From sequence record PZ168832.1: a stretch of 64,000 nucleotides of DNA; one strand, given 5' to 3'. Both the position numbers and the translations under genes were made by a program. Numbering within the stretch: position 1 is the stretch's first letter; each line of letters starts with the position of its first letter. Positions 1-64,000 of this stretch are shown here, one piece after another. This stretch comes from a phage. The notes beneath the pieces were generated by a model that was given only the letters and a program-made list of their open reading frames with translations, ran no database searches and was not told the DNA's origin.

Positions 1-354
1 ATTATTAGAACTCATTGATGTAAAGATTTCTGCACCAGAACGGTTTTCACCAATCAGGTTAATAAAGCCGCCAGTTGAACGAGGCTGAACGAAAGTGAAA
101 CGTTGCATCCACGGAGTGCGGTTGGCACCTTTCCCTGTGAATCCTTGAATCTGAATATTCAGGCCTTCTTGCTCGTTCACACCGATGTAAGTGGTAATTG
201 TTGCGCCAGTCGTCGCTGCGGTCTTGCCGTCCATCGCTTCGCAATCGTAAACAGCGATTGAATCGGAAGTACGGACAGCGGCTTCAGTCGCTTCCATATA
301 CATGGTTCCGAGAATAGCAGTTGCGGCAAGCGCGATTCCAGTGATGCGTTTCAT
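1..354 (-). CDS. secreted hypothetical protein (3' end cut by window edge)
   Basis: Not in the ORF track because it runs off the edge. Minus-strand ATG at 352-354 follows an AGAGGAAA SD. N-terminus MKRITGIALAATAILGTMYMEATEAA looks like a Sec signal peptide. Frame stays open to base 1. Confidence 0.55.
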   Translation of the reverse strand, partial: MKRITGIALAATAILGTMYMEATEAAVRTSDSIAVYDCEAMDGKTAATTGATITTYIGVNEQEGLNIQIQGFTGKGANRTPWMQRFTFVQPRSTGGFINLIGENRSGAEIFTSMSSNN

Positions 355-419
355 TTTCGTTTCCTCTATGATTTCTGCTTCAATGATTAAAGTATACGCC
401 CATTGAAGCAGAAAGCAAA

Positions 420-1415
420 TTATTTATTAGCAATATAAGCAAATTTTTGATAGTTATTTGCTTTGATGAGTTTTTCAACTTCAACAAGGTCATGAGCTAC
501 GTCATCAAGCAAGATGTTGCGCCATGTAGCGAATCGGCCAACACTGAATACGTTCAAATCCATAGTCAGCTGGAGCAGTAAGGCGTGTCGCAAGTCTTTC
601 GGAATGTCGACAATCTTGCCATATTTCTGGTCGACCTTTTCAACTTCTTCAAGAGCAATGTCACTCCATGAGAGGCCAAAGGCTGTCAATACTTCGTCAA
701 CTTCTGCACGCAACTTAATGTCACGGTAACGAGTGATGCCGCCAGCGGCTTCAATTGCGGCTTCACTTACGCTAACCAAAGGAATTGTTTCAATGATCAA
801 TGTGTCGCCAGTGATTGATGCGCGGTAAGTTCTGACGGAGTAGTCAGGAAAGTAAATGGTTTGATACAGTTCACACTTGCGTTTAATCTTAAAGCGGTAA
901 ACACGAATGTTTGCCTTGTCGAATGAGAAATCAATCTTTTGATCAATCCCAGCAAGCTTCATTATGACTGGCAGCGGCGATGTGTTGATGATTGGCGTCT
1001 CGCTATAGCCGCAAAGAGTATCAACAGGAGTATTAAAGAATATGCGGTCACCCAGTTTGTCGACAAGCTGATCATAAAAGTCATCAGGCGCAATATAACG
1101 CGTTGCAGTTTTAAGCTTCATGATTGAACGGCTGCCAAACTGATTGGTGACCTTCATGGAATACATGTTGGCAAGGTTGATTGGGCAATGGTCGTGGTAG
1201 TAGTTGCCGCGAAAATACACAGCCTTGTCAACTGTCACTGCCTTAAAAGGGATTCCGGTAATACGGCTTACTTCTTCGCCGCGAAAGCGTAGCAGCGCCT
1301 TGTGCTGTGGCGCTCGCTCCCCTGCTTCGTACACAATAGAGTTCGGGAAGTGACACGCGGTAATAAGTCCTGCCAAACCGCCGCCGATAATCATTACAGG
1401 TTGTTTCATGTTCAT
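420..1415 (-). CDS. FAD/NAD(P)-binding oxidoreductase-like protein
   Basis: 331-aa ORF with N-terminal Rossmann fingerprint VMIIGGGLAGLITA (GxGxxG). AAGGA SD. The start could instead be Met3 (1409). Confidence 0.7.
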   Translation of the reverse strand: MNMKQPVMIIGGGLAGLITACHFPNSIVYEAGERAPQHKALLRFRGEEVSRITGIPFKAVTVDKAVYFRGNYYHDHCPINLANMYSMKVTNQFGSRSIMKLKTATRYIAPDDFYDQLVDKLGDRIFFNTPVDTLCGYSETPIINTSPLPVIMKLAGIDQKIDFSFDKANIRVYRFKIKRKCELYQTIYFPDYSVRTYRASITGDTLIIETIPLVSVSEAAIEAAGGITRYRDIKLRAEVDEVLTAFGLSWSDIALEEVEKVDQKYGKIVDIPKDLRHALLLQLTMDLNVFSVGRFATWRNILLDDVAHDLVEVEKLIKANNYQKFAYIANK

Positions 1416-1493
1416 TTGTCCTTTGTGGGTGATATGAGAAGTATAATAGCTAAATTATTTTACAGCAACAAGTCATTTCTATTTAGTACAGAC

Positions 1494-1521
1494 GAAAAAA
1501 GACCCACAACAAGTGTGGGTC
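1494..1521 (-). terminator. rho-independent terminator after the KAE-rich gene
   Basis: Minus-strand hairpin GACCCACA-CTTGT-TGTGGGTC followed by TTTTTT. Confidence 0.75.
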
Positions 1522-1549
1522 AATTACCGCTATATAACCGTCCTACAGG

Positions 1550-2389
1550 TTATTCCGCTTGATCACCGTCTTCGGCATTGTCGTTGGATTCAACATCGAC
1601 AAACTCGATGTGTCCCATCTCTTCCAGCTTGCTCAGGTAGGAGCGAACGGAAGCGCCAAACAGTTGATCTTTAACTTTCTCGCCCAGCTCATCGATAGAC
1701 TGTGCCACGCCAACTTCGCCTTCTTTGATCGCCGCCAGAACGCGTCCACGGGTGGAATGCTCTTGCGGCTGGCTCAGGCCATTGCCAGTGTAGATGAAGT
1801 GAGTGGCTTTTGCACGACGCTGACCGTTTGCCTTTTTAGCAGCCTTGCGCTCTGCGATAGCTTTGCGACGTTCTTCAGCTTCTTTCTTACGCTGTTCTTT
1901 CTGCTGTTCCGCAGCTTCTTTCGCCGCAATCTTAGCAGCTTCACGCTCTGCCTTGCGTTTCGCCTTGGCTTCTTCTTTGGCCTTCTCTTTTTCGGCCTTC
2001 GCTGCAGCACGGGCTTGATCACGCTCTGCTTTCTTAGCAGCAGCCTGCTCTGCTTTCAGGCGCTTGGCTTCTTCTTTAGCCTTTGCCTTTTCGATTTCTT
2101 TTGCTGCTTTAGCGGCTTCACGCTCTGCTTTCTTAGCAGCAGCCTTTTCTGCACGCTCTTTAGCTTTCTTAGCTGCTTCTTCAGCACGCTTCTGAGCCTT
2201 CTCATCAGCAGCCTGTTTGCGCTTCAGCGCGGCTTCTTCACGCTTGGCTTGTTTTTCCTGCTCACGCTTCTGGCGTTTTTCTTCGGCTTCTTTCTTTTTA
2301 GCCAGGCGTTTTTCTTCAGCCACGCGACGACGTTCTGCTGCGGCTGCTTGTTTTTCTTCTTTAGATAATACTTTGATTGCTTCGGCCAT
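1550..2389 (-). CDS. Lys/Ala/Glu-rich charged-helix protein with a globular C-terminal domain
   Basis: About 200 aa of K/A/E/R low complexity (AEEKRLAKKKEAEEKRQKREQEKQAKREEAALKRK...), then a non-repetitive C-terminus (...RVLAAIKEGEVGVAQSIDELGEKV...SYLSKLEEMGHIEF). AAGGA SD sits 8 nt before ATG 2389; the ORF track starts at GTG 2395. Confidence 0.65.
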   Translation of the reverse strand: MAEAIKVLSKEEKQAAAAERRRVAEEKRLAKKKEAEEKRQKREQEKQAKREEAALKRKQAADEKAQKRAEEAAKKAKERAEKAAAKKAEREAAKAAKEIEKAKAKEEAKRLKAEQAAAKKAERDQARAAAKAEKEKAKEEAKAKRKAEREAAKIAAKEAAEQQKEQRKKEAEERRKAIAERKAAKKANGQRRAKATHFIYTGNGLSQPQEHSTRGRVLAAIKEGEVGVAQSIDELGEKVKDQLFGASVRSYLSKLEEMGHIEFVDVESNDNAEDGDQAE

Positions 2390-2548
2390 ATTCACAGTCC
2401 TTAAATAAATTAGTTTATTTTATATTCCCCGTTTGGGATAACTTAATTATGCCTTCAGTCGCCGCCAGTAGCAACTAAAAACTATGGCGGCAATGCCACT
2501 TTAATTAAACTGATTTTCAGTTTTATTTTTCGTAAATTTACGTCAACA

Positions 2549-3733
2549 TTAACGCGCTTTCAAATCACGGTACACGGTCAGATTCTTCTTAGCACGGGTG
2601 ATAGCGGTGTACATCATCTTGGAGTACGGAACGCCGCGCAGGATTTCTTCCAGCACGCACACGTTGTCCCACTCGCTGCCTTGCGATTTGTGGACCGTGA
2701 TTACATAGCCATAGTCCATCCCGCCAACAGCGCGTTGAGCCTCTTTGCGCACTTCCTGATCAGTAGAGAAGGAAAGAGGATTAATCTTAACCTTTATATC
2801 TTTGCCATCGGTAAGCGAGCGCAAATTGACATACATGATTTCATTGGACTCGTCTTCGTCCCTTTCAAAGTCCGGCACTGGCTCATAGCTAATAACAATC
2901 CCTTGCTCGCCATTACAGAATCCTGGGCCGTGTTGGTTGAAGGTGCAAATAACCTTCTCGCCGATTCCTGGCATTGGCGTTATACGTCCGCTCACTTGCC
3001 GTAATAATGAATTCCATTTGTCTTTGGTGCTATTATAGGAGCAAATAATTTGATCATCTTCGCCCATGAATTTCTTCAATGCAGTAACGCGCGGCGATTC
3101 TGCCAACACTTTGACGTCATCATATTCACGCGGAGGAAGGCGGTTGCCTTGGCGCACGAAGAAGGAGGCGCGGATAATGTTGGACTCTTTCCCTTGCCGC
3201 ATGATTTCTGTTAACAGTACGTCAACGGCTTCTTCGGTAAAGTAGGCGGCGGCTTTTACCGGAGGGACTTGTCCAATGTCGCCTAATGCCAGGACAGGGA
3301 TGCGGTGATCAAGAAGGCGCTCTGTGTCCCACTCGCCAACCATCGACGCTTCATCGAGTACAACAAGGTGCGGCCTTTCATCCAGCTTTGACTTTCTCGA
3401 AAAGATTGGCTCATTGTCGTCATTTACGCCGCGCACGTTATAGATGAACTGGTGAAGGGTCTTAGCGCCACGACAGCCTTTTTGCTTTAATCGGCTTGCA
3501 GCCTTTCCGGTCGGCGCAATATAGATAGCGCCGTACTCACCGACACAGCGGCGCACAATCTCGCGAGCAATAGAGGTTTTACCAGTCCCTGCATAGCCAG
3601 CGATGAAAAACACGCGCTTCGTCGTTTTACCGTCCTGCAATCGCTTGTACCATGCAACGGCTTTCTCGATGGCGTCGATTTGTTGCGCGTTAAACTGAAT
3701 CACTGGCTCATCATTAAATTCTGGAATGTTCAT
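2549..3733 (-). CDS. Dda/RecD-like SF1 DNA helicase
   Basis: Walker A GYAGTGKTS, Walker B VVLDEASMV, C-terminal ITVHKSQGSEWDNV. GGAG SD. Confidence 0.85.
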   Translation of the reverse strand: MNIPEFNDEPVIQFNAQQIDAIEKAVAWYKRLQDGKTTKRVFFIAGYAGTGKTSIAREIVRRCVGEYGAIYIAPTGKAASRLKQKGCRGAKTLHQFIYNVRGVNDDNEPIFSRKSKLDERPHLVVLDEASMVGEWDTERLLDHRIPVLALGDIGQVPPVKAAAYFTEEAVDVLLTEIMRQGKESNIIRASFFVRQGNRLPPREYDDVKVLAESPRVTALKKFMGEDDQIICSYNSTKDKWNSLLRQVSGRITPMPGIGEKVICTFNQHGPGFCNGEQGIVISYEPVPDFERDEDESNEIMYVNLRSLTDGKDIKVKINPLSFSTDQEVRKEAQRAVGGMDYGYVITVHKSQGSEWDNVCVLEEILRGVPYSKMMYTAITRAKKNLTVYRDLKAR

Positions 3734-4059
3734 TATAACTCCACTACGCTTTCAAGGTCCAGATATACTGGAATAAAATGGCAATCTTCTTTTCGTTCAA
3801 ACATCTCACCATCAACATGGCTGAAGAAAACAGTTGTGTTTGGTATCTTCCATCCTTTCTCGTCGCGCACTAAGTACGCCATGGATTCAACAGGGATGTA
3901 CAGCGATACCGGATTCGCGGCAAAAATAAATTTGATTCTGTCTGGTTGACCCAGGAATCGCATGATTGTTAGGCTTGAATTCAATCTTGTATTAAGGAAG
4001 GACTCAACGATTCCGACGTGTGTTGCACGCTCGCGTTGCTTCGTCTCTTTTTCGTTCAT
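3733..4059 (-). CDS. hypothetical protein
   Basis: 108-aa ORF. Its stop overlaps the helicase start, suggesting coupled translation. Confidence 0.55.
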   Translation of the reverse strand: MNEKETKQRERATHVGIVESFLNTRLNSSLTIMRFLGQPDRIKFIFAANPVSLYIPVESMAYLVRDEKGWKIPNTTVFFSHVDGEMFERKEDCHFIPVYLDLESVVEL

Positions 4060-4162
4060 TTCAGGCGACCTTTGTTAGTGCGGAAATATTTTTTGATAGT
4101 ATAATTGCAGATATAGTATAAAGCAAAGTAAATCGAAATTGTGAACTAAATGGTAAATATTG

Positions 4163-4190
4163 TTGACTTTGTATCACTCAATATTATACT
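4163..4190 (+). promoter_or_regulatory. sigma70-like promoter for the rightward replication/early block
   Basis: TTGACT (4163-4168), 16 nt spacer, TATACT (4185-4190). Lies 30 nt upstream of ATG 4220 in a divergent intergenic region. Confidence 0.6.
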
Positions 4191-4219
4191 GCAGGTATTG
4201 ATTACCGAAGGAAAGAAAG

Positions 4220-5302
4220 ATGGCTAGTTTAAGAGAAGAAGCAAAAATAATTGAAGAGTTTTTAACAGAACTCCAAAGAGGCATCCCAGAAGATGAGCGC
4301 GTCATGACGGTGTTTGCTCCTGAAGCAACGGTACAGACCGACGAGCGCGGCAAGAAGATCAACAGCAGCTTCTGGCCTAAGCCTTGGAAGTTGGGCAAGC
4401 CGCTCATGCAGCACCAAAACGGCTATGCGTGCATCAGTTCAATGCGTAAGTCTCCCAACCCAAAGACGGGTGAGATGCGATACTGGCGTACAGAGTCGGC
4501 CTTTGGTCACGGTATGGCGATGATGGTCGACGACATCGGCCACGGTAAAGGGTCCAAAGGCGATTTAGATTTGGAATTCTTTTTCGAGCGACTGAAGCCG
4601 ACTGTCATTGTCGAGACGTCACCGAACAACCACCAGCTTTGGTACTTCTTTAAAGAGCCGATTGACCATCTTATTCAGTTCAAAGCATTCCTTGGGTCTT
4701 TCGTAAACATGGTACTCAAGAAGGGCGGCGACAATACGATTAAAGACGTGACGCGCGTGGGCCGTGTTCCTGGGTGCATCAACAACAAGCGTGTGACTCA
4801 CGACGGCCCCTATAAATATGTCGATGAGAACGGCGACCCGTTCCGCTGCCGACTTGTCCATGCAGACTACTCCTTGCGCTACACCATCGAAGACATCTGT
4901 CAGGCATTTGGCTTTCACGTCGTTATGTCGCAAAAGCGTGAGATTCAAATTGACGTCGATGAATACAAGTACGATGCTGTTTGGTATAAAATAGCCCAGC
5001 AGATTCTAGCGCGCAACAAAATGGGTGAAGGGTCTGATGGCGACGTCATCGAGAACATGTCAGGCAAGTGCCGCATAATCTGTCCTTGGGGTGAAGAACA
5101 CACCAACGGCGACCCGTATGGCGCTTATTTTCGCGGCCCCATCCCTGGTGCTGAACATGAATTCGTTTTCGGTTGCGCTCACGACTGTCACCGGAAAGGG
5201 GAAGGCAAGAAAGGTTGGACCGCTTTTGTTGAAGCAGTAGTCATGCCTTATATTGAGAATCAACTTGATATGATAAATCGTCGCGCAGGTGGCATAAAAT
5301 AG
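4220..5302 (+). CDS. archaeo-eukaryotic-primase (AEP) type primase-polymerase
   Basis: Motifs MMVDDIGHG (DxD), SPNNHQLWYFF and GRVPGCINNK match the AEP/prim-pol pattern. C-terminal Cys/His cluster CRIICPWGEEH...GCAHDCH. Confidence 0.7.
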   Translation: MASLREEAKIIEEFLTELQRGIPEDERVMTVFAPEATVQTDERGKKINSSFWPKPWKLGKPLMQHQNGYACISSMRKSPNPKTGEMRYWRTESAFGHGMAMMVDDIGHGKGSKGDLDLEFFFERLKPTVIVETSPNNHQLWYFFKEPIDHLIQFKAFLGSFVNMVLKKGGDNTIKDVTRVGRVPGCINNKRVTHDGPYKYVDENGDPFRCRLVHADYSLRYTIEDICQAFGFHVVMSQKREIQIDVDEYKYDAVWYKIAQQILARNKMGEGSDGDVIENMSGKCRIICPWGEEHTNGDPYGAYFRGPIPGAEHEFVFGCAHDCHRKGEGKKGWTAFVEAVVMPYIENQLDMINRRAGGIK

Positions 5303-5303
5303 T

Positions 5304-5331
5304 TTGCTTTTATTTTCATAGCAACTATAAT
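5304..5331 (+). promoter_or_regulatory. sigma70-like promoter
   Basis: TTGCTT, 16 nt spacer, TATAAT. Confidence 0.5.
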
Positions 5332-5360
5332 CATTTTATGAACTGAAGCAGAGGTGATTT

Positions 5361-5507
5361 ATGCAAAGCGAAGAATTGAACATCGAGGTTGAATGTCTGT
5401 TAAAGTCGTTAGAACATAAACCAGTAGAGCTTCCGACCCTTCAAGGAGTCATGGCTCACCATCAAGCGGCTGCGGCCAAACACTACTCTGAATTTGTTAA
5501 GGAATAA
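5361..5507 (+). CDS. hypothetical small protein (48 aa)
   Basis: Below the ORF-track cutoff. GAGGTG SD. MQSEELNIEVECLLKSLEH...; fills the gap before 5510. Confidence 0.45.
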   Translation: MQSEELNIEVECLLKSLEHKPVELPTLQGVMAHHQAAAAKHYSEFVKE

Positions 5508-5509
5508 AA

Positions 5510-5800
5510 ATGAACGAACCAAAAATGATGACCGTTGAAGAAGCGCAAAAGCTTCGTGTTGAAAACGAGCTTAAGCTTGTCAACCAGATTCTCCCCTTGT
5601 TTGCAGGCTACGCAGTGGAGGAAGTTGTTGGGGCAATCCTTAACGTATCCACACATGTCGCTATGAATCTTCAGGCCGAACGATTCAATACGCTGCTGAC
5701 TATTAAAAACCTTACGGTCAGTGCAACGTTCACCGTTGAGCCAGTCAATTTTGACGAAGCTGCAGCCGCGATTCAACAACAGCGAGATCAAGAGGTGTAG
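5510..5800 (+). CDS. hypothetical protein
   Basis: 96-aa ORF with AAGGAA SD. Confidence 0.55.
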   Translation: MNEPKMMTVEEAQKLRVENELKLVNQILPLFAGYAVEEVVGAILNVSTHVAMNLQAERFNTLLTIKNLTVSATFTVEPVNFDEAAAAIQQQRDQEV

Positions 5801-5801
5801 C

Positions 5802-6065
5802 ATGGGTGCTTTCCGTAACGAGTTCACCTGGAACGTTACCAGAAATCTCTCGACTTGTCCTAACTGTGCAAGCGATGTTATCAAGGTGCGGCAGCATCGC
5901 AACGCGGAGGAAGGTGCCTGGGAAGATGGCGACCTTGTAGAGTGCCAGTGCTGCTCTCATGAAGGCGTTGTGGAGCTTTACGCTGGCGAAGGTTGCCCAC
6001 CAGCAGAGCGCACAGCACGCGTTGAATGGGATGCAACAGACTCCATTGGTGATCCTCAACAGTAA
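5802..6065 (+). CDS. hypothetical Cys-rich (zinc-ribbon-like) protein
   Basis: Internal ATG of ORF 5721-6065 with AGAGGTG SD. CPNC...CQCC pairs. Confidence 0.55.
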   Translation: MGAFRNEFTWNVTRNLSTCPNCASDVIKVRQHRNAEEGAWEDGDLVECQCCSHEGVVELYAGEGCPPAERTARVEWDATDSIGDPQQ

Positions 6066-6083
6066 ATTTAGGTATAGATACTT

Positions 6084-6188
6084 ATGAAAGCCGTAAAGAA
6101 ATACACATTAATCATTTCCCTTGTCATCATCCTGGGGCTATTATATGTATTGGATATGGCATATTATTTGGCAGGGGTGAGTGGATGA
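6084..6188 (+). CDS. hypothetical small membrane protein (34 aa)
   Basis: MKAVKKYTLIISLVIILGLLYVLDMAYYLAGVSG. ATGA overlap with the next gene; weak SD. Confidence 0.4.
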   Translation: MKAVKKYTLIISLVIILGLLYVLDMAYYLAGVSG

Positions 6189-6475
6189 ATATTGTAATTC
6201 TTTATGGTGAAAATATCAGCGATGACGACATCGAAGTTGCCGTTGATGTTTACGGTATCGATGAGGTGAAACGTGTTGAAGAAATTAGTGGCGCAAATCT
6301 CAATGAGATTGTCAAAGAAGCTGGCTGCCCTTCGGAAGAGATTCTGGTGGTTACTAACGATGACCTGTCTTCTATGGATCATTTGCGCCGCATCTTCACC
6401 GATTGCCAATACCTTCATGCTGTTCAATCAGTAAACAAATTGAGAAAGGCATACGCCAACCAATTTCCTTGCTGA
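6185..6475 (+). CDS. hypothetical protein
   Basis: 96-aa ORF with GGGGTGAG SD. Confidence 0.55.
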   Translation: MNIVILYGENISDDDIEVAVDVYGIDEVKRVEEISGANLNEIVKEAGCPSEEILVVTNDDLSSMDHLRRIFTDCQYLHAVQSVNKLRKAYANQFPC

Positions 6476-6525
6476 TAGTTCACCAGTTATATTGCTTTAA
6501 ATTGAGTTTTACTATATTAATATAC

Positions 6526-6552
6526 AACGCCAGATTTCTGGCGTTTATTTAC
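6526..6552 (+). terminator. rho-independent terminator
   Basis: ACGCCAG-ATTT-CTGGCGT hairpin followed by TTATTTA. Confidence 0.6.
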
Positions 6553-6611
6553 CGCACCCTGAAAGGATATATCCATGCAACAATATAACAAAGCCGTATC
6601 AGGAGGATTAA

Positions 6612-8282
6612 ATGTCAATTGAACATGACAATCTTCCAGAGGATACAGGTGATGAATTTGGTGCAATCTTTGACGAAATTCAAGACGCTGGTGTTTCAGA
6701 AGAAATGCAAGCAGCAGAGCAGCAAGGCACCAGAGCTAAAATAAGCCTTCAGCACAAGGCTGTTGAGAAAGATGCAGAGCGCATGGAATGCTACGGTGAA
6801 GAAGACTTGGTTGAAAGGGCACGTTTGCTCGCCTCACTTCAGGTAATCAAGTTCCCTCACTATAAACCGACGAAAGATGATTTTGTTCTTCAGGCGGACC
6901 GGACGAGTGACATGAACCGTTATGCGGTTTTCGACGCGTTGTTTGATAAGGGAAGCGGCGTTGTTCCATTCCCTCACAAAGATACTTTTCGTGGGCGCTT
7001 AGTCGACCATCGCGGCGAAACATTCACCGACCGGACGTTGGAAGTCACAGAGATAGTTGCCGCTGTCGACGCAGCAGGCCTGTCCAACCCAAACTCACGG
7101 CAGGTCGCTCAATCCTATAAGGAATGGGCCATGCGTTATCAGCGCGACGACCTGATGGACTTCTTCTACAAGAAGCTGCCTGAATGGGACGGTACTGCGC
7201 GCATTGAGAAATACCTTATCGAGCTATTCCGACCGTTCGATACAGAGTTAAACCGACAAATCGGTGTGTATTTTTGGCTATCGCTCTATAACCGCCTGAC
7301 CAACCCTGGCTGTCAAGCGCCAATATCCATTGCGCTCATCGGCGGCCAGAACGCAGGGAAGAGTTATTTTAGTAAGCTGCTTTGCGAAGCTATTATGAAC
7401 GACCGCCACGCAACACCGATTCCGTTGAACTTGGCCGCGCAAAACTTCAACCCGTTCTTGCGAGCTATTACGGGTCGCTCAATTATCGCGAACGTTGGCG
7501 AGATGACAGGCTTTAAAAAGGCCGACATCGAAAACATGAAAGCATTCCTGACTAAGACGGAAGATGACCTGGACTTCAAATTTGAAGACACGCAGGTTAA
7601 ACCACGCCAGTGGATTGCGATCATGGACGGCAACGAATACGCAGGCATGCAGCGTGACGACACGGGCAACCGTCGTGTTTACCCTATCTTTGTTGGCCAA
7701 CTTGCTGACAAGGACGGGCAACCGAACTGGTCTAAAGACTTCCAAGCTGACCTTTCCACTTTGAAAGAAGATGTTTGGCAGCTTATGGCTGAGTGCGCTG
7801 CGTGGATGGAGAAGCACGGCGAAGCAGGTTACAACGCCTTTGTTGGTGAAACGTCTCGTATGCTTACTGAGTTCAGCAAGAATGAAATGGAACGCGCTCG
7901 CGGCGTTATCCGTGATGAGATGGTCGACAACGACCTTGTTGAAGTCGTCATTACTGCGCCTTATGACCGACATCACAGCGGACGCTGGCACATCACCAGT
8001 GGTGCAATCGCTATGGGATTCAGAGCTAAGTGCGGCAAGTCGCCTTTCTCACGTACCCTTGCGCCGCACATGTCGAAACTTGGATTTGAGCCTGCAACCT
8101 ATCGCAACCAGCGTGGTTACTTTACGCCGCTGATTAAGAATGAAGCAGGGGAATACATTTCTGACTTGATGACTATCTTGGCGTATCTTATCCGCGACGA
8201 GTCTGACCCTGAAGATATTGAATTCTTGAAGAAGGTTATTGAACGCAAACGTTCTTTAGGAAGAGATAAGGATGAATTCTGA
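6612..8282 (+). CDS. VirE/D5-type primase-associated P-loop NTPase (putative replicative helicase)
   Basis: 556 aa. Walker A LIGGQNAGKSYFSKLL. Sits downstream of the AEP primase. AGGAGG SD. Confidence 0.75.
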   Translation: MSIEHDNLPEDTGDEFGAIFDEIQDAGVSEEMQAAEQQGTRAKISLQHKAVEKDAERMECYGEEDLVERARLLASLQVIKFPHYKPTKDDFVLQADRTSDMNRYAVFDALFDKGSGVVPFPHKDTFRGRLVDHRGETFTDRTLEVTEIVAAVDAAGLSNPNSRQVAQSYKEWAMRYQRDDLMDFFYKKLPEWDGTARIEKYLIELFRPFDTELNRQIGVYFWLSLYNRLTNPGCQAPISIALIGGQNAGKSYFSKLLCEAIMNDRHATPIPLNLAAQNFNPFLRAITGRSIIANVGEMTGFKKADIENMKAFLTKTEDDLDFKFEDTQVKPRQWIAIMDGNEYAGMQRDDTGNRRVYPIFVGQLADKDGQPNWSKDFQADLSTLKEDVWQLMAECAAWMEKHGEAGYNAFVGETSRMLTEFSKNEMERARGVIRDEMVDNDLVEVVITAPYDRHHSGRWHITSGAIAMGFRAKCGKSPFSRTLAPHMSKLGFEPATYRNQRGYFTPLIKNEAGEYISDLMTILAYLIRDESDPEDIEFLKKVIERKRSLGRDKDEF

Positions 8283-8929
8283 TGAATAAAGCAATCAACA
8301 TCGCTAAATTCTTTCAAAATCTCGGTGAACTGAACAAAGAGAGTGACGTTCACGGAGAAGAAATGAACCGGATGATTTCAACCGTGTTGCGTGGTTTTGG
8401 GTACGATAAGGACTCCATCAACTGTAAGCGCACGAAGCTTGTCGATGAGACATACCTTTACTACGTTGAATTGCGCGTAGGGAAAGAGTTGATGATCATC
8501 GACCCTAAATTGGAAGGGGCGCACTGTTTTGGCGCTCACCCTCGTGCGAGTGAATTCAAGGGTCGCGGTCGCAACCGACTCCAGAAGCTTGATGATGCAG
8601 GCGACTTGAACATCTCGATGTTCCTCAAAGAGTTCCTTGCGCTGCCGAAGGTTGCATCCTCAACGGGCCGTGATGACCTGTGCAAGATTGGATTCAGAAC
8701 TAAAGATTTGCGCAATGCGCTACGCAAGAAGGGATTTGTACCTTCTTATGATAACGTCGCCGCGCTGATGGCTTCCATGGAGGAAGCTGAAGCAATGGAT
8801 AAAGTGCGCGGCTATTTCCTGAATACAGGCTACACAATGTATGAGTGGCACACCAAAGGATTGACTGTCGCCGACTTCATCTATTCATTAGAGCAGAAGT
8901 ATGTACGCAATATGCAGGCCACAGGATAA
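8282..8929 (+). CDS. hypothetical protein
   Basis: 215-aa ORF. TGATG overlap with the upstream stop. Confidence 0.6.
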   Translation: MNKAINIAKFFQNLGELNKESDVHGEEMNRMISTVLRGFGYDKDSINCKRTKLVDETYLYYVELRVGKELMIIDPKLEGAHCFGAHPRASEFKGRGRNRLQKLDDAGDLNISMFLKEFLALPKVASSTGRDDLCKIGFRTKDLRNALRKKGFVPSYDNVAALMASMEEAEAMDKVRGYFLNTGYTMYEWHTKGLTVADFIYSLEQKYVRNMQATG

Positions 8930-8968
8930 TTATCATCAAAATATTTGCTTTTCTGACGAGGTGATATT

Positions 8969-9193
8969 ATGATTAACTTAGACAGGATTGAGTTAGCACT
9001 TAGTACCTTAATCAAATATTACCAGTTTGCTTTTAAGGCTAGTTTGTTCGGCTTGTTCAATCCTCATCAAGCAGCAAAGGCGCGAAGCAATGCCAACCGC
9101 CTGCGCTGTACTGGTATAGTTATCCACGACCGGATATTGACAGAGGGTAGATTCAGCCATGAATACACAAGGGAGAATAACAAATCAACGTAG
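8969..9193 (+). CDS. hypothetical protein
   Basis: 74-aa ORF with GAGGTG SD. Confidence 0.4.
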   Translation: MINLDRIELALSTLIKYYQFAFKASLFGLFNPHQAAKARSNANRLRCTGIVIHDRILTEGRFSHEYTRENNKST

Positions 9194-9368
9194 GGCTTTA
9201 CAAGTCCTCATCCACTACCTGTCACGCCTTTATCCAACGGCGCACGAGCAGAATCCATCAACGGGTCACCTGTTTAAGCGCCGTAACCTTTCGTTAAAAA
9301 CATTTGCTTTAATCCAATATGACCGCTACCTGGACGGGCGCTACTGCGGCCCGAAGGATTCTCTATGA
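9159..9368 (+). CDS. hypothetical protein
   Basis: 69-aa ORF. Has an unusual 35-nt overlap with the preceding ORF. Confidence 0.4.
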   Translation: MNTQGRITNQRRALQVLIHYLSRLYPTAHEQNPSTGHLFKRRNLSLKTFALIQYDRYLDGRYCGPKDSL

Positions 9369-9643
9369 TTACTACATACAAAGTATTCTTTGTCAAGTGC
9401 ACATCATCTATTGATGACCAATTTACTGCTGGCAAGAATTATCCCGTGATTTCTGAGTCAAGGCTAGATATAATCTTGAACGATCATGAAATCTATGAGC
9501 CGATGCCAGCGACTGCGTTTGATGTTATCGGTCATGTTCGGATTAAGACGAATGTTGAAACGATGCATGACCCGTTGTTCAAGAAGCAAATCAAGAATGC
9601 CATGCAAGACTTTTGCGCGGCCATGTTTAAATATTATAAGTGA
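9365..9643 (+). CDS. hypothetical protein
   Basis: 92-aa ORF with GAAGGA SD and ATGA overlap. Confidence 0.55.
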   Translation: MITTYKVFFVKCTSSIDDQFTAGKNYPVISESRLDIILNDHEIYEPMPATAFDVIGHVRIKTNVETMHDPLFKKQIKNAMQDFCAAMFKYYK

Positions 9644-9650
9644 GTTGAAG

Positions 9651-9872
9651 ATGAGCAAGAAAACCCTTAAGGCTGGCGACCGTATCCGTTGGGTGTCAGG
9701 ACAGCATATGCGCGCAGGCACCATCCTTGAGCTGGATGAATACCTTACCGATTCGCGCGGTCGCAATCATTACCGTGTAAGAATCGATACAGTAAAAGAA
9801 GATGACAAGTCACTGGTTGGTGAAGTCGTCATCGTAACTCCACGTCAAATCAAGGCGGCTTGTGAAGCATGA
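9651..9872 (+). CDS. hypothetical protein
   Basis: Internal ATG of ORF 9486-9872 (MSKKTLKAGDRIRW...). Chosen to avoid overlap with 9365-9643. Confidence 0.5.
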   Translation: MSKKTLKAGDRIRWVSGQHMRAGTILELDEYLTDSRGRNHYRVRIDTVKEDDKSLVGEVVIVTPRQIKAACEA

Positions 9873-10024
9873 ATAAATATCAATTTAGCGATAATAAAAT
9901 CAGTAAGGCAGATGCAATCAAGCAGCTTCGCCGCGTACTTGAAGCCAGCGGCCATACGAAAGAGCGCGCACGCGTCCTGGCCAAAGAGCATTATAAACGT
10001 TTTGTGTCACAAATCAGAGGTTGA
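9869..10024 (+). CDS. hypothetical small protein (51 aa)
   Basis: Below the ORF-track cutoff. ATGA overlap. MNKYQFSDNKISKADAIKQLRRVLEASGH... Confidence 0.45.
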   Translation: MNKYQFSDNKISKADAIKQLRRVLEASGHTKERARVLAKEHYKRFVSQIRG

Positions 10025-10026
10025 CC

Positions 10027-10374
10027 ATGGCTCATGTTAAAGACGAAGTGTTGTATGGCGCAGAAATTAAGAAGCGCGTGCGTGAGATGGCTTCCGGTGG
10101 CACGCTGCTGCCGCCGCGCGTTCGATGCGACCATGTGATTGGCGTATCCGGCACGAAAGAGATGGGTGTGTTGGTAAAAGACATTCGCGTTGGCGATGTC
10201 ATGGTCATAGACCGACAAGCACGCGTCGTTATCCAGGTGCAACCGAACGATGATGAAGGCTGTGTTCTATTGAAGCTGAAGAAGCTTTCATCCAGCCCAG
10301 CGAAGGCCGTCATCAAGAAGGTGTGGCCCGAAGGATTACGCAAACTCATTCGTCGACCCGTGGAGAATGTATAA
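10027..10374 (+). CDS. hypothetical protein
   Basis: AGAGG SD before ATG 10027; the ORF track starts at TTG 10021. Confidence 0.55.
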   Translation: MAHVKDEVLYGAEIKKRVREMASGGTLLPPRVRCDHVIGVSGTKEMGVLVKDIRVGDVMVIDRQARVVIQVQPNDDEGCVLLKLKKLSSSPAKAVIKKVWPEGLRKLIRRPVENV

Positions 10375-10610
10375 TGGAAGATTATATCAACGCTATGTAT
10401 ATGGCATTCTATGTCGTGCAACTTCCCAATGGCGCGGTATTCTATGGCGAGTATACCTTTGACGTTCAATATGACGTTTCAGAGCGTACAGTGTTAACAA
10501 GGGAGTTAATCGCGGACCTTAAGGACGACATCAAACGCGTCGCGCGGCAGCAGTTCAATTTGGATGACACCGTCATCGTTCGAATTACCGGAATAACAGA
10601 GGTGCAGTGA
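10374..10610 (+). CDS. hypothetical protein
   Basis: Internal ATG (MEDYINAMY...) with GGAGAA SD. Abuts the upstream stop. Confidence 0.5.
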   Translation: MEDYINAMYMAFYVVQLPNGAVFYGEYTFDVQYDVSERTVLTRELIADLKDDIKRVARQQFNLDDTVIVRITGITEVQ

Positions 10611-10939
10611 TGACCCGTGATCAGATACTCGCCGCGCATGAGCGTGGATTGATAAAGGAAGTTTGGAAGAAGGCCAATGTCTTTGCTGATTCTTATTACT
10701 TCTTAAAGAAGTGCATAAAAGAAAATGCAAGAATGGGCAACACAGTATTGACTTTTAATCTTCTATCTTATGGCGAAAAGCTTAATGCAATATATGCTTG
10801 TCGACTAGCCAGCATGAAGTTCGATAGAGGAAACGACGGAGAGTTGACCATCTATCGATTCTCTCACCGGACGGGTGATACAAAGATAACAAGGACACGT
10901 GACCAGATAGAGATTGACCTACTCCACTATGTAAAATGA
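10607..10939 (+). CDS. hypothetical protein
   Basis: 110-aa ORF with AGAGGTG SD and GTGATG overlap. Confidence 0.55.
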   Translation: MMTRDQILAAHERGLIKEVWKKANVFADSYYFLKKCIKENARMGNTVLTFNLLSYGEKLNAIYACRLASMKFDRGNDGELTIYRFSHRTGDTKITRTRDQIEIDLLHYVK

Positions 10940-10946
10940 ATATCAA

Positions 10947-10972
10947 AAGGTGAGCTAAATGCTTGCCTTTTA
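10947..10972 (+). terminator. terminator half of the terminator-promoter cassette (copy 1)
   Basis: AAGGTGAGC-TAAAT-GCTTGCCTT hairpin (two G-U pairs) followed by TTATTTT. Confidence 0.6.
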
Positions 10973-10991
10973 TTTTATCAATACTTATACT
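10963..10991 (+). promoter_or_regulatory. promoter half of the cassette (copy 1)
   Basis: TTGCCT lies inside the descending terminator stem, then 17 nt spacer and TATACT. Confidence 0.55.
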
Positions 10992-11023
10992 ATTTTCATC
11001 AAGACAAACAAGTGAGGCGAATT

Positions 11024-11341
11024 ATGATTTACTTAGGCATCGACCAGGAACAAGACGAGCGTTTAGGAAGCGTGTTAAACGTAGACTTAAACACAGCTGT
11101 ACACATCAAGCCTTGGCCAGAGGACCACGGCGACGTAGTTGTACCCGTTGCGCCTTGGACGCGTTACGTGGCCATTGACAATGACGGCCTTGTACATTGT
11201 TATTCAGAAAAGCCGACCTACTTCGAAAAGTATCACCAATGGCTCATGACTGGTTGGGCATTGGTACGCTGTTGCGGCGAAGTCGGTCTGGATGGCTGGA
11301 GCTTCGAGGCTAGTGAATCGTGTGTCGAGGTGCGATTATGA
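11024..11341 (+). CDS. hypothetical protein (paralogue family with 14281-14772)
   Basis: GTGAGG SD. Core RYVAIDNDGLVHCYSEKPTYFEKYHQWL aligns with RFIARDSNGGIWLYESKPVWEERRGQWL. Confidence 0.55.
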   Translation: MIYLGIDQEQDERLGSVLNVDLNTAVHIKPWPEDHGDVVVPVAPWTRYVAIDNDGLVHCYSEKPTYFEKYHQWLMTGWALVRCCGEVGLDGWSFEASESCVEVRL

Positions 11342-11556
11342 ATGCCGCGCTGGGTAAGCTGTCTTTCAACAAGCGCAACGAGTTGCGTATGGTGTCGCGC
11401 TTTCAACAAACGCATTTATCACTAATCAAGATTGCAAACAAGGCCTACTCTCTAAATTGTCCTGAAGAAGAATGGAAAGAATTGAATGAGCGTCGTAAAC
11501 AATTACAAAAGGCTGCGTTTAAGCTGCAGCAATATGCCATGGAGTATGCAAAATGA
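11338..11556 (+). CDS. hypothetical protein
   Basis: Internal ATG (MNAALGKLSF...) with GAGGTG SD and ATGA overlap. Confidence 0.5.
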   Translation: MNAALGKLSFNKRNELRMVSRFQQTHLSLIKIANKAYSLNCPEEEWKELNERRKQLQKAAFKLQQYAMEYAK

Positions 11557-11936
11557 GAATGAAGCGTTGCCCTTACTGCCACGATGTAATGCACCTTCCA
11601 CACGAAGAGTTTGTGCAGCACATGACTAACTGTGATAAGAATCCTAAGAGCGAAAGCCAACTTGAAGAAAGAATGTTCTTGGTGTCATTCAAAGCTTCTG
11701 CTTATGAAGTGCAACGTTCTTACGGCGCACCAAGTACGATTTACTGCCCAACAACATTGAGAAGCGACATCGACTCAATTCAGCTTGCGGCCTGGATTAA
11801 CGTTAAGGAAGGAGTCACGCCGCACTTTATTGCGCGCCTCCAATCTCAGATTCTACAAATGAAGCGCGAATACAACCGTGACATAACTGAAGTGAAGGTG
11901 TTGTCTATCACGCCTATGAATAAGGAGTTGCCGTGA
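11553..11936 (+). CDS. hypothetical protein with an N-terminal Cys/His motif
   Basis: 127 aa. N-terminus CPYCHDVMHLPHEEFVQHMTNC. Confidence 0.55.
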   Translation: MRMKRCPYCHDVMHLPHEEFVQHMTNCDKNPKSESQLEERMFLVSFKASAYEVQRSYGAPSTIYCPTTLRSDIDSIQLAAWINVKEGVTPHFIARLQSQILQMKREYNRDITEVKVLSITPMNKELP

Positions 11937-12193
11937 ACAAGGGTCCGATGACGAAGTTGGCCGTTGCCGCGCGGAAGCTTCGACAAGCCGTTAATGGGTC
12001 GCGGCCCGTGGCGTTAACACTCGACGATGCAAAGGCACTGGTAGAGCTGCTCGACGAGCACAACCGACGCAAGAATCTGGAGAACACATTACGCTGGCGC
12101 GTTACTCCGAAAGGGCGGGAGAGCGAAAAGAAAGCTTACTTGCGGCGCAAACTAAGGTCGGTCGGCCTTCACGAAGAGGCGAAGAATATTTAA
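11933..12193 (+). CDS. hypothetical protein
   Basis: GTG start 5 nt after AAGGAG. GTGA overlap. Confidence 0.5.
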   Translation: MNKGPMTKLAVAARKLRQAVNGSRPVALTLDDAKALVELLDEHNRRKNLENTLRWRVTPKGRESEKKAYLRRKLRSVGLHEEAKNI

Positions 12194-12199
12194 TTCAAA

Positions 12200-12226
12200 A
12201 AGGTGAGCTAAATGCTTGCCTTTTTA
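12200..12226 (+). terminator. terminator half of the terminator-promoter cassette (copy 2)
   Basis: Identical AAGGTGAGC-TAAAT-GCTTGCCTT hairpin followed by TTTTATTT. Confidence 0.6.
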
Positions 12227-12243
12227 TTTGCCTGTATTATACT
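12216..12243 (+). promoter_or_regulatory. promoter half of the cassette (copy 2)
   Basis: TTGCCT, 16 nt spacer, TATACT. Confidence 0.55.
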
Positions 12244-12271
12244 TAGTTCATCAAGCAAAGGAGAAATGATT

Positions 12272-12574
12272 ATGAGTTACGACGAAAGGTTTGGCAGAAG
12301 CGGATTATTTCATGACGCTGTACACAAAGACAGCAAAGATGTTGTCTGCGCATTCAAGGTTGATTCTTACGGTACACTGAAACCTTTTAAGGTCGGCGAA
12401 ACATACAAGCTGTTTCACGGCTGGTTGACGCGTCGCAACAACTTGCCTGACGTGGAGGTGTGGTGGATAGAATACAAGGGTCAGGCTCATCGGTGCAAGG
12501 TTGTAGAGATGCACGGCGTCAAATACTATCAATCGATCATCAGCGGCTTTGTTTTTAAAGAGGGTGAGCTATGA
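12272..12574 (+). CDS. hypothetical protein
   Basis: AAAGGAG SD sits 8 nt before ATG 12272. The ORF-track start 12212 lies inside the terminator. Confidence 0.55.
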   Translation: MSYDERFGRSGLFHDAVHKDSKDVVCAFKVDSYGTLKPFKVGETYKLFHGWLTRRNNLPDVEVWWIEYKGQAHRCKVVEMHGVKYYQSIISGFVFKEGEL

Positions 12575-12876
12575 GTACAGAAGCGATGAAGAAAAAGATT
12601 TTGAACGCTTTGCAAGAAGGCGTGAACTGTGGTGCTATCAAAGAGTTTAATGAGGCGCAAGTCAGCGGAGAGAATGCAATAGGATTTAGTAATAATAAAG
12701 GCGGCATCGCCGCAATCCTTTTGTTAAACAACACCGATGATAAGTTTATACTTTACGTCGGAGGGTATGAGCTTGTTGTTGATGATTTATTCATCACTTG
12801 TGCCGACGGCCTTAACCCTATGTTGACATTTGAACGTTGCGGAATTCGTGTTGCAACGTTTGGAGGGAATTTATGA
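12571..12876 (+). CDS. hypothetical protein
   Basis: 101 aa with GAGGGTGAG SD and ATGA overlap. Confidence 0.55.
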   Translation: MSTEAMKKKILNALQEGVNCGAIKEFNEAQVSGENAIGFSNNKGGIAAILLLNNTDDKFILYVGGYELVVDDLFITCADGLNPMLTFERCGIRVATFGGNL

Positions 12877-13058
12877 GTACCGAAGTCCATAACGCTTCAG
12901 CACTGGTGAGCTTTTACCGCAACAAAGGCGTGTCACTCGTTAAAACGCCGCAAGGCATGCTGTTCTTTGGCACGCGCTTCCTTAAGGCTTCGGAGCGTGA
13001 AACGCTGTCCAAGTTTGACCAGAAAACATTGCACGCAGTTTGGAGAAGACAACAATGA
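12873..13058 (+). CDS. hypothetical protein
   Basis: Internal ATG (MSTEVHNAS...) with GGAGGG SD and ATGA overlap. Confidence 0.5.
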   Translation: MSTEVHNASALVSFYRNKGVSLVKTPQGMLFFGTRFLKASERETLSKFDQKTLHAVWRRQQ

Positions 13059-13291
13059 CATCCAATCTTAAAGCCCGTTTGTTATTCATCAAGCCGCATG
13101 TGCCTTATAAGATTAGTAAGCGCACCTGGCTTAACATTTACAACCGCAGCGGCGACCGTTGTTTGTACAAGGCAAAGCGACGCAAGAAGGTATATTTAAA
13201 GGCTGTGGTGTCGCATCCTGTTGATGCATTCCTCGTCGGCGAAAATGAATTATCAATCGGCTATCAAATTGAATTAGGAGTAAAGAAATGA
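13055..13291 (+). CDS. hypothetical protein
   Basis: Internal ATG (MTSNLKARL...) with GGAGAAG SD and ATGA overlap. Confidence 0.5.
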   Translation: MTSNLKARLLFIKPHVPYKISKRTWLNIYNRSGDRCLYKAKRRKKVYLKAVVSHPVDAFLVGENELSIGYQIELGVKK

Positions 13292-13614
13292 AAATCGAAC
13301 AACTCGAAGCATTATTGGAAATGGCTGTAAAGGCAGGCGCAATAAAAAGCTATCGCCGCGAGAAGTCTGACGATGCTGCGCACTTTTGTCGCAACTTCTA
13401 TATTGTCGGCAACCTTAACGACCACTACACCATCGAGTGGTATACTAATATGATGACGCTTAAGTCGCGCACCATGGAGCTTTGGTGCGATGACGTTTGT
13501 CTTTCTCATAGCCACCCGTGCTACGACGTTGCGCTTGGATTCTTTTACAAAAGCAACCAGCCAATCGCCCACATCGGAGAGAAGTACGACCACTTGAAGG
13601 AGAAGGTTGAATAA
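13288..13614 (+). CDS. hypothetical protein
   Basis: 108 aa with AGGAG SD. Confidence 0.55.
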   Translation: MKIEQLEALLEMAVKAGAIKSYRREKSDDAAHFCRNFYIVGNLNDHYTIEWYTNMMTLKSRTMELWCDDVCLSHSHPCYDVALGFFYKSNQPIAHIGEKYDHLKEKVE

Positions 13615-13955
13615 TGGAAGAGCAAGAAGGTCGTGAGCTAACGTTCGACGAGCAAATGAAAGAGCTTCAGCGCACATCGCCGCTGCGCGGTAAGATTGTT
13701 GACATCGAGGCGAGCGAATCCAATCTCACCCAGTGGCGGCTCAAGTGCACCAGCACAAGCAAGGATATGTTAAGCTTCAAAGTCGGTCATACTTATTTGC
13801 TTTATGAGGCAAAAGGACTTATTATTGATGGAAGGCAAATTGTCTTCACCGTCGTCAACGGCATGCGTTGGTTCGTGAAGCGTGATGTCGAGGGCCGTGA
13901 CATGTTTGTCGCAGGCTTTCTAGAAACAAGATTCCAATTGGAGAAGGTTAAATGA
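13614..13955 (+). CDS. hypothetical protein
   Basis: 113 aa with GAAGGAGAAGG SD. Confidence 0.55.
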   Translation: MEEQEGRELTFDEQMKELQRTSPLRGKIVDIEASESNLTQWRLKCTSTSKDMLSFKVGHTYLLYEAKGLIIDGRQIVFTVVNGMRWFVKRDVEGRDMFVAGFLETRFQLEKVK

Positions 13956-14284
13956 AATTGAAATGGTATGTGGACCCTGAGCCGACAGGCCAATACAGGT
14001 CATTCCAACGTCGCGGCTGGCCGACTTGTTACAGCGGCAATCCCGATAAAGAAGACTGCGAGCTGCTTGCCGCTATCGTAAGCCTCGACCATCACGGCTA
14101 TGAAGGCCACTACGCGAGAGCAACCAACCTTCGGCTCAAGGTGCGCATCCATTTCAAGGTCGCAGGCGAGGACCGCACCGGACTCTCCAAGGAAGAGTTC
14201 AGCAGCATCGCCGACGCAAAGGCGTGGCTCAAGGCTTTCTATAAGAACAACCCTAAATTCTATCCAACTAAGGATGCATCATGA
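13952..14284 (+). CDS. hypothetical protein
   Basis: 110 aa with GGAGAAGG SD. Confidence 0.55.
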   Translation: MKLKWYVDPEPTGQYRSFQRRGWPTCYSGNPDKEDCELLAAIVSLDHHGYEGHYARATNLRLKVRIHFKVAGEDRTGLSKEEFSSIADAKAWLKAFYKNNPKFYPTKDAS

Positions 14285-14772
14285 CTAATAAAACTCAGCG
14301 CATCAAGTTCGAAGGCAAAGAATACAAAATAGACGTTCGTGCAAGATTCATTGCGCGCGATTCCAATGGCGGCATTTGGTTGTATGAGTCAAAACCTGTA
14401 TGGGAAGAGCGGCGCGGCCAGTGGTTGTACGAGACTTGTGGTTCGGTTTGGTGCGAGCGCATCGACCAAGTGAAGACGTTGAAAAAGAACCGACCAGCAT
14501 CACGAGATTCTCTGCAAGAAGTCGAATCAATCAAAATCCAAGACCCAGCAACGTCGACCGATAAACAATACGCAGTCGGGCAACGTGACATCGAGCAACT
14601 CGACGAGGGTGGCTATTATACGCGCCACATCTATGCCATGACTCATGAAGGACTTTACAGCAAGTCAGACATCGCCGCTGAACTGGCTCACCGTGACTTG
14701 CAAATTGACCTTCTCAAGATAGAAGTGCAAAACTTACGCAACACCCTGTTAAATACTTGGAGCTTAAAATGA
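14281..14772 (+). CDS. hypothetical protein (paralogue family with 11024-11341)
   Basis: 163 aa with AAGGA SD. Shares the motif noted at 11024. Confidence 0.55.
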   Translation: MTNKTQRIKFEGKEYKIDVRARFIARDSNGGIWLYESKPVWEERRGQWLYETCGSVWCERIDQVKTLKKNRPASRDSLQEVESIKIQDPATSTDKQYAVGQRDIEQLDEGGYYTRHIYAMTHEGLYSKSDIAAELAHRDLQIDLLKIEVQNLRNTLLNTWSLK

Positions 14773-15194
14773 TACAACGTTACGACCTGACATATGATGT
14801 GGTATCAGAAGATTGCGCCATCACTCCCGTTCCAGAGAGTCATGAAGGACGTTTTGTTGAATATGAGGACTATGCTGCGCTGGAAGCGAAATATAGTGAA
14901 GCGCAACGCGAGTTGGTTGCATTACGCTCACAGGTCCGTGATGCGTCGGCGCTTGTTAAGCAGTTGCACGACGTCGTTGCTACTATAGGCGTGGATGATG
15001 ATGCACCGAAGGAGGAAGCGTGGACCGTGTGGCTTGGTGGAGATAATCCGGTGCCTGGGAAGATGGTTGAGTTTGAATTACTCAACGGTTATAAATCAAA
15101 AGCTGCCGTTCCTTCGGACAGTTTGACATGGGATAAAGTCACAAGCCCGACTGGTGCAAAGATTATTGCCTATCGGGTCGTTAAGGAGGGGTGA
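14769..15194 (+). CDS. hypothetical protein
   Basis: Internal ATG (MIQRYDLTYD...) with GGAG SD and ATGA overlap. Confidence 0.55.
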   Translation: MIQRYDLTYDVVSEDCAITPVPESHEGRFVEYEDYAALEAKYSEAQRELVALRSQVRDASALVKQLHDVVATIGVDDDAPKEEAWTVWLGGDNPVPGKMVEFELLNGYKSKAAVPSDSLTWDKVTSPTGAKIIAYRVVKEG

Positions 15195-15643
15195 TGGGTA
15201 AAAAGCTTATCGCCGCTGGTTGGGCCATCCCGAAGTGGGCTCATCGTGCGCACTACTTTGATGAAGGAGAAGTGCAAAGCCTTTGTGGTCGCGCAACTTA
15301 TTTCGGTGATGAGCGCGTCAGCGGCGATTACATCGACTCGCTTTTAGGCAAAGGTGATTGCAAGAAATGTCAGGATATATTAAGAGATATTCTTACGCAA
15401 AGAGGATTGCTTGAGCTTGATGAATCGGAGGAAGTAATTGAACTTAAGCTTGAAGCGAATTACCTTATTTATACGTTCAAGAACTATTACGCAACTAATA
15501 TGCGCTCAAAAATGAGCGAGGAAGTAATAGAAAAGGTGTTCACCTACAATCCGCTAAGGATGAATAAAACTAAATTGAAGAAGTTTAATATAATGTTAAG
15601 GAAAGAATTTAAAAGGCTTGGAGTGAAGAATTTTATATTTTAA
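15194..15643 (+). CDS. hypothetical protein
   Basis: AAGGAGGGG SD. Last gene of the rightward early block. Confidence 0.55.
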   Translation: MGKKLIAAGWAIPKWAHRAHYFDEGEVQSLCGRATYFGDERVSGDYIDSLLGKGDCKKCQDILRDILTQRGLLELDESEEVIELKLEANYLIYTFKNYYATNMRSKMSEEVIEKVFTYNPLRMNKTKLKKFNIMLRKEFKRLGVKNFIF

Positions 15644-15661
15644 TAGTGATTAATGTTAAGA

Positions 15662-15681
15662 GGGCCGATTGGCCCTTTTTG
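15662..15681 (+). terminator. rho-independent terminator ending the early block
   Basis: GGGCC-GATT-GGCCC followed by TTTTT. Confidence 0.75.
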
Positions 15682-15797
15682 TTTGCCTGTGGAATGTGAG
15701 GCTTTTGTGGTTATTTACGATTCAAGGCTGTAATTTAAGAGAGCGAAAATATTATAATAATTTATCAAGATTATTGCATATTGTGGCAATCAACGTT

Positions 15798-16500
15798 TAT
15801 ACGTATTTATGACAGTTTAATCCACTAAATAATACGGATAGAACAGTGAGGAAAATACAGCGGTGTATTTTAGTGTAAATATTGAATCAAAAATAAATAA
15901 TTATGGTGCTATTATATACGCAGATTGTTTGTAATTTATAGGATATTTTATCGTGGAGTATTGGCTAACGGTGCGTTAGCCGTGGGTCTTGGTGCTTGTG
16001 GTGTTGATGCTCAGAATTTTAATAATGTTTTAGTTTTAGTAATCGTAGTCAATGATGATACGTATAAGAAAATGAGAGTCACCCCTTCACAGGATATTGT
16101 ACCGTGGCCCTGTGGTGCGCCGCGCCTGGGATTGCTGGTATACACTGGTGCTATTTTGCCGCGAAGGCAGTCATTCATACGTATCATGACGTATCATTGG
16201 GCTATTGATTTATAAGGAAAAATACGCTGATACGGATGATACGGGTGCAAACATAATATATATAGAATTCCAGAAAATTAATTAACTCCATTTTGAATTA
16301 ATTTAAATTAATTTTTTTCTACATCCTCATACTTATACTAAACTTATATTTATACGTATCATCCGTAAGATATAAGTAAAAACAAAGACTTGCGGCAATA
16401 CGGATGATACGTCATGATACGCTTCAACCAGCCATCTGCGGCTAAGTCATTGATTTGCATAACAAGCGGCGAAAGGGATGGATTTCTTTTATACGTATCA
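15798..16500. repeat. iteron cluster A: CGTATCATCCGTA / ACGGATGATACG units in both orientations around an AT-rich core (about 16250-16350)
   Basis: Units read at 15798, 15832, 16052, 16178-16197, 16229-16243, 16352-16367, 16398-16422 and 16491. The core contains GAATTC...AAATTAATT...TTTTTTT. Confidence 0.8.
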
Positions 16501-16586
16501 AACAGTACACCACGCACCACGGTCCGCAATCCACGCAGCATTATGATTTGTGTACATTTATAGCCATAATGAACATCAATCTGCAC

Positions 16587-16615
16587 TTGAATATAATGTC
16601 CATCCATTGTATAAT
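16587..16615 (+). promoter_or_regulatory. sigma70-like promoter upstream of terS
   Basis: TTGAAT (16587-16592), 17 nt spacer, TATAAT (16610-16615). Confidence 0.6.
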
Positions 16616-16650
16616 TCACACTATTAATTTGCACTATGGGATTTTGCACT

Positions 16651-17124
16651 ATGAGTCAAGACTATGTAGCGATGCCTGAAGACTTTGAAGACCCGCGATT
16701 TGCAGAGCACAATCAGGCTTTATTCGATGAGTTCATTGACCTTGTTATTCAGGGCCATGACATGCGCGCAGCTTTTGCACTAGTATTTGGAATGGAAGTT
16801 GCAACGGATAACTACACTGGACAGCGAATCCTTTGCGCGCAACGCAACCCATACTACAAAATGCGCTTCAAAAAGCGTATGGAAGAGATGCCACTCAAGG
16901 ATTTGTGGAGCGTAAAAGGTGCAATTCACAATTTGGTTAAGCTTGTGCGTGATCCAGAAGTCGCGGCGTCAGCCAAGCTTAATGCTATTCGCGAACTGAA
17001 TATCATCTACGGCATCACGATGATTGATGAAAACGGCAATAGTAAAATGGGCCGTTCCATGGACGATTTCTACAAGGATTTTGGAGAGGCAGCCAAAGAA
17101 GGCGAGCAATTCTCCCGCCACTAG
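16651..17124 (+). CDS. terS: terminase small subunit-like protein
   Basis: 157 aa. The segment PEVAASAKLNAIRELNIIYGI resembles the conserved helix of small terminases. N-terminal helical region. The ORF-track ATG 16636 lies inside the motif doublet and ATG 16651 is preferred. Assignment is by resemblance only. Confidence 0.5.
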   Translation: MSQDYVAMPEDFEDPRFAEHNQALFDEFIDLVIQGHDMRAAFALVFGMEVATDNYTGQRILCAQRNPYYKMRFKKRMEEMPLKDLWSVKGAIHNLVKLVRDPEVAASAKLNAIRELNIIYGITMIDENGNSKMGRSMDDFYKDFGEAAKEGEQFSRH

Positions 17125-17143
17125 CCAATTTGCACTATAAAAC

Positions 17144-17177
17144 GGCCCTAGAACACATCTTCTCCACTTCTAGGGCC
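17144..17177 (-). terminator. 10-bp perfect hairpin; likely terminator of the leftward island operon (and possibly of terS)
   Basis: GGCCCTAGAA-14 nt-TTCTAGGGCC. On the minus strand it is followed by GTTTTATAG. There is no U-run on the plus side. Confidence 0.55.
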
Positions 17178-17238
17178 GTCGGTAATACGACGGGGAAGGT
17201 TGCAACCGTAAACGCGTTAGAAAGTGTATTATTATAAG

Positions 17239-17502
17239 TCATCTTTTAGTCACCTTACGTAACAATTTACGACCTTCAGCCGTCCAATCGAACGACTCCA
17301 CCAGCAGATTCGCACTATAACCTAAGATGATGCGCCCTTTCTCGTTATCGACCCGCCAACAAGTCTCGAATAGCATTCGATTTGCACTATTAACTATCGC
17401 CGCAACGCGCGTAGGGTAAACGCAATTTGCACTATGGTCATAAAGGGATAAGGTGCGACCACTTCCGATGGACAACGTAGCGATGAGAATGAGCGTATTC
17501 AT
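17239..17502 (-). CDS. hypothetical protein with a signal-peptide-like N-terminus
   Basis: 87 aa with GGTGG SD. MNTLILIATLSIGSG.... Contains three in-frame copies of the reverse-complemented 12-mer (HSAN, NSAN, YSAN). Confidence 0.45.
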   Translation of the reverse strand: MNTLILIATLSIGSGRTLSLYDHSANCVYPTRVAAIVNSANRMLFETCWRVDNEKGRIILGYSANLLVESFDWTAEGRKLLRKVTKR

Positions 17503-17552
17503 AAGCCACCAATTTGCACTATGAAAAGCGACCCCGAAGGGCCGCCATTCGA

Positions 17553-18179
17553 TTAGATAATCTGGAAGGTGTAGGACTTGTTGCCGAACTCGAAGTTCAA
17601 GCGCCCAGCTTCCTTAAGCTTCATGCGGAAGCGAATATGTTTGCTATCCGGTAAGCCCAGCGCGGCGAACGCTACGCGGACCGATTTGAACTCTCCTACA
17701 CCCTCGACCATAACGCCGTTACGGGTAAGACGCTTTTGCGCCACTTCCTTATTATCCCAACTTTTTGCAATGCCTTCGCTATTCGAACGGCGATGGGAAG
17801 GAGTTCCGTTTTGCACTACGCAATTTGCACTATCGTTTAAACCGCTCTTAACGAAGGCTTCATACTCTTCGTCGGTCATCGCGTCGAGTTCTTCCTGCGT
17901 CGGCTCGGCCTTTTTAACGACCGCACGCGCCTTATGCGTTTTTACATCGCTGGACACTTCCTCGCGCGGCTTCGCGTCGGGGATGGGCGATTCGTTGGAC
18001 GGCTCATCGAGCGCGTTTAAGGACTCGATTAACGCGATTACGCGAGTCTCGGCGGTCCGGCGGTCCGAAAACTTCTTAATCGGTTTTGAGCCGGAATTTG
18101 CATTATAGAATGCAACGAGGTCGGCGGTCTTAGTTGCGATAACGTCGCCGCTAGTCGAGAAGCGATTTAAGCTAACCAT
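17553..18179 (-). CDS. hypothetical protein (possible DNA-binding protein of the island)
   Basis: 208 aa with AGGAG SD. Has a protein-like composition, an acidic/Pro-rich linker and a basic C-terminal domain (KRLTRNGV...SVRVAFAALGLPDSKHIRFRMKLK). Confidence 0.6.
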   Translation of the reverse strand: MVSLNRFSTSGDVIATKTADLVAFYNANSGSKPIKKFSDRRTAETRVIALIESLNALDEPSNESPIPDAKPREEVSSDVKTHKARAVVKKAEPTQEELDAMTDEEYEAFVKSGLNDSANCVVQNGTPSHRRSNSEGIAKSWDNKEVAQKRLTRNGVMVEGVGEFKSVRVAFAALGLPDSKHIRFRMKLKEAGRLNFEFGNKSYTFQII

Positions 18180-18259
18180 AATAAACTCCTATTTGTTAGG
18201 GCGCTAGGCGCGAAAGAATTTTATTAAAGCGCCGCGCACGACGCTCTAAAAATCCTCTC

Positions 18260-18544
18260 TTACGCTTCGACGAGGGAGAAGGTTTCAAATTCTTCTTCTC
18301 CCATAACGAGTAAAATATTCCCGATTTCGACCGCTTCGAAGAAGTATCCGTTAACGTTTACTTCGAATGATTCGCGGTCCGATTCCGGTAACGCCGCGTA
18401 AAGTTTAAAAGCCTCGGCGACCGTTACCCCACCCGCTTCAATAGTTTGATCTACGTTCGCGGCGTAGACTTCGGATAAATTTTGTTTTACGCCGTAGTTC
18501 TCGACGATAGCGTTACGGATAGAAGAAACGTTAAGAATAGCCAT
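18260..18544 (-). CDS. acidic small protein, island paralogue A1
   Basis: 94 aa with AGGAG SD. Paralogous to 19176-19466 (EVYAANVDQTIE / SVYLSNVDATIE; VNVNGYFFEAVEIG / VTINGFVYTITEIG). Confidence 0.6.
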   Translation of the reverse strand: MAILNVSSIRNAIVENYGVKQNLSEVYAANVDQTIEAGGVTVAEAFKLYAALPESDRESFEVNVNGYFFEAVEIGNILLVMGEEEFETFSLVEA

Positions 18545-18559
18545 TTTAAACTCCTAGTT

Positions 18560-18596
18560 GGGATAGGCGTTAACGACCTATTCGTTAACTCATCCC
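18560..18596 (-). other. conserved structured 5' leader (copy for A1)
   Basis: On the transcript: outer stem GGGAT/ATCCC and inner stem GTTAACGA/TCGTTAAC with loop ATAGG, just upstream of ACTAGGAG. Confidence 0.5.
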
Positions 18597-18612
18597 GTCC
18601 CGATATGAGTAC

Positions 18613-18640
18613 ATTATAATATAGTGTAGAAAAAAGTAAA
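18613..18640 (-). promoter_or_regulatory. island promoter P-L1
   Basis: TTTACT, 16 nt spacer containing TTTCTACACT, then TATAAT (minus strand). Confidence 0.6.
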
Positions 18641-18684
18641 GCACTTTTTCGATAAAAATGCGATAAATTATTTTATCTTTTTTC

Positions 18685-18712
18685 TTTACTTCTTCGTACA
18701 CTCGCGTATACT
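18685..18712 (+). promoter_or_regulatory. island promoter P-L2
   Basis: TTTACT, 16 nt spacer containing TTCGTACACT, then TATACT. Followed by GTTTATATCGAGACGGG, which is shared with the other copies. Confidence 0.6.
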
Positions 18713-18767
18713 TGTTTATATCGAGACGGGCGATGGCCTTTCTTCTACTAGCATCGGGAGCTTTATT

Positions 18768-19070
18768 ATGACTACTTTGATCTCTTCCATCCTTACTTAC
18801 GACGAAGACCGCTTAACCGTTCGCTCTCTTATCGCCGCCGTTAACGCGGAACTAGAATCTAGCGCCATTAAGGTCCGCGCGGTCGCCTTCATCGGCCTTT
18901 CCTTCGACGATATGAAGTACGCCGAACGTAGCGCCATCCGCTTCACGAAGACCGACGACGAAGCCGTTACCCTTATCGAGACGGTTACGCCGCGCGACGA
19001 AGCGTTAATTATCATCGAGTATATCGATATAGAAGGTGATAAAGCTTATAAATATTTTATCGCAAAATAA
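18768..19070 (+). CDS. acidic small protein, island gene B (possible distant paralogue of A1/A2)
   Basis: 100 aa with GGGAG SD. N-terminus MTTLISSI resembles MITLSAI and MAILNVSSI. Confidence 0.6.
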   Translation: MTTLISSILTYDEDRLTVRSLIAAVNAELESSAIKVRAVAFIGLSFDDMKYAERSAIRFTKTDDEAVTLIETVTPRDEALIIIEYIDIEGDKAYKYFIAK

Positions 19071-19081
19071 CGAAAAATTGC

Positions 19082-19110
19082 TTTACTTATTCGTACACTA
19101 AGACTATAAT
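19082..19110 (+). promoter_or_regulatory. island promoter P-L3
   Basis: TTTACT, 17 nt spacer containing TTCGTACACT, then TATAAT. Confidence 0.6.
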
Positions 19111-19121
19111 GTTTATATCGA

Positions 19122-19154
19122 GAGGGATGAGGAAGCGAATAGGTCGCTACCCTC
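19122..19154 (+). other. conserved structured 5' leader (copy for A2)
   Basis: Outer stem GAGGG/CCCTC and inner stem (A)GCGA/TCGC(T) with the same loop ATAGG, upstream of ACTAGGAG. Confidence 0.5.
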
Positions 19155-19175
19155 CCGACTAACTAGGAGAATATT

Positions 19176-19466
19176 ATGATTACTTTATCCGCTATCCGCG
19201 CCGCTCGCGTCGAAACTTCCGAAAACTCTAATGTATTTGGCGAAACCTTAGAGAGCGTTTATCTCTCTAACGTAGACGCGACTATCGAGTCTATTTATGA
19301 ACCGATCAACTTCCTCGACCTTTACAAGTATCGCGACGAGGACGTAGCATCCTACCGCGTAACGATTAACGGCTTCGTCTATACGATTACCGAAATCGGC
19401 GGCGAATATCTCGCGATCCCGCAACTCGGCGGAGAAGTGACTTATTTTAAAATCGTAAGCCTTTAA
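19176..19466 (+). CDS. acidic small protein, island paralogue A2
   Basis: 96 aa with AGGAG SD. Paralogue of 18260-18544. Confidence 0.6.
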   Translation: MITLSAIRAARVETSENSNVFGETLESVYLSNVDATIESIYEPINFLDLYKYRDEDVASYRVTINGFVYTITEIGGEYLAIPQLGGEVTYFKIVSL

Positions 19467-19477
19467 GGAGAAGAAAA

Positions 19478-19687
19478 ATGACTAATATGAATAACTCTCT
19501 TAACGCGCGCGCCCATCGTACCGCCGTCATCGATATGTTCCGCGAACTTAAGGAATTATGCGATAATATGAACGCGATGTTATCCATCGGCGGCTGGGGA
19601 TACGAAGAAGAGGTTAAATACGCGGTTATGCGTCGTAAGCGCGATAACGTCCTGGGACAAATTAAACGCGCCGGATTATTCCTTTAA
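19478..19687 (+). CDS. hypothetical small protein, island gene C
   Basis: 69 aa with AAGGAG SD. Confidence 0.55.
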   Translation: MTNMNNSLNARAHRTAVIDMFRELKELCDNMNAMLSIGGWGYEEEVKYAVMRRKRDNVLGQIKRAGLFL

Positions 19688-19713
19688 TTATAATTACCCA
19701 CCGTTACTAATAG

Positions 19714-19738
19714 GCCGCGCTTAGTCGCGGCTTTTCTT
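19714..19738 (+). terminator. rho-independent terminator of the rightward island operon
   Basis: GCCGCG-CTTAGT-CGCGGC followed by TTTTCTT. Confidence 0.7.
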
Positions 19739-19857
19739 CGTCCCTATTTCGATGCGCTTCTCCGCGAAAACTCCTTTATCCTTCCCTTCGTCGTCGCATA
19801 ATCTTCTTCGAGATGCTCCTTAGTTCGCATAACAGGTATTACGTTAAATGGAGAACA

Positions 19858-19931
19858 TCGCGTAAGTCCTTGTTTTATATAGACACCTATATCGGACCGT
19901 TAGGGCGGGTCGCGTAAGTCGTTGTTTTATA
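19858..19931 (+). repeat. two 22-bp direct repeats TCGCGTAAGTC(C/G)TTGTTTTATA
   Basis: Copies at 19858-19879 and 19910-19931, 52 bp apart, in non-coding DNA. Confidence 0.8.
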
Positions 19932-20056
19932 AAGGCGCAAAACTTTCCCTTCGTTCCGAACTAAAACGAGGAATATGCCGACCCTTCGTCCGAAAATAGT
20001 ACGCATGCGAAATTACATGCATCTAGAATAATCCCCACCGATATTATCCTACACGC

Positions 20057-20119
20057 AATCATTCGCTTTCGAATCATTATGCTTCATATTGTTATGCGTC
20101 AAATCATTCGCTTTCGAAT
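20057..20119 (+). repeat. two 18-bp direct repeats AATCATTCGCTTTCGAAT
   Basis: Copies at 20057-20074 and 20102-20119. Each contains the dyad ATTCG-CTTT-CGAAT. Confidence 0.8.
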
Positions 20120-20332
20120 TGTAACGCTGGAAACTGTAACGGCTATTGATTATTGCGTTCGTGTGGTTTTTATGGCATGGGTCTTTTGGTGCGTTTTGGT
20201 ACTTGATGGAATTTGCGGTACACTAATCAAAATACGACACATTTGGTCCACTAACTTTTCAAAGAAAAAGTCCCAGACAGTACCGTACTATTTTGTACCC
20301 ACAGTAAATTTGCAGTACACTCCTGCGCGGCA

Positions 20333-20361
20333 GGCAAAATAAAGGGCCGCCACAGCGACCC
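20333..20361 (-). terminator. rho-independent terminator ending the leftward accessory block
   Basis: Minus strand GGGTCGC-TGTG-GCGGCCC (one G-U pair) followed by TTTATTTTG. Confidence 0.6.
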
Positions 20362-20391
20362 ACGATTCACGGTTAAATCAACAAGCACCCA

Positions 20392-20772
20392 CTATTCACT
20401 CTTATGGGCATCACCAAAGCCATCCGCAATCTGGCTGATCAGCGATTCAATGGACACAGTTTTACCAATTGATCGAGCGGTAATAGCAAGCATATTATCA
20501 ATCAAACCATGATTGGATGCATATGATCCAGGTTTTGAATCATCTTCAGAACAACCAAAAAGCTGGTCGCGCAGACTTTCAAGAGAACGCTCAATATTTT
20601 CCAACTTCTCTTCTAAATCGGATTGGCGACGTAAAACCCACGTCAAGTCACGGTTGCCAACTTCCAATCCATCAGAATAGCAAGGTGGAGCGTCAATTTT
20701 GATGCTGGAACCAAAAGCAATGCCGCTGCCTTTAGTATATGTGTGACTCATAGAATCATTTTTATTTGACAT
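20392..20772 (-). CDS. hypothetical protein
   Basis: Internal ATG (MSNKNDSMSH...) with GAAGG SD. ORF-track start is 20838. Confidence 0.55.
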   Translation of the reverse strand: MSNKNDSMSHTYTKGSGIAFGSSIKIDAPPCYSDGLEVGNRDLTWVLRRQSDLEEKLENIERSLESLRDQLFGCSEDDSKPGSYASNHGLIDNMLAITARSIGKTVSIESLISQIADGFGDAHKSE

Positions 20773-20847
20773 ATCGTTACCTTCAATATTTGGGTGATTA
20801 ACAATAAGTATAATAAAGCCGCATAGCGCGGCATTCAAATCGATTTA

Positions 20848-21096
20848 TTAATTGTGACGATTGGATTCATCAATCGATACCAATTGTGCAGGGTCGCCGG
20901 ATACAGTTGCGCCGATGATGCCCATCTGAGAGAAAAATTCTGAATAAACTTCCTTCCAGTACTTACGCGCTGCTTTCTGGGCTTGTCCTTTGCGCTTGAA
21001 GCTTTTGCCTTGAAAGATGAAACGGTCTTTTGGCGCGGAATACTCCACCACACCTTCCAGCCATTGTAAGAATGCTACTGATTCATTTTGATTCAT
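20848..21096 (-). CDS. hypothetical protein
   Basis: 82 aa with TGAGGA SD. Confidence 0.5.
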   Translation of the reverse strand: MNQNESVAFLQWLEGVVEYSAPKDRFIFQGKSFKRKGQAQKAARKYWKEVYSEFFSQMGIIGATVSGDPAQLVSIDESNRHN

Positions 21097-21103
21097 ATAA
21101 TCC

Positions 21104-21505
21104 TCAATATTTTAATAAGAAAGCGCCCAACCAACTTTCCTCAATCTCGCGGCCAGTAGCCACACGGTCGGTCTTTGCTATGGGTCTGGATTCGCCGCAG
21201 GGTAATCCGTCTTGTAGCTGTGTACTATTGCCAATTCTCACCAAAACCTTTCCATCAGGGTCGATATAAGCGCGACAACCCATGATTTCGAGTCGCTGTA
21301 GACACTGGCGAATCGTTTTCAGCTTCTCACCGGACCGGATAGAGCGTGGTCGCGACCGCGACCGCTGACCGTTCTTATTCACTGTACGCTTGAAAACCGG
21401 AATATCATTGGTGCGTTGTGGCTTGGGTCGGTAGTAGGCTTCTTCACCAGGAGTTGCGCCTGGTGTCAGTTCGCGCTTAAGCGCCTTTTCGATATCGATG
21501 ATCAT
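21104..21505 (-). CDS. hypothetical basic protein
   Basis: 133 aa with an Arg/Ser-rich centre (GQRSRSRPRSIRSG). Confidence 0.55.
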   Translation of the reverse strand: MIIDIEKALKRELTPGATPGEEAYYRPKPQRTNDIPVFKRTVNKNGQRSRSRPRSIRSGEKLKTIRQCLQRLEIMGCRAYIDPDGKVLVRIGNSTQLQDGLPCGESRPIAKTDRVATGREIEESWLGAFLLKY

Positions 21506-21508
21506 AAT

Positions 21509-21607
21509 TCATGCCGCAGCAGCATGGATGATTGCGTAAACAATTCCAAACAGGGCGACAACACAAACAGTGCCCCAAAATGCAAAGCGTCGTGACTCTT
21601 TATCCAT
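21509..21607 (-). CDS. hypothetical single-pass membrane peptide (32 aa)
   Basis: Below the ORF cutoff. MDKESRRFAFWGTVCVVALFGIVYAIIHAAAA. Its start overlaps the upstream stop (ATGGATAA). Confidence 0.35.
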   Translation of the reverse strand: MDKESRRFAFWGTVCVVALFGIVYAIIHAAAA

Positions 21608-21809
21608 TGTCCACCGCCCCAATATCAGTTAAGAACTCGTGCAACGCGCCTTTCTTATTGAGTCTTTGCATAGTTTTGATATCATCAAGCGATATACTCT
21701 GATCACTTTGCTGTTTATCTATGCAGACAAGGCCGCCTTTCTTAGCCTTGATTGTCATGCCTTTGGCTTCAATACTTTTTACGAAATCGGACAATAATTT
21801 AATTTCCAT
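21600..21809 (-). CDS. hypothetical protein
   Basis: ATG 21809 follows a GTGAGGTG SD. The ORF track starts at GTG 21821. Confidence 0.5.
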   Translation of the reverse strand: MEIKLLSDFVKSIEAKGMTIKAKKGGLVCIDKQQSDQSISLDDIKTMQRLNKKGALHEFLTDIGAVDNG

Positions 21810-21852
21810 AATACACCTCACTTGTTAACGTATAATGAGTATAACTTAATAG

Positions 21853-21883
21853 CCCATAAAGTAAAGGCGCTTTTCAGCGCCTT
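21853..21883 (-). terminator. hairpin terminator after the tail-fibre gene
   Basis: AAGGCGC-TGAAAA-GCGCCTT followed by TACTTTAT on the minus strand. Confidence 0.5.
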
Positions 21884-21890
21884 GAGTGAA

Positions 21891-24248
21891 TTATTTCGCT
21901 GCTTTCAGCGCGGCTATCTCTGCCTTGAGTTCATCTATCTGATCCATCAATGCAAGAATAGCCTCGTGGTGCAGTGCTGCTGCTACACCTGGTGTGTTGA
22001 CAGATTTTATGTTATCCAACGTCGAACCGTCGCGCAGAGTAACAGGCGATGACTGTGTTTCAGATACTGCTTCAGGAAAGTCTTTCTCTACATCCTGGGC
22101 GATGAAGCCAAAACCGACGGAGCCATTAGTTTCCAGAGTCCATGCCACGCCTCTGATGTTGCGCATCTTGACAAGTGGATCAGTGATCCGCTCAATGTTA
22201 CTTTTAATACGTTCATCAGATATACTCCGCCACTCCTGACACCTTGCTATTCCATCGGAGCCAAAAAGATAAGAGGCCGCGCCGCCTGTCCCGCTGTAAA
22301 CGTTCAATTGCGCGCGGTCCAGCGTGGTCGTGCTACTCCTTATGCCTCCGAGAATCCAGCTTCCACTGTACCAGTCACCGCTGATTGAGTTTACAAAATT
22401 TCCTTCTGGAACGTTGGCATAGTTTTGAATCCTTATGGCGTTGTTTTCTGCAGCAGCAACGCCTACTGAATTAACTGGGGATGCAACAAGGTCTTTAGAC
22501 CGGATATATGCATCAACAACTATTGTCCCATCAGGGCGCAGAGTTCCAATCTGGGATGTGGAATTCGGCAACACCAATTTGCCATCTTGGTTAAATGCCC
22601 ACTCTTGCACCCCATTAGATATCACAGCACCTTGTTCAGACGTCAATCCATCAATTTTGCCGTATGCCTGCAAGAATGCTTGATACGCGATGTTCGTGCC
22701 AATCTTATATTCAGATTTTACACTACCGCCTCTGACAAGCATTCCGGCTGCAGGTTTTACTGCGTCGCCGTTAATCACACTCCAAGAAGTATTCGCGGCA
22801 ACAAATCCACCCGATGCACGAATCACCCAAACGCCAACAAAGTTGCGACCCATGATTTCGTCAGTTGCCGCTCCATAAATCGGGCTTGATCTGGATGCAT
22901 CAATATTTATTGTATTGAGACGCCCCTCTACTGCCCCGCTTCCAACAGGTATGGTGTCGCCAGCGCCTTGGGGGTACAAATCGTTGTTTGTGTAAAAAGC
23001 ACCTCGGACGGCTGTGCCAAAGATTTGCGCATAAGTGCCTGCCGATACACCAGCGGCTGAGCCTGTGATGTTTGGTGCAGCAGATTCAAATATTTGACCG
23101 TTCGCAGTGGAGTTGCCGCCATCACCGCGCCCGTAAAGCGCCCGTACAGAGCCTGTCTGAACACCGTTAAGGTCTGGGACACGGAATGTCGTTGTGCCGT
23201 TACCTGAAGAATATTTTGCACGTTTGAACTTATCCGCAAGCCAGTCGGCATCTGCGATGGGCGAAAGCATTTGCGCATACGCCCAAAGTTCAGGCCAGTC
23301 AGCACGGTTTAGCAATTGCCCGTCTGCAACGACTTCGTATGGCTGAATATATGATCTACTATTGCGAAGATGGAAATCGCCAACACCATAGTTCATGACG
23401 CCGTTCATACTTGGACCAACGGTGCCTGTGTTTACTAAGTTTTCAACCCAACGCTTAGTCGCGGCATCATAATCATTTACAGGGTCGCCAGCGAGCGGCG
23501 TTGATCCTTGTGGACGGATGTTTAGCCACGCCTGAGCATTATCTGCAGAGCCTGTGCCGCCCATTGAAGTTGGAACGATGCTCTGATCAGCAACAGGGCC
23601 GAATCCAAAAGCAGACTTCATCCCTTGGATGGTAGTTTGCCCTGTGCCGCCGTTGGCGACTGGGATGACAGATTTACTGTTGTATAATTGCGCCCATTGA
23701 CTCCAAACCCCATTTACCGCGTTGTAAGTCCTTTGGTATGTAACATTGTTGTAATATGTTGAGTATCTTTGGACGCAACTTTCTATTGATGGTCCAGTTT
23801 TTAGGACTTCAAGGACTCCTGCTTGTGAAACTGGGTAATTAAGAACAGTCTGAGCATCTGCATTGAAGTCTTGGAAATAATTTCCAAACCAAGAGCCTGT
23901 CAGAAAGTTGAGATTTATCCCAGAAGGAAGTTTGCCATAATTTCTTACAACCCCTGTTAAGGTCGCAGCAGTGTTACGAATAGAAAGCATGTCACCAGCA
24001 GACCATGCACGCGCTGCCGTACCTTCTTGTGCGCGCTGCACGGTCAGGACGTCTCCAACCACGGCTGTCACTGTGACAATTTCGAATTGGCGGCCTGTTG
24101 CAGCGTCGACGATTGTCGCCACTACACGCTCGTTCGCGCCCAAGGTCGGAAATCCCGACCCTGAGCGAATTGTGATTGTGGTGTCTGAAGTCGTCGTTGG
24201 TTGAGCCAGCGCGACCTCAAAGTTGTTTTTGAATATTAGCCTTGGCAT
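21891..24248 (-). CDS. tail fibre/tailspike with a C-terminal intramolecular chaperone (peptidase S74-like) domain
   Basis: 785 aa. The C-terminus SDERIKSNIERITDPLVKMRNIRGVAWTLETNGSVGFGFIAQDVEKDFPEAV, followed by a coiled-coil tail, matches the S74 auto-cleaving chaperone pattern seen in endosialidase and T5 L-shaped-fibre proteins. Confidence 0.85.
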   Translation of the reverse strand: MPRLIFKNNFEVALAQPTTTSDTTITIRSGSGFPTLGANERVVATIVDAATGRQFEIVTVTAVVGDVLTVQRAQEGTAARAWSAGDMLSIRNTAATLTGVVRNYGKLPSGINLNFLTGSWFGNYFQDFNADAQTVLNYPVSQAGVLEVLKTGPSIESCVQRYSTYYNNVTYQRTYNAVNGVWSQWAQLYNSKSVIPVANGGTGQTTIQGMKSAFGFGPVADQSIVPTSMGGTGSADNAQAWLNIRPQGSTPLAGDPVNDYDAATKRWVENLVNTGTVGPSMNGVMNYGVGDFHLRNSRSYIQPYEVVADGQLLNRADWPELWAYAQMLSPIADADWLADKFKRAKYSSGNGTTTFRVPDLNGVQTGSVRALYGRGDGGNSTANGQIFESAAPNITGSAAGVSAGTYAQIFGTAVRGAFYTNNDLYPQGAGDTIPVGSGAVEGRLNTINIDASRSSPIYGAATDEIMGRNFVGVWVIRASGGFVAANTSWSVINGDAVKPAAGMLVRGGSVKSEYKIGTNIAYQAFLQAYGKIDGLTSEQGAVISNGVQEWAFNQDGKLVLPNSTSQIGTLRPDGTIVVDAYIRSKDLVASPVNSVGVAAAENNAIRIQNYANVPEGNFVNSISGDWYSGSWILGGIRSSTTTLDRAQLNVYSGTGGAASYLFGSDGIARCQEWRSISDERIKSNIERITDPLVKMRNIRGVAWTLETNGSVGFGFIAQDVEKDFPEAVSETQSSPVTLRDGSTLDNIKSVNTPGVAAALHHEAILALMDQIDELKAEIAALKAAK

Positions 24249-24286
24249 TTTACGGTCCTCGTTTTGTCGACAACCGTATTATAACC

Positions 24287-24628
24287 TTAATTTCTTTTGA
24301 GAGGAATATGACGGTGGCTGCCATTATTTGGTTTAATAATGAGCATAAAAACGATTAGAAAGATGATGGCTGATATACTTAATTCAATCAGCGCGGCTTG
24401 AGATATGGATTGGTCTTCGTGATACTGCTTTTGCATTTCCGCTTTCTTCTGAGCGCAAACTTCAGGTGATATATAATCGCCTTTTGAGTTGCCATAATAA
24501 ATCTCGCCATTCTCAGAAATAAGTCTGCCGCAAATATCAGTTTCAGCCTTTGCGCTTGACATCATAATGACGGTGCCGATGATAGCGGCAATTGTCCAGA
24601 TTAGCAGTTGTGATAAAGTGTTGTTCAT
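24287..24628 (-). CDS. secreted/membrane-anchored hypothetical protein
   Basis: Internal ATG with AAGAGGT SD. Signal-like MNNTLSQLLIWTIAAIIGTVIMMSSAKA and a C-terminal TM segment LIELSISAIIFLIVFMLII. Confidence 0.5.
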   Translation of the reverse strand: MNNTLSQLLIWTIAAIIGTVIMMSSAKAETDICGRLISENGEIYYGNSKGDYISPEVCAQKKAEMQKQYHEDQSISQAALIELSISAIIFLIVFMLIIKPNNGSHRHIPLKRN

Positions 24629-24824
24629 GATGACCTCTTTAAATTCCCTTCCCACATCGGGAAGGGTGAATATTATTTTAAACGAAAGAATAGGCGCGTG
24701 CCACACAGAGAGTCCCAACGGCCTTCGCCGTCCCATATCGAACCAACGCCAGCAGTGATTGGGCCAGCAGAATTGGCGGCATTGGCCCAAGCGAGACGTT
24801 TCAACTTCCAACTGCACCAACGAT

Positions 24825-25058
24825 TCACAGTTCACCTCCAGATTGCAAAACAAGTCCCGCATAGAGGATTGCTAAAGCTAAAGGCGCACCACTTCCAGCT
24901 TCTCTATTCTCTTTGATTTGAAGAGTGTCCTTAAGGAATTGCAGCTGAACGTTGAATTCATTTTCAATTCCAAGCACTCCAGCTAATTCTTTTACAGAAT
25001 CTGCATATGCCTTGTCTAGCACTTCTTTTGGTACTGTTAAAGTCAATTCATTTGCCAT
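24825..25058 (-). CDS. hypothetical protein with a hydrophobic C-terminus
   Basis: Internal ATG (MANELTL...) with GGAGTGGAAAG SD. Confidence 0.4.
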   Translation of the reverse strand: MANELTLTVPKEVLDKAYADSVKELAGVLGIENEFNVQLQFLKDTLQIKENREAGSGAPLALAILYAGLVLQSGGEL

Positions 25059-25269
25059 TTTCTTTCCACTCCACAAATGTGCTGCCACTTGTTTCTCTAT
25101 TTAGCAGGTATCTGCCGCGCATTCCATGAAGGCTGAATTCAACCGTCGATGGATTAGATTTTGAAAGCCACATCGCTTGACCGTCGAATGGTCCGCCAAC
25201 GCATGTGTATTTGGCTTTTGGCTCACTCCTTTTGGGCCGTTTTGCCCGCTCTTTGATTGATAGTCTCAT
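25048..25269 (-). CDS. hypothetical protein
   Basis: 73 aa with AAGGTGAAG SD and TGATG overlap. Confidence 0.5.
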   Translation of the reverse strand: MRLSIKERAKRPKRSEPKAKYTCVGGPFDGQAMWLSKSNPSTVEFSLHGMRGRYLLNRETSGSTFVEWKENGK

Positions 25270-25484
25270 CAGTCTTCACCTTGAGATTCAAGACAAGTAA
25301 GAACAAGCCATGTCATCGGAAGAATCAAAACCAGAGAAATAAGGGACCAGATGGACCAGCACAAGATGACAGACTTGAATGTGTGAACGTCGCCAAACGC
25401 AGCAGTGAAACAAAATCCCATCACGAAAGCAAGCGCGGTGGAGTGGTTATCAATGGCTTTGATGGCACGGTCGATGAGTTTCAT
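25269..25484 (-). CDS. small multi-TM membrane protein (holin-like topology)
   Basis: 71 aa with GGAGGT SD. Two or three hydrophobic segments and an acidic C-terminus ESQGED. Confidence 0.5.
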   Translation of the reverse strand: MKLIDRAIKAIDNHSTALAFVMGFCFTAAFGDVHTFKSVILCWSIWSLISLVLILPMTWLVLTCLESQGED

Positions 25485-25573
25485 ATTACCTCCGGTTTTG
25501 AGTTAATATGATTATAACGCAGAGCTTCAGAAAGGCAAACTTTTTGTGAATTTATGCCGTCCATGGCAAATGA

Positions 25574-25804
25574 TTAGTGAGAAGACACGACTAATGTGCC
25601 GCTTCCTTTCGCGAAAATCTCAACACCTGGCGGGATTGTGACCGTGCCAACCACTGCGATTCCGATCAACTTGTCATCGGCTTTTTCTTCGAAACAGATC
25701 TCTGCGGCACCGCCGCGAACTTGAATAAGTGCGCCTGATACGTTTTCAGCAACAGAAAGAACGGAAGTGTAAGATGGAGTGAGTTGAATATTTACTAGGG
25801 CCAT
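25574..25804 (-). CDS. hypothetical protein
   Basis: 76 aa with AGGAG SD. Confidence 0.55.
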   Translation of the reverse strand: MALVNIQLTPSYTSVLSVAENVSGALIQVRGGAAEICFEEKADDKLIGIAVVGTVTIPPGVEIFAKGSGTLVVSSH

Positions 25805-25818
25805 GATTTACTCCTGAT

Positions 25819-25845
25819 AAAAAAATGGCCAGAAAGAATCTGGCC
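25819..25845 (-). terminator. terminator-like hairpin located inside the 5' leader of gene 25574-25804
   Basis: Minus strand GGCCAG-ATTCTTT-CTGGCC-A-TTTTTTT, between the predicted promoter (25886-25914) and the SD. Confidence 0.55.
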
Positions 25846-25885
25846 GAAAAGATCACCCTTTATCCACTACTAAGCTGGAATCATA

Positions 25886-25914
25886 ATTTTACTTGATATA
25901 GCTGTCGCAAGCAA
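25886..25914 (-). promoter_or_regulatory. sigma70-like promoter for the leftward accessory block
   Basis: Minus strand TTGCTT, 17 nt spacer, TAAAAT. Overlaps the terL promoter back-to-back. Confidence 0.5.
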
Positions 25915-25922
25915 ACTATAAT
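25893..25922 (+). promoter_or_regulatory. sigma70-like promoter for terL
   Basis: TTGATA, 18 nt spacer, TATAAT. The -10 element ends at 25922, directly abutting ATG 25923. Confidence 0.55.
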
Positions 25923-27383
25923 ATGAATAAAATATTAACACATAATTGGAAAGTCATGTACCAGTTGAATCCTGCTTTAAGAGAAGTCTGGAAGACGAAA
26001 GCGCGATACAAAGTAATATACGGCGGTCGTGCATCTTCCAAATCGCATGATGCCGCTGGTTTTGCTATTTATTTGGCGGCAAACTTTAAATTAAAATTCC
26101 TTTGCGTTCGACAATTCCAGAACAAGATTTCTGAATCAGTATATACGCTATTAAAAGACAAAATAGAAATTTCTGATTTCAAAGATGAGTTCAACTTGTT
26201 AAAGAACTCCATTGAACACAAAAGAACAAAATCTGAATTCTTATTTTACGGTATCGCACGCAACGTTGACGAAATCAAATCAACAGAAGGCGTTGATGTT
26301 CTTTGGCTTGAAGAAGCGCACGCACTTACTGAAGAGCAGTGGGACATCATTGAGCCGACAATTCGTAAGGAAGGGTCCGAAATATGGATCATATTTAACC
26401 CTGATGAAGAGGCTGATTTCGTCTACCAGAACTTTGTTATGCGACCGCCTAAAAATGCCATCGTTAAGAAGATTAACTGGCAGGACAATCCATTCTTGTC
26501 GCAAACAATGCTGGACGTTATCGCTGGCATGTATGAGCGCGACCCGAAAAAGGCAGAACACGTTTATGGCGGAGTACCGAAGACAGGCGGCGACAAGTCG
26601 GTCATCAACCGTGCATTCGTCAAGGCCGCACTAAACCTCCACAAACACCCTACGTTGGGATGGAGCTTGTCAGGGTCTAACCGTATAGGCTTTGACGTGG
26701 CAGACGACGGCGACGACTTAAACGCCACAGCATTTGTCACGGGCAACGTATTGCGCGGCATAAAGACATGGGAAGGTCTGGAAGATGAATTGCTTAAGTC
26801 CGCAAGCGGAGTTTGGAAAGATGCATTAACATTCGGCGCATCAATTACCTATGACGCCATCGGTGTTGGTGCATTTGCTGGTTCAAAATTTGATGAGCTT
26901 AATGAGTATGCAATCCATGAAAATCCAACATTCCCAAGAATCGAATTTAATGCGTTCAACGCGCAAGGTGCTGTTGATGATCCTGATGACGTCTTCCTTG
27001 AGTTACCACACGTTGAAATACTCAATAAAGACCATTTCGCAAACATAAAAGCGCAAAAATGGACTGAGATTGCCGAACGATTCAGGAAGACATATGAGTA
27101 TGCAACAGGGCAGGCCGTATACCCGACTGATGAGCTGATTTCCATCGACACAGACGGCATTCCAGAACTTGGGATTCCTGCTTGGTCTGCGGAAGAAATT
27201 GAGACATTTCTTTTTGAGATGTCAGCGCCGCGCAAAGACACGTCTGTGCTTGGTAAGTTTAAAGTTGAATCGAAAAAGGATATGGCAAAGCGTGGAGTCA
27301 AATCGCCTAACAAAGCGGACGCAGCAATCATGGCGTTGATGAAACCAATTGTTGCAGCATCCGGCTTCTTCTCTAACCTTTAA
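25923..27383 (+). CDS. terL: terminase large subunit
   Basis: Walker A-like YGGRASSKSHD and Walker B VLWLEEA, with a C-terminal nuclease-type region. Met12 (25956, GGAAAG SD) is the better-supported start because ATG 25923 has no SD and abuts the -10 element. Confidence 0.85.
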   Translation: MNKILTHNWKVMYQLNPALREVWKTKARYKVIYGGRASSKSHDAAGFAIYLAANFKLKFLCVRQFQNKISESVYTLLKDKIEISDFKDEFNLLKNSIEHKRTKSEFLFYGIARNVDEIKSTEGVDVLWLEEAHALTEEQWDIIEPTIRKEGSEIWIIFNPDEEADFVYQNFVMRPPKNAIVKKINWQDNPFLSQTMLDVIAGMYERDPKKAEHVYGGVPKTGGDKSVINRAFVKAALNLHKHPTLGWSLSGSNRIGFDVADDGDDLNATAFVTGNVLRGIKTWEGLEDELLKSASGVWKDALTFGASITYDAIGVGAFAGSKFDELNEYAIHENPTFPRIEFNAFNAQGAVDDPDDVFLELPHVEILNKDHFANIKAQKWTEIAERFRKTYEYATGQAVYPTDELISIDTDGIPELGIPAWSAEEIETFLFEMSAPRKDTSVLGKFKVESKKDMAKRGVKSPNKADAAIMALMKPIVAASGFFSNL

Positions 27384-27386
27384 CAA

Positions 27387-27626
27387 TTAAAGCATTCCGT
27401 GCTGAAGGTCGAGTTTTCTTGCGGCAAACGACCTGGCACGGAATCGCTTACCCGCCCTTACTGCCTGTCGAATCTTCTTTTGCAAACACTTACGATCAAA
27501 ATCGTTGCGGTCGACGGCTTCGAGTAAATCACGACGCAAAGCACCCAGTGTCGACTTTTCAGAGACTTCAACGCCCAGCGCCGCTGCAACGTCTTTCAAA
27601 ACATCGAGTTCGGTTAAAGTTCTCAT
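27387..27626 (-). CDS. hypothetical basic protein
   Basis: 79 aa with AAGGGGA SD. 4-nt overlap with the upstream gene. Confidence 0.5.
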   Translation of the reverse strand: MRTLTELDVLKDVAAALGVEVSEKSTLGALRRDLLEAVDRNDFDRKCLQKKIRQAVRAGKRFRARSFAARKLDLQHGML

Positions 27627-28039
27627 TTGATAATCCCCTTGATGTCTGATTCTGCCATAAAGATTGGAGTTCCGCCGCCAGGAACAATCGAGCGCGTGAC
27701 TTTATCAAACATATCGTTTTCTTCAACTTGAATACGATAGAATTTATTTTTGGATGAAGATGGGCACAATCCCATAAATTTGCCGATTCCGCGAACGCAT
27801 TCATCTTCAAAGTATACTGTTTCACCTTGAATGGAGTCGATGTTGTCTACTGGATAGACTTTGCGACCCAACAACCACTCATCCAAAGTAGCTTGCAAGA
27901 CGTTTCGCGCATCTAAAATCCACGGGTCAATAATAGCACCTTCATATCGCGCAGCAGTGGCTTTTGCCAGCTCTTCATATTCGCATACGTTTACCACTTC
28001 GCCTTGATGAAGGACGACAAATACAATTGTTGTGCTCAT
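27623..28039 (-). CDS. hypothetical protein
   Basis: 138 aa with AAGGAG SD. Confidence 0.55.
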   Translation of the reverse strand: MSTTIVFVVLHQGEVVNVCEYEELAKATAARYEGAIIDPWILDARNVLQATLDEWLLGRKVYPVDNIDSIQGETVYFEDECVRGIGKFMGLCPSSSKNKFYRIQVEENDMFDKVTRSIVPGGGTPIFMAESDIKGIIK

Positions 28040-28134
28040 TTCAATCTCCTTTCGTTTGGTTAACTAAAATATAACTCAAAATGATACAAAAGCAAAATAT
28101 TTTATGAACTATTTATGATTACTATACATATCAT

Positions 28135-28163
28135 TTGCTTACAAACACATGAATATTTATAAT
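28135..28163 (+). promoter_or_regulatory. sigma70-like promoter for the portal gene
   Basis: TTGCTT, 17 nt spacer, TATAAT. Confidence 0.6.
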
Positions 28164-28201
28164 ATAGATTGATTCCCTTTCACTGTCAGGTGGCGTTAAC
28201 A

Positions 28202-30577
28202 ATGAAAATTCTTGGCATAAAACTCTGGGAGAAGACGCAACCAGAAGCCGAACCAGCGGAGATGCCGCCAGGCGACCCATTGGCACCGTTTGAACGCCTT
28301 GAAAGGCGCGGCAGCGGTCAACGCTGGGAAAAGACTGAAAGCAATCGACCGACCTTTAAAACGGTTGATGACTTCCCTTTATATGAGCCTGATATTAATG
28401 GCGATGGTGTTGCAATCATAAAAGGTCGTTCAGTCGATTCCGCAACAGTATCCAAAAAGGTTATGGATAATGCCTTAAAGAACATCAGTTCAGAAGGGCA
28501 AGTCAACCCATACACAGTACCTATTCAACTTCAAAACTGGTATTTGTCACAGTCATTTATCGGCTATCAAGCTTGTGCCATCATCGCACAGCATTGGCTG
28601 GTGAACAAGGCTTGCTCTATGGTAGGCCGTGATGCAGTGCGTAAAGGTTGGGAAGTAAAATCAAGCTCTGAATCAGAATTGTCTGTGCAGGCCAGCGAAC
28701 GCTTAAAGCAAATTGATAAAGAATTTAATATCAAAGAGCACTTAGTTGAAGCCGAACGATTCAAAAATATTTTTGGTATCCGCGTCATCATATTTGATGT
28801 GCGTAGCGATGATCCAGAATACTACAGCAAACCTTTTAACATTGATGGTGTGACAAAGGGGTCTTATAAGGGAATCATTCAGGTTGACCCTTATTGGATG
28901 ATGCCATTTTTGACGTCTGAAAACACCGCCGACCCTGCATCACAGCACTTCTATGATCCAGAATACTGGGTGATCAGCGGACAACGTTATCATCGAAGCC
29001 ACCTGATCATTTTGCGAAACGATGAGCCAGCTGATATTCTCAAGCCGACTTATATTTACGGCGGCATCCCTCTGACTCAGCAGATTTATGAACGCATCTA
29101 TGCCGCTGAACGTACCGCTAACGAAGCGCCATTGCTGGCGATGTCCAAGCGTACAACCACGCTGCGGACCGACGTTGACAAGGCGATTGCCAATGAGCGG
29201 TCTTTTGCTGAACGTCTGATGATGTGGATTAAGTACCGCGACAACTATGCAGTCAAAGTGCTTGGTCAAAAAGAAGAGATGGACCAGTTCGACATCAACT
29301 TGTCAGACTTCGACAGCATCATCATGAACCAGTACCAGCTGGTGGCCGCAATCGCAAAAGTTCCGTCGACCAAACTTCTTGGGACTTCGCCAAAAGGCTT
29401 TAACGCCACTGGTGAATTTGAGATGGTCAGCTATCACGAAGAGTTGGAAACGTGCCAGCAGCATGACCTGACAAAAATTCTCGACCGCCATTACAAAATC
29501 CTTCTCAAATCAGAAGGGGTGGAAGTCGACGTTAAGGTTGCATGGGAACCAGTTGGCTCACTTACTGCTACTCAACTTGCAGAAATCAACGACAAGCGAG
29601 CTAACACTGGCAAAACTCTCATTGATGCTGGCGTCATTTCTCCTGATGAAGAGCGCGACCGCATCAAAGACGACAAAAACAGCGGCTACAACCGTCTGCC
29701 GGAAGACGCAGCAGAAGAAACCCCAGGGATGTCTCCAGAGAATATGGCATTGCTTGGCAAGTCTGCTGGTGAAGTCCTGCAAGGTAAGGCCGATATTGAA
29801 CAGGCGAAAGTTGATGTCGTTAAGATGGGCGGCCAGTTCTATAGCGAAACAGGTATTATGCCAGAGGGTGCCGCGCGTGGTGAGTTGGCGGAAAACCCTG
29901 ACAAAGCGCCTGTCGAAATCAACATGGACGATACCGATGATGAATCAAGCCATCAGGTTGATGTCCTAACGCAGTTGAAAGAAGGGCTGGAGGGTATTGC
30001 GGATTACTACCTGAAAGAAGGTCAGGATGTGGATTTTGACCCTCAAAAAGATTCACGGTCGGTGCAACCGTCTACCCTTCCAAGCGTTAAAGGACACGTC
30101 GTCAACTTACGCCACAACGTGGGTAAAATGGACGCAGCATCATTACCTAAGATGAAGTTGCACGGAATGATTCTTGGCATTGAGAATCCGCGAAACAGCA
30201 TTCGTAGAGGAAACAGCCTTGACGGTGAATGGGCCGTGAAGATGCCGCACCACTACGGATTCATCAAGGGCACCAAGGGCGCAGACGGTGATGAAGTCGA
30301 CTGCTTTGTGGGTCCAAATCTGAAGTCGCCGAAAGTCTTTATCGTGAACCAAAACGATAACTACTCTGGCGAGTTTGATGAACACAAGTGTATGCTTGGA
30401 TTCGATTCAGCAGAAGAAGCGAAAGAAGCTTATCAAGCATCATTTGGTAACGGTTGGAACGGATTCGACTCAATCCACGAATTAGATGTGAACTCATTCA
30501 AGGAGTGGTTGAAGGGTGATTGCTCTCAAGCATACGGAGCACTCAATAATCCTACTAATTCACCGAAGCAAGGTTGA
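28202..30577 (+). CDS. portal protein with a C-terminal inorganic-pyrophosphatase-like domain
   Basis: 791 aa from ATG 28202 (AGGTGG SD). Assigned as portal by size and by position after terL and before the Mu-F-like gene. The C-terminus HHYGFIKGTKGADGDEVDCFVGP resembles the family-I PPase core. Confidence 0.75.
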   Translation: MKILGIKLWEKTQPEAEPAEMPPGDPLAPFERLERRGSGQRWEKTESNRPTFKTVDDFPLYEPDINGDGVAIIKGRSVDSATVSKKVMDNALKNISSEGQVNPYTVPIQLQNWYLSQSFIGYQACAIIAQHWLVNKACSMVGRDAVRKGWEVKSSSESELSVQASERLKQIDKEFNIKEHLVEAERFKNIFGIRVIIFDVRSDDPEYYSKPFNIDGVTKGSYKGIIQVDPYWMMPFLTSENTADPASQHFYDPEYWVISGQRYHRSHLIILRNDEPADILKPTYIYGGIPLTQQIYERIYAAERTANEAPLLAMSKRTTTLRTDVDKAIANERSFAERLMMWIKYRDNYAVKVLGQKEEMDQFDINLSDFDSIIMNQYQLVAAIAKVPSTKLLGTSPKGFNATGEFEMVSYHEELETCQQHDLTKILDRHYKILLKSEGVEVDVKVAWEPVGSLTATQLAEINDKRANTGKTLIDAGVISPDEERDRIKDDKNSGYNRLPEDAAEETPGMSPENMALLGKSAGEVLQGKADIEQAKVDVVKMGGQFYSETGIMPEGAARGELAENPDKAPVEINMDDTDDESSHQVDVLTQLKEGLEGIADYYLKEGQDVDFDPQKDSRSVQPSTLPSVKGHVVNLRHNVGKMDAASLPKMKLHGMILGIENPRNSIRRGNSLDGEWAVKMPHHYGFIKGTKGADGDEVDCFVGPNLKSPKVFIVNQNDNYSGEFDEHKCMLGFDSAEEAKEAYQASFGNGWNGFDSIHELDVNSFKEWLKGDCSQAYGALNNPTNSPKQG

Positions 30578-30578
30578 T

Positions 30579-31430
30579 ATGGCTTTTAAAGCTTCGAAAA
30601 AACGTGAACGCCGCTCACCCGATAGAATCGGACGCGGCAGTCCGATAATCCCATCAAACGCTATTGCGATGGCCTACCGTCGTGAGATGAAAGGTCTTTG
30701 CTATGCGATGATTGATGACTATCAGGCAGGCATTTCAGAATGGCTTGACAAGAAGCAGGTGCAGAAGTTTTTTGCGCAAGACTCTGCTGATTCGACATTC
30801 CAGACCCTTATGAAACGGCTGCAACTGAAATGGGCAAAGGCGTTTGCACGTGTTGGGTCGAAGATTGCCGCTGATTTTATCAAATCGGTCGAAAAGGGTG
30901 CCACTTCTGCTACATTCGCAAGCCTTAAGTCCGCAGGCATAGAAGCGCCAAAGGCCACATATAACAAATTCGTTGAGAACACTCTTAGAACAAGCGAGAA
31001 GTTTAACACGACTCTAGTGACTAAGGTCGGCGAGGATATTCACAACAGGGTGTACGAAGCGGTGATGCTTTCGCTGACTTCGCCAGACCCAGCACAGCAA
31101 GGCGCATCCGGCATTCAGGCGGCATTAAGAAATGTCAAACACTTCTCTGCAAAACGCGTAGACCTTATCGCCAAAGACCAAACGAGCAAACTTTATTGCG
31201 TATTAAGTGATGAAAGGATGCGACAGAATGGCGTGGAGGAATTTGAGTGGGCGCATTCAGGAGCAGGCAAAGAGCCGCGAATATCACATGAGCACGTCGA
31301 CGGCATGAGATTCAAGCTTGATGACAAACGCTTATGGGAAGTAGGTGGAGAACTTAAGTTCAAAAAGGGTGACATCGGTCCTCCTGGATGGGCAATACAC
31401 TGCAAGTGCAGAAAAATACCAATTATCTGA
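30579..31430 (+). CDS. head morphogenesis protein (Mu F / SPP1 gp7 family)
   Basis: Internal ATG (MAFKASKKRE...). The C-terminal HEHVDGMRF...GPPGWAIHCKCRKIP matches the Mu-F signature. Confidence 0.8.
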   Translation: MAFKASKKRERRSPDRIGRGSPIIPSNAIAMAYRREMKGLCYAMIDDYQAGISEWLDKKQVQKFFAQDSADSTFQTLMKRLQLKWAKAFARVGSKIAADFIKSVEKGATSATFASLKSAGIEAPKATYNKFVENTLRTSEKFNTTLVTKVGEDIHNRVYEAVMLSLTSPDPAQQGASGIQAALRNVKHFSAKRVDLIAKDQTSKLYCVLSDERMRQNGVEEFEWAHSGAGKEPRISHEHVDGMRFKLDDKRLWEVGGELKFKKGDIGPPGWAIHCKCRKIPII

Positions 31431-31502
31431 ATTAAGATAGTTGTAAATAAGCGCAATTTAAACTGTGCAATTATTAATTTGATATGAACTAAAGAGGAAG
31501 TT

Positions 31503-31640
31503 ATGCAAAAGATTATTCAGTCACGTTATGTTAAAGTGCGAAATATTAATTGCAACTCTTTGCTTTCTTGGAAATGGGCTGTTTATGACTCAATGCTGAT
31601 TGGCGTTTTAGTTGCTGGAGTGCTTTTTAATATTCACTGA
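31503..31640 (+). CDS. hypothetical small membrane protein (45 aa)
   Basis: Below the ORF cutoff. AAAGAGGAAG SD. ...WKWAVYDSMLIGVLVAGVLFNIH. Confidence 0.4.
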   Translation: MQKIIQSRYVKVRNINCNSLLSWKWAVYDSMLIGVLVAGVLFNIH

Positions 31641-31672
31641 ATCGCCTGGCAATGGATTGCCGCAGGATTTCA

Positions 31673-31950
31673 CGCGTATAATGACGTATCATCCGTATCA
31701 AGTAAGTAGTTGTTTTCAAAAGAATCTTACGGATGATACGGATGATACGCGTTGCCGCGATACTTTATAGGAATTCAAATAAATTAATTTAAAATTATAT
31801 ATCTAATTTAATTTTATTTTTTTATAAACTCTTATATATGAAAAGTATCCGTATCATCCGTATCATCCGTAGCACACCAGTGATAGCGCGGCTTATACAC
31901 CGATACGGATAAAAATACGCCTCATTTTATCCGTATCATCCGTATCACAC
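31673..31950. repeat. iteron cluster B, colinear with cluster A
   Basis: ATGACGTATCATCCGTATCA (31681), TTACGGATGATACGGATGATACGCG (31728), AT-rich core 31765-31840 with GAATTC...AAATTAATTTAAA...TTTTTTT, GTATCCGTATCATCCGTATCATCCGTAG (31845), CGATACGGATAAAAATACG (31901), ATCCGTATCATCCGTATCAC (31929). Confidence 0.85.
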
Positions 31951-32004
31951 TAATTAAGGCGCGGCTATATCGGTTGTTATACATATTCAAACCATAATTA
32001 TTGT

Positions 32005-32033
32005 TTGCCTAAGTTTTTTTCATTAGATATAAT
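32005..32033 (+). promoter_or_regulatory. sigma70-like promoter for the scaffold-capsid operon
   Basis: TTGCCT, 17 nt spacer, TATAAT. Confidence 0.6.
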
Positions 32034-32062
32034 ACACAATACTTATTTGAGGGTGGATGCGA

Positions 32063-33475
32063 ATGCAAACGGCACGCGAAATTGACAAAAATGGATTCTT
32101 GACGATTGTGGGTTGTCCCATTTCGTCATTTGGCATTTTTGATTATTCTGCAGGTCAGGTTGGACTTGATGGTGATCCGAATCGCATCGTAAAAGTTTAT
32201 CGCCCAGAGTCAGCGGTGAAAGACCCCGAAGCGATAGATTCATTCAAAAATATCCCTTTCATCGACAATCACGAAATGCTTTCTGGATTCGAAGGTGATG
32301 AGGATAACACAGCACCCGAAGAGTATGGAGTTGATGGCGTTCTGACTGGCAATGTTTATTATGACAAGCCATGGATGCGCGGCGACCTTAAAGTGTTTAG
32401 CCGTCGTCTGAAGAAGGCCATTGATTCTGGAAAGGTTGACTTGTCTTTGGGCTATGACTGTGAATTCATCATACAGTCTGGAGAGTTTGACGGGCAGCCG
32501 TATGAAGTGGTGCAGACAACTCTTCGCGGCAACCACATTGCTCTCGTGGACGTTGGTCGAGTACCAGGTGCACGGGTGCTGGATGGTCGTTGCTTTGACC
32601 ATCTTTGTTTGACGACTGTAACACCATCCAACGAGGATTTAGACATGCCAAAACCGTTAAAAGGTAAAGCGCGTGATAATGCTGTTGAACAGCTGAAATC
32701 ACTGATCCCTGCGCTCGAACAATTTCTGAATGAAGAGAGTACTGAAGCTGCTCATCAGGACGAAGTTGAAGTGAAAGCAGAAGAGAAGGACTCAACCGAA
32801 AATCGTGAAGAAGTAATGGTTGATCCAGAAGTCAAGGCAGAAGCAGAAGAAACCCCAGAAGGTGAAGAGAAGTTTGAAGTTGAAACTGAATCTAACGCTG
32901 GCGGCGAACTTCCGCAATTGATCAGCCAAATCGAAGCACTTATTGCAAAACTGAAAGGTGGCGCGGTAGGTGATGAAGAAGAAGTTGAAGCCGAAGTCAA
33001 AGACGAAGAAGTTGAAGTCAAGGCTGAAGATGTATCACCTTGCGACAAAGCTGAAGATGTGGTTAGCGGCCTGCAAAACAGCAACGTAAAGGGGGCTTCG
33101 GTCGAAAAAGATGACAAACCGACAAAAGCGGCGAAAGCGTCGCCAGGTCCAGCAAAAGGGGAACACTCAATGGCATCTGATTCAGCAGTTGCTGCTTTCT
33201 ACGCTGATTCTGCTCGTAAGAATAGCCTCTACCAGCGCCTGTCTAAAGTTGTTGGTGCCTTTGATCATGCAACTATGGACTCCAAGTCCGTAGCGAAATA
33301 TGGCGCTAAAAAGTTAGGCTTGAAGTGCGTTGATGGTGCTGAGTTTGACGTGGTGGATAATTATCTGCGTGGCGTTGAACACGGTCAAAAACAGCGTGTA
33401 GTCGCAAAACAAAAGGCCGCTGCGGATTCTGCAGCAACTGACGAAGCATTTGAAGCTTGGTTGAAAGGGGAATAA
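32063..33475 (+). CDS. prohead scaffold / protease-like protein
   Basis: Lies immediately upstream of the capsid genes. Globular N-terminal half and a highly acidic repetitive centre (EEVEAEVKDEEVEVKAEDV). GAGGGTGG SD favours ATG 32063. Confidence 0.6.
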   Translation: MQTAREIDKNGFLTIVGCPISSFGIFDYSAGQVGLDGDPNRIVKVYRPESAVKDPEAIDSFKNIPFIDNHEMLSGFEGDEDNTAPEEYGVDGVLTGNVYYDKPWMRGDLKVFSRRLKKAIDSGKVDLSLGYDCEFIIQSGEFDGQPYEVVQTTLRGNHIALVDVGRVPGARVLDGRCFDHLCLTTVTPSNEDLDMPKPLKGKARDNAVEQLKSLIPALEQFLNEESTEAAHQDEVEVKAEEKDSTENREEVMVDPEVKAEAEETPEGEEKFEVETESNAGGELPQLISQIEALIAKLKGGAVGDEEEVEAEVKDEEVEVKAEDVSPCDKAEDVVSGLQNSNVKGASVEKDDKPTKAAKASPGPAKGEHSMASDSAVAAFYADSARKNSLYQRLSKVVGAFDHATMDSKSVAKYGAKKLGLKCVDGAEFDVVDNYLRGVEHGQKQRVVAKQKAAADSAATDEAFEAWLKGE

Positions 33476-33477
33476 AT

Positions 33478-34095
33478 ATGACTTTCCAAACTAGTGTAGG
33501 CCGTCAATATACAACTGGCTTTCCTGGCGACATCGTTCGCGACGGCCCACAGCGTGGGAAGCCAGGTCGAATTGCCAACGCCAACGAAGGCGCAAACGTA
33601 AACGCCATCAGCCGTGTGTTCGGTTTTAAGGCTGACGTATCCTTAATGGGTACTGGTCAAACCAAAACTTTGGGCGCGCAGGACTTTGAAGTTGAGCTGG
33701 GCGGCACCAACTACTACGGCATCCTCGGCAATAGCAAGCGTTACGCGCTGTATGGCAACTCTACTGGTCCTTTGGGCGCCAGCATGGTTCTGCCTCAATA
33801 TAGCGAAGGCGAGTTCTACGACATGTGCACGGGCCTCGTAGTTGAAGTATTCAACCCAAGCACCAGCCCGCAGACGCTTAACTATGGCGATTTGCTCGCT
33901 TATGTACCTAAAGGCATCTCCAGCACGGATAACCCGAACAACTTGCCTATTGGTGCAATTATCGCCTATACTGGCTCACTGCCAACTGGCATGGTTGCCA
34001 TTCCAGGCGGTATCGTGATTGACCCGACTGCTATTGCCCTTTCCGGCCCAAGCGTCCAGTCTTCCACTTATACCATTGTACAATTGACTCGTTAA
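33478..34095 (+). CDS. capsid-associated structural protein (decoration-like)
   Basis: 205 aa between the scaffold and major capsid genes. AAGGGGA SD. Confidence 0.55.
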   Translation: MTFQTSVGRQYTTGFPGDIVRDGPQRGKPGRIANANEGANVNAISRVFGFKADVSLMGTGQTKTLGAQDFEVELGGTNYYGILGNSKRYALYGNSTGPLGASMVLPQYSEGEFYDMCTGLVVEVFNPSTSPQTLNYGDLLAYVPKGISSTDNPNNLPIGAIIAYTGSLPTGMVAIPGGIVIDPTAIALSGPSVQSSTYTIVQLTR

Positions 34096-34109
34096 TAGGC
34101 AGGTGAATA

Positions 34110-35249
34110 ATGACTCGCATTAGCCAAACACACTCTCGCCTCCCAGCGAGCAAGGTGCGCCCTTTTGATATGCAATCCGTCACCGACGCGGCTGTTTCCC
34201 AGCTTGCTCGTATCGGTATTGTGTTTGATTCCGCGATTGTGCGTGATCAGATTGAGCACTTAAACCGTGCAGGCGCTTTCCGCGTAGGTGATGCCGCGTT
34301 TACTGCGCCGCAGACTACTCCGTCAATCCCGACCCCGTTGCAGTTCCTGCAGCAGTGGTTGCCTGGCTTCGTCAAAATCATGACAGCTGCTCGTAAAATC
34401 GACGAGCTGGTTGGTATTGATACCGTTGGTCAGTGGGAAGATGCAGAAATCGTTCAGGGCATCGTTGAACCAGCTGGCACCGCAGTTGAATATGGTGATT
34501 TCACCTCTATTCCTCTGGCAAGCTGGAACGTAAACTTTGAACGTCGCTCTATCGTTCGCGGTGAAATGGGCATGGCAGTTGGTATGCTGGAAGAAGGCCG
34601 CGCGTCTGCGATGCGTCTGAACTCCGCAGAAACCAAACGCCAGCAGGCTGCTGTATCTCTGGAAATCATGCGTAACGCAATCGGCTTCTATGGTTGGTAC
34701 AACGGGAACAACCGCACGTTCGGCTTCCTGAATGATCCAAACCTGCCAGCGGCGATGACTTCCACCACCACTTCCGGCTGGGCCACTGCGACTTTCCAAC
34801 AGGTGACTGCAGACATCCGTTTGATGGTTCGTCAAATTCGTGTGAACTCTCAGGACCAGATTGATCCAGAGAAGGTTGACATGACTCTTGCGCTGCCGAC
34901 TAACTCTATCGATTGGCTGTCCAACACCACTGACTTCGGTATTTCTGTACGTGACTGGATCACCCAGACTTATCCGAAGATGAAGATCAAGTCTGCACCG
35001 GAACTCAACGGCGCACTTGGCAGCGACCCGACTTTCTTGAACGTGGCATACCTGTACGCTGATCACATCGATTCCTCAATCGATGGTTCAAGCGATGATG
35101 GTTCCGTATTCAGTCAGCTGGTTCAAACCAAGTTCATGACTCTGGGCGTTGAAAAGCGTGCTAAGAGCTACGTTGAAGACTACGCAAACGCAACAGCAGG
35201 CGTTCTGCTCAAGCGTCCGTTCGCAGTCGTCCGTATGACTGGTATTTAA
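34110..35249 (+). CDS. major capsid protein
   Basis: 379 aa. Assigned by its position after the scaffold, strong codon regularity and an AGGTGA SD. Followed by a hairpin. Family assignment was not verified. Confidence 0.7.
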
Positions 35250-35276
35250 TTGCTGTGATTACACAGTAAAACACAT

Positions 35277-35302
35277 GGGGCGTGGTCGAAAGGCTTCGCC
35301 CC
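35277..35302 (+). terminator. hairpin after the capsid gene (partial terminator?)
   Basis: GGGGCG-14 nt-CGCCCC with no clear U-run. Confidence 0.35.
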
Positions 35303-35364
35303 ATATCAATAGACCTCAAGGGCTGTAGGGGCTTATCTGAGGCTTATATAAATAGGACTACAAA

Positions 35365-35829
35365 ATGCCAAAATACATCGTTTCAACTATGTCTATGTCA
35401 GTCAACTACACTTTCTATACGGAAGTGAAAGAAAACCCGAATGCAAAAGCTGGTTCAGGCGCTCTTCCAAATATTCGCAAACAGATTCTGATCAAGGGCG
35501 GTGCTGGTCTTACTTCGGCAACTTCCGGCTTTGGTGAAATGGCAAAAGGCGCTGATGGTGCACCTTTGTGGACTCCTGAAGGAATCGTCACCGTTGTAAG
35601 CGATGCTGATTTTGAACATTTAAAAGATCATCACGTATTCAAGCAGCACCTTGAAAAAGGTCTGGTTAAAGTGGTTAACCACGACATCGTTGGCAATCAT
35701 AAAGCTGTCGCTAAAGAAGTGCGCGGCATGTCAGATGACCCGTTCGCACCTATGACGCGTGAGACGGCTGACAAGCGCATCAAGGTTAAATTGAGCGGCG
35801 AACAAGAAGATGATTTGTTCCGCGTTTAA
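35365..35829 (+). CDS. hypothetical structural protein
   Basis: 154-aa ORF in the head module. Confidence 0.55.
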   Translation: MPKYIVSTMSMSVNYTFYTEVKENPNAKAGSGALPNIRKQILIKGGAGLTSATSGFGEMAKGADGAPLWTPEGIVTVVSDADFEHLKDHHVFKQHLEKGLVKVVNHDIVGNHKAVAKEVRGMSDDPFAPMTRETADKRIKVKLSGEQEDDLFRV

Positions 35830-35843
35830 ATAAGGTGAATGCC

Positions 35844-36299
35844 ATGTCATTAGATTACGAAAAGTTCAGAATAAAATTTCCACAGTTTGCTGATCAGGTA
35901 AAATTCCCTGACACAACGCTTCAAGTATTCTATGACATGGCATGTGAATTTATTGAATCACAAGACAGTCCTTGTCGTGTTTTAAATGGCAGTAAATTGG
36001 AGCTGGCATTGGAATATATGACGGCTCATCTTTTATGCATAGCCACAGACCAACAGGTGTCTGTGTCTTCTGGTGACGGAGTCGAACAAGGCGGCTTCGT
36101 GACTGGTGCAACAATCGGTGACATCACCGTGAATAAGGTAGCGCCGCCTGCAAGTGATGGTTGGGAATACTGGCTTTCAAGCACTCCTTATGGCATGGCG
36201 CTTTGGGCGCTTCTGCAAGCACTGGCTGTCGGCGGCTTGTCGTTTGGCGGTCTTCCAGAGCGCGAAGGATTTCGTAAAATTGGTGGGGTATTCTGGTGA
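35844..36299 (+). CDS. head-tail connector/adaptor-like protein
   Basis: The N-terminus YEKFRIKFPQFADQVKFPDTTLQVFYDMA resembles head-tail adaptor families. AAGGTG SD. Confidence 0.55.
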   Translation: MSLDYEKFRIKFPQFADQVKFPDTTLQVFYDMACEFIESQDSPCRVLNGSKLELALEYMTAHLLCIATDQQVSVSSGDGVEQGGFVTGATIGDITVNKVAPPASDGWEYWLSSTPYGMALWALLQALAVGGLSFGGLPEREGFRKIGGVFW

Positions 36300-36682
36300 G
36301 GATTCCTGGCGTAAACTTATATCGAGTTGCGACAAAGGTCATCGGTCGCCAACCGATTCAATATTACATGTACAAGGGGCGCACTCTTGATAAAATGCGC
36401 AACTACGTTACCACTTATGAAGAACCAATCACGCTACTTGCTTCGGTGCAGGCTGTTCTTCGAAATCAATACGTCGAGCTTGGATTGGAGCTTCAAAAGA
36501 ACTATGTCAAAATATGGGTAGACAAAGACATTGTTGACCTTGACCGCGACGCTTCCGGCGACTATTTTGTGTTTGGTGGGAAAACGTATAAAATGGAAGA
36601 TGAAACGACATGGTTTGACCAAGATGGTTGGACTACTTGCCTTGCCGTGGAAATAAAACAAAGCTTTCCAGTGTCTACTTGA
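36296..36682 (+). CDS. hypothetical neck protein
   Basis: 128 aa. GTG start overlapping the upstream stop. Confidence 0.5.
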   Translation: MRIPGVNLYRVATKVIGRQPIQYYMYKGRTLDKMRNYVTTYEEPITLLASVQAVLRNQYVELGLELQKNYVKIWVDKDIVDLDRDASGDYFVFGGKTYKMEDETTWFDQDGWTTCLAVEIKQSFPVST

Positions 36683-36689
36683 GGTGTAT

Positions 36690-37265
36690 ATGACAGATGT
36701 CGACCTGATTGACATGCTGGCAACGCGAATTGAAGAAGGTCTGGCGGCGTATAGTCGTGCAGACCTTTCTGCTGTTCCGGTCCAGAAAAAGTATCAACCG
36801 ACTCAACAGGGTATTCCGACTGGTGACCAAATTTGGTTTAACCTTTTATTCTCAGTTCCGTTTGGATGGTCCATGAGGAAAAGTGAATTTGTCAATGATG
36901 AGTCTCAATTTGTAAACGGAAAATTCAAAGATATTGAAGATCAAATATACGCTACACGTTTTCAAATCAGCGGCTTATTTCCAGAAGTTCCTGGCAATCC
37001 AGAAAAGCCTACTGCTAATGACGTATTGACTTATTTGGCAAGATTCATAACTCATAAAGCGAATTTGAGGGATTGGTTCAAAAAGCATCAGGCATCAGTA
37101 TATCGAATCGACATGAATAATAATGAAAAGTTTTATGATGACATGTCGCAATTTGAATCATTCCCTTCTTTTGATTTGGTAATACTTCACAGAAACGCAA
37201 TTTCAATTGATACTCCTGCTGTTGCAAGAGCTGTTAATAATGATTTGGGTGATATTCCGGTGTAA
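36690..37265 (+). CDS. hypothetical neck/tail-completion protein
   Basis: ORF 36684-37265; the first ATG is at 36690. Confidence 0.5.
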   Translation: MTDVDLIDMLATRIEEGLAAYSRADLSAVPVQKKYQPTQQGIPTGDQIWFNLLFSVPFGWSMRKSEFVNDESQFVNGKFKDIEDQIYATRFQISGLFPEVPGNPEKPTANDVLTYLARFITHKANLRDWFKKHQASVYRIDMNNNEKFYDDMSQFESFPSFDLVILHRNAISIDTPAVARAVNNDLGDIPV

Positions 37266-37266
37266 T

Positions 37267-37752
37267 ATGACAAAATCAAAAATGATAGAAAAACAGATTA
37301 AGGCGCTTCAGTCTATGAAGGGTCTTACTGTTGAGGCAGGATGGTTTGATTCTACCAGATACCCTTCAGAAACTGGTGGAGAAGGAATACTGGTGTCAGA
37401 AGTCGCGCGGCTTAACGAGTTTGGTCACATAGCCGTTTTGAACTTTGGACAAGGACCAGTCAGGGTAGAAGTGCCACCCAGACCATTCATGAGATATGCC
37501 TATGAATTATTCGTTAGTGAGCGCAGTGAAATAGAGAATAAAATTGCTAAAAAGATTTTTTCCGGTAAAATAGACGCTAGACAGGCATTGGGTCAAATTG
37601 GGCTTGCGATGGAAGCAAAGATTGTCGAATCAATTAAAAACGGACCGTGGCAACCAAATGCCAGATATACTGTACGTGTGAAGGGATTCGACAAGCCTTT
37701 GATTCACACTAGCCTCATGTGGCAATCTGTCAGCAGCCAAGTCATTAAATAA
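37267..37752 (+). CDS. HK97 gp10-like head-tail joining protein
   Basis: Internal ATG (MTKSKMIEKQ...). Motif EVPPRPFMRYA. Confidence 0.55.
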   Translation: MTKSKMIEKQIKALQSMKGLTVEAGWFDSTRYPSETGGEGILVSEVARLNEFGHIAVLNFGQGPVRVEVPPRPFMRYAYELFVSERSEIENKIAKKIFSGKIDARQALGQIGLAMEAKIVESIKNGPWQPNARYTVRVKGFDKPLIHTSLMWQSVSSQVIK

Positions 37753-37764
37753 GAGGACACCGAC

Positions 37765-39303
37765 GTGATCAGTCAATCTCGTTATATTAAAATTGTATCA
37801 GGGGTCGGAGCAGGCGCGGCTGTTGCAGTTCGCAAACTGTCGCTTCGCATCATGACTTCCAATACAGTTCTGCCGCCAGGCATTGTAGCAGAATTTTCAA
37901 CTGCTGATGCCGTTGGATCATATTTCGGTTTTTCTTCCGAAGAATACAAGCGTGCAGCACTGTATTTTGGATTCATCAGCAAGCAAATCAACTCGCCTGA
38001 TTCAATCAGTTTTTCTCGCGTTGTATCCACGGCGATTCCTGCAATGGTTATCGGCGATACTGAGCCTAAAACACTTGCTACTTTTCAGGCATTCACTGGC
38101 GCTATCTTAAGCATCACTTATGACGGCACAGACTACCTGACCGACGCAATCAACCTTTCAGCGGCAACAAGCCTTGCCAACGTAGCGGAACTTTTGGAAA
38201 CGGCAATCAACACCAAGTTTGCAGCAGAAGGTGGGACATCGGTGCCTGCACTTGCTGATGCAGAAGTGTATTGGAACGCCAACACCCAGCAGTTCACTTT
38301 GGAAGCCGCGCCGTCGACCGCTGGCGCTGGCAACCTTTCGATTAACGTTACAGGTCAACCGACAGACCCATCTCAGGCGCTTGGTTGGACGACTACTGGC
38401 ACCGTTACGGTCGATGGTCAGGGCGTAGCAAGTCCGGTAGAAGCCATCGCGGCATCTGTAGAGATTTCCAACAACTTTGGCTCATTCCTTTTCGCTGGAG
38501 CAGACCGAACGCTGGAAGAAATCACCGCTGTTGCAGCTTGGACTCACTCGCAGAACAATATGTACATGTATCTGTTCTCGACTGCATTCGCCAACATCGG
38601 CTCATACTATACCGCGCTGAAAGGTTACTCAGGCGTTGGCATGATGATCCGTGCAACCAACCTCGCGAATGATTACATCGACCAGGCACCTGCTGAAATT
38701 CTTGCGGCAACAAACTATAATACTGTAAACGCAACTCAAAACTACATGTATTATCAGTTTGACACGCGAAATGTTACTGTATCGACTGATTCACGCGCAG
38801 ATACTGCTGATCAAAACCGTGCAAACTATATCGGCGCTACTCAGCAAGCTGGTCAAACGCTCGCATTCTTCCAGCGTGGCGTTCTGATGGGCGGGTCTAC
38901 CGCAGCAGTTGACATGAACACTTATGCCAACGAGATGTGGCTTAAATCTGCTATCACTTCTCAATTGTTCAGCATGTTCTTGAATCTTGGTCGCGTGCCT
39001 GCAAACGAAGAAGGCAAAGCGACTGTACAAGCCATGATTCAAGTTGCTGTTGACAATGCGAAGGTTAACGGCACCATCTCTGTCGGTAAGGCGCTGACGG
39101 AAATCCAGAAACAGTACATCACGCAAACTTCCGGTGACAACACTGCTTGGCGGCAGGTTGAGACTATCGGCTATTGGTTGACTGTCGATTTTGACACTGA
39201 AACCACTTCCGATAACCGAACCGAATACTATGCAACATACACGCTAATCTACTCTAAAGATGATGCTGTGCGTCGCGTTGAAGGTCGTGACGTTCTTATT
39301 TAA
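37765..39303 (+). CDS. tail sheath protein
   Basis: 512 aa, immediately upstream of the tube gene. GTG start. Confidence 0.75.
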   Translation: MISQSRYIKIVSGVGAGAAVAVRKLSLRIMTSNTVLPPGIVAEFSTADAVGSYFGFSSEEYKRAALYFGFISKQINSPDSISFSRVVSTAIPAMVIGDTEPKTLATFQAFTGAILSITYDGTDYLTDAINLSAATSLANVAELLETAINTKFAAEGGTSVPALADAEVYWNANTQQFTLEAAPSTAGAGNLSINVTGQPTDPSQALGWTTTGTVTVDGQGVASPVEAIAASVEISNNFGSFLFAGADRTLEEITAVAAWTHSQNNMYMYLFSTAFANIGSYYTALKGYSGVGMMIRATNLANDYIDQAPAEILAATNYNTVNATQNYMYYQFDTRNVTVSTDSRADTADQNRANYIGATQQAGQTLAFFQRGVLMGGSTAAVDMNTYANEMWLKSAITSQLFSMFLNLGRVPANEEGKATVQAMIQVAVDNAKVNGTISVGKALTEIQKQYITQTSGDNTAWRQVETIGYWLTVDFDTETTSDNRTEYYATYTLIYSKDDAVRRVEGRDVLI

Positions 39304-39309
39304 ATAATT

Positions 39310-39327
39310 GCCGCCGTAACTGGCGGC
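39310..39327 (+). other. intercistronic hairpin between the sheath and tube genes
   Basis: GCCGCC-GTAACT-GGCGGC with no U-run. Confidence 0.4.
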
Positions 39328-39350
39328 CATCTCTCTGAGAGGAATCTGTA

Positions 39351-39818
39351 ATGATTAACGTTTCCGGTTTTGGCGCTTCGATTCGTTTGGTAGCATCAAA
39401 CACTTTTCCGAATGGTGTGACTCTTTCTGATTTTGCAGATGATGCTGATCCGATTGACGCGCCGGACCTGCAAATCTCTGAGGCCGCAATGGGCCTTAAC
39501 GGTGACCTAGTAGTATGGAACCGTGCAAACCCACTTGAAGTAGGTGTGAACATCATCCCTACTTCTGAAAGTGATGTCAACTTGGACGTTCTTGCAGCTG
39601 CAAACCGCGTAGGCAAGCGTAAGAACTCCGCAAAAGACGTGATCACACTTGTGCTGACTTATCCTTCTGGAATGGTTATCACGCTAAACAAAGGCACCTT
39701 GACAACTGGTTCAGTAATTCCTGGCATCCAGTCTCAAGGTCGTGTGAAAACACGTCAATATCGCTTCAAGTTTGAGAACGTAGTCAAAACTGGCGTGAGC
39801 AACCAAGAGATTTTATAA
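39351..39818 (+). CDS. tail tube protein
   Basis: 155 aa directly after the sheath gene. GAGAGGA SD. Confidence 0.7.
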   Translation: MINVSGFGASIRLVASNTFPNGVTLSDFADDADPIDAPDLQISEAAMGLNGDLVVWNRANPLEVGVNIIPTSESDVNLDVLAAANRVGKRKNSAKDVITLVLTYPSGMVITLNKGTLTTGSVIPGIQSQGRVKTRQYRFKFENVVKTGVSNQEIL

Positions 39819-40147
39819 TGTATCAAATACCACTTGACAGCGTACCTAACCAGAATATCAGCTTTAACGTTGACGGTGCATATTGGCAGTTGCACATTTT
39901 TGCCGCTATCGAGCATATGTGTGCCGACGTATATCGCAATGGTGAACTTTTGATTCAAGGGGTGCGCTGTTTTGGTGGTATCCCAATGGTGCCTTATAAG
40001 TATCTCATGATTGGGTACGGTAATTTCATTTTCGACAGCGTACCTGATTATGAAAGTTTTAACTCTGGCGGCTGTAATCTATATTACATGTCAGAATCTG
40101 AGTTGGCTGAATTCCAGGCCACTGCTGAAGCGGAGTTTGCAATTTGA
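39818..40147 (+). CDS. hypothetical tail protein
   Basis: 109 aa with TAATG overlap. Confidence 0.55.
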   Translation: MYQIPLDSVPNQNISFNVDGAYWQLHIFAAIEHMCADVYRNGELLIQGVRCFGGIPMVPYKYLMIGYGNFIFDSVPDYESFNSGGCNLYYMSESELAEFQATAEAEFAI

Positions 40148-40500
40148 CAACTCTAACCATTGAAGTGAACGAAAATAATGACCTTTTTCTACCTGATGGA
40201 AGAAACTTAAATATTCTTTCAGGAGAAAAAGCAATGGTGCAAGTAATCAAGGCCGCGCATCAGATGCGACTTGGTGAAGACTTGTACGATATAGAAAACG
40301 GGGTCGATTATTTGGGGACCGTTTTCAAGTCGCCCGTTGACGAAGACGGTGCGCGAAAGTCGATTGCAGATGCTATTCTGAAGAAAGCAGACGTTGCCGG
40401 AATCGACTCATTGACTGTCACCATCCAAAACGGTATCCTTGGATTCACTGCAGAAGTGGTGACTATTTATGGCGAACGTATAAAGGTGAGTAATCAATAA
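40144..40500 (+). CDS. hypothetical tail protein
   Basis: 118 aa. TTG start as given in the ORF track. Confidence 0.5.
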   Translation: MTTLTIEVNENNDLFLPDGRNLNILSGEKAMVQVIKAAHQMRLGEDLYDIENGVDYLGTVFKSPVDEDGARKSIADAILKKADVAGIDSLTVTIQNGILGFTAEVVTIYGERIKVSNQ

Positions 40501-40766
40501 TGGCACAAGTAATTCATTTTGCAAATGGCGTCATGAAATTTGGCGAAAAATTTGAAGACGCATCAGAGCTGTTTAATAAGAAGGTTGAGCCTGTTACAGA
40601 AATCAAAGAGCAGGTCGAAGAAAAGTCCGTTGAACAAAAACTCGATTTTGATTCCATGAGCGTTTCAGAATTGAAGTCTTATGCCAAAGAAAATGGCATC
40701 GACATCAAGGGTCTTTCTTATAAGGATGAAATTCTTGCTGCAGTTAAATCTGCATCTGCGGAGTAA
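40500..40766 (+). CDS. hypothetical protein with a HeH/SAP-like motif
   Basis: 88 aa. MSVSELKSYAKENGIDIKGLSYKDEILAAV. Confidence 0.5.
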   Translation: MAQVIHFANGVMKFGEKFEDASELFNKKVEPVTEIKEQVEEKSVEQKLDFDSMSVSELKSYAKENGIDIKGLSYKDEILAAVKSASAE

Positions 40767-40768
40767 AC

Positions 40769-41266
40769 ATGGTCAATATTAGTGGATTTGGCACAAGCAT
40801 TAGAATTGTCGCTCTTCAATCTTTTCCTGTTGGGCTGAATATCAGTTCTTTGTCTGATGACCAGGATTCGCTAATTATTGAGGAAGTTGAATCAGTAGGT
40901 TATCAACTTACTTACGACGGCGGCATTTGCATATACGACAAAGCCGCCGTCGTTCGCGTATCCATTGCGGTCATTCCAAACACTGAAGATGACATAAATC
41001 TTAAGCTTTTATTATCTGCCCGTAAAGGTGGATTCAAGTGGTTGCCAATTCAGGATGTGACATCAATGCTTATTACATATCCTGACGGTGGAAGGGTGGC
41101 ATTCTCTAACGGAACAATAATCAGCGGTCCGCTTGGTGACTCCATAGAGCAATCAGGCCGTCGCAAGACAAACCGATACACATTTGTGTTTGCCAGCTAC
41201 GGTGGCGCACAGAGCACGTCTCAAATTGCCAAGGGCGTGGTGCAAAGCATATTGGGGTCCATTTAA
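40769..41266 (+). CDS. tail tube paralogue
   Basis: MVNISGFGTSIRIVALQSFPVGLNISSLSDDQD aligns with MINVSGFGASIRLVASNTFPNGVTLSDFADDAD of 39351-39818. Confidence 0.6.
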   Translation: MVNISGFGTSIRIVALQSFPVGLNISSLSDDQDSLIIEEVESVGYQLTYDGGICIYDKAAVVRVSIAVIPNTEDDINLKLLLSARKGGFKWLPIQDVTSMLITYPDGGRVAFSNGTIISGPLGDSIEQSGRRKTNRYTFVFASYGGAQSTSQIAKGVVQSILGSI

Positions 41267-41799
41267 TGGCTATCGATTTACTGTCATATAGTCTATCAAA
41301 CAGAAGCTTCACGATAAAGAGCTTCAACCTTGGAGAAGTATCCACGCTTGGATGGGCCATAGTCAACGTCAAAATAAGACTCCAAGCGAAGATATTCAAA
41401 AACCAAAGGGAAGACGGCAGCTATATTGTCGATGGCAGAGTAAAGATGCCGCGAATACTCACTGTCACCGTGATAGCTCAGACGAAAAGCGCATCAGACG
41501 CAATAGCTAAGATGTTGCAAAACAGGTCGACTATATACACAATTAATTCCCGTGGTCTAATATTCGAACGTATGGTGCTGCAAAATAACAACTTCAGCCA
41601 GGACGCTGACAATATAACGTCTCAGCCCATACAATTGGTCTTCCATGAGATATTAACACAGCAGGATGTGTCTATTCAAACAGCGCAGGCAGGCGACTCA
41701 ACAGTAATAGAGCGCGGCATTGCATACATAAAAGAAACTTCTGCCAGCGTCACTGGCGTCGCTACAAAGGTGATGAATGGTATCAAGGGGATGTTCTGA
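41266..41799 (+). CDS. hypothetical tail protein
   Basis: 177-aa coupled ORF. Confidence 0.55.
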   Translation: MAIDLLSYSLSNRSFTIKSFNLGEVSTLGWAIVNVKIRLQAKIFKNQREDGSYIVDGRVKMPRILTVTVIAQTKSASDAIAKMLQNRSTIYTINSRGLIFERMVLQNNNFSQDADNITSQPIQLVFHEILTQQDVSIQTAQAGDSTVIERGIAYIKETSASVTGVATKVMNGIKGMF

Positions 41800-42359
41800 T
41801 GGACTTCGTTTCGATTCTGCTTTCTGGTCAATCTTTGACCATAACGAATGAGTCAACAGGTCTTCCTGTCTGGACAAGGCTTTCACCTGTTTCTGCAGAA
41901 ATAACATCCCCAGCAGAAACAACTCAATTCCCTCTTGCTGGTACAGCCATGCAGGTTGTCGAAGTATCAAGCACGTCATCAGTAAGCAATTTACAGGCGG
42001 CAAAGGTTGTAATGCCAGCCCATATGGCGTTAAACGTAATTTGCAATGACCAGTCTACAATTGAAAATATCATAAATTCATTTGATGATGACGAAGTCAC
42101 ATTTTCAATAACTTCTCGAAGCATCATTGCCAGTAAAATGTCGATGTCCGACGTTGAAATAACCCAGTCAGAAGAAAACTTGAATGGAGTCTCAATAGTA
42201 ATAACTTTCGAGCAAACGTCATTTAGCATTCAAGGAAGCTTCGACCCTAAACAATCTGCAGACGAATCATCAAATGGTGTTGCTATTAAAGAACCAGTCA
42301 GTTTGACTACAACTGTGAGTTCGTTATATAATAAAATAAAATCAACAGTAGGAATATAA
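41799..42359 (+). CDS. hypothetical tail protein
   Basis: 186-aa coupled ORF. Confidence 0.55.
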   Translation: MDFVSILLSGQSLTITNESTGLPVWTRLSPVSAEITSPAETTQFPLAGTAMQVVEVSSTSSVSNLQAAKVVMPAHMALNVICNDQSTIENIINSFDDDEVTFSITSRSIIASKMSMSDVEITQSEENLNGVSIVITFEQTSFSIQGSFDPKQSADESSNGVAIKEPVSLTTTVSSLYNKIKSTVGI

Positions 42360-42360
42360 A

Positions 42361-42777
42361 ATGAAGATCACCAACAAACAAACTGGTCGTACAGTAGAAA
42401 TTAAAATCAGCAAAATGACTGCGATGGAAGGCTGGAATATTCAGCGTCGCTTTGTCGAATTTGCAATGTCGAAGGACCCTGCGTTTCGTTCAGAGTATAC
42501 GATGGAAGTGTTGAGCTTCGCAAAAGTCGAGCTTGATGTTGGCCAAGAAATCCCATTAAGTACTGGTGCACTAATTGACAACCATCTTGGTGACTGGGAA
42601 AACCTTAAAGAAGTCTTCGAAGCAGTCCTCATGGAGAACGGTATAAACCCAGATACTCACGCCGAGCGTGAAGGCTACTGGGAACAAGCTGGCGGCGAAA
42701 TGGCTGCAGCATTCATCGGCGAATCGATGCGATTAATCGCGCCATTCCTCAGCGGCGAGACTCCAAACAAGGGGTAA
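42361..42777 (+). CDS. tail assembly chaperone-like protein (by position)
   Basis: 138 aa, immediately upstream of the tape measure gene. Confidence 0.5.
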   Translation: MKITNKQTGRTVEIKISKMTAMEGWNIQRRFVEFAMSKDPAFRSEYTMEVLSFAKVELDVGQEIPLSTGALIDNHLGDWENLKEVFEAVLMENGINPDTHAEREGYWEQAGGEMAAAFIGESMRLIAPFLSGETPNKG

Positions 42778-42780
42778 ACT

Positions 42781-44961
42781 GTGTCTGACTCATTAGAAAA
42801 ATTTGTGCTTCAATATACGGTGGACTTGAAAGAGTCCATCAATCGTCTTGAGCAATTGCAAGATAAGGTTGATCAGACAAACAAAAAGGCAAAATCCGCT
42901 GGCAAAGATTTCTCTGGAGCATTCAAAGATGTTTTTGGCGAGCTAAAGCCGCTTACTGGTGAGCTAGGGTCAATTGACGGAATACTTGCGCGGCTGACAT
43001 ATCGTTTTGCCGCGCTCGTCCCTGTTGTCGCAGGATTGGCAGTCGTCGTCAAATCCATCGTTGATGTTCGAAAAGAATACGAAGCGCAAAGAAAGCTTGG
43101 TTTTGAAGCCGGACTCTCTCCAATGGGTGTCGAACAACTACAACGACAGTTGAATGAAAGTTCAGGTGGCATCCTTGGCGCACAGGGGTCGCGAGACTTA
43201 ATCAGCAAAGCTTCTAATCTGGCATTCAATGCATACACCAACCCCGATGTGATGAACAAGGACAACTTGTTGTTGAACAAGATGGGGACAAGTCCTTTCA
43301 ACAGTAACGGCGGCATCAAAGACACGAATCAGCTGCTTGATGAAATTGGAACAAAGCTGAGAAGTGTGAATGAGCAAACCGCTCGTGCTATTGGTGCTCT
43401 GGCAGGTTTTACCGCCGATGAAGTCCGCGCCCTTCGCGAGCGCAACCAGTCTGTGAAAGAAAGCACACGCATAAGCGATGAGGAAACGGCAAAGCTGCAG
43501 CGCCAACAAGCTGCTCTTGAGACTATACGAAATAGTATGGGGCAAATTCAAGAAGATTGGCGGCGTATTGAGCTGGTTATCGGTGAAAACGTTATGCCTG
43601 CATTCTCGACGCTTGTCAGCAAAACCGCCGATACAGTCGAAGGATTCCAGATGATGTTCCAAAGAATGTCTGACGGATGGAGCGAATTTGTCGACAATTT
43701 CATCGCTGACTTGAAACACCCGTTTGATAAACAGGCGGCTGTTAACGAGCGTCACGAGCGTGCCGTTGATAGATGGATCACGCAGATGGCCGAAGGCGAT
43801 GTGAAACGCCAGAGGAACCAGGAGCAAAACGCAGCTGAACAACGTTCTGCGCAAGCACTTTTCACTCGCGATATAAACCTGTTTTCAAGCGCCGTTTCAA
43901 CATTTGCTGGCGTCATTGATGAGCGACAAGCATGGGCTGCATGGGCTGGTGAAATAGGACGAAGCGCAGGTCAATCTGCCATGCCTGGAACACCAGCACT
44001 AAGTACTGGCGCGACCGTAGGCAACAACTTGGGATCAGGCAATCCGACCGCTTACGACTCAATATATGAGGAAGCATCCAAGCGTTATGGAATCCCTGTT
44101 GCGATGATGAAGGCCGTAACAGAAGTCGAATCTGGATTCAACCCCAATGCCGTAAGCGGAGCAGGTGCGACCGGACTGATGCAAATCATGCCTTCCAACT
44201 TCAAGGGCCTTGGTATCACAGACGGCAACGACCCTAGACAAAACATTATGGGCGGCGCTCAACTGTTGAAAGAGTATTTAAACGCTGCCAACGGCGATTG
44301 GAATCTTGCGCTGACGATGTATCACGGCGGCTACGACCGCAGCGGCTGGGGCAAGAATACACGCGCTTATCCTGGAAAGGTCATGGCCGCTCTCGACCGA
44401 CAATCCAATGGTGAGTATGCCACGGCAGCGCCGCAAGGTGCACCAGTTACTCCAGTACTTAGCGGTAGCGGAGCGGAAGCACCAAAGGGCAGCTATGCAC
44501 CAGTACAAGGCCAATCGCGCCAAACGGTGCAATACAGGCAATTGCAAGAAGCCATTGCAGGATACCTGAACGTACCAGTTGAGCAGTTGATGCAGGGACA
44601 AGTAAACAAAGGTGATATTGACTTTGCTCAAACTTACCTTAAGCTTGGAACGCAAAGGGATTATATTAAAAATATGCAGCTGGCTTCAACTCCAGGTGTA
44701 AGACCGAACATTCAAGCCGAAGCGATGAAAAACGCTCGTCTTGCTGCATTCCAACTTGAAGCATTCCAGAAATATGGCGGCGACCTTTCCGCGAATAGTC
44801 GACCTGGTGGGCGTGATATTACTATGGGTCAGAAAAACGTTGTCATCAACGTAAACGGCGCTCAAGACCCACGCAGCACGGCGTTCGAAACGAAACGGGT
44901 GCTTGAACAAGATGATATCAACGACATAAACAACCTTACTGCTACACCTTTGAAGTGGTGA
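42781..44961 (+). CDS. tape measure protein with a lytic transglycosylase (SLT) domain
   Basis: 726 aa with a helical N-terminal half. SLT motif AVTEVESGFNPNAVSGAGATGLMQIMPSNF. Confidence 0.85.
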   Translation: MSDSLEKFVLQYTVDLKESINRLEQLQDKVDQTNKKAKSAGKDFSGAFKDVFGELKPLTGELGSIDGILARLTYRFAALVPVVAGLAVVVKSIVDVRKEYEAQRKLGFEAGLSPMGVEQLQRQLNESSGGILGAQGSRDLISKASNLAFNAYTNPDVMNKDNLLLNKMGTSPFNSNGGIKDTNQLLDEIGTKLRSVNEQTARAIGALAGFTADEVRALRERNQSVKESTRISDEETAKLQRQQAALETIRNSMGQIQEDWRRIELVIGENVMPAFSTLVSKTADTVEGFQMMFQRMSDGWSEFVDNFIADLKHPFDKQAAVNERHERAVDRWITQMAEGDVKRQRNQEQNAAEQRSAQALFTRDINLFSSAVSTFAGVIDERQAWAAWAGEIGRSAGQSAMPGTPALSTGATVGNNLGSGNPTAYDSIYEEASKRYGIPVAMMKAVTEVESGFNPNAVSGAGATGLMQIMPSNFKGLGITDGNDPRQNIMGGAQLLKEYLNAANGDWNLALTMYHGGYDRSGWGKNTRAYPGKVMAALDRQSNGEYATAAPQGAPVTPVLSGSGAEAPKGSYAPVQGQSRQTVQYRQLQEAIAGYLNVPVEQLMQGQVNKGDIDFAQTYLKLGTQRDYIKNMQLASTPGVRPNIQAEAMKNARLAAFQLEAFQKYGGDLSANSRPGGRDITMGQKNVVINVNGAQDPRSTAFETKRVLEQDDINDINNLTATPLKW

Positions 44962-44965
44962 TAAT

Positions 44966-45838
44966 TTGAAAAAGAGAATCCTTAAAGTCACCTTATCTAT
45001 GCCGGATGGCACAAGCCAAGTGCTTGATGAAGGATTGATGCTTAGATGCCGAATCAAAAAGGCAGCACTTTCCGTGCAAAATAAGGCCACAATCGAAGTC
45101 GCAGGATTGACAGGGTACTTGAGAGAGCACCTGCTTTCCAACTTCACCGCATTCAACAAACGTCTGCGTGATCAAGGCCAATTGGCGGCGAATTACGTCA
45201 ACGTAACAATTGAAGCTGGATATAGAGAAGGCAACGTTGTTAGCAGCAACTTAGTCTACAAGGGGCAAGTCACAACGGTCGAGATAACAGCGCCGCCGCC
45301 GAACATCGTCATACGCATCACTTGCTACACCAACCAGATAAACAGGACTAAGTTCATCACTCAAGCTGCACCGTCAAACCCAACATTCAAAGAGTTTGTG
45401 GAGTGGTCGGCAAAGCAAATGGATATTGATACTGTTATCTGCGATACTTCGATTAACAATCAGCGTCTTGTTAACCCAGGCCGCACAACATATGTTGCAG
45501 CCGCCTTGCTGCTTGAGATTCAGAACTATCAAAGGAACTCTATTGCGGCATATATCGATGATGATACGCTCATCGTCAAGGATAAAGACAAAATTCTGAA
45601 TCCAGAACAGATAACGGTGATTGAGGAATTTGTCGGAATACCGATGTGGAACGAGTGGGGCGCTGACTTCACTTGCATGTATAACGCGGATTTGAAGCTT
45701 GCCCAAGGTGTGAAATTCAAATCAGTCTTAAACCCAAGCTTGAACGACACCACATTCGTCATCATGCAACTTGAATATGATTTAGCAAGTCGTGATGACA
45801 TATTTACGGTGACGGGCGGCGTTGCACCATCGGCCTAA
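44966..45838 (+). CDS. baseplate hub/tail protein
   Basis: 290 aa. TTG start after GGTGA. Assigned by position after the tape measure. Confidence 0.55.
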   Translation: MKKRILKVTLSMPDGTSQVLDEGLMLRCRIKKAALSVQNKATIEVAGLTGYLREHLLSNFTAFNKRLRDQGQLAANYVNVTIEAGYREGNVVSSNLVYKGQVTTVEITAPPPNIVIRITCYTNQINRTKFITQAAPSNPTFKEFVEWSAKQMDIDTVICDTSINNQRLVNPGRTTYVAAALLLEIQNYQRNSIAAYIDDDTLIVKDKDKILNPEQITVIEEFVGIPMWNEWGADFTCMYNADLKLAQGVKFKSVLNPSLNDTTFVIMQLEYDLASRDDIFTVTGGVAPSA

Positions 45839-45840
45839 AT

Positions 45841-46362
45841 ATGAGAAAGAATAAAGTAATTGAGTTGTTTGGAGTTACTTATGAAATACATCAATTCAGC
45901 GCAATAGATGCGTTTGAAATGGTTGATGCGATAAGCATATTAACTCCACTTGAATTATTAAGTGAATGTCATGTTATTAAATATGACGGAACTAAAGTCA
46001 GGTTAAACTCTGAGAAGGCCATAAGTGAAGAAGTGAAAAGTGTGCCAAATCACTTGCCGCCAAACCTTGTATTGAAAGTTCTAATGGAAGCGGTAAAGAA
46101 GCACAATTTTGGATTCCTCAGTGATTGGAAAGGCACTAAGATTCCAAATAGATTCTTGGCTGACGTTCCGACCGTGGAGCCTAATTATCTTGAGCCGATG
46201 GTTGCAAGCCTAATAAACAATGGTCTTGCTTCGTTAAAAGAACTGGAAGAATATTATTCATTGCGTGATGCATTCGCCATGTTTGATGGACTAATAGCAA
46301 AATCACTTAATGAAGCCTACTCAAACGAAGCTGCCATTAAAGAATCAAAGTCAAATCGCTAA
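45841..46362 (+). CDS. hypothetical baseplate protein
   Basis: 173-aa ORF. Confidence 0.5.
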   Translation: MRKNKVIELFGVTYEIHQFSAIDAFEMVDAISILTPLELLSECHVIKYDGTKVRLNSEKAISEEVKSVPNHLPPNLVLKVLMEAVKKHNFGFLSDWKGTKIPNRFLADVPTVEPNYLEPMVASLINNGLASLKELEEYYSLRDAFAMFDGLIAKSLNEAYSNEAAIKESKSNR

Positions 46363-46366
46363 AATA

Positions 46367-46395
46367 TTGCTTATAGACTCCTTATAGATTATAAT
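46367..46395 (+). promoter_or_regulatory. internal sigma70-like promoter in the tail module
   Basis: TTGCTT, 17 nt spacer, TATAAT. Confidence 0.5.
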
Positions 46396-46419
46396 TTGTT
46401 GATCAGATATAAGGAGTCT

Positions 46420-47148
46420 ATGATGGCAGAAAAGTTAACCCAACTTACAAGCCCCAACCAAACTGACAAATCAAGTATGTTTGCCGCGCTGCAGGGAATG
46501 CTGGACCGTGGCAAGTATACCACTGACGGCATGATTCCTGCACAAGTAATATCTTATGACCGCAAACAGAATTTAGCAGTCATAAAGCCTGTTATTCATT
46601 TCGTAAGTCTTGATGATAGACCAGTGGAGCGTCAACCACTGGTGTCAATTCCTGTATTGGCAATCGGCGGCGGCGGCTTCGTAATCAACTTTCCTCTGAA
46701 AGAGGGTGATTTGGGCTGGATATTCGCTGGCGACCGCGAGTTGTCGACATTCCTTGAAGAATTGAAGCCGACCGCGCCTACCAATGGCCGCGCGAAAACT
46801 TTCGCTGATGGACTGTTCATACCGGATGTATTTCGAAAATACACCATAAGCGGAGAGGATGCAGGCTCAATGGTAATCCAGTCACTCAGCGGAGCTGTCC
46901 GCATCGCATTAAGTGATGACTCGATAAACATAACTGCATCGGCTGGAGTAAATGTGAAAACACCAATAACCACTATCGACCAACAATTGATAGTTAATGG
47001 AAAGGCAACGTTCAATGGTGGTATAGAAGGGAAAGAAGGAACGACGGCAACGCTTCCGACTGGCACAACAATCGGCGGCACAAATGTATCCACTCACGGT
47101 CACATAGGTAACGGACCTGGAAACAGAACTGGGGATATGATAGAATGA
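46420..47148 (+). CDS. baseplate central spike (gpV / gp138-like)
   Basis: OB-fold-like N-terminus AQVISYDRKQNLAVIKP...PLKEGDLGWIFAGDREL and a C-terminal apex STHGHIGNGPGNRTG. AAGGAG SD (start 46420 or 46423). Confidence 0.7.
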   Translation: MMAEKLTQLTSPNQTDKSSMFAALQGMLDRGKYTTDGMIPAQVISYDRKQNLAVIKPVIHFVSLDDRPVERQPLVSIPVLAIGGGGFVINFPLKEGDLGWIFAGDRELSTFLEELKPTAPTNGRAKTFADGLFIPDVFRKYTISGEDAGSMVIQSLSGAVRIALSDDSINITASAGVNVKTPITTIDQQLIVNGKATFNGGIEGKEGTTATLPTGTTIGGTNVSTHGHIGNGPGNRTGDMIE

Positions 47149-48416
47149 GTGCACAATATTCTTACATAGTAAGCACTGGTGTAATAACCATCGACACAGC
47201 CGATTTGCTGGCTGACGTTCAAAGTGAATGGATTGAGTCATTAGGGGTCGGGCTTGACGTTGATGCCTCGACACCGCAAGGCACCCTAATCGCGACAGAG
47301 ACTTTGGCAAGAACTTCAGTCATGAAGAATAACGCCGAGCTGGGAAGTCTCATCAACCCTAATTATTCATATGGCGTATACCTTGATGCCATCGCGGCGT
47401 TGCTTGGTATTGAGCGAACGAAAAACATCAGCACGATGTTGAAAGGCATTACCGCAGAAGGAACGCCGCTGTTGGAAATTCCTGCTGGAAGTTTGCTGAC
47501 GGATTCAAATGGCACATACTGGTATGTTTTGGAAGACGTTCAAATCACTTCGACTGGCAAGACAAGCAATATGACTCTTGCATCAAAAGAGTATGGCTCA
47601 TTTACTGTTGCACCTGATGAAGAGTTTACCGTGGTGCAAGGATATGACGTCATCGGATGGTCAAGAACGTATTCAACATCAGCAACGACGACCGTACCAG
47701 GTACGCAATACATGGGCGACGGAGCGTTAAAGGCCGCTCGCGTTAAGCGCCTTTACCAGCAGGGAATTGCATCGCTTGGTGCTATTCGCGCTCGCGCCAT
47801 GTCGGTCGACGGCGTGGAATCGGTGATGGTAGTGGAGAATGACACGGGATTGCCTGGAACGGTGCGCGGCATCACCTTTTCAACGCCTAACGGTGTCTGG
47901 GTGTGCGCAAGCGGAACGTTCGATAAGCAAGTTTTTGCTGAGACTATTTTCAAGGCAAAGATGGGCGGCCAACCGTGGGACTTTGGTGCTACCAACCAGG
48001 GTGATCCAGTCAACTCGCCTGATGGAATAGAAGTTGTCGACGAAGAATCGCAACTGTCTTATTTCGTAAAGTTCAACACTGCTGTCATATATGACTTGTA
48101 TGTCGACATTACTGTTGTAAGAGGCACCGCAACCGCCGATGCCGAATCTATTATTGCCGCTGTGTTGAATTACGGTAATGGAAATTTTAACGGCGAGCAA
48201 GGATATGCAGTGGGTCAATCTCAATCTTCTTTTGAGATTGCTTCATCAGTGTCTTGCGAGTATCCAGGTCTGTACATTAAAGATTGCAAAATTGCAGCAG
48301 TTAAAAGCGGACAGGCAGCGCCAAATTATCCATCCGATTACGGCAGCGAGTGGATTGCCAATCCTTGGGATAAGGCTAATACTATGCGCGGCTTCATCAA
48401 CGTTAAATTTGTGTGA
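47145..48416 (+). CDS. baseplate J-like wedge protein
   Basis: 423 aa. The N-terminus pattern ...DVDASTPQGTLIATETLARTS...YLDAIAALLGIER is typical of the gpJ/gp47 family. Confidence 0.7.
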   Translation: MSAQYSYIVSTGVITIDTADLLADVQSEWIESLGVGLDVDASTPQGTLIATETLARTSVMKNNAELGSLINPNYSYGVYLDAIAALLGIERTKNISTMLKGITAEGTPLLEIPAGSLLTDSNGTYWYVLEDVQITSTGKTSNMTLASKEYGSFTVAPDEEFTVVQGYDVIGWSRTYSTSATTTVPGTQYMGDGALKAARVKRLYQQGIASLGAIRARAMSVDGVESVMVVENDTGLPGTVRGITFSTPNGVWVCASGTFDKQVFAETIFKAKMGGQPWDFGATNQGDPVNSPDGIEVVDEESQLSYFVKFNTAVIYDLYVDITVVRGTATADAESIIAAVLNYGNGNFNGEQGYAVGQSQSSFEIASSVSCEYPGLYIKDCKIAAVKSGQAAPNYPSDYGSEWIANPWDKANTMRGFINVKFV

Positions 48417-48422
48417 GGAACT

Positions 48423-51161
48423 ATGCAAAAGTTTGACACAAACCTGTTGCAAAACCTTAAGTGGATGCAGAACAATGCGCCAAACATCACATCTTTGGTG
48501 CAAAAGAAAAGTGACTGGTATGAAAGATACCAAGATCAGTTTTGGACTGACTGGTACAATAACATTTTTAACATTGACACTTGTGATGCAATGGGCATTT
48601 ATATTTGGTGCGACATCCTTTGCATACCAAGAGACTTTGTGGACTTAAGCAACTATGAGCACAACTGGGCGTTTGGACCCACACGCGACAATTTCGAAGG
48701 GCCGGACAATATCGGCGGCAACTTCTTTGGTGCTGGCGGAAAGGTTGTGAAAAACATCGAAGAAGCCCGCATCCTTCTGAAGCTTCGTTATCTGACGCTT
48801 ACAAGTGATGGCCGCATAGAAAGCATCAACCGTATGCTTAAGTGGATTTTCAACCGTGGAGAAGATTGGGATTACTCTTCATCGCGCTACGCATATGTGA
48901 CAGATAATACTCAAGGCGCGGTGTCTTCTTCTGAAGCAACAAACGGCTCATTCCTTCTGTACGACTGGCAGGGGTCAACTGAGATTCAGCACGATTATAA
49001 ACAAGTTCTTTTGAGCCACGGCAACAACGCAGGACTTACCATAAGTGGGGTGGCAGGGACCGTTTCGCGAATGGCACACCCAGACTGGTATTCATGGGGT
49101 AATGGTTCCGGCGCTGGTATTGTCGGTGGCGACACCAGACAGTACGGCGGCCCTGATTACTATGGACAGTTGTGTGGCGATTACCCAGGTGAGGCAATAG
49201 AGAATTTTGCCAACGCAGTAAGGGTCGTCAAGACGGCTTCAAGCGGTGAGCCTGTGTATTCTTTGGCTAATAATCCAAGCGCACAGTCAATTGCCCTTCC
49301 TTCGCAGGCTGGCGTTAACGTTTGCTATAGCTTCTACATAAAGGTGCTTTCTGAAAACGTCGCTTCTGTTTCTGTTACAGAGAATAGTGATGCATCGAGC
49401 AATGGAAAGCTGTTTGACCCCGTCACCGGCCAGTTCAACTTGGACCCGTCATTGAGCTATTTCATCAAAGGCAAATTCGATGGAGTAAGAAGGGAATCAA
49501 ACCGTGGTGGCATAAAAGCAATTGGCGGCGATTGGTATCGAATCTGGATTGTAGAGCAGACGGCAACCGCTGCTTCTGGAGTAAGTACCAGCTTTTCAAT
49601 AGAGTTGAAGGCGACTGCCGCTGGATCAACTCAAACTCGTGAATTGCCTGAAGGGTCTGATGCACTTCTTTTTGGATACTCGATTTGCGTCTGCGACCCT
49701 GTTCAGAATCCAAATGGGCCTGAGCCTTATTTTTATGGAACGCAAAACCCTCCTTCTGACGGAACAGCAATACTGTCTGTAACGGCGGGAACGCTCAACA
49801 ACATCTCCTGTGCAAACGGACCGCTGACGACAAGAAACGGTGTGGTTGGCGAGTCATTCATGCAACCTGGCTCATCACTTGCATACTCTGGCTCAATCGG
49901 CGGCTACCCGTACCCAGGGAACGCCACATTGATTGCAGAGACTGACGGCATCAGACGCTCATGGAACGTTAGCAGGCTTGATGGAGTACCGCCGCCGCCG
50001 ACCGCTGACTATTACATGGAATACGTCATCGGACCTTATTTCGCCAACAACCTGTCAGACAACTTTAAGACGCTAGTTGGCGACAGGAATGAAGGATTCT
50101 TGCCAGCAAATGCCGGAATACGTTGGCAGCTTTACCAAGAAGTCGCAGACTTATCTGATATTGATTTGACCGTCAGCAACATAACAGACACGCGAGTAGG
50201 ATTCGAAACGGAAGGTGTCGCATGGATTAACACTGACGGCATCATCAGAGTTGGCGGCATAAACGAGTGGCCGTTGAACAACTTCAAAGGTGTTATACGA
50301 CAGCTTGAATCTTTGAAAGGTGTGAACCAAGTTATCGACGGCGCACTTGTCAACGACTATTCAATCTCAAAAGCATCAAGAGATGACTTTGGTCGTGAAA
50401 TCCCACGTGCCGCGATCACAAACTACTGGCGATACACACAGCCCAATGACGGCACATCTTTTGGAAATATCGTCAAGGACGGAGATAACACGGTAACGGC
50501 GACGCCAATCAGCGGTGTGCCCAACCAGTTCCCATCATTCAAGCTTTCCGCTACAATAGGGACTGTGCCAGCGTCCGGCTATGCACGTGCTGTACTTGCT
50601 ACTAAATACACTGGCAACCTGACTGGTCCTTTGTCATTTATCGCAATAGTTAAAAACAACACGGTAAACGGTCAAAAACTTTTCGTAACCGTACCGGATG
50701 GTATGGGCGGCTATATCCCTAAATTCTACAGCATAGGCGCAGGTGATTTGCAACGTATCGAAATTGACCTTGCCGCTGAGATTGTTGCAGGAACGACTTG
50801 GGATGGTTCGACAGGTGGAATCAGCATTGGTTTGATATCAGGGAAAGACTTGCCGACCGAAGTTGGTACGACTCTTGAACTTGATATTTTAAGCTTGATG
50901 CTTGTTTCTGGTAATACGATGAATGCTCTTGCGATTTCAACAAGCGAAGATTTTGCAAAGAAAACTGCAACTTCTATATACATCAAAAACCCAGGGTCAC
51001 TGGCGACTGGAGTTCAATTGATAGCTTCGAATGGGGATGTTGTAGCGACAGTAAACTTTCCAAGAAGTGCTGCTGGCGGTTATGTTTCAAGCATGAATAT
51101 AACTGACTTGACTGGTGATTGGGCATCGACCCTTTTATCAAAAATTAAATACATCGTGTAG
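48423..51161 (+). CDS. baseplate/tail-fibre-attachment protein with a long C-terminal extension
   Basis: 912 aa. The N-terminal approximately 120 aa (NLKWMQNNAPNITSLVQKKSDWYERYQDQFWTDWYNNIFNIDT) resembles gpI-like baseplate proteins. Confidence 0.65.
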   Translation: MQKFDTNLLQNLKWMQNNAPNITSLVQKKSDWYERYQDQFWTDWYNNIFNIDTCDAMGIYIWCDILCIPRDFVDLSNYEHNWAFGPTRDNFEGPDNIGGNFFGAGGKVVKNIEEARILLKLRYLTLTSDGRIESINRMLKWIFNRGEDWDYSSSRYAYVTDNTQGAVSSSEATNGSFLLYDWQGSTEIQHDYKQVLLSHGNNAGLTISGVAGTVSRMAHPDWYSWGNGSGAGIVGGDTRQYGGPDYYGQLCGDYPGEAIENFANAVRVVKTASSGEPVYSLANNPSAQSIALPSQAGVNVCYSFYIKVLSENVASVSVTENSDASSNGKLFDPVTGQFNLDPSLSYFIKGKFDGVRRESNRGGIKAIGGDWYRIWIVEQTATAASGVSTSFSIELKATAAGSTQTRELPEGSDALLFGYSICVCDPVQNPNGPEPYFYGTQNPPSDGTAILSVTAGTLNNISCANGPLTTRNGVVGESFMQPGSSLAYSGSIGGYPYPGNATLIAETDGIRRSWNVSRLDGVPPPPTADYYMEYVIGPYFANNLSDNFKTLVGDRNEGFLPANAGIRWQLYQEVADLSDIDLTVSNITDTRVGFETEGVAWINTDGIIRVGGINEWPLNNFKGVIRQLESLKGVNQVIDGALVNDYSISKASRDDFGREIPRAAITNYWRYTQPNDGTSFGNIVKDGDNTVTATPISGVPNQFPSFKLSATIGTVPASGYARAVLATKYTGNLTGPLSFIAIVKNNTVNGQKLFVTVPDGMGGYIPKFYSIGAGDLQRIEIDLAAEIVAGTTWDGSTGGISIGLISGKDLPTEVGTTLELDILSLMLVSGNTMNALAISTSEDFAKKTATSIYIKNPGSLATGVQLIASNGDVVATVNFPRSAAGGYVSSMNITDLTGDWASTLLSKIKYIV

Positions 51162-51171
51162 AGGAACGGCA

Positions 51172-52959
51172 ATGCCAACACTTATTAACAGACCTTTCGC
51201 GCAAAGCGGTGATGTATCCGTGGTGCCGGATGCAAGCCCAAGTGGTTATGTGAACTTCCAGCGCGGATACACCCCTGACTATGCGCTTGCTCTGGCGGCT
51301 GGAAACGTCTCCGCGAAAGCTGTTGAGCGCGAATCGATGAACTGGTTGTTGAATCTGATTACAGACAACCTTATGTTTATTCAAGATCATGGCGCTCAAC
51401 AATATTTCTCTTCTGACTTGAAGCCGGATGGATACCCGAAAAACGCCATCGTAGTAAGCAACTCTGGAACTCCTTCAGCGCCTGAATGGCGCATTTTCCA
51501 GAGCGTAGTTGACGGAAACACAAGCGCCGTCCCGGCCAACGGAGAAACGGAATCTTGGCAGGAATTAACACTGCCCAGCGAAGCGCGAAAATACATTCCT
51601 ATGCCTGCTGGCGGCGATGCGCAAAACCCGTATTTTGTTCGCGGATTGATTTCAAGTGTTGTTGACTTTGACAATATCACGACTTCCACAACTATCGTGA
51701 TTCAATCCGATGCCGTTGCCGCTCTGTGCTCTAACATACCGAATGCTGTTGGCGCAACGAAGGTTGCAGGTCGGCTGCAGGTATGCGCTTGGCAGGTCGA
51801 TGAACAAACCTTTGCCTTGCAGCAATATACATCAATGAATGGCTATTTGTTTACTCGCTCTTATACTTCTGGTGCTTGGAGTGCTTGGATTCAAAATGCC
51901 ACTGTTCAAGACGTTCAAATTGGAACGCCGAATCTTGCATCAGGTAAAGGAGCGCAAGACATAATCCTTACCGTCCCAGCAGGTTATTCATGGCCTCCGT
52001 CAGCAGGTAGTCGCCTGACAATCGTCAATGATGTGACGACTACCGGACCTGTCACTGTGACCATTGGTGTAAACAAAGTTGCCGTTCTTGGATTCGACGG
52101 CAGCGAGTTGCCAGCTGGCGCTATCGTAGGCCTGTTGCCATTCACCATCATCTATGACGGCACTGTTTGGCGTCTTCTTCAGGCATTCGGCGCGGCGCAA
52201 ATCGGCGTTGATGCTACGGAGCCGCAGCAGTTTGTTACCAAAAGGCAACTTGACGCGCTTGCCGCGAAGTTGATTACCATGGGTGACGTATTCGAAGTCG
52301 GTGAGACTCGATTCCTTACCAACGGGACCAACCCGAATACTAAACTGGGCGCTTACGGCCAGGTATGGACACGACTGCCTGATAACATGGTGATTCGCAC
52401 GTCCGGCGCTGCGCGAAACGGTCTTGATACAGGCGGAGCAGACTCTGTTACTCTCACCGCCGCCATGCTTCCTCTCCATAATCACAGCGTGAACATTACC
52501 ACGCGACAAAGTGGTCCATGGTCCAATACCACTGGAGACGCAGGCAACCATAACCACACAGGCGATACCAGTCAAAACGGCGCTCACGTGCACGGAATGG
52601 ACACGGCAGGCAACCACCATCATGACAGTAGCTGGGGTGAAGCGAATACGAACGATGCACGATACGGCGTTTATGATGGAACACACAACAACTTCGGAAG
52701 TCGAAAGGGCGGCGACTGGGACAACTACAAATACAACACTTCAACCAACGGCAACCACGTCCATAATATTCAGTCGTCTGGATCACACACCCATGGGTTG
52801 AATATAAATTACGCTGGCAATCACAGCCATAGCTATACCCTTCCCGCTCACACTCACGATGTGGTCGGTAACACTGGCAACGCAGGGCAGTCCGTTCCAA
52901 CGGCTGTTTCAACCCTGCCGCGATATGTCGTCTTGAACGGCTGGTACAGAAGCGCATAA
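51172..52959 (+). CDS. tail fibre protein with HxH repeats
   Basis: Internal ATG with AGAGGAA SD. The C-terminal GNHNHTGD, GAHVHGMD, GNHHHD, GNHVHNIQ, GSHTHGLN, GNHSHSY and AHTHDV are metal-binding HxH repeats as seen in T4-type fibres. Confidence 0.8.
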   Translation: MPTLINRPFAQSGDVSVVPDASPSGYVNFQRGYTPDYALALAAGNVSAKAVERESMNWLLNLITDNLMFIQDHGAQQYFSSDLKPDGYPKNAIVVSNSGTPSAPEWRIFQSVVDGNTSAVPANGETESWQELTLPSEARKYIPMPAGGDAQNPYFVRGLISSVVDFDNITTSTTIVIQSDAVAALCSNIPNAVGATKVAGRLQVCAWQVDEQTFALQQYTSMNGYLFTRSYTSGAWSAWIQNATVQDVQIGTPNLASGKGAQDIILTVPAGYSWPPSAGSRLTIVNDVTTTGPVTVTIGVNKVAVLGFDGSELPAGAIVGLLPFTIIYDGTVWRLLQAFGAAQIGVDATEPQQFVTKRQLDALAAKLITMGDVFEVGETRFLTNGTNPNTKLGAYGQVWTRLPDNMVIRTSGAARNGLDTGGADSVTLTAAMLPLHNHSVNITTRQSGPWSNTTGDAGNHNHTGDTSQNGAHVHGMDTAGNHHHDSSWGEANTNDARYGVYDGTHNNFGSRKGGDWDNYKYNTSTNGNHVHNIQSSGSHTHGLNINYAGNHSHSYTLPAHTHDVVGNTGNAGQSVPTAVSTLPRYVVLNGWYRSA

Positions 52960-52967
52960 GGTGATTT

Positions 52968-53612
52968 ATGATTAATGCAAACGTAATATCTAAAGGGACC
53001 GGATGCAGCATGGATGTCGCAGAGAAATGGGTGGACCCTTTCAAGCAGGCTTGTGAGCACTACGGAATCAAAAGCAAGAATGCCATCGCGGCATTCCTTG
53101 CAAACGTAGGAGTAGAGACAGGCAGCTTGAGAACATTTGTGGAAAATCTCAACTACTCTGCACAGGGTCTTGCCAACACGTGGCCTAGCCGTTACAGCGT
53201 CAGCGGTCGTTTCGGTGGCGCACCAAACTCCTTGGCGTTGTCGATTGCCCGTAAACCAATGGAAATCGCCAATAATACATATGCAAACCGAATGGGAAAT
53301 GGTTCGGTAGCATCTGGCGACGGTTGGAAGTACCGTGGCCGTGGTGCCATTCAGCTGACTGGAAAGGACAACTATGCAGAGTATTCAAAGCAATCAGGGT
53401 ATGACGCCTTGAATAACCCTGACATTTTGACTGAGCCGAAATACATCGCTGACAGCGCGGCGTGGTTCTTCAAGAACAGCGGTTGCATTCCACTTGCCGA
53501 TGCGGGTGCATTTGATTCGACCGTGAAGCGGATTAACGGGGCCGCGCCGAATACGGCTAACCATGGGGATTTGCGACGGAAGCGTTACAAGGATGCACTA
53601 GCAGTTATGTAA
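52968..53612 (+). CDS. endolysin, glycoside hydrolase family 19 (chitinase-like) type
   Basis: AAFLANVGVETGSLRTFVENLNYS...YANRMGNG...GWKYRGRGAIQLTGKDNY. Confidence 0.85.
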   Translation: MINANVISKGTGCSMDVAEKWVDPFKQACEHYGIKSKNAIAAFLANVGVETGSLRTFVENLNYSAQGLANTWPSRYSVSGRFGGAPNSLALSIARKPMEIANNTYANRMGNGSVASGDGWKYRGRGAIQLTGKDNYAEYSKQSGYDALNNPDILTEPKYIADSAAWFFKNSGCIPLADAGAFDSTVKRINGAAPNTANHGDLRRKRYKDALAVM

Positions 53613-53640
53613 GAAAAAGGCCCATATGGGCCTTTGTTTA
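53611..53640. terminator. bidirectional terminator between convergent genes
   Basis: AAAAA-GGCCCATATGGGCC-TTTGTTTATTT. Confidence 0.75.
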
Positions 53641-53868
53641 TTTCACGGCTTCAACCTGGACTGGCGGCGCGGAACTTGTATCAATGTCTGGCAAGTCGAA
53701 GTAATACCCCGCCATGCCAATCACGCCAACAATCGCGGCCCGTGCCACCTTGTTGCTAATTGACTCCCCAATAAGCTTTACCAACAGGGACAAGATTTGA
53801 GACGTCAAAGCCTTTTTCAGCCTTTTGTTTTCTTCCAAATCTTTCTGCATAACTACCACCCATGTCAA
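53638..53868 (-). CDS. hypothetical single-TM protein
   Basis: 76 aa. TM segment AAIVGVIGMAGYYF. Overlaps the upstream stop. Confidence 0.45.
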   Translation of the reverse strand: MTWVVVMQKDLEENKRLKKALTSQILSLLVKLIGESISNKVARAAIVGVIGMAGYYFDLPDIDTSSAPPVQVEAVK

Positions 53869-54407
53869 CGCACATCCTGTGTCTTAACATTACCTGAAGC
53901 ATCTCTTAAGGGCAGTGGATAGTAGGCCATTTGGTAGTCTGATACGCCTTCAACATGATAAAACACGATTACGTCTTTGCTGTTGATGAGCATGTTAACG
54001 ACATCTGATTTATCTTCTGGAGTGAGTATGAGTGCGCCGCCTGTCCTGCTGTCTACTGCAACAGGGTATGTCTTGTCGACAAGGCCGCTGTCCAATGTAT
54101 TATACCTGACAACGATTTCAGCGGCATCAACTTTTGCAATTGACATTCCGAACACAAACGACACGACTTGGCGACCGCGATCATTCATTACGCACATCTT
54201 TTCCTTATCAAACCTTTCCTTTATCACATCATATTTGTTCCAGCAAAATTCGAACGATTGGCCGTTGTTAAAATATCTCGTTAACACTTTGGCATTACTA
54301 TTTGGCGGCGTAAACATACTTTCAGCCGCTGCACTTTTGGTGAAGAACAAGACTGTCAGCATAGCCATGATGGTGATCAAAACAATCTTTAAAGTTTTCG
54401 ATTTCAT
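53865..54407 (-). CDS. secreted hypothetical protein
   Basis: 180 aa. Signal peptide MKSKTLKIVLITIMAMLTVLFFTKSAAA. AAGGTG SD. Confidence 0.55.
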   Translation of the reverse strand: MKSKTLKIVLITIMAMLTVLFFTKSAAAESMFTPPNSNAKVLTRYFNNGQSFEFCWNKYDVIKERFDKEKMCVMNDRGRQVVSFVFGMSIAKVDAAEIVVRYNTLDSGLVDKTYPVAVDSRTGGALILTPEDKSDVVNMLINSKDVIVFYHVEGVSDYQMAYYPLPLRDASGNVKTQDVR

Positions 54408-54438
54408 TATAATTCACCTTTTGATTACGAATATTAAT

Positions 54439-54466
54439 AGTATAGGCCGAAGGTTTTGAAAGTAAA
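54439..54466 (-). promoter_or_regulatory. possible sigma70-like promoter
   Basis: Minus strand TTTACT, 16 nt spacer, TATACT. Confidence 0.4.
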
Positions 54467-54482
54467 TAAGGCGAAAGGTAAA

Positions 54483-54509
54483 TAAAAGAAAAGCCGGAGA
54501 TTTCCGGCT
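54483..54509 (-). terminator. rho-independent terminator after the ligase gene
   Basis: Minus strand AGCCGGA-AATC-TCCGGCT followed by TTTCTTTTATTT. Confidence 0.7.
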
Positions 54510-54583
54510 TTATGTATACACTGTATATTAAATTCTATAAAACGACGCGATAGATTATCCGCACCAATTATTTATCTAGTGTC

Positions 54584-55546
54584 TTAAAAATACTCCATAT
54601 CGGTAATATCACGGAAGCATTTATACAAAGCAGAGCGCGGCACATCAACGATGCCAAAGTTAAAGAATTTATACGTTAGATATTTATCGCGATAGTTCTC
54701 GCGATTCTCCCAAAGCATTTTTCTCTCTGCCATAGGCATTGAACCAGCGGATACGCGGAAAGGAATCATTTCACCTTTTTCATCCACATATTTTGGATTG
54801 ACGACTACGAATGAGCCAAGGTGTCCTTTCGCAACTAAACCTTCAGCCTCTTTTGAACGCTTGGTGCGACCCAATTCGTCAATGAATGCTTCGTTGTTGT
54901 TCTCCATCATCTCAACGAAGTCTATGATCAATCCTTCTTCATCCGTCCACGGCTTGTCCTTCCACACATCACGTGACTTCGGCGTCGCGCGGCCATGCTT
55001 GTATTTGCCCGTCCAAGACTTGCCATACAAGCCTTCATATCCAAGCTGGTCTGCTTCGATTTGCATCGCCGCGTACTGTTCCATATTTTCGATGTTTCGA
55101 TATTCGAGAGCGCGAAGGAATGGGCGTCGACCATGGTTGATGAGATGTTGATTAACTTCAGCAACTCTGGCTCGATAGTTTGCATAACGCTTTTCAAAAG
55201 GCAGATCAGGGTCGCTGAAGTCATCAAACACCCACCATGTAAAGTTAGTTATTGCGTCAGTATTCATGCATGCAGTATAGGCCTGTTGCATTACGTTCTT
55301 ATCATTTGGATTGCCGTCGATTAGCTCTCCATCAAGTCCGTGAATTAGTTCACCCAAAAAGAGGAACTCTTTTTTGATTTGAACGTTGCGCAACGGCATG
55401 CCGGAAGTGCCCATTGGCAAGTTGTCATACGCCATTGCACGTATGCCATCGACCTTGAATGACAGTCCGCAAGGCAGCGGCACGTCTTCGCCGCGCTCGA
55501 TAATCTGCTTACGTTGGCAACCCTTCATTGGTTTTAATGCTGTCAT
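54584..55546 (-). CDS. ATP-dependent DNA ligase
   Basis: 320 aa. Adenylation motif I SFKVDGIRA (KxDG). Size matches T7-type ligases. Confidence 0.85.
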   Translation of the reverse strand: MTALKPMKGCQRKQIIERGEDVPLPCGLSFKVDGIRAMAYDNLPMGTSGMPLRNVQIKKEFLFLGELIHGLDGELIDGNPNDKNVMQQAYTACMNTDAITNFTWWVFDDFSDPDLPFEKRYANYRARVAEVNQHLINHGRRPFLRALEYRNIENMEQYAAMQIEADQLGYEGLYGKSWTGKYKHGRATPKSRDVWKDKPWTDEEGLIIDFVEMMENNNEAFIDELGRTKRSKEAEGLVAKGHLGSFVVVNPKYVDEKGEMIPFRVSAGSMPMAERKMLWENRENYRDKYLTYKFFNFGIVDVPRSALYKCFRDITDMEYF

Positions 55547-55548
55547 AA

Positions 55549-56172
55549 TTATTGTCCTGTAACTTCTCTGATCACACGGTCTTCAAGTTCCAGCTTCTTT
55601 ACCATTTTGCAGGAGTGCTCATAAGCTGGATCAGTCGATTTGATAAACGTGCCGTTGTACATGACACCTTTGCGGTCCTTGATGTCTTCGTAGGCCGCTT
55701 GCGCACAGTCGGATAATCGAAGGCCATAATCATGAGCTACGCCGGAAAGGTAATCGACTGCGGCCATGATAGTGACGTCAATATCCATGGCCTGATTCTT
55801 GGCAATAGCATCACCAAGTCGTCCAAGGGTCTTTGCCAGGCGAAGGATAAATGAATGAGGGTGAGCGCCCTTATCAGCGCAACCGCCGCCATTAATGTTT
55901 TCGATTTCAGTACCGTTTTGCGCTGCCAGGATGGCCAACACAACAAGGCAATCGCCGATGTCGTCCTTAATTGCCGCCTGCAAGTCACAGATGGCCTGCT
56001 CTGTATATCCAATTTCAGGGTCAAAGAACACAAGGTCATGGAGTTGATCAACGTGGTCGGTTAACTCCCCAAACTCGCTGATAAGCTTCGGATATTGGTC
56101 TTTAAGGTCGCAACCTTGGATGATGTTACGGTCAGAAGCCCACTGGCGAATGTTTGCATAAATCTGGTTCAT
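55549..56172 (-). CDS. MazG-like nucleotide pyrophosphohydrolase
   Basis: 207 aa. N-terminus IRQWASDRNI...KLISEFGELTDHV and a later acidic helix fit the all-alpha NTP-PPase pattern. Confidence 0.65.
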   Translation of the reverse strand: MNQIYANIRQWASDRNIIQGCDLKDQYPKLISEFGELTDHVDQLHDLVFFDPEIGYTEQAICDLQAAIKDDIGDCLVVLAILAAQNGTEIENINGGGCADKGAHPHSFILRLAKTLGRLGDAIAKNQAMDIDVTIMAAVDYLSGVAHDYGLRLSDCAQAAYEDIKDRKGVMYNGTFIKSTDPAYEHSCKMVKKLELEDRVIREVTGQ

Positions 56173-56687
56173 TTATTTTCCTTTGATGCATTTAATTGAT
56201 CGATTTTTATTTTAGCCTGATTATAAGTATCAATCAAGCTATTAACTTTCTCTTTTAATCGGTTTGTTTCTGCGGCGAACTGAACAAGAAATCTGACATC
56301 CTCTTCTGATAGTCCACAGTTTCCTTCTGGGATAGAGAGGCGTCCAGTGGTCGCAGAGTCGGGCACACTCCTGAGTAACTCACGGGAGCAGCTGAGTTGC
56401 TCGCGCAGCTTGATATTCCCAGACTTGTAACGAGCAATAGTGTCATCAGCAACCAGTTGCGCTTCCTGGCGACCCTTCTCATATGCCGATGCCGATTCAA
56501 CCTGTAAAGTTGCAATTTGCTCTTCGAGTGCATTTATCTTGTCCTTACGCTCATTAAGCGATGTCAGATATTGATTATCCTTGGCCAGTGATGCGTTGGT
56601 TTGCTGCAGGTCTTCAACGTATGATCCAGCGGCAAACGCACCAACAAGGGCCAGAATCTTCAGGAGCGGTACAATTCTTTCTATCAT
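56169..56687 (-). CDS. i-spanin (Rz-like)
   Basis: N-terminal TM segment IVPLLKILALVGAFAAGSYV followed by a long coiled coil. Contains an embedded lipoprotein ORF in the +1 frame. Confidence 0.7.
   Translation of the reverse strand: MIERIVPLLKILALVGAFAAGSYVEDLQQTNASLAKDNQYLTSLNERKDKINALEEQIATLQVESASAYEKGRQEAQLVADDTIARYKSGNIKLREQLSCSRELLRSVPDSATTGRLSIPEGNCGLSEEDVRFLVQFAAETNRLKEKVNSLIDTYNQAKIKIDQLNASKENK
56255..56482 (-). CDS. o-spanin (Rz1-like lipoprotein), fully embedded in the i-spanin gene
   Basis: MRRVARKRNWLLMTLLLVTSLGISSC has a lipobox-like LGISS-C, followed by a short Pro-containing mature peptide. Start at Met18 of ORF 56255-56533 (or Met30, 56446). Confidence 0.6.
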   Translation of the reverse strand: MRRVARKRNWLLMTLLLVTSLGISSCASNSAAPVSYSGVCPTLRPLDASLSQKETVDYQKRMSDFLFSSPQKQTD

Positions 56688-56744
56688 GATGCACCAGATA
56701 AATAAAAGGCCGCCAAACGGCAGCCTTGTTGATTTGATTGTCGA

Positions 56745-57605
56745 TTAAAACTCTTCTGCGTCGGTCGGAGTTTCATTGACAGGACCAGCGGCACCGCTTG
56801 CTTCTTCCTGCTTGCTGCGGTCGATGTTAACGTTACCGCCAACTACGTCGTTGTGGAATGCCTTGGCGACTTCGTACAGGCCTTTGTCCTGCACCAGACC
56901 TTCCAGCTCAAACTTCAGAACAGACCAGGTGTTGCCGTCTTTGGACTGGGATGCAGTACCCATGCGAACGATGTTCATAAAGGTCGGCGGCGTTTTCAGA
57001 CCCTGCGGAGTCTGAACTTTCTTCTGCTGCAGCGCGGTCATCAGCATGCGAGACGGCTTGATCATGGAAGAAGTCAGAGACAGCATTGCGCTACCAAATT
57101 CACCAGTTTCTTCGTTCAACAGAATCACAAAGTGGTTGCGTGTATCTGCGTAGTAAGGCGATTTCTTCTCGTGCACCTTGCCGTTTTCGTCTGGCACAAA
57201 CACCTTACCGTTGATCTCAACAGCGCGGCCTGCCGCGACTTCTGCATCAACGTGCTCTTTGGTGAATTCACCTTTAAAGCCTTTATCGTCGGACTCGCGA
57301 CCGCCCCAAAGAATGAAGGTGCGTTTGAATGCGCAAGGGATGATCTGCACGCCTTTCTTGCCGTCATACAACTCACCAGTAACGGTGTTGTAAAGCATGC
57401 CAGCTTTTGCGCCAGGAACGTGTTTTGGATCATCTTCGTCGACCATAGGAGACATCTTCTGCAGTACGACGATAAAAGGAATGGCATACGCATCGGCATC
57501 GGCACCTTCAAAACCAGCGCCAAAATCGGTCATGTCGACAAAATCAGCCATAGCGGACATCTGGGTGTTTTTCACTGCAACTTCGGTGGTTTCTTTCTTA
57601 GACAT
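56745..57605 (-). CDS. putative ssDNA-binding protein (gp2.5-like)
   Basis: 286 aa in the replication module. The acidic C-terminal tail ends in Phe (...ETPTDAEEF), as in T7 gp2.5 and bacterial SSB tails. Fold not verified. Confidence 0.45.
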   Translation of the reverse strand: MSKKETTEVAVKNTQMSAMADFVDMTDFGAGFEGADADAYAIPFIVVLQKMSPMVDEDDPKHVPGAKAGMLYNTVTGELYDGKKGVQIIPCAFKRTFILWGGRESDDKGFKGEFTKEHVDAEVAAGRAVEINGKVFVPDENGKVHEKKSPYYADTRNHFVILLNEETGEFGSAMLSLTSSMIKPSRMLMTALQQKKVQTPQGLKTPPTFMNIVRMGTASQSKDGNTWSVLKFELEGLVQDKGLYEVAKAFHNDVVGGNVNIDRSKQEEASGAAGPVNETPTDAEEF

Positions 57606-57664
57606 TTGATATTTTCCTATAGTATCAAGTTTCGTGGCAACCTGATTTCAAGATAAAGGTTAAA

Positions 57665-58222
57665 TTACTTTTTGCTTTTAGGCAAGGTTATTTTAGCTTC
57701 TTTGTATTCAAAAACGCTAATATCTTCACTAACTGGATTGCCCGCTTCCAGCTGTTCTTTTACAAACGACTTCAGTGTAGCAGAATGAACGCCTTGTTTC
57801 AACGTGGCTTCAACACCATCTTCACGCAGCGCGGCAACAATCTCTTGCGCCTGTTCGATTTCTTCGCGACCGAACTCAGCCGTGACGCTGGACTTGATCA
57901 AGCCGCCGTAACCGTTGTTGACAAGCCAATCGAAAACTTTTAATTCGTTTTCTTTCTTGATTGAAGCGTTCACCTTGGACTCGACCTTGATTTTGGTCTT
58001 GTCCTCAAGCTTGATTTCGGACACGCCAAGCTCATCCATAACGCCAGGAAGCAGAACAGTTTTGATTTCACTGATGCGCTGCTTTTGCATATCAGCTTCA
58101 TCTTCAAGCTTTGTCAAAACTTCTTGTCGTTCTGCCAGTTCAGACACTAAGCGCGCAAGGCGCTCTTGAATGCTCTCAGGAGCAACCTGCGGCAAATCAT
58201 CTTCCCAATTAATATTGCTCAT
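57665..58222 (-). CDS. hypothetical coiled-coil protein (Gp157/Gam-like by context)
   Basis: 185 aa with an N-terminal coiled coil. Sits next to the SNF2 helicase. Confidence 0.4.
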   Translation of the reverse strand: MSNINWEDDLPQVAPESIQERLARLVSELAERQEVLTKLEDEADMQKQRISEIKTVLLPGVMDELGVSEIKLEDKTKIKVESKVNASIKKENELKVFDWLVNNGYGGLIKSSVTAEFGREEIEQAQEIVAALREDGVEATLKQGVHSATLKSFVKEQLEAGNPVSEDISVFEYKEAKITLPKSKK

Positions 58223-58482
58223 ATTTTACCTTCTTGCATTAGCCCTTCAACACGGGTCATTTGATAACGTTCAGGCTTCCAAGCCGCCAAAGCCTTCTCA
58301 GCGCCTTTTAAGGTTTTATATGCCTTGATGCCAGGCATAATAACGGTATTCACCCCAGCACCGTTGCCATAATCAAACTCTTTAACAACGCGGAACATAC
58401 CGTCAATTTCTTTGACCAAAAGACGTTTGAAAGCGATTGCGCCAGTAGCTTCATTTTTGTAACGTTCAAGGATGCGTACCAT
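58219..58482 (-). CDS. hypothetical protein
   Basis: 87 aa with AGAGGA SD. Confidence 0.5.
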   Translation of the reverse strand: MVRILERYKNEATGAIAFKRLLVKEIDGMFRVVKEFDYGNGAGVNTVIMPGIKAYKTLKGAEKALAAWKPERYQMTRVEGLMQEGKI

Positions 58483-58556
58483 TTTGTGTTCCTCTGTTTC
58501 GTTTCGATGAAGTAATTATGACTCATCTTCCATGACAAGTCAAATTATTTTTGATA

Positions 58557-60080
58557 TTAATTCATCTTTTTGCCGTCGAGGATGTGATCAGCAAGCATAG
58601 ATTTCATGCTCAGTGAACGCTGAATTTCTTCGTCGATGGTATCAACGCCAATAAAATCAACATACAACACGCTTGATTTGGTGCCGATGCGGTGATTTCG
58701 GTCTTCGGATTGCTTGCGCAACTCGTTGTCATAGTTGCAAGAATAATAGATTGCCAAGTCGGCGGCTGTAAGCGTGATTCCGATGCCTGCCGCTGCAGCG
58801 TGACAAACAAGCACTTGCGTCCCACCGTTCTCGACTGTGTTCTTCTGGAAGTCATCAATCAAGAACTCACGCTGCTCTTTTGACGTCTCACCGTTATATA
58901 AACCAGTGACCACTCCTTCAGACTCAAGCCAATCCTTAATCTGGTTCATCTCTTCCTTAAAGATGGCCCAAACAATGAATTTGCGCTCTGGGTCGTCTTC
59001 CAGCACCCCTTCCACATAGTCCTTAAAGGCCGTGAATCGTGGGTTGTCTTCCATGTAGACCATCTCATCATACACCTTAACAAAGCCTGATGTAACCTGC
59101 TTCATCTTAGTGCGAGATGCGATCATCTCAAACTTAACGTTTTCTTCTTCGCCCTTGTATTCCATCAAATAGTTGTACTCATTCTTGAGTTCATCGTAGA
59201 CATCGCGTTGTTTAGGCGACAGCTCGAAGTCGATAAACTTATACACCTTCTCTGGAAGGTCAGGCAAGTATTCCGCTTTTGTCGCACGAAAATAGTGCGG
59301 TTCCATCAGCCGGATAAGCTTGTCAAGGTTTTTGTACATCGGTCGGCCAAACTGGTCTTTGCGCGGCACTTGCGGAATCCCATGGCCATTGCCGCCGATT
59401 TTCTTGAGAATGGCCTGCATCTCTGGGTCGTGCGCTTCAAGCAGCACCGTGAATTCAGAATTGAATGCACGGAACGATTTTGTGCCAAGCAAGCCAGCTT
59501 CAAGGAAGTGATACTGCATGTAAATATCAGCAGGCGAGCGCGGCAGCGGCGTACCGGAAAGGATTCGACGGGCCTTTGCCAGCCGTCCCAATTCCACAAC
59601 CTTGATGGAGCGTTTGGCTGTGTTATTTTTGATACGCGTCGATTCATCAATGATCATCAAACAGCGGTACTTCTTCAGGACGGACTCAATGTGTTGATAA
59701 CCGACTGGCGTATTCACCGTATCAATGTTGAATGAGAAGATGCGCGCAGGCACTTCACCTTCAGGGTAGTGATCAGCAAACATCTTCTCCCAAAGCGCCT
59801 TGCCCTTTTTAGTCTTCATCTTGTCATTGCCGCGCCAGTAATGCCCAATCCACTTGATGGAAAGGTGTTCTGGTGCTTCACGACGAATCCAGTTTGAGTG
59901 CACACCGTTAGGAGCGATGACAACCATGGCATCAAATGCGCCAGCGGCGAAGTGTTTTTCAAACTCTGCCAAAGCAGTCCAGGTTTTGCCAAGACCCTGC
60001 TCCATGAAATAAGCAAAGTATTTTCTGCGGCCTGCTTTATCAAGCGCCAATAATTGGTGGCGCATTCCTTGTGTTTTCAT
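58557..60080 (-). CDS. SNF2-family helicase/ATPase
   Basis: MEQGLGKT (motif I), MIIDESTRIKN (motif II, DExx), C-terminal helicase domain. Confidence 0.85.
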   Translation of the reverse strand: MKTQGMRHQLLALDKAGRRKYFAYFMEQGLGKTWTALAEFEKHFAAGAFDAMVVIAPNGVHSNWIRREAPEHLSIKWIGHYWRGNDKMKTKKGKALWEKMFADHYPEGEVPARIFSFNIDTVNTPVGYQHIESVLKKYRCLMIIDESTRIKNNTAKRSIKVVELGRLAKARRILSGTPLPRSPADIYMQYHFLEAGLLGTKSFRAFNSEFTVLLEAHDPEMQAILKKIGGNGHGIPQVPRKDQFGRPMYKNLDKLIRLMEPHYFRATKAEYLPDLPEKVYKFIDFELSPKQRDVYDELKNEYNYLMEYKGEEENVKFEMIASRTKMKQVTSGFVKVYDEMVYMEDNPRFTAFKDYVEGVLEDDPERKFIVWAIFKEEMNQIKDWLESEGVVTGLYNGETSKEQREFLIDDFQKNTVENGGTQVLVCHAAAAGIGITLTAADLAIYYSCNYDNELRKQSEDRNHRIGTKSSVLYVDFIGVDTIDEEIQRSLSMKSMLADHILDGKKMN

Positions 60081-60499
60081 GACAATTCCTCTAAATACTT
60101 GATGATGTGATGAATAGTTCCCTTCACGATTATCTCACGTTGAACGTCTGCAGTATTATAACGCTTTAATTCAATAGAAGGGTGGACTAAATAAAACATC
60201 TTCTCAGAATCAACCTTAAGCAAAACGAATGATGGGTATCGCCAATCATTCCACGAAGAAAGGAAGCTGCACTGTCCTTTCTCAAATGCATTTCTGAAAG
60301 GTGCAGTGGTTGCCCTTGCAGGCCACGATTCAAAGAACTTCATTTCAAGCCAAAAGCCGCGCCCTTTCCGGTTGGTGCCGATTACGTCCGGCACGCCATC
60401 ACCAGTCATTGACTCGATTCGTTGAAGCTTCAATACCGATTCTGAATGCTTCTTCAAAGGCACGAATATGTATTTCTGCTCACGGTTATTTGTTGCCAT
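60077..60499 (-). CDS. VRR-NUC domain nuclease
   Basis: GVPDVIG...GRGFWLEMKF (PD-(D/E)xK core). Confidence 0.8.
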   Translation of the reverse strand: MATNNREQKYIFVPLKKHSESVLKLQRIESMTGDGVPDVIGTNRKGRGFWLEMKFFESWPARATTAPFRNAFEKGQCSFLSSWNDWRYPSFVLLKVDSEKMFYLVHPSIELKRYNTADVQREIIVKGTIHHIIKYLEELS

Positions 60500-63383
60500 C
60501 TGGATACACCTGTTTGATCACGTCAACGATGAACATGTCAATGCCTTCAAGCTTACGACCTTTCATCAGGAAGAATGCGCCGTTCCCGACGTTTTCAGCA
60601 ATGTACTTCCCGTACTTCTGGAACTTCTCTGGACGAATCCTGAAGCGCATTGGCGAGTCGGTCGAGTCGTCTTTGCACATAAGGTCGATGAACTGAGTCT
60701 CAAGCTTGTTCCCGTACTGGTCAAACTCTGCGTAGCGGCCATCAGCTTGAAGACCCTTTTTAAGCTTTCCGTACTTTGTATAAATGCCGCGCTCAAGACG
60801 TTTGCGGATGCGTGTTGCTTCGTTCTCGTCTGCAAGCACTTTCTTTGTCAACTTGCCGATTACTATTGCGCGCTCGTCATCACCGACTTCCTTCATCTGG
60901 CGTATTGAAGCGCCGGACGTCACGCCAATAAGATAAGGGTCATTATACGCCCAGCCAAACTTTGTGTGCATCTCTGTAAGGTCGCCGTATTTGACTTCAG
61001 CATTGGCCAATGCATCCTTTTGCTTTTGCGTTAAGGTTCCGGCTTCACGTGCTTCGATATACTTCATCGCCTTCACCATTCCGTACCCTTTCGCGTTCAT
61101 GATGCCGCCGATTAGCTTTCCGTTCGCGATGGTCCAGTTCATTGAAGAGTGATCAGGGTCGATTGGCACATAATCCACGCCTTCCTTCGCAAGTTCACGT
61201 AATATCGCAATCGTCTGGTCTTCATCCTTGGCAGCGCGTAAGCAGGCAGCGGCAAATTCCAACGGGTAGTGTCGCTTAAGCCACAAGGTCCAGTAGGTCA
61301 CGACCGCGTATGACACGGAGTGTGATTTGTTAAAGCCCCATGACCCGAACGTAGCCATCGCTTGCCAAAGCTTTCTTGCATCCGCTTCCGGTACGCCGTT
61401 ATTGATTGCGCCTGCAACAAAGTCCTCGCCAAGCTTGTTAAAGTATTCTTCACCCTTACGGCCTGACATCGCCTTACGGACAGCGGACGTTTTCGCCCAG
61501 TCAAATGAACCAATCTCTTTAACCACGGCCATGATTTGCTCTTGGTAAAGAAACACGCCGTAAGTCTCTTTTAAGTACGGCTCAAGCTGCGGCACGTCGT
61601 ATTCAATCGGCGCACGCCCTGCCGCGCGTTCAATGTATTTCTGGGCCATACCGGATGACAACGGGCCAGGTCGACCCAAAGCCGTCAGGTTGTCGATTTT
61701 GTTAAAGTTATCGACGTGCACAAAGTTTGTTACTGAGCGTACAGCGTCGCCTTCAAACTGGAAGATGCCTGACATCTTGTTTTCGTTAAGAATGTCAAGG
61801 ACGCTTTGATCATCAAGCTTGATGCCGTAGAGCGTTTCAGCATCAATAACGCCTGTATCAGAAATAATGCCGAGAGTACGAAGGCCCAGCGCATCAAGCT
61901 TCAAAAGGTTAAGGTATTCGCTGTCAGGCTTATCGATTTGTGCAATCCCTTCTGCAGTTACAGTACAGTAATCAGAGATTGGGTCATTACACACAATGAT
62001 TCCCGCTGCGTGAACACCTGTGTGGGACGGGTGAATCTCAAGGTCACCCATGCAACGCGCGGCGTCAGGATATTTCGCCACGAACTCTTGGCCCGTGGTC
62101 GTTGTTGCAAAGGTATCCTCCAGGCCGTGACCATAACGGGCGTCACCGGATGAGTATTCAAGCAGTGCGTTTTTAATGTTGGCCGTTTCGTGGTATCCAA
62201 TGTTGAACTTCTTACCAACCTGCGCCATTACTGAGTTGGCCTTAAGCGTGTTGATGTTGCCAAGCTTTGCAACGTTCATTTCGCCGTATTTCTCTTTAAG
62301 GTAATCAAACACCATGTAGCGTTTGGTATCTTCAAAGTCGATGTCGATGTCAGGAAGGTCGGCGCGGCTTACGTCGATGAATCGGGCAAACAGCAGCTTA
62401 TACGGGATTGGGTCCACTTCCGTGATGCCGAGGCAATAGCAAACAAGTGAACCAGCCGATGAGCCGCGAGCAGGACCGACGAGCATTTTTGTTTTTGCGA
62501 ATCGTACAAGGTCCGCTACTACCAGAAAGTATGAGTCGAAATCTTTCAGCTGAATCTGGTGAATTTCTTCGTTGAAGCGGTCCTCATATTCCTGAGTCCA
62601 TTCTTTGATGTGACCTGCTTTGAGACGGTACTCCATCCCCTCACGCGCAAGCTTTACCATATCACCAGCAAGGTGAATAATCGGTGCCTTGCGTAATTTC
62701 AGGTCAAGTCCGACTATGCCGTTTGCTATGTCAACAGCATTGGCCGTTGCCTGATTCAGCTCATCTTCCGTCAAGATGCCTTTAAGCTGTTTGCGCAAGT
62801 CTTCCGCGTCAACGATGCAGTGCGGCTTGACCGTGTCGCGCACTTCCCAAGCATAAGCAAAGTCAACGTGCTCAGGTGAAGGCATGTGGTTGTATCCGGT
62901 TAAAACCAGCGGCCTTCCACCGCTACGATGAGCCAATGCCTGGCGCTTTGCCAAAAGGAACGATGATGGGTTGACGTCTATATAGTCGTAGTCCTCTGGC
63001 CGCAGCAACTCCACGGCACCGCCACAGAATTTAACGACGCCATCGAGCGCACCGAACTCTGCACGGGTAAGCCCACCGCGCTGCGTTGAAAGTGTTGTCG
63101 CGTTGTAAAAAGATTTTAAGTCAAGGGCCAATATCCAAGCCTTCGGTTTGAATCCCTTTTTAGGGTCCGCATCAGGGTCGATGATTGGAATCTCCATCCC
63201 AAACATAGGCTTAATATCATTTTTCTGGCATTCCTTTTCCCAGCGAACGTGACCCCATGTGTTGTTATCAACTAATGCCGCGACTTCGCAGCCCAACTCT
63301 TTGAGCCGTGCTATAATTTCAGGATGCCGTCCATAAACTTCTTTGAACGTGTAACCGCTGCAAACTCTCAATTGTGGAAACAT
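60486..63383 (-). CDS. dnaE: DNA polymerase III alpha subunit-like replicative polymerase
   Basis: 965 aa. N-terminal PHP-like region; DLPDIDIDFE and GSSAGSLVCYCLGIT palm motifs; KSHSVSYA. Confidence 0.9.
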   Translation of the reverse strand: MFPQLRVCSGYTFKEVYGRHPEIIARLKELGCEVAALVDNNTWGHVRWEKECQKNDIKPMFGMEIPIIDPDADPKKGFKPKAWILALDLKSFYNATTLSTQRGGLTRAEFGALDGVVKFCGGAVELLRPEDYDYIDVNPSSFLLAKRQALAHRSGGRPLVLTGYNHMPSPEHVDFAYAWEVRDTVKPHCIVDAEDLRKQLKGILTEDELNQATANAVDIANGIVGLDLKLRKAPIIHLAGDMVKLAREGMEYRLKAGHIKEWTQEYEDRFNEEIHQIQLKDFDSYFLVVADLVRFAKTKMLVGPARGSSAGSLVCYCLGITEVDPIPYKLLFARFIDVSRADLPDIDIDFEDTKRYMVFDYLKEKYGEMNVAKLGNINTLKANSVMAQVGKKFNIGYHETANIKNALLEYSSGDARYGHGLEDTFATTTTGQEFVAKYPDAARCMGDLEIHPSHTGVHAAGIIVCNDPISDYCTVTAEGIAQIDKPDSEYLNLLKLDALGLRTLGIISDTGVIDAETLYGIKLDDQSVLDILNENKMSGIFQFEGDAVRSVTNFVHVDNFNKIDNLTALGRPGPLSSGMAQKYIERAAGRAPIEYDVPQLEPYLKETYGVFLYQEQIMAVVKEIGSFDWAKTSAVRKAMSGRKGEEYFNKLGEDFVAGAINNGVPEADARKLWQAMATFGSWGFNKSHSVSYAVVTYWTLWLKRHYPLEFAAACLRAAKDEDQTIAILRELAKEGVDYVPIDPDHSSMNWTIANGKLIGGIMNAKGYGMVKAMKYIEAREAGTLTQKQKDALANAEVKYGDLTEMHTKFGWAYNDPYLIGVTSGASIRQMKEVGDDERAIVIGKLTKKVLADENEATRIRKRLERGIYTKYGKLKKGLQADGRYAEFDQYGNKLETQFIDLMCKDDSTDSPMRFRIRPEKFQKYGKYIAENVGNGAFFLMKGRKLEGIDMFIVDVIKQVYPDGNK

Positions 63384-63925
63384 TATTTACTCCAGATGTC
63401 ATATATGCCAATTTGTTGGCAGACTTTGTGCAGTAATATTACGTCGTCTAATGCACGGTGTTTCTGTTCATATTTTCCGAAATATAATTCATACAGCTCT
63501 TGAAGCTTAACTCTTCGGCCAAAAATAGGCAAGGTTTGCTCAACTGTACAAATGTTTATTTCTGGAAAATTAACATCATCAAGCGTAAGTCCTTCGCGCT
63601 GTAGTGCATAATCAAGAATGTTTTTATCGAACGCATGGTTGTGCGCGATAGTGGCATCCGTCTTCTTGAAGATTTCTTTTAGCTGCGGGACAAAATTGAT
63701 GAATGGTGGATTGCACTCAAGGTCTTCATTTGTTAATCCGGTAATCTTTGTGATAATTTCTTCAATCACGATTTCAGGATTAATTATGAATTCAAACGTT
63801 TCAAGAATCTCTTTGCCGTCTGTCAACAGACCTGCAAATTCAATAGGGCGCGGCTGCATCCCAAGCGGCGCTTTCGGGTGCACGGTCAATCCGGTTGTTT
63901 CGAAGTCATAAGGGAGAAATAACAC
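63383..63925 (-). CDS. DnaQ-like 3'-5' exonuclease
   Basis: ExoI YDFETTGL, ExoII AHNHAFD, ExoIII HRALDD. GTG start after AGGAGG. Confidence 0.85.
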   Translation of the reverse strand: MLFLPYDFETTGLTVHPKAPLGMQPRPIEFAGLLTDGKEILETFEFIINPEIVIEEIITKITGLTNEDLECNPPFINFVPQLKEIFKKTDATIAHNHAFDKNILDYALQREGLTLDDVNFPEINICTVEQTLPIFGRRVKLQELYELYFGKYEQKHRALDDVILLHKVCQQIGIYDIWSK

Positions 63926-63936
63926 ATTAGCCTCCT

Positions 63937-63963
63937 ACAAAAAGGCCGCCCATTAGGACGGCC
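63937..63963 (-). terminator. rho-independent terminator of the gene upstream (outside the window)
   Basis: Minus strand GGCCG-10 nt-CGGCC followed by TTTTTG. Confidence 0.55.
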
Positions 63964-64000
63964 ACAGATTCACGATTTGTTATACAGTGTACGGAGTACC

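What the first reader, a model, noticed from the sequence alone, without database searches (positions are those of the whole stretch)
19741..20332. A 590-bp non-coding tail of the island packed with several independent direct-repeat families
Between the island terminator (19714-19738) and the terminator of the leftward block (20333-20361) there is no convincing ORF. The segment contains:
- TCGCGTAAGTC(C/G)TTGTTTTATA twice (19858 and 19910, 52 bp apart).
- CCCTTCGT-containing boxes three times (19784, 19947, 19982). The last two extend to CCCTTCGT(T)CCGAA..AAA.
- AATCATTCGCTTTCGAAT twice (20057 and 20102), each containing an ATTCG/CGAAT dyad.
- TGTAACG twice (20120-20141).
- Two AATTTGC(G/A)GTACACT boxes (20210 and 20307). 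These combine the core of the 12-mer array with the GTACACT spacer element of the island promoters.

This density of short repeats in untranslated DNA suggests a cis-acting site, such as a replication origin, a partition or packaging site, or a regulatory hub. It could instead encode one or more small RNAs.
Basis: seen in the sequence. Interest (0 to 1): 0.5.

Follow-up and report, generated by a model that had tools for sequence, protein, structure and literature searches.

The report
Inner boundary of phage terminal repeat
This conserved untranslated stretch holds the point where the phage's 3.9-kb terminal repeat ends, flanked by a 15-bp-spaced array of short motifs that is probably the signal telling the packaging enzyme where to cut the genome.

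Summary
The repeats are real, sit at the stated coordinates and exceed chance. There is no gene and no sign of a structured RNA.

The window is a Wifcevirus-like E. coli myophage. By homology to four records with mapped ends, its direct terminal repeat (DTR) is 16290-20186. The finding is therefore the last 446 bp of the DTR plus the first 146 bp of unique DNA, and the physical right genome end (GGGTCTTT|TGGTGCG, 20186|20187) lies inside it.

The segment changes 3-4 times more slowly than four-fold degenerate sites of neighbouring genes and shows no codon periodicity. It is DNA under purifying selection.

This is the strongest lag-15 signal in the whole 64-kb window. The array, the cut position and the first AATTTGC.GTACACT box (+24) recur in four distant lineages. 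One is Pantoea phage Kyle, whose recorded DTR boundary falls in the same alignment column.

Best reading: a terminase recognition and cleavage site for a long-DTR phage. Binding by the small terminase (TerS) and the direction of packaging are inferred. The DTR was already published; the array and its conservation appear not to have been described.

The parts
16290..20186 (.). It carries the small-terminase gene (16651-17124).
   Evidence: Mansfield position 1 (PhageTerm DTR 1-3673) aligns to window 16290. Ro157lw, WFH and SP13 carry two identical copies that end at the same sequence. The TerS gene matches PDB 7UXE, the E217 small terminase, at E = 7e-34.
19712..19738 (+). Intrinsic terminator closing the rightward DTR genes
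   Evidence: Found by the terminator scan. It is invariant in 19 relatives and kept in L033.
19741..20186 (.). Untranslated inner end of the DTR; it is also the last 446 bp of the virion DNA at its right end
   Evidence: Divergence is 0.048 per site, against 0.10-0.21 at four-fold sites of flanking genes. There is no codon periodicity.
19858..19931 (+). Box A pair, TCGCGTAAGTCNTTGTTTTATA (19858-19879 and 19910-19931), 52 bp apart
   Evidence: Repeat score 19, against a shuffle maximum of 14. Both copies are kept in all 19 relatives. By eye in the L033 sequence, the core TCNCRTAAGT recurs about 50 bp apart. It is not recognisable in Kyle, L034 or L035.
19945..20003 (+). Box B pair, (TT)CCCTTCGT(T)CCGAA (19945-19960 and 19980-19995). 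The second copy runs into the left arm AAAATAGTACG (19993-20003) of an 11-bp inverted repeat.
   Evidence: CCCTTCGNCCGAAAATAGT is also present in L035, whose TerS is 47% identical. The inverted repeat is I4.
20042..20150 (+). Degenerate 15-bp-period array with core AAYCATT. Units start at 20057, 20072, 20087 (degenerate), 20102, 20117 (AATTGTA) and 20132 (AACTGTA).
   Evidence: AAYCATT occurs 3 times against 0.13 expected. Autocorrelation z is 3.8 at lag 15 and 5.2 at lag 45. The five best lag-15 windows of the whole 64-kb window are 19981-20190. The same array is present in L033, L034, L035 and Kyle. The Bas100 deletion removes exactly 45 bp, or 3 units.
20179..20192 (.). Right boundary of the DTR and right physical genome end: GGGTCTTT|TGGTGC, cut between 20186 and 20187
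   Evidence: The boundary sequence is the same in Mansfield (PhageTerm), Ro157lw (PhageTerm), WFH and SP13. Kyle's boundary falls in the same alignment column. WFC's record ends 82 nt further on.
20196..20233 (+). Conserved block just outside the DTR: TTTGGTACT (20196-20204), then box E1, AATTTGCGGTACACTAATCAAAAT (20210-20233). E1 starts 24 nt after the cut.
   Evidence: TTT.GTAC and AAT..ACAC..TCA.AA are invariant or nearly so across six sequences whose TerS identity falls to 43%. The +24 spacing is identical in Kyle.
20284..20321 (+). Right arm CGTACTATTTT (20284-20294) of the 11-bp inverted repeat, and box E2, AATTTGCAGTACACT (20307-20321)
   Evidence: I4, D4. Both arms are invariant in the genus, and 9 bp of each are kept in L033. 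E2 is not conserved beyond L033.
20333..20361 (-). Intrinsic terminator of the leftward gene block
   Evidence: Terminator scan. L033 instead has a hairpin plus T-run at the position homologous to about 20262-20305 (read from the sequence; not folded).

Best explanation
The segment is the inner junction of the phage's roughly 3.9-kb direct terminal repeat with unique DNA. It most likely acts as the cis site where terminase recognises the replicated DNA and makes the cut that creates the right genome end.

Its conserved core has three parts:
- a 15-bp-spaced array of near-palindromic heptamers (AAYCATT, roughly AATSATT) on the DTR side;
- the cut, about 40 bp beyond the last clear unit;
- a conserved TTTGGTACT / AATTTGC.GTACAC block starting 10-24 bp beyond the cut on the unique side.

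The proposed mechanism is that a DNA-binding packaging protein occupies the array and the distal box and positions the large-subunit nuclease between them. This would work as in lambda cosB, SPP1 pacL/pacR or the P1 pac hexamers. The most economical candidate for that protein is the ring-shaped small terminase encoded in the same DTR.

Shown: the repeats, the absence of coding, purifying selection, the position of the DTR boundary, and conservation of the array, cut column and distal box across genera.

Inferred: that terminase, and specifically TerS, binds here; whether the cut starts or ends packaging; and how the DTR is duplicated.
For: 1. The DTR boundary lies in the segment. Four Wifcevirus records end the repeat at ...GGCATGGGTCTTT|T(T)GGTGCG, which is window 20186|20187. 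Two of them were mapped with PhageTerm (PMC6753283; PMC6454146). WFC and WFH carry 'about 3.7 kb' repeats (PMC6563267).
2. Pantoea phage Kyle belongs to another genus (TerS 43% identical) and its record carries both copies of a 3603-bp DTR. Its boundary falls in the same alignment column, and the AATTT....GTACACTAATCA box starts at +24 in both phages.
3. The 15-bp array is the strongest lag-15 signal in the 64-kb window. The homologous spot is also the locus-wide maximum in L033, L034, L035 and Kyle. AAYCATT is enriched 15- to 90-fold in each gap. In Kyle about 12 units run to within 12 nt of the cut.
4. The DNA is constrained but not coding. Divergence is 0.043 per site, against a mean of 0.15 at four-fold sites, with no 3-base periodicity and broken ORFs.
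5. There is no RNA signal, no good promoter, and no DnaA or IHF site.
6. The architecture TerS(+) / leftward genes / rightward genes / terminator / 500-650 bp untranslated gap / leftward block is kept in all the distant lineages.
7. A true small terminase is encoded in the DTR.
Against: - No binding, cleavage or packaging experiment exists for any of these phages.
- The related E217 TerS showed no appreciable DNA binding in vitro (review PMC9611059).
- Within the genus, the boxes are no better conserved than the spacers.
- Bas100 lacks three array units, so the full array is not essential.
- The sequence at the cut itself is not conserved in L034 or L035.
- No motif is shared between the left (16290) and right (20186) boundaries, so one recognition rule does not explain both ends.
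- WFC's record places the boundary 82 nt further right.
- The ends of this particular phage were not measured; they are transferred by homology.
- An iteron-like array is also what an origin would look like.
Confidence: 0.55

Rival explanations
1. Replication origin: the 15-bp array would be a set of iterons for a phage or host initiator, with the moderately AT-rich 20000-20056 stretch as the unwinding element.
For: The motif array is periodic, in one orientation, and varies in copy number between lineages. The DNA is constrained and non-coding.
Against: There are no DnaA boxes and no IHF or GATC sites, and no initiator-like gene nearby. The 20000-20056 stretch is the least conserved part. A 15-bp period is shorter than typical 17-22-bp iterons (general knowledge). 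The array's fixed position next to the mapped genome end in two genera is explained by packaging, not by an origin. A better origin-like candidate lies elsewhere: GATACGGATGATACG boxes flanking an AT-rich core at 31685-31946.
Confidence: 0.12
2. A T5-type signal at the inner end of the terminal repeat. It would be a protein-binding region that pauses or controls DNA entry, or protects or processes the incoming end, like the untranslated Repeat Region 3 / injection stop signal of T5.
For: The layout matches T5. T5 Repeat Region 3 is untranslated, lies mostly in the LTR, overruns 270 bp into unique DNA, and is better conserved than many LTR ORFs (Davison, bioRxiv 10.1101/866236). Here 446 bp lie inside the DTR and 146 bp outside. 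The stretch aligns in all 19 relatives, while neighbouring DTR stretches align in only a third to a half of them. The DTR carries small genes behind strong sigma-70-like promoters.
Against: The paired DnaA boxes and the 131-bp inverted repeats that define the T5 region are absent. Two-step DNA transfer has not been reported for these myoviruses. The DTR encodes a small terminase rather than obvious host-takeover genes.
Confidence: 0.08
3. Regulatory hub: binding sites for a phage transcription factor that insulates or regulates the convergent transcription units. The AATTTGC.GTACACT boxes would be related to the GTACACT element in the DTR promoter spacers.
For: Four of the six GTACACT copies in the window lie in 18696-20321, two of them in promoter spacers. 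A 69-aa protein of a PHROG family annotated 'transcriptional regulator' is encoded immediately upstream.
Against: The stretch holding that gene aligns in only about a third of relatives, while the tail aligns in all. No promoter of 10/12 or better lies in the segment. The segment sits between two terminators where nothing needs regulating. The 7-mer cores occur at chance frequency.
Confidence: 0.1
4. One or more small RNAs are transcribed from the segment.
For: The segment is conserved and non-coding. Weak 9/12 promoter-like matches lie on the minus strand at 20178-20043.
Against: No Rfam match at E <= 1. MFE z-scores lie between -2.0 and +1.7 on both strands. There is no strong promoter. The one candidate hairpin (20001-20022) is disrupted by ATG->CGA in about half of the relatives.
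Confidence: 0.04
5. Non-functional spacer: relic duplications in DNA that merely separates two convergent operons, conserved only because the genus is young.
For: Within the genus the boxes are no better conserved than the spacers. Bas100 tolerates a 45-bp deletion. Most families have only two copies.
Against: The segment evolves 3-4 times more slowly than four-fold sites of the adjacent genes. The array, the cut column and the E1 box persist in lineages whose TerS is only 43-68% identical.
Confidence: 0.06

Closest known systems
Terminase recognition sites built from short repeats next to the cut: lambda cosB (R1-R3 bound by gpNu1), SPP1 pacL/pacR boxes around pacC, P1 pac hexamer sets flanking the cut (from established knowledge, not retrieved here)
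   Same: The motifs are short, repeated and oriented. They lie within about 150 bp of the position where virion ends are made. There is conserved sequence on both sides of the cut. A small-terminase gene lies in the same region.
   Different: The product here is a multi-kb exact terminal repeat, not cohesive ends or a headful series. The spacing is a regular 15 bp with 6 to about 13 units. Binding by TerS is untested, and the nearest studied homologue (E217 TerS) bound DNA poorly in vitro.
T7-group terminal repeat flanked by arrays of short repeats (SRL/SRR) and pac elements at the concatemer junction (from memory: Dunn & Studier 1983; Chung & Hinkle 1990)
   Same: Both have an exact direct terminal repeat with fixed ends. 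Both have arrays of short imperfect repeats abutting a repeat boundary. Both must duplicate the repeat during packaging.
   Different: The repeat is 160 bp in T7 and 3.9 kb here. The T7 arrays lie outside the repeat on both sides, whereas here the array is inside the repeat at one boundary only. The two terminases were not compared here.
T5 LTR untranslated Repeat Region 3 / injection stop signal (Davison, bioRxiv 10.1101/866236)
   Same: Both are large untranslated, repeat-rich blocks at the inner end of a long terminal repeat that overrun into unique DNA. Both are conserved more consistently than many repeat-encoded ORFs.
   Different: There are no DnaA-box pairs, no long inverted repeats and no palindrome nest. 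The region is half the size. Two-step injection is not known for this phage group.
Pbunavirus (PB1/E217-like) packaging
   Same: TerS is homologous (PDB 7UXE, E = 7e-34), and the TerS gene lies far from TerL.
   Different: Pbunaviruses are reported as circularly permuted and terminally redundant, i.e. headful packagers (PMC12345254). This group has fixed ends and an exact 3.5-3.9-kb DTR.

Membership tests
Terminase recognition/cleavage site (pac/cos-type cis site) | Lies at or next to the position where mature virion DNA ends are generated | tested here: met
   The DTR right boundary maps to 20186|20187 by homology to four records, two of them mapped with PhageTerm, and to the same alignment column in Kyle. 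It was not measured on this phage's own reads.
Terminase recognition/cleavage site (pac/cos-type cis site) | Contains repeated short motifs suitable for multimeric small-terminase binding, conserved among relatives | tested here: met
   A 15-bp AAYCATT array, enriched and periodic in five lineages.
Terminase recognition/cleavage site (pac/cos-type cis site) | Bound specifically by the small terminase | not testable with these tools
   Needs EMSA or footprinting. The E217 homologue bound DNA poorly in vitro.
Terminase recognition/cleavage site (pac/cos-type cis site) | Required in cis, and sufficient on a plasmid, for cutting and packaging | not testable with these tools
   A genetic or transduction assay is needed.
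Iteron-type replication origin | Array of directly repeated initiator-binding sites | tested here: inconclusive
   A periodic array exists, but with a 15-bp period and a 7-bp near-palindromic core. No initiator is known.
Iteron-type replication origin | DnaA boxes or IHF sites, and an adjacent conserved AT-rich unwinding element | tested here: not met
   No DnaA, IHF or GATC sites. The AT-richer 20000-20056 stretch is the most variable part.
Iteron-type replication origin | Initiator or replication gene next to the site | tested here: not met
   Neighbouring proteins have no Pfam hits and only unknown-function or 'regulator' PHROGs.
T5-type injection stop region | Large untranslated repeat region at the inner end of the long terminal repeat, overrunning into unique DNA | tested here: met
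   446 bp inside and 146 bp outside the DTR, compared with T5 Repeat Region 3.
T5-type injection stop region | Paired DnaA boxes within long inverted repeats | tested here: not met
   No DnaA boxes. The longest exact inverted repeat is 11 bp.
T5-type injection stop region | Two-step DNA transfer | not testable with these tools
   No experimental data for Wifcevirus were found in the papers read.
Small regulatory RNA | Own promoter and terminator, stable or conserved structure, or a known family | tested here: not met
   No Rfam match, unremarkable folding z-scores, and no promoter of 10/12 or better.
Protein-coding gene | ORF intact in relatives, with third-position-biased substitutions | tested here: not met
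   no periodicity, stop codons, and lost start codons. Any ORF crossing 20186 would be truncated in the right-end copy of the DTR.

The most novel reading that the evidence does not exclude
The array may be a natural substrate for the 'wrapping' model of small-terminase action. In this reading, one near-palindromic AATSATT heptamer every 15 bp (6 to about 13 units) is read by successive DNA-binding domains of the decameric TerS ring. The distal TTTGGTACT / AATTT..GTACAC box then fixes the register so that a terminase of headful ancestry (Pbunavirus-like) cuts at one exact position. This compact, portable module would be what converts headful packaging into exact multi-kb terminal repeats. It would make the long-unresolved question of how long DTR ends are generated directly testable in an E. 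coli phage.
Probability: 0.15. Interest if true: 0.7.

Novelty: new member of a known kind. Interest (0 to 1): 0.42.

Why it matters
How phages with multi-kilobase exact terminal repeats define and duplicate their ends is poorly understood. One of the papers that mapped this DTR says the mechanism for long repeats is unknown (PMC6454146).

This analysis pins the right-hand cut of one such family to a roughly 200-bp conserved module: the array, the cut and the distal box. The module is shared by E. coli, Pantoea and uncultured relatives. It sits in phages that grow on engineered E. coli K-12 derivatives (restored O-antigen, cryptic prophages removed; BASEL Bas98-101) and whose small terminase has a solved homologue.

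That gives a concrete fragment for binding, cleavage and plasmid-packaging assays.

It also has practical uses. Several records are opened arbitrarily or annotate spurious CDSs across the boundary, so it helps set genome starts and avoid those calls. It also matters for rebooting or engineering these phages, where exact ends must be preserved.

Tried and rejected
- **Second copy of the cut-site sequence upstream of the left boundary.** 15983-16020 against 20178-20215 gave a local alignment score of 28, against a shuffle mean of 22.1 +/- 2.8 and a maximum of 38. Not significant.
- **Shared motif at both DTR boundaries.** The only candidate was the 11-mer GGCTATTGATT (16200 and 20141). The right copy reads GGCGATTGATT in all relatives and the left region is not conserved, so I treat it as chance.
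- **DnaA, IHF and Dam sites.** None found.
- **RNA signals.** Rfam and tRNA/tmRNA searches found nothing. Sliding-window RNA folding was unremarkable.
- **Host origin.** No similarity in 5,426 E. coli genomes.
- **Boxes against spacers within the genus.** 21% against 24% variable columns, p = 0.45. Divergence is too low for this test to decide anything.
- **E boxes as promoters.** The spacing and hexamers are poor by eye, and the scan does not flag them.
- **Link of the E boxes to the 12-mer AATTTGCACTAT.** They share only a 7-8-nt core, which occurs at chance frequency.
- **TTCG-N2-4-CGAA dyads.** Four cluster here. They come from the two duplicated boxes, and the dyad is lost in L033, so I did not pursue them.
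- **Collection scans for more divergent relatives.** The box A pattern in IMG/VR returned only the same genus. GCTTTCGAATN{50,80}TTTGGTACT in IMG/VR and in metagenomes returned close relatives plus chance matches.
- **The route that worked.** TerS homologues, then a TerS alignment scanned against IMG/VR.
- **Loci L174-L176** (TerS 42% identical) lack the lag-15 signal at a comparable position. I did not analyse them further.
Full report
**Identity of the window**

The region 19000-21500 is 92-94% identical to 29 phage records, all from the genus Wifcevirus or close to it. These are E. coli/Shigella myoviruses of 66-72 kb, including vB_Eco4M-7, ECML-117, FEC19, WFC/WFH, Mansfield and BASEL Bas98-101. 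The literature calls them distant relatives of the Pseudomonas Pbunavirus (PB1-like) phages (PMC11990801). No tRNA genes and no Rfam families were found.

**Checking the observation**

The 592 bp contain four ungapped direct-repeat pairs scoring at least 10. Dinucleotide shuffles give 0.28 +/- 0.52, and none of 500 reached four. The best pair scores 19, against a shuffle maximum of 14. TGTAACG, AATTTGC and GTACACT taken alone occur at chance frequency in the window.

The segment is not coding:
- Variable sites in 19 relatives show no 3-base periodicity (p = 0.2-0.8). Three neighbouring genes give p = 8e-18, 2e-26 and 3e-3.
- The 87-aa ORF has stop codons in most relatives.
- The 39-aa ORF that Mansfield annotates loses its start in two relatives and its stop in one. 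Nearly all its changes, apart from the lost stop, alter the amino acid.

Annotators disagree on small CDSs here, and most call none.

**What the 'island' is**

Mansfield's record annotates a 3,673-bp direct terminal repeat (DTR) predicted by PhageTerm, and the genome is opened at its boundary (PMC6753283). Position 1 of that record aligns to window 16290.

Three other records carry both copies of the repeat with zero mismatches between them: Ro157lw (3,533 bp, mapped with PhageTerm; PMC6454146), WFH (3,701 bp) and SP13 (3,899 bp). All four start the repeat at ATTTT(G/A)AA and end it at ...GGCATGGGTCTTT|T(T)GGTGCG. In the window this gives a DTR of 16290-20186.

WFC's record ends 82 nt further on (...CAAAGAAA|AAGTCC). 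This discrepancy is unexplained. Korf et al. report 'about 3.7 kb' for WFC and WFH (PMC6563267).

The finding is therefore the last 446 bp of the DTR plus the first 146 bp of unique DNA, and the right physical genome end lies inside it.

The DTR also encodes a true small terminase at 16651-17124. It matches PDB 7UXE, the decameric TerS of Pbunavirus E217, at E = 7e-34. Pbunaviruses themselves are reported to be circularly permuted headful packagers (PMC12345254).

**Is the DNA functional?**

The tail aligns in all 19 fetched relatives. By contrast, the stretch just upstream (about 19500-19700, holding the gene 19478-19687) aligns in only about a third of them. The roughly 600 bp left of the left boundary aligns in very few.

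The tail's divergence from the window sequence is 0.043 per site (0.048 inside the DTR, 0.031 outside). Four-fold degenerate sites of eight flanking genes give 0.10-0.215, with a pooled value of 0.15. The tail therefore evolves at the pace of codon positions 1 and 2, without being coding.

Three other signals are absent:
- RNA folding z-scores are ordinary on both strands.
- No promoter match of 10/12 or better lies in the segment.
- There are no DnaA, IHF or GATC sites.

Within the genus, the named boxes are no better conserved than the spacers. Everything is conserved at this low divergence, so more distant relatives were needed.

**Distant relatives**

TerS homologues led to three metagenomic contigs:
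- L033: TerS 68% identical, on a 72.5-kb contig.
- L034: TerS 51% identical.
- L035: TerS 47% identical.

A TerS alignment scanned against IMG/VR then found Pantoea phage Kyle (Kylevirus, TerS 43% identical).

All four keep the same layout: TerS(+), leftward genes, rightward genes, a terminator, a 500-650-bp untranslated gap, then a leftward block.

Alignment of the gaps shows which parts survive deep divergence:
- the unit ATTAGCTTTCGAAT;
- GTTAGTGTGG;
- TTTGGTACT;
- the first AATTT....GTACAC..TCAAAA box.

Box A, box B, the 11-bp inverted repeat (19993-20003 / 20284-20294) and the second E box are recognisable only as far as L033. The one exception is CCCTTCGNCCGAAAATAGT, which also appears in L035.

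**The array**

In the window the units start at 20057, 20072, 20087 (degenerate), 20102, 20117 (AATTGTA) and 20132 (AACTGTA).

AAYCATT counts in the gaps, against the expectation from flanking DNA:

| Lineage | Observed | Expected |
|---|---|---|
| window | 3 | 0.13 |
| L033 | 2 | 0.14 |
| L034 | 5 (both strands) | about 0.3 |
| L035 | 8 | 0.09 |

Kyle has about 12 units, and they end 12 nt before its DTR boundary.

Lag-15 autocorrelation z-scores are 3.8 in the window (5.2 at lag 45), 2.2 in L033, 4.3 in L034 and 7.7 in L035.

In an unbiased scan, the five best 150-nt windows of the entire 64 kb are 19981-20190, at 0.42-0.46 against a mean of 0.27 and an sd of 0.04. The homologous spot is also the locus-wide maximum in L033, L034, L035 and Kyle.

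The only indel in the genus alignment of this part is Bas100's 45-bp deletion, which is exactly three units.

**The cut**

Kyle's record carries two identical copies of a 3,603-bp DTR. Its boundary reads ...TAATCATTGAGTGTGCCCTT|GACCGCGATTTAGTACCTGGTCCAATTTCACAGTACACTAATCAGAAT. It falls in the same alignment column as the window's ...ATGGGTCTTT|TGGTGCGTTTTGGTACTTGATGGAATTTGCGGTACACTAATCAAAAT. The E1 box begins at +24 in both.

End determinations recorded for two genera therefore coincide to the nucleotile relative to the conserved flanks. The bases at the cut itself differ in L034 and L035. This suggests, by inference, that the cut position is set by the flanking sites rather than by the cut sequence.

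**Interpretation**

The best-supported reading is a cis-acting genome-end formation site. A repeat array lies on the packaged (DTR) side and a conserved box on the other side of a fixed cut. This works like lambda cosB, SPP1 pacL/pacC/pacR or the P1 pac hexamers.

Its position resembles two other known cases. One is the repeat arrays that abut the T7 terminal repeat. The other is the untranslated Repeat Region 3 at the inner end of the T5 LTR, which also overruns into unique DNA and is better conserved than many LTR ORFs (bioRxiv 10.1101/866236).

Three steps remain inferred:
- that the DTR-encoded TerS is the binding protein;
- whether this cut starts or ends packaging;
- how the repeat is duplicated.

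Points against, or limits on, this reading:
- E217 TerS bound DNA poorly in vitro.
- No motif is shared with the left boundary.
- The ends of this particular phage were transferred by homology, not measured.

**Rivals**

- An origin is the main rival because the array looks like iterons. It lacks DnaA and IHF sites, a conserved AT-rich element and a nearby initiator gene. It also does not explain the fixed relation to the genome end.
- A T5-like entry signal shares the layout but not the defining DnaA-box and inverted-repeat features.
- A regulatory hub, small RNAs and neutral spacer DNA are each contradicted by specific results.

**Novelty and score**

The DTR of these phages is published. 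I found no description of the untranslated boundary zone, the 15-bp array or its conservation across genera in the papers searched. It is a new example of a known kind of element, in a class of packaging (long exact DTRs) whose mechanism is still open. That gives moderate interest.

Noticed in passing
window 16229-16411 and 31685-31946: The 15-mer GATACGGATGATACG has 11 matches (up to 3 mismatches) against 1.2 expected, and ten of them lie in two clusters. Three copies bracket the left DTR boundary (16290). Seven flank an AT-rich core at about 31770-31840, in a 620-bp intergenic gap of the structural module. That core resembles the left-end sequence (TATAG(G)AATTC..AAATTAATTTAAA..ATTTTTTT..CTTATAT). 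It could be an origin, a second terminase or regulator site, or a phage promoter element.
   Followed up: partly
window 16613-18106: The 12-mer AATTTGCACTAT has 10 copies (0-2 mismatches). All are on the + strand and all lie inside the DTR, starting just upstream of and overlapping the start of the small-terminase gene. Only 4 other weak matches exist in the remaining 60 kb. It is a candidate binding array, but I did not test its conservation in relatives.
   Followed up: partly
window 16651-17124: The small-terminase gene lies inside the terminal repeat, about 360 bp from the left genome end. It is a homologue of E217 TerS (PDB 7UXE, E = 7e-34). Each virion therefore carries two copies. The same position (357-361 nt from the end) holds in Mansfield, WFC, SP13 and Pantoea phage Kyle.
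   Followed up: yes
window 15700-16230: The untranslated roughly 600 bp just left of the left DTR boundary aligns in only 2 of the 19 fetched relative loci (coverage 0.11). About a third of those loci start at the DTR and so cannot show it. The last roughly 60 nt before the boundary, including one GATACGGATGATACG-type box, are kept in WFC and Ro157lw. This contrasts sharply with the universally conserved right boundary zone.
   Followed up: partly
window 20362-20375 (between the leftward terminator and the stop of gene 20392-20772): A 7-bp unit (ACCCACG / CACGACC) varies in copy number among relatives. The window has one, F13, SP13 and Bas99 have two, and Mansfield has four or five.
   Followed up: no
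L002/L003 (WFC, MK373777) 3784, equivalent to window about 20268: WFC's deposited terminal repeat ends 82 nt further right than in Mansfield, Ro157lw, WFH and SP13, at ...TTCAAAGAAA|AAGTCC. This is either an imprecise end call or a real second cut position.
   Followed up: no
window 19478-19687: This 69-aa gene belongs to PHROG 10377 ('transcriptional regulator'). The stretch holding it aligns in only about a third of relatives, so it appears to be an accessory gene directly upstream of the conserved tail.
   Followed up: partly
window 19993-20003 and 20284-20294: A perfect 11-bp inverted repeat, AAAATAGTACG / CGTACTATTTT, brackets the array, the cut and the E1 box. Both arms are invariant in the genus, and 9 bp of each are kept in L033. 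Its function is unknown.
   Followed up: partly
L033 13090-13135; window about 20262-20305: In the 68%-TerS relative, the conserved AAAAAG..GACAGTACCGTACTATTT block forms a clean hairpin (AGCCCTGG...CCAGGGCT) followed by a T-run on the minus strand. This looks like the leftward terminator. In the window the sequence is kept but the stem is not, and a different terminator (20333-20361) has taken over. This was read by eye from the sequence and not folded.
   Followed up: no
L177 (Pantoea phage Kyle MN038177) 3438-3641: The annotated CDS KYLE_8 (67 aa, minus strand) lies on the 15-bp array and crosses the DTR boundary at 3603. It would be truncated in the right-end copy, so it is probably a spurious call.
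   Followed up: no

What the first reader, a model, noticed from the sequence alone, without database searches (positions are those of the whole stretch)
31673..31950. Iteron/AT-rich module B interrupts the head operon and is colinear with module A 15.5 kb away
A second copy of the same architecture lies between the Mu-F-like gene (plus a 45-aa ORF) and the scaffold gene. In order:
- Forward units ATGACGTATCATCCGTATCA (31681).
- Reverse tandem TTACGGATGATACGGATGATACGCG (31728).
- AT-rich core 31765-31840.
- Forward tandem with a 9-bp period, GTATCCGTATCATCCGTATCATCCGTAG (31845).
- Reverse-like CGATACGGATAAAAATACG (31901).
- Forward ATCCGTATCATCCGTATCAC (31929).

The order forward, reverse, AT core, forward, reverse, forward matches module A, and the orientation is the same. 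The AT cores also share GAATTC...AAATTAATT...AATTTAAA...TTTTTTT. The two loci are therefore an imperfect direct repeat of about 300 bp.

Module B ends about 55 bp upstream of a TTGCCT-N17-TATAAT promoter for the scaffold-capsid operon, just as module A precedes the terS promoter. This recurrence in front of two morphogenesis operons favours a shared regulatory or initiation function. It also creates a substrate for recombination across the intervening 15.5 kb.
Basis: partly seen in the sequence, partly recalled or inferred. Interest (0 to 1): 0.6.

Follow-up and report, generated by a model that had tools for sequence, protein, structure and literature searches.

The report
Second copy of a phage replication-origin-like module
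The repeat-studded, AT-rich gap in front of the head genes is real and is one of two matching copies of what looks like a replication origin, and the other copy also holds the exact spot where the packaged phage DNA begins.

Summary
CGTATCA occurs 24 times in the window against 6.4 expected, 16 of them in two clusters. Module A is 16179-16501 and module B is 31674-31948. Each has about 10-12 nine-bp units (consensus CCGTATCAT) in mirror-image arrays around a ~100-bp core of 16-18% GC.

The window is a Wifcevirus-like E. coli myophage of the PB1-like supergroup. The two-module layout recurs in at least five lineages. Each lineage has its own repeat unit, and that unit is shared only between its own A and B.

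The layout matches the SaPI-type origin: short iterons in opposite orientation on both sides of a central AT-rich stretch. The phage encodes a matching initiator at 6612-8282, whose best structural match is SaPI Rep1 (7PDS). Module A lies directly downstream of that gene in five relatives.

Best reading, confidence about 0.5: A and B are two Rep-dependent origins. No binding or replication was tested.

Unexpectedly, the virion DNA end lies inside A's core. It is the left end of the direct terminal repeat at 16290|16291, the same nucleotide in three phages, and the pac-like read-start site in Pseudomonas phage JG024. No end is known at B.

The promoter link is not, and the orientation claim cannot be decided from the window alone.

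The parts
31673..31950 (.). Module B as a whole: 12 nine-bp units in mirror-image arrays around an AT-rich core
31674..31701 (+). B left outer array: three forward units (GCGTATAAT, ACGTATCAT, CCGTATCAA)
31724..31750 (-). B left inner array: three reverse units. It contains the left arm (31728-31749) of the perfect 22-nt inverted repeat.
31753..31846 (.). B AT-rich core, 16% GC, candidate unwinding region. Almost invariant among seven Wifcevirus genomes.
31849..31875 (+). B right inner array: three forward units. It overlaps the right arm (31850-31871) of the 22-nt inverted repeat.
31900..31948 (.). B right outer units: one degenerate reverse unit (31900-31908) and two forward units (31931-31948)
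31659..31965 (.). Span of the mirrored pentamer: GCCGC at 31659 and 31754 (left of the core), GCGGC at 31888 and 31961 (right of the core)
32005..32033 (+). Sigma-70-like promoter TTGCCT-17-TATAAT for the protease / scaffold / capsid genes. It is next to the module but not shown to be part of it.
   Evidence: equivalent promoters in relatives
31503..31640 (+). 45-aa ORF for a small hydrophobic protein that bounds module B on the left. Conserved across lineages.
32057..33475 (+). Head maturation protease gene that bounds module B on the right
16179..16501 (.). Module A, the paralogue of B. Units: + at 16179, 16189; - at 16227, 16236; + at 16354, 16363; - at 16404, 16414; weak + at 16493. The core 16247-16353 is 18% GC.
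16290..16291 (+). Position matching the left physical end of the virion DNA, i.e. the start of the direct terminal repeat: ...TTAACTCC|ATTTT...
16291..20186 (+). Direct terminal repeat, inferred by homology with Mansfield and WFH. The WFC repeat ends 81 bp further on.
16636..17124 (+). Small terminase subunit gene, homologue of the phage E217 TerS decamer (PDB 7UXE)
6612..8282 (+). Rep-like self-loading SF3 helicase with a predicted C-terminal winged-helix domain. Candidate reader of the units.
4220..5302 (+). RepB-type primase gene upstream of the Rep-like gene, the counterpart of the SaPI pri gene

Best explanation
Module B is a second copy of a SaPI-type replication origin. Its paralogue, module A, is the copy that in most relatives sits directly downstream of the initiator gene.

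Proposed mechanism (inferred, not shown):
1. The phage's Rep-like hexameric SF3 helicase (window 6612-8282) reads the 9-bp units with its C-terminal winged-helix domain.
2. One hexamer assembles on each arm.
3. The ~100-bp AT-rich core melts and the helicases load themselves.
4. The RepB-type primase (4220-5302) and the phage polymerase then start synthesis in both directions.

Shown here:
- the architecture of the modules;
- the A-B paralogy;
- the lineage-specific units shared by A and B;
- the homology and fold of the Rep-like protein;
- the rep-module A gene order in relatives;
- the position of the virion DNA end inside A's core.

Inferred:
- that Rep binds the units;
- that replication starts at either module;
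- that B fires as an origin rather than only binding Rep.

Module A has a further, packaging-related role that B appears to lack.
For: 1. Architecture. SaPI origins have 6-12 short iterons and an AT-rich centre with half of the iterons on each side. At least two on each side point in opposite directions, and one Rep hexamer is thought to load on each side (PMC9371898). B has 12 units and A has 10, mirrored about cores of 16-18% GC.

2. Initiator.
- Window 6612-8282 carries VapE-like and DUF5906 domains.
- It matches PDB 7PDS at E 4e-11 as a single sequence and 2.5e-24 as a profile.
- An AlphaFold model (pLDDT 84.8) shows a helix-helix-helix-hairpin winged-helix pattern at residues 436-504.
- Its best fold match by far is 7PDS, the SaPI Rep1-dsDNA complex: E 8e-17 over about 480 columns.

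3. Gene order. Module A lies about 100-235 bp downstream of this gene's stop codon in R26, MyoSmar, BcepF1 and UViG_3300044683. In L147 it lies within the 1 kb after one extra ORF. A RepB-type primase gene lies upstream. This is the pri-rep-ori order of SaPIs.

4. Co-variation. A and B of one genome share 23-27 nine-mers. Other windows of the same genome share 1.3-1.8 on average (maximum 7-11), and modules of other lineages share 0-5. The units differ by lineage:
- Wifcevirus: CCGTATCAT
- MyoSmar: TACTTTTCGTTTTT
- Pbunavirus: GGTAATTTGG
- UViG_3300044683: GATAGTTG
- BcepF1: CTTAGTTA
- L147: ATCCGCAAGA

5. The C-terminal part of Rep is its least conserved part.

6. Constraint. B is more conserved than the neighbouring coding sequence. 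All 297 Pbunavirus records contain both modules.
Against: - No binding, melting or replication data exist for any of these phages.
- B is far from the rep gene. In this window even A is about 8 kb from it.
- The units are 9 bp with a 7-bp core, against 5-6 nt in SaPIs.
- The virion DNA end lies in A's core in three genera, which points to terminase.
- TerS is encoded right next to A in every lineage examined.
- Cumulative GC skew shows no turn at either module. A published skew analysis places Pbunavirus minima inside the polymerase gene (PMC12390725).
- The attempt to decide between Rep and TerS by co-variation with unit changes was inconclusive.
Confidence: 0.5

Rival explanations
1. Both modules are terminase assembly sites. 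The TerS ring binds the units. At A it positions TerL to cut in the core, making the pac site or terminal-repeat end. B is an uncut paralogue that binds TerS for another purpose, such as pairing with A or tuning head-gene expression.
For: The virion DNA end maps in A's core:
- Mansfield, WFH and WFC records start at the same nucleotide.
- MyoSmar's repeat boundary at 3559 lies within the module.
- In JG024, 36 of 161 long reads start at 59,376, which is the core of its module A, and a matching pac restriction fragment was seen.
- The vB3530 record starts 1 nt from that position.

terS lies 170-450 bp downstream of A in all lineages. TerS is a homologue of a decameric ring with helix-turn-helix motifs, PDB 7UXE. 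Repeats flanking the cut are known from P1 pac and SPP1 pacL/pacR (own knowledge).
Against: - A conserved second, uncut pac-like site has no established precedent.
- No end is reported at B. JG024 shows a single start peak, and none of the 29 Wifcevirus records starts there.
- The ACTCC|ATTTT cut context falls in a gap in B in the A-B alignment.
- E217 TerS showed no appreciable DNA binding in vitro, according to the review PMC9611059.
- Units in opposite orientations do not fit simple wrapping of DNA around one ring.
- The Rep-origin match explains more of the features.
Confidence: 0.2
2. A is the origin. B is not an origin but an auxiliary Rep-binding site that acts on A by looping or handcuffing, like P4 crr or the copy-control iterons of plasmids.
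For: Two loci share the same short units 15-29 kb apart. Only A keeps the rep-adjacent position.
Against: - B has the complete origin architecture, including the AT core and mirrored arms.
- B is better conserved than A. In Pbunavirus, 295 of 297 records cover at least 80% of B, against 166 of 297 for A.
- In Wifcevirus the left arm of A exists in three versions.
- P4 crr consists of direct repeats without a melting core (own knowledge).
Confidence: 0.12
3. The units are operator or activator sites for a phage transcription factor that times the two sigma-70-type morphogenesis promoters, those of terS and of the protease-capsid operon.
For: Both modules lie upstream of strong consensus promoters. 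The same holds in MyoSmar, R26 and XcP1.
Against: - The distance from the units to the promoter is not fixed: 56 bp at B, about 150 bp at A, and about 450 bp to the terS start in R26.
- No unit overlaps a -35 or -10 hexamer.
- A 300-bp mirrored array around a 100-bp AT core is not a typical operator.
- XcP1 keeps the promoter but has no clear repeats.
Confidence: 0.06

Closest known systems
SaPI replication origins with Rep self-loading helicases (SaPI1, SaPIbov1, SaPI5; PMC9371898 and references 28 and 29 therein)
   Same: - Six to twelve short iterons.
- An AT-rich centre with half of the iterons on each side, in opposite orientation.
- An element-specific iteron sequence.
- An initiator that is an SF3 helicase with a C-terminal winged-helix domain.
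- The gene order pri-rep-ori (module A in relatives).
   Different: - This is a virulent 68-kb myophage of Gram-negative hosts.
- The units are 9 bp in tandem pairs or triplets, not 5-6 nt.
- There are two copies per genome.
- One copy contains the virion DNA end.
- A second, lineage-independent mirrored motif (GCCGC / GCGGC) is present.
Phage P4 ori and crr with the alpha primase-helicase (own knowledge)
   Same: Short 8-bp iterons in both orientations at two loci some kb apart. They are read by the C-terminal domain of an SF3 primase-helicase.
   Different: crr is a pair of 120-bp direct repeats, whereas B is a full mirror-image copy of A. The spacing here is 15-29 kb rather than 4.5 kb.
P1 pac and SPP1 pacL-pacC-pacR packaging sites (own knowledge; SPP1 also in PMC9611059)
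   Same: Repeated short elements lie on both sides of the place where the first terminase cut is made, next to the terS gene. This fits module A.
   Different: Those sites are single-copy. B has no known end. The protein that binds the units here is unknown.
SPP1 oriL / oriR, two origins bound by one initiator, G38P (own knowledge)
   Same: Two dispersed origin copies share the same repeats and an AT-rich region. One of them lies outside the replication gene cluster.
   Different: The initiator family is different, and neither site is linked to the genome end.
T4 gene 16 / gene 19 pac-like sites and Black's terminase synapsis model (own knowledge)
   Same: Two homologous short sequences a few kb apart lie in the packaging-head gene region. 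Recombination between them has been documented.
   Different: The T4 sites are 24-bp sequences inside genes, with no arrays or AT core. The model itself remains unproven.

Membership tests
SaPI-type Rep/iteron origin | 6-12 short iterons | tested here: met
   12 units in B and 10 in A. Core CGTA is invariant.
SaPI-type Rep/iteron origin | AT-rich region at the centre, with about half of the iterons on each side | tested here: met
   The B core 31753-31846 is 16% GC, with 6 units on each side. The A core is 18% GC, with 4 units on the left and 4-5 on the right.
SaPI-type Rep/iteron origin | At least two iterons on each side pointing in opposite directions | tested here: met
   The inner arrays are mirror images. 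The inverted repeat across the core is a perfect 22 nt in B and 13 nt in A.
SaPI-type Rep/iteron origin | [quoted passage not shown] | tested here: inconclusive
   Met for module A in R26, MyoSmar, BcepF1, UViG_3300044683 and L147. In this window A is about 8 kb from rep. Module B is never next to rep.
SaPI-type Rep/iteron origin | A Rep-family SF3 helicase with a C-terminal winged-helix domain is encoded | tested here: met
   7PDS at E 4e-11 (single sequence) and 2.5e-24 (profile). Model pLDDT 84.8 with a winged-helix pattern at residues 436-504. Foldseek top hit 7PDS at E 8e-17 over about 480 columns.
SaPI-type Rep/iteron origin | Rep binds the iterons, melts the core, and replication starts there | not testable with these tools
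   Needs gel-shift or footprinting assays, a plasmid origin assay, or marker-frequency sequencing.
pac / terminase initiation site | A physical DNA end or packaging-series start maps in the site | tested here: not met
   This verdict is for module B. No end is known there. JG024 has a single read-start peak and no Wifcevirus record starts there. One Pbunavirus record, E215, is opened in B's core, with no stated basis. For module A the feature is met.
pac / terminase initiation site | Located within or next to terS | tested here: not met
   B is 15.5 kb from terS. A is 215 bp upstream of it.
pac / terminase initiation site | Specific binding by TerS | not testable with these tools
   The literature reports no appreciable DNA binding by the homologous E217 TerS. 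The DNA that was tested is not known to me.
Plasmid/lambda-type iteron origin | 17-22-bp direct iterons plus DnaA boxes | tested here: not met
   The units are 9 bp in mirrored arrays. There is no exact DnaA box, and 1-mismatch hits are close to the background rate.
P4 ori/crr pair | The second site consists of direct repeats that carry ori-type iterons | tested here: not met
   B is a mirror-image module with its own AT core.
Promoter operator / upstream activating site | Sites overlap the promoter or lie at a fixed distance from it | tested here: not met
   Distances are 56 bp at B, about 150 bp at A, and about 450 bp to the terS start in R26.
Known RNA family | Match to an Rfam covariance model | tested here: not met
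   No match with E <= 1 in 15800-32300.

The most novel reading that the evidence does not exclude
Origin and packaging start are one element. The Rep-opened AT core of module A would be the substrate on which terminase makes its first cut. In the genera that form terminal repeats, synthesis started from A would duplicate the 3.7-3.9-kb repeat. Module B would be the origin-only copy. This would be a direct mechanical coupling of replication initiation and DNA packaging in a large phage group that includes therapeutic Pbunaviruses.
Probability: 0.2. Interest if true: 0.8.

Novelty: new variant of a known kind. Interest (0 to 1): 0.6.

Why it matters
PB1-like phages include the Pseudomonas Pbunaviruses used in therapy and the very fast E. 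coli Wifceviruses.

For these phages neither the replication origin nor the packaging site has been defined:
- Reports on Pbunavirus genome ends contradict each other (PMC12390725).
- The solved TerS of E217 did not bind DNA in vitro (PMC9611059).

This analysis names two concrete ~300-bp DNA elements and two candidate proteins, Rep and TerS, that can be tested directly. It shows that one element carries the DNA end in three genera.

It also tells phage engineers which 'empty' intergenic regions should not be disrupted. It identifies several annotated 'hypothetical proteins' drawn over module A that are probably not genes.

Tried and rejected
- Rfam scan of 15800-32300: nothing found.
- DnaA and IHF consensus scans: no enrichment.
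- Copies of module B in 5,426 E. coli genomes, as a test for satellites carrying it: none.
- Exact 16-mer scan of IMG/VR: multiple hits only in Wifcevirus contigs. Single hits elsewhere are at about the chance level.
- The box GCCGCGNCTGGG as a possible dispersed phage promoter: only one exact copy in the window.
- GC skew: it shows no turn at either module and gives no origin signal there.
- Rep versus TerS co-variation with unit changes, using two intermediate relatives (L146, which keeps the unit, and L147, which has changed it): both proteins diverge, so the test was inconclusive.
- Transcription-start data for phage 14-1: the supplement is not held.
- The E217 terminase paper is not held.
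- The SCUT-S1 record does not start at its predicted pac site, so the 'AT-rich region' that paper refers to could not be identified.
- E215's record start inside B's core: no stated basis in the paper, and it may be an assembly break at the repeats.
- XcP1 and some other relatives keep the intergenic gap and the promoter but show no clear repeats.

Full report
**1. The observation**

The only correction is that the reverse tandem starts at 31727.

- CGTATCA occurs 24 times in the window against 6.44 +/- 2.64 in shuffles. Sixteen copies lie in two clusters, 16180-16500 and 31685-31947.
- A 16-mer made of two units, allowing up to 3 mismatches, gives 9 hits against 0.29 expected. All 9 are in the two modules.
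- The 22 units give the consensus (C/A)CGTATCAT, with CGTA invariant.
- In B the order is three forward units, three reverse units, a 94-bp core of 16% GC, three forward units, one reverse unit, two forward units.
- A perfect 22-nt inverted repeat brackets the B core.
- Module A has the same plan. Nested perfect inverted repeats of 18 nt and 13 nt surround a 107-bp core of 18% GC.
- A and B align with score 95, against 21 +/- 2.7 for shuffles. The reverse-complement alignment scores 102. The modules are therefore pseudo-palindromes, and the window alone cannot fix their relative orientation.
- The promoter TTGCCT-17-TATAAT at 32005-32033 is confirmed.

**2. What the window is**

The window is a Wifcevirus-like E. 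coli myophage. Relatives include FEC19, WFH, WFC, Mansfield and Bas98-101. The genus belongs to the PB1-like supergroup.

**3. The pair of modules is conserved, with lineage-specific units**

Relatives keep a 260-565-bp non-coding gap between the small ORFs that follow the head-morphogenesis gene and the head protease gene.

- In MyoSmar, R26, BcepF1, a 68.9-kb metagenomic contig and several others, this gap has the same plan but a different unit.
- In each complete genome examined, the unit recurs at only one other place, just upstream of terS.
- A and B of one genome share 23-27 nine-mers. Other windows of the same genome share 1.3-1.8 on average, with a maximum of 7-11. Modules of other lineages share 0-5.
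- More distant 40-48-kb relatives show no such repeats, and most have no comparable gap.
- All 297 Pbunavirus records contain both modules.
- Within Wifcevirus, B is more conserved than the coding sequence next to it.
- The left arm of A exists in three versions. The Mansfield-type version is 58/63 identical to B's left arm, a sign of exchange between A and B.

**4. A second motif that does not depend on lineage**

GCCGC occurs only to the left of the core and GCGGC only to the right. This holds in all eight modules of four lineages: 20:1 against 0:24, Fisher P = 7e-12. The counts are 3-8 per module, against 0.1-0.7 in local shuffles. What reads this motif is unknown.

**5. Module A holds the end of the virion DNA**

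- The Mansfield record starts with a 3,673-bp direct terminal repeat called by PhageTerm (PMC6753283).
- The Mansfield, WFH and WFC records all start at ...TTAACTCC|ATTTT. This corresponds to window 16290|16291, about 9 bp from the dyad centre of A.
- The right end of the repeat is at the same position in Mansfield and WFH, although their unit genome lengths differ. The repeat is therefore defined by sequence.
- MyoSmar's repeat boundary at 3559 lies within its module A.
- In Pbunavirus JG024, 36 of 161 long reads start at 59,376 +/- 5, and a matching pac restriction fragment was seen (PMC10913387). That coordinate is in the core of JG024's module A.
- The vB3530 record starts 1 nt from that position.
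- No end is known at B.

**6. What the modules most resemble**

ORF 6612-8282 is the candidate initiator.

- It carries VapE-like and DUF5906 domains.
- It matches PDB 7PDS at E 4e-11 as a single sequence and 2.5e-24 as a profile.
- An AlphaFold model built on 32 homologues has pLDDT 84.8 and shows a winged-helix pattern at residues 436-504.
- Its best fold match is 7PDS, the SaPI Rep1-dsDNA complex, at E 8e-17 over about 480 columns. The next hits score around 1e-7.

The paper on these Reps (PMC9371898) describes the SaPI replicon as follows:
- The gene order is pri, rep, then the origin immediately downstream of rep.
- The origin has 6-12 short iterons around a central AT-rich region.
- At least two iterons on each side point in opposite directions.
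- The iterons are read by the C-terminal winged-helix domain of Rep.
- One hexamer is thought to load on each side.

Modules A and B match this description. Module A lies about 100-235 bp downstream of the Rep-like gene in R26, MyoSmar, BcepF1 and UViG_3300044683. In L147 it lies after one extra ORF. A RepB-type primase gene lies upstream. In Wifcevirus, about 8 kb of small ORFs separate rep from A. The C-terminal part of Rep is its least conserved part.

**7. Verdict on mechanism**

Best-supported reading, about 0.5: A and B are two Rep-dependent origins. Binding and firing are inferred, not shown.

Rivals:
- The units are TerS sites, and B is an uncut pac paralogue (0.2).
- B is an auxiliary Rep site rather than an origin (0.12).
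- The units are promoter operators (0.06).

The position of the DNA end inside A's core is the main fact the origin model does not explain by itself. Either pac simply lies next to terS in the same intergenic region, or origin opening and terminase cutting are coupled. The second option is the novel case, at about 0.2.

**8. What is already known**

- I found no description of these modules in the searchable literature.
- A 2025 paper calls the reports on Pbunavirus termini contradictory. It places GC-skew minima inside the polymerase gene (PMC12390725).
- A review states that E217 TerS did not bind DNA in vitro and that packaging might be T4-like (PMC9611059).

SaPI-type origins are a known kind of element. 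New here are their presence as a conserved pair in virulent myophages of Gram-negative hosts and the fact that one copy coincides with the packaging start.

Noticed in passing
window 31430-31503: The window lacks the 306-aa gene (Mansfield gp026, annotated as a head or tail fibre protein in relatives) that lies between the MuF-like gene and the 45-aa ORF in relatives. All 29 database Wifceviruses align only from window 31485 onwards.
   Followed up: partly
L141 (BcepF1 NC_009015) 20046-20513, minus strand: An unannotated terS homologue (tblastn E 9e-25 to the window TerS). Small annotated plus-strand ORFs, roughly .058-.060, overlap it.
   Followed up: partly
L009 5656-6315 (R26 gp47); L010 1706-2287 (JG024 gp77); L001 125-283 (Mansfield gp001); L006 3497-3862 (MyoSmar gp007): Annotated 'hypothetical proteins' are drawn across module A. 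They are probably not genes.
   Followed up: no
window 16111-16131; L002 8021-8045; L006 3345-3370 and 3634-3659: A box left of module A, ATGGTGCGCCGCGACTGGG, is identical in Mansfield and MyoSmar even though their proteins are only about 50% identical. In MyoSmar it is one arm of a 26-nt inverted repeat that brackets the whole module. The window version is GTGGTGCGCCGCGCCTGGG.
   Followed up: partly
window 16100-16560 and 31640-31990, and the equivalent modules in MyoSmar, R26 and BcepF1: GCCGC occurs only left of the core and GCGGC only right of it: 20:1 against 0:24 over eight modules. This mirrored motif does not depend on lineage, and its reader is unknown.
   Followed up: partly
window 20186 and 20267: The right end of the direct terminal repeat is at the same position in Mansfield and WFH (window 20186) and 81 bp further on in WFC (20267). 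No repeat units occur there.
   Followed up: partly
L144 (E215 NC_042080) position 1: This Pbunavirus record is opened inside the core of module B. The paper gives no basis for the choice of start. It could be an assembly break at the repeats or a real minor end.
   Followed up: partly
window 28169-30577: The portal protein carries a C-terminal inorganic-pyrophosphatase-like domain (PF18823, E 3e-46).
   Followed up: no
window 31503-31640; L018, L023 and L025 just upstream of their module B: The small hydrophobic protein encoded just before module B is conserved across lineages. It carries a ...W(R/K)W... motif followed by a hydrophobic stretch.
   Followed up: no
L145/L143 (vB3530) and window 16100-16290: In both Pbunavirus and Wifcevirus the left arm of module A is mosaic, while B is stable. 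The left arm of A in vB3530 shares the segment GCCGCAAAAGTATA with the left arm of B in R26.
   Followed up: partly
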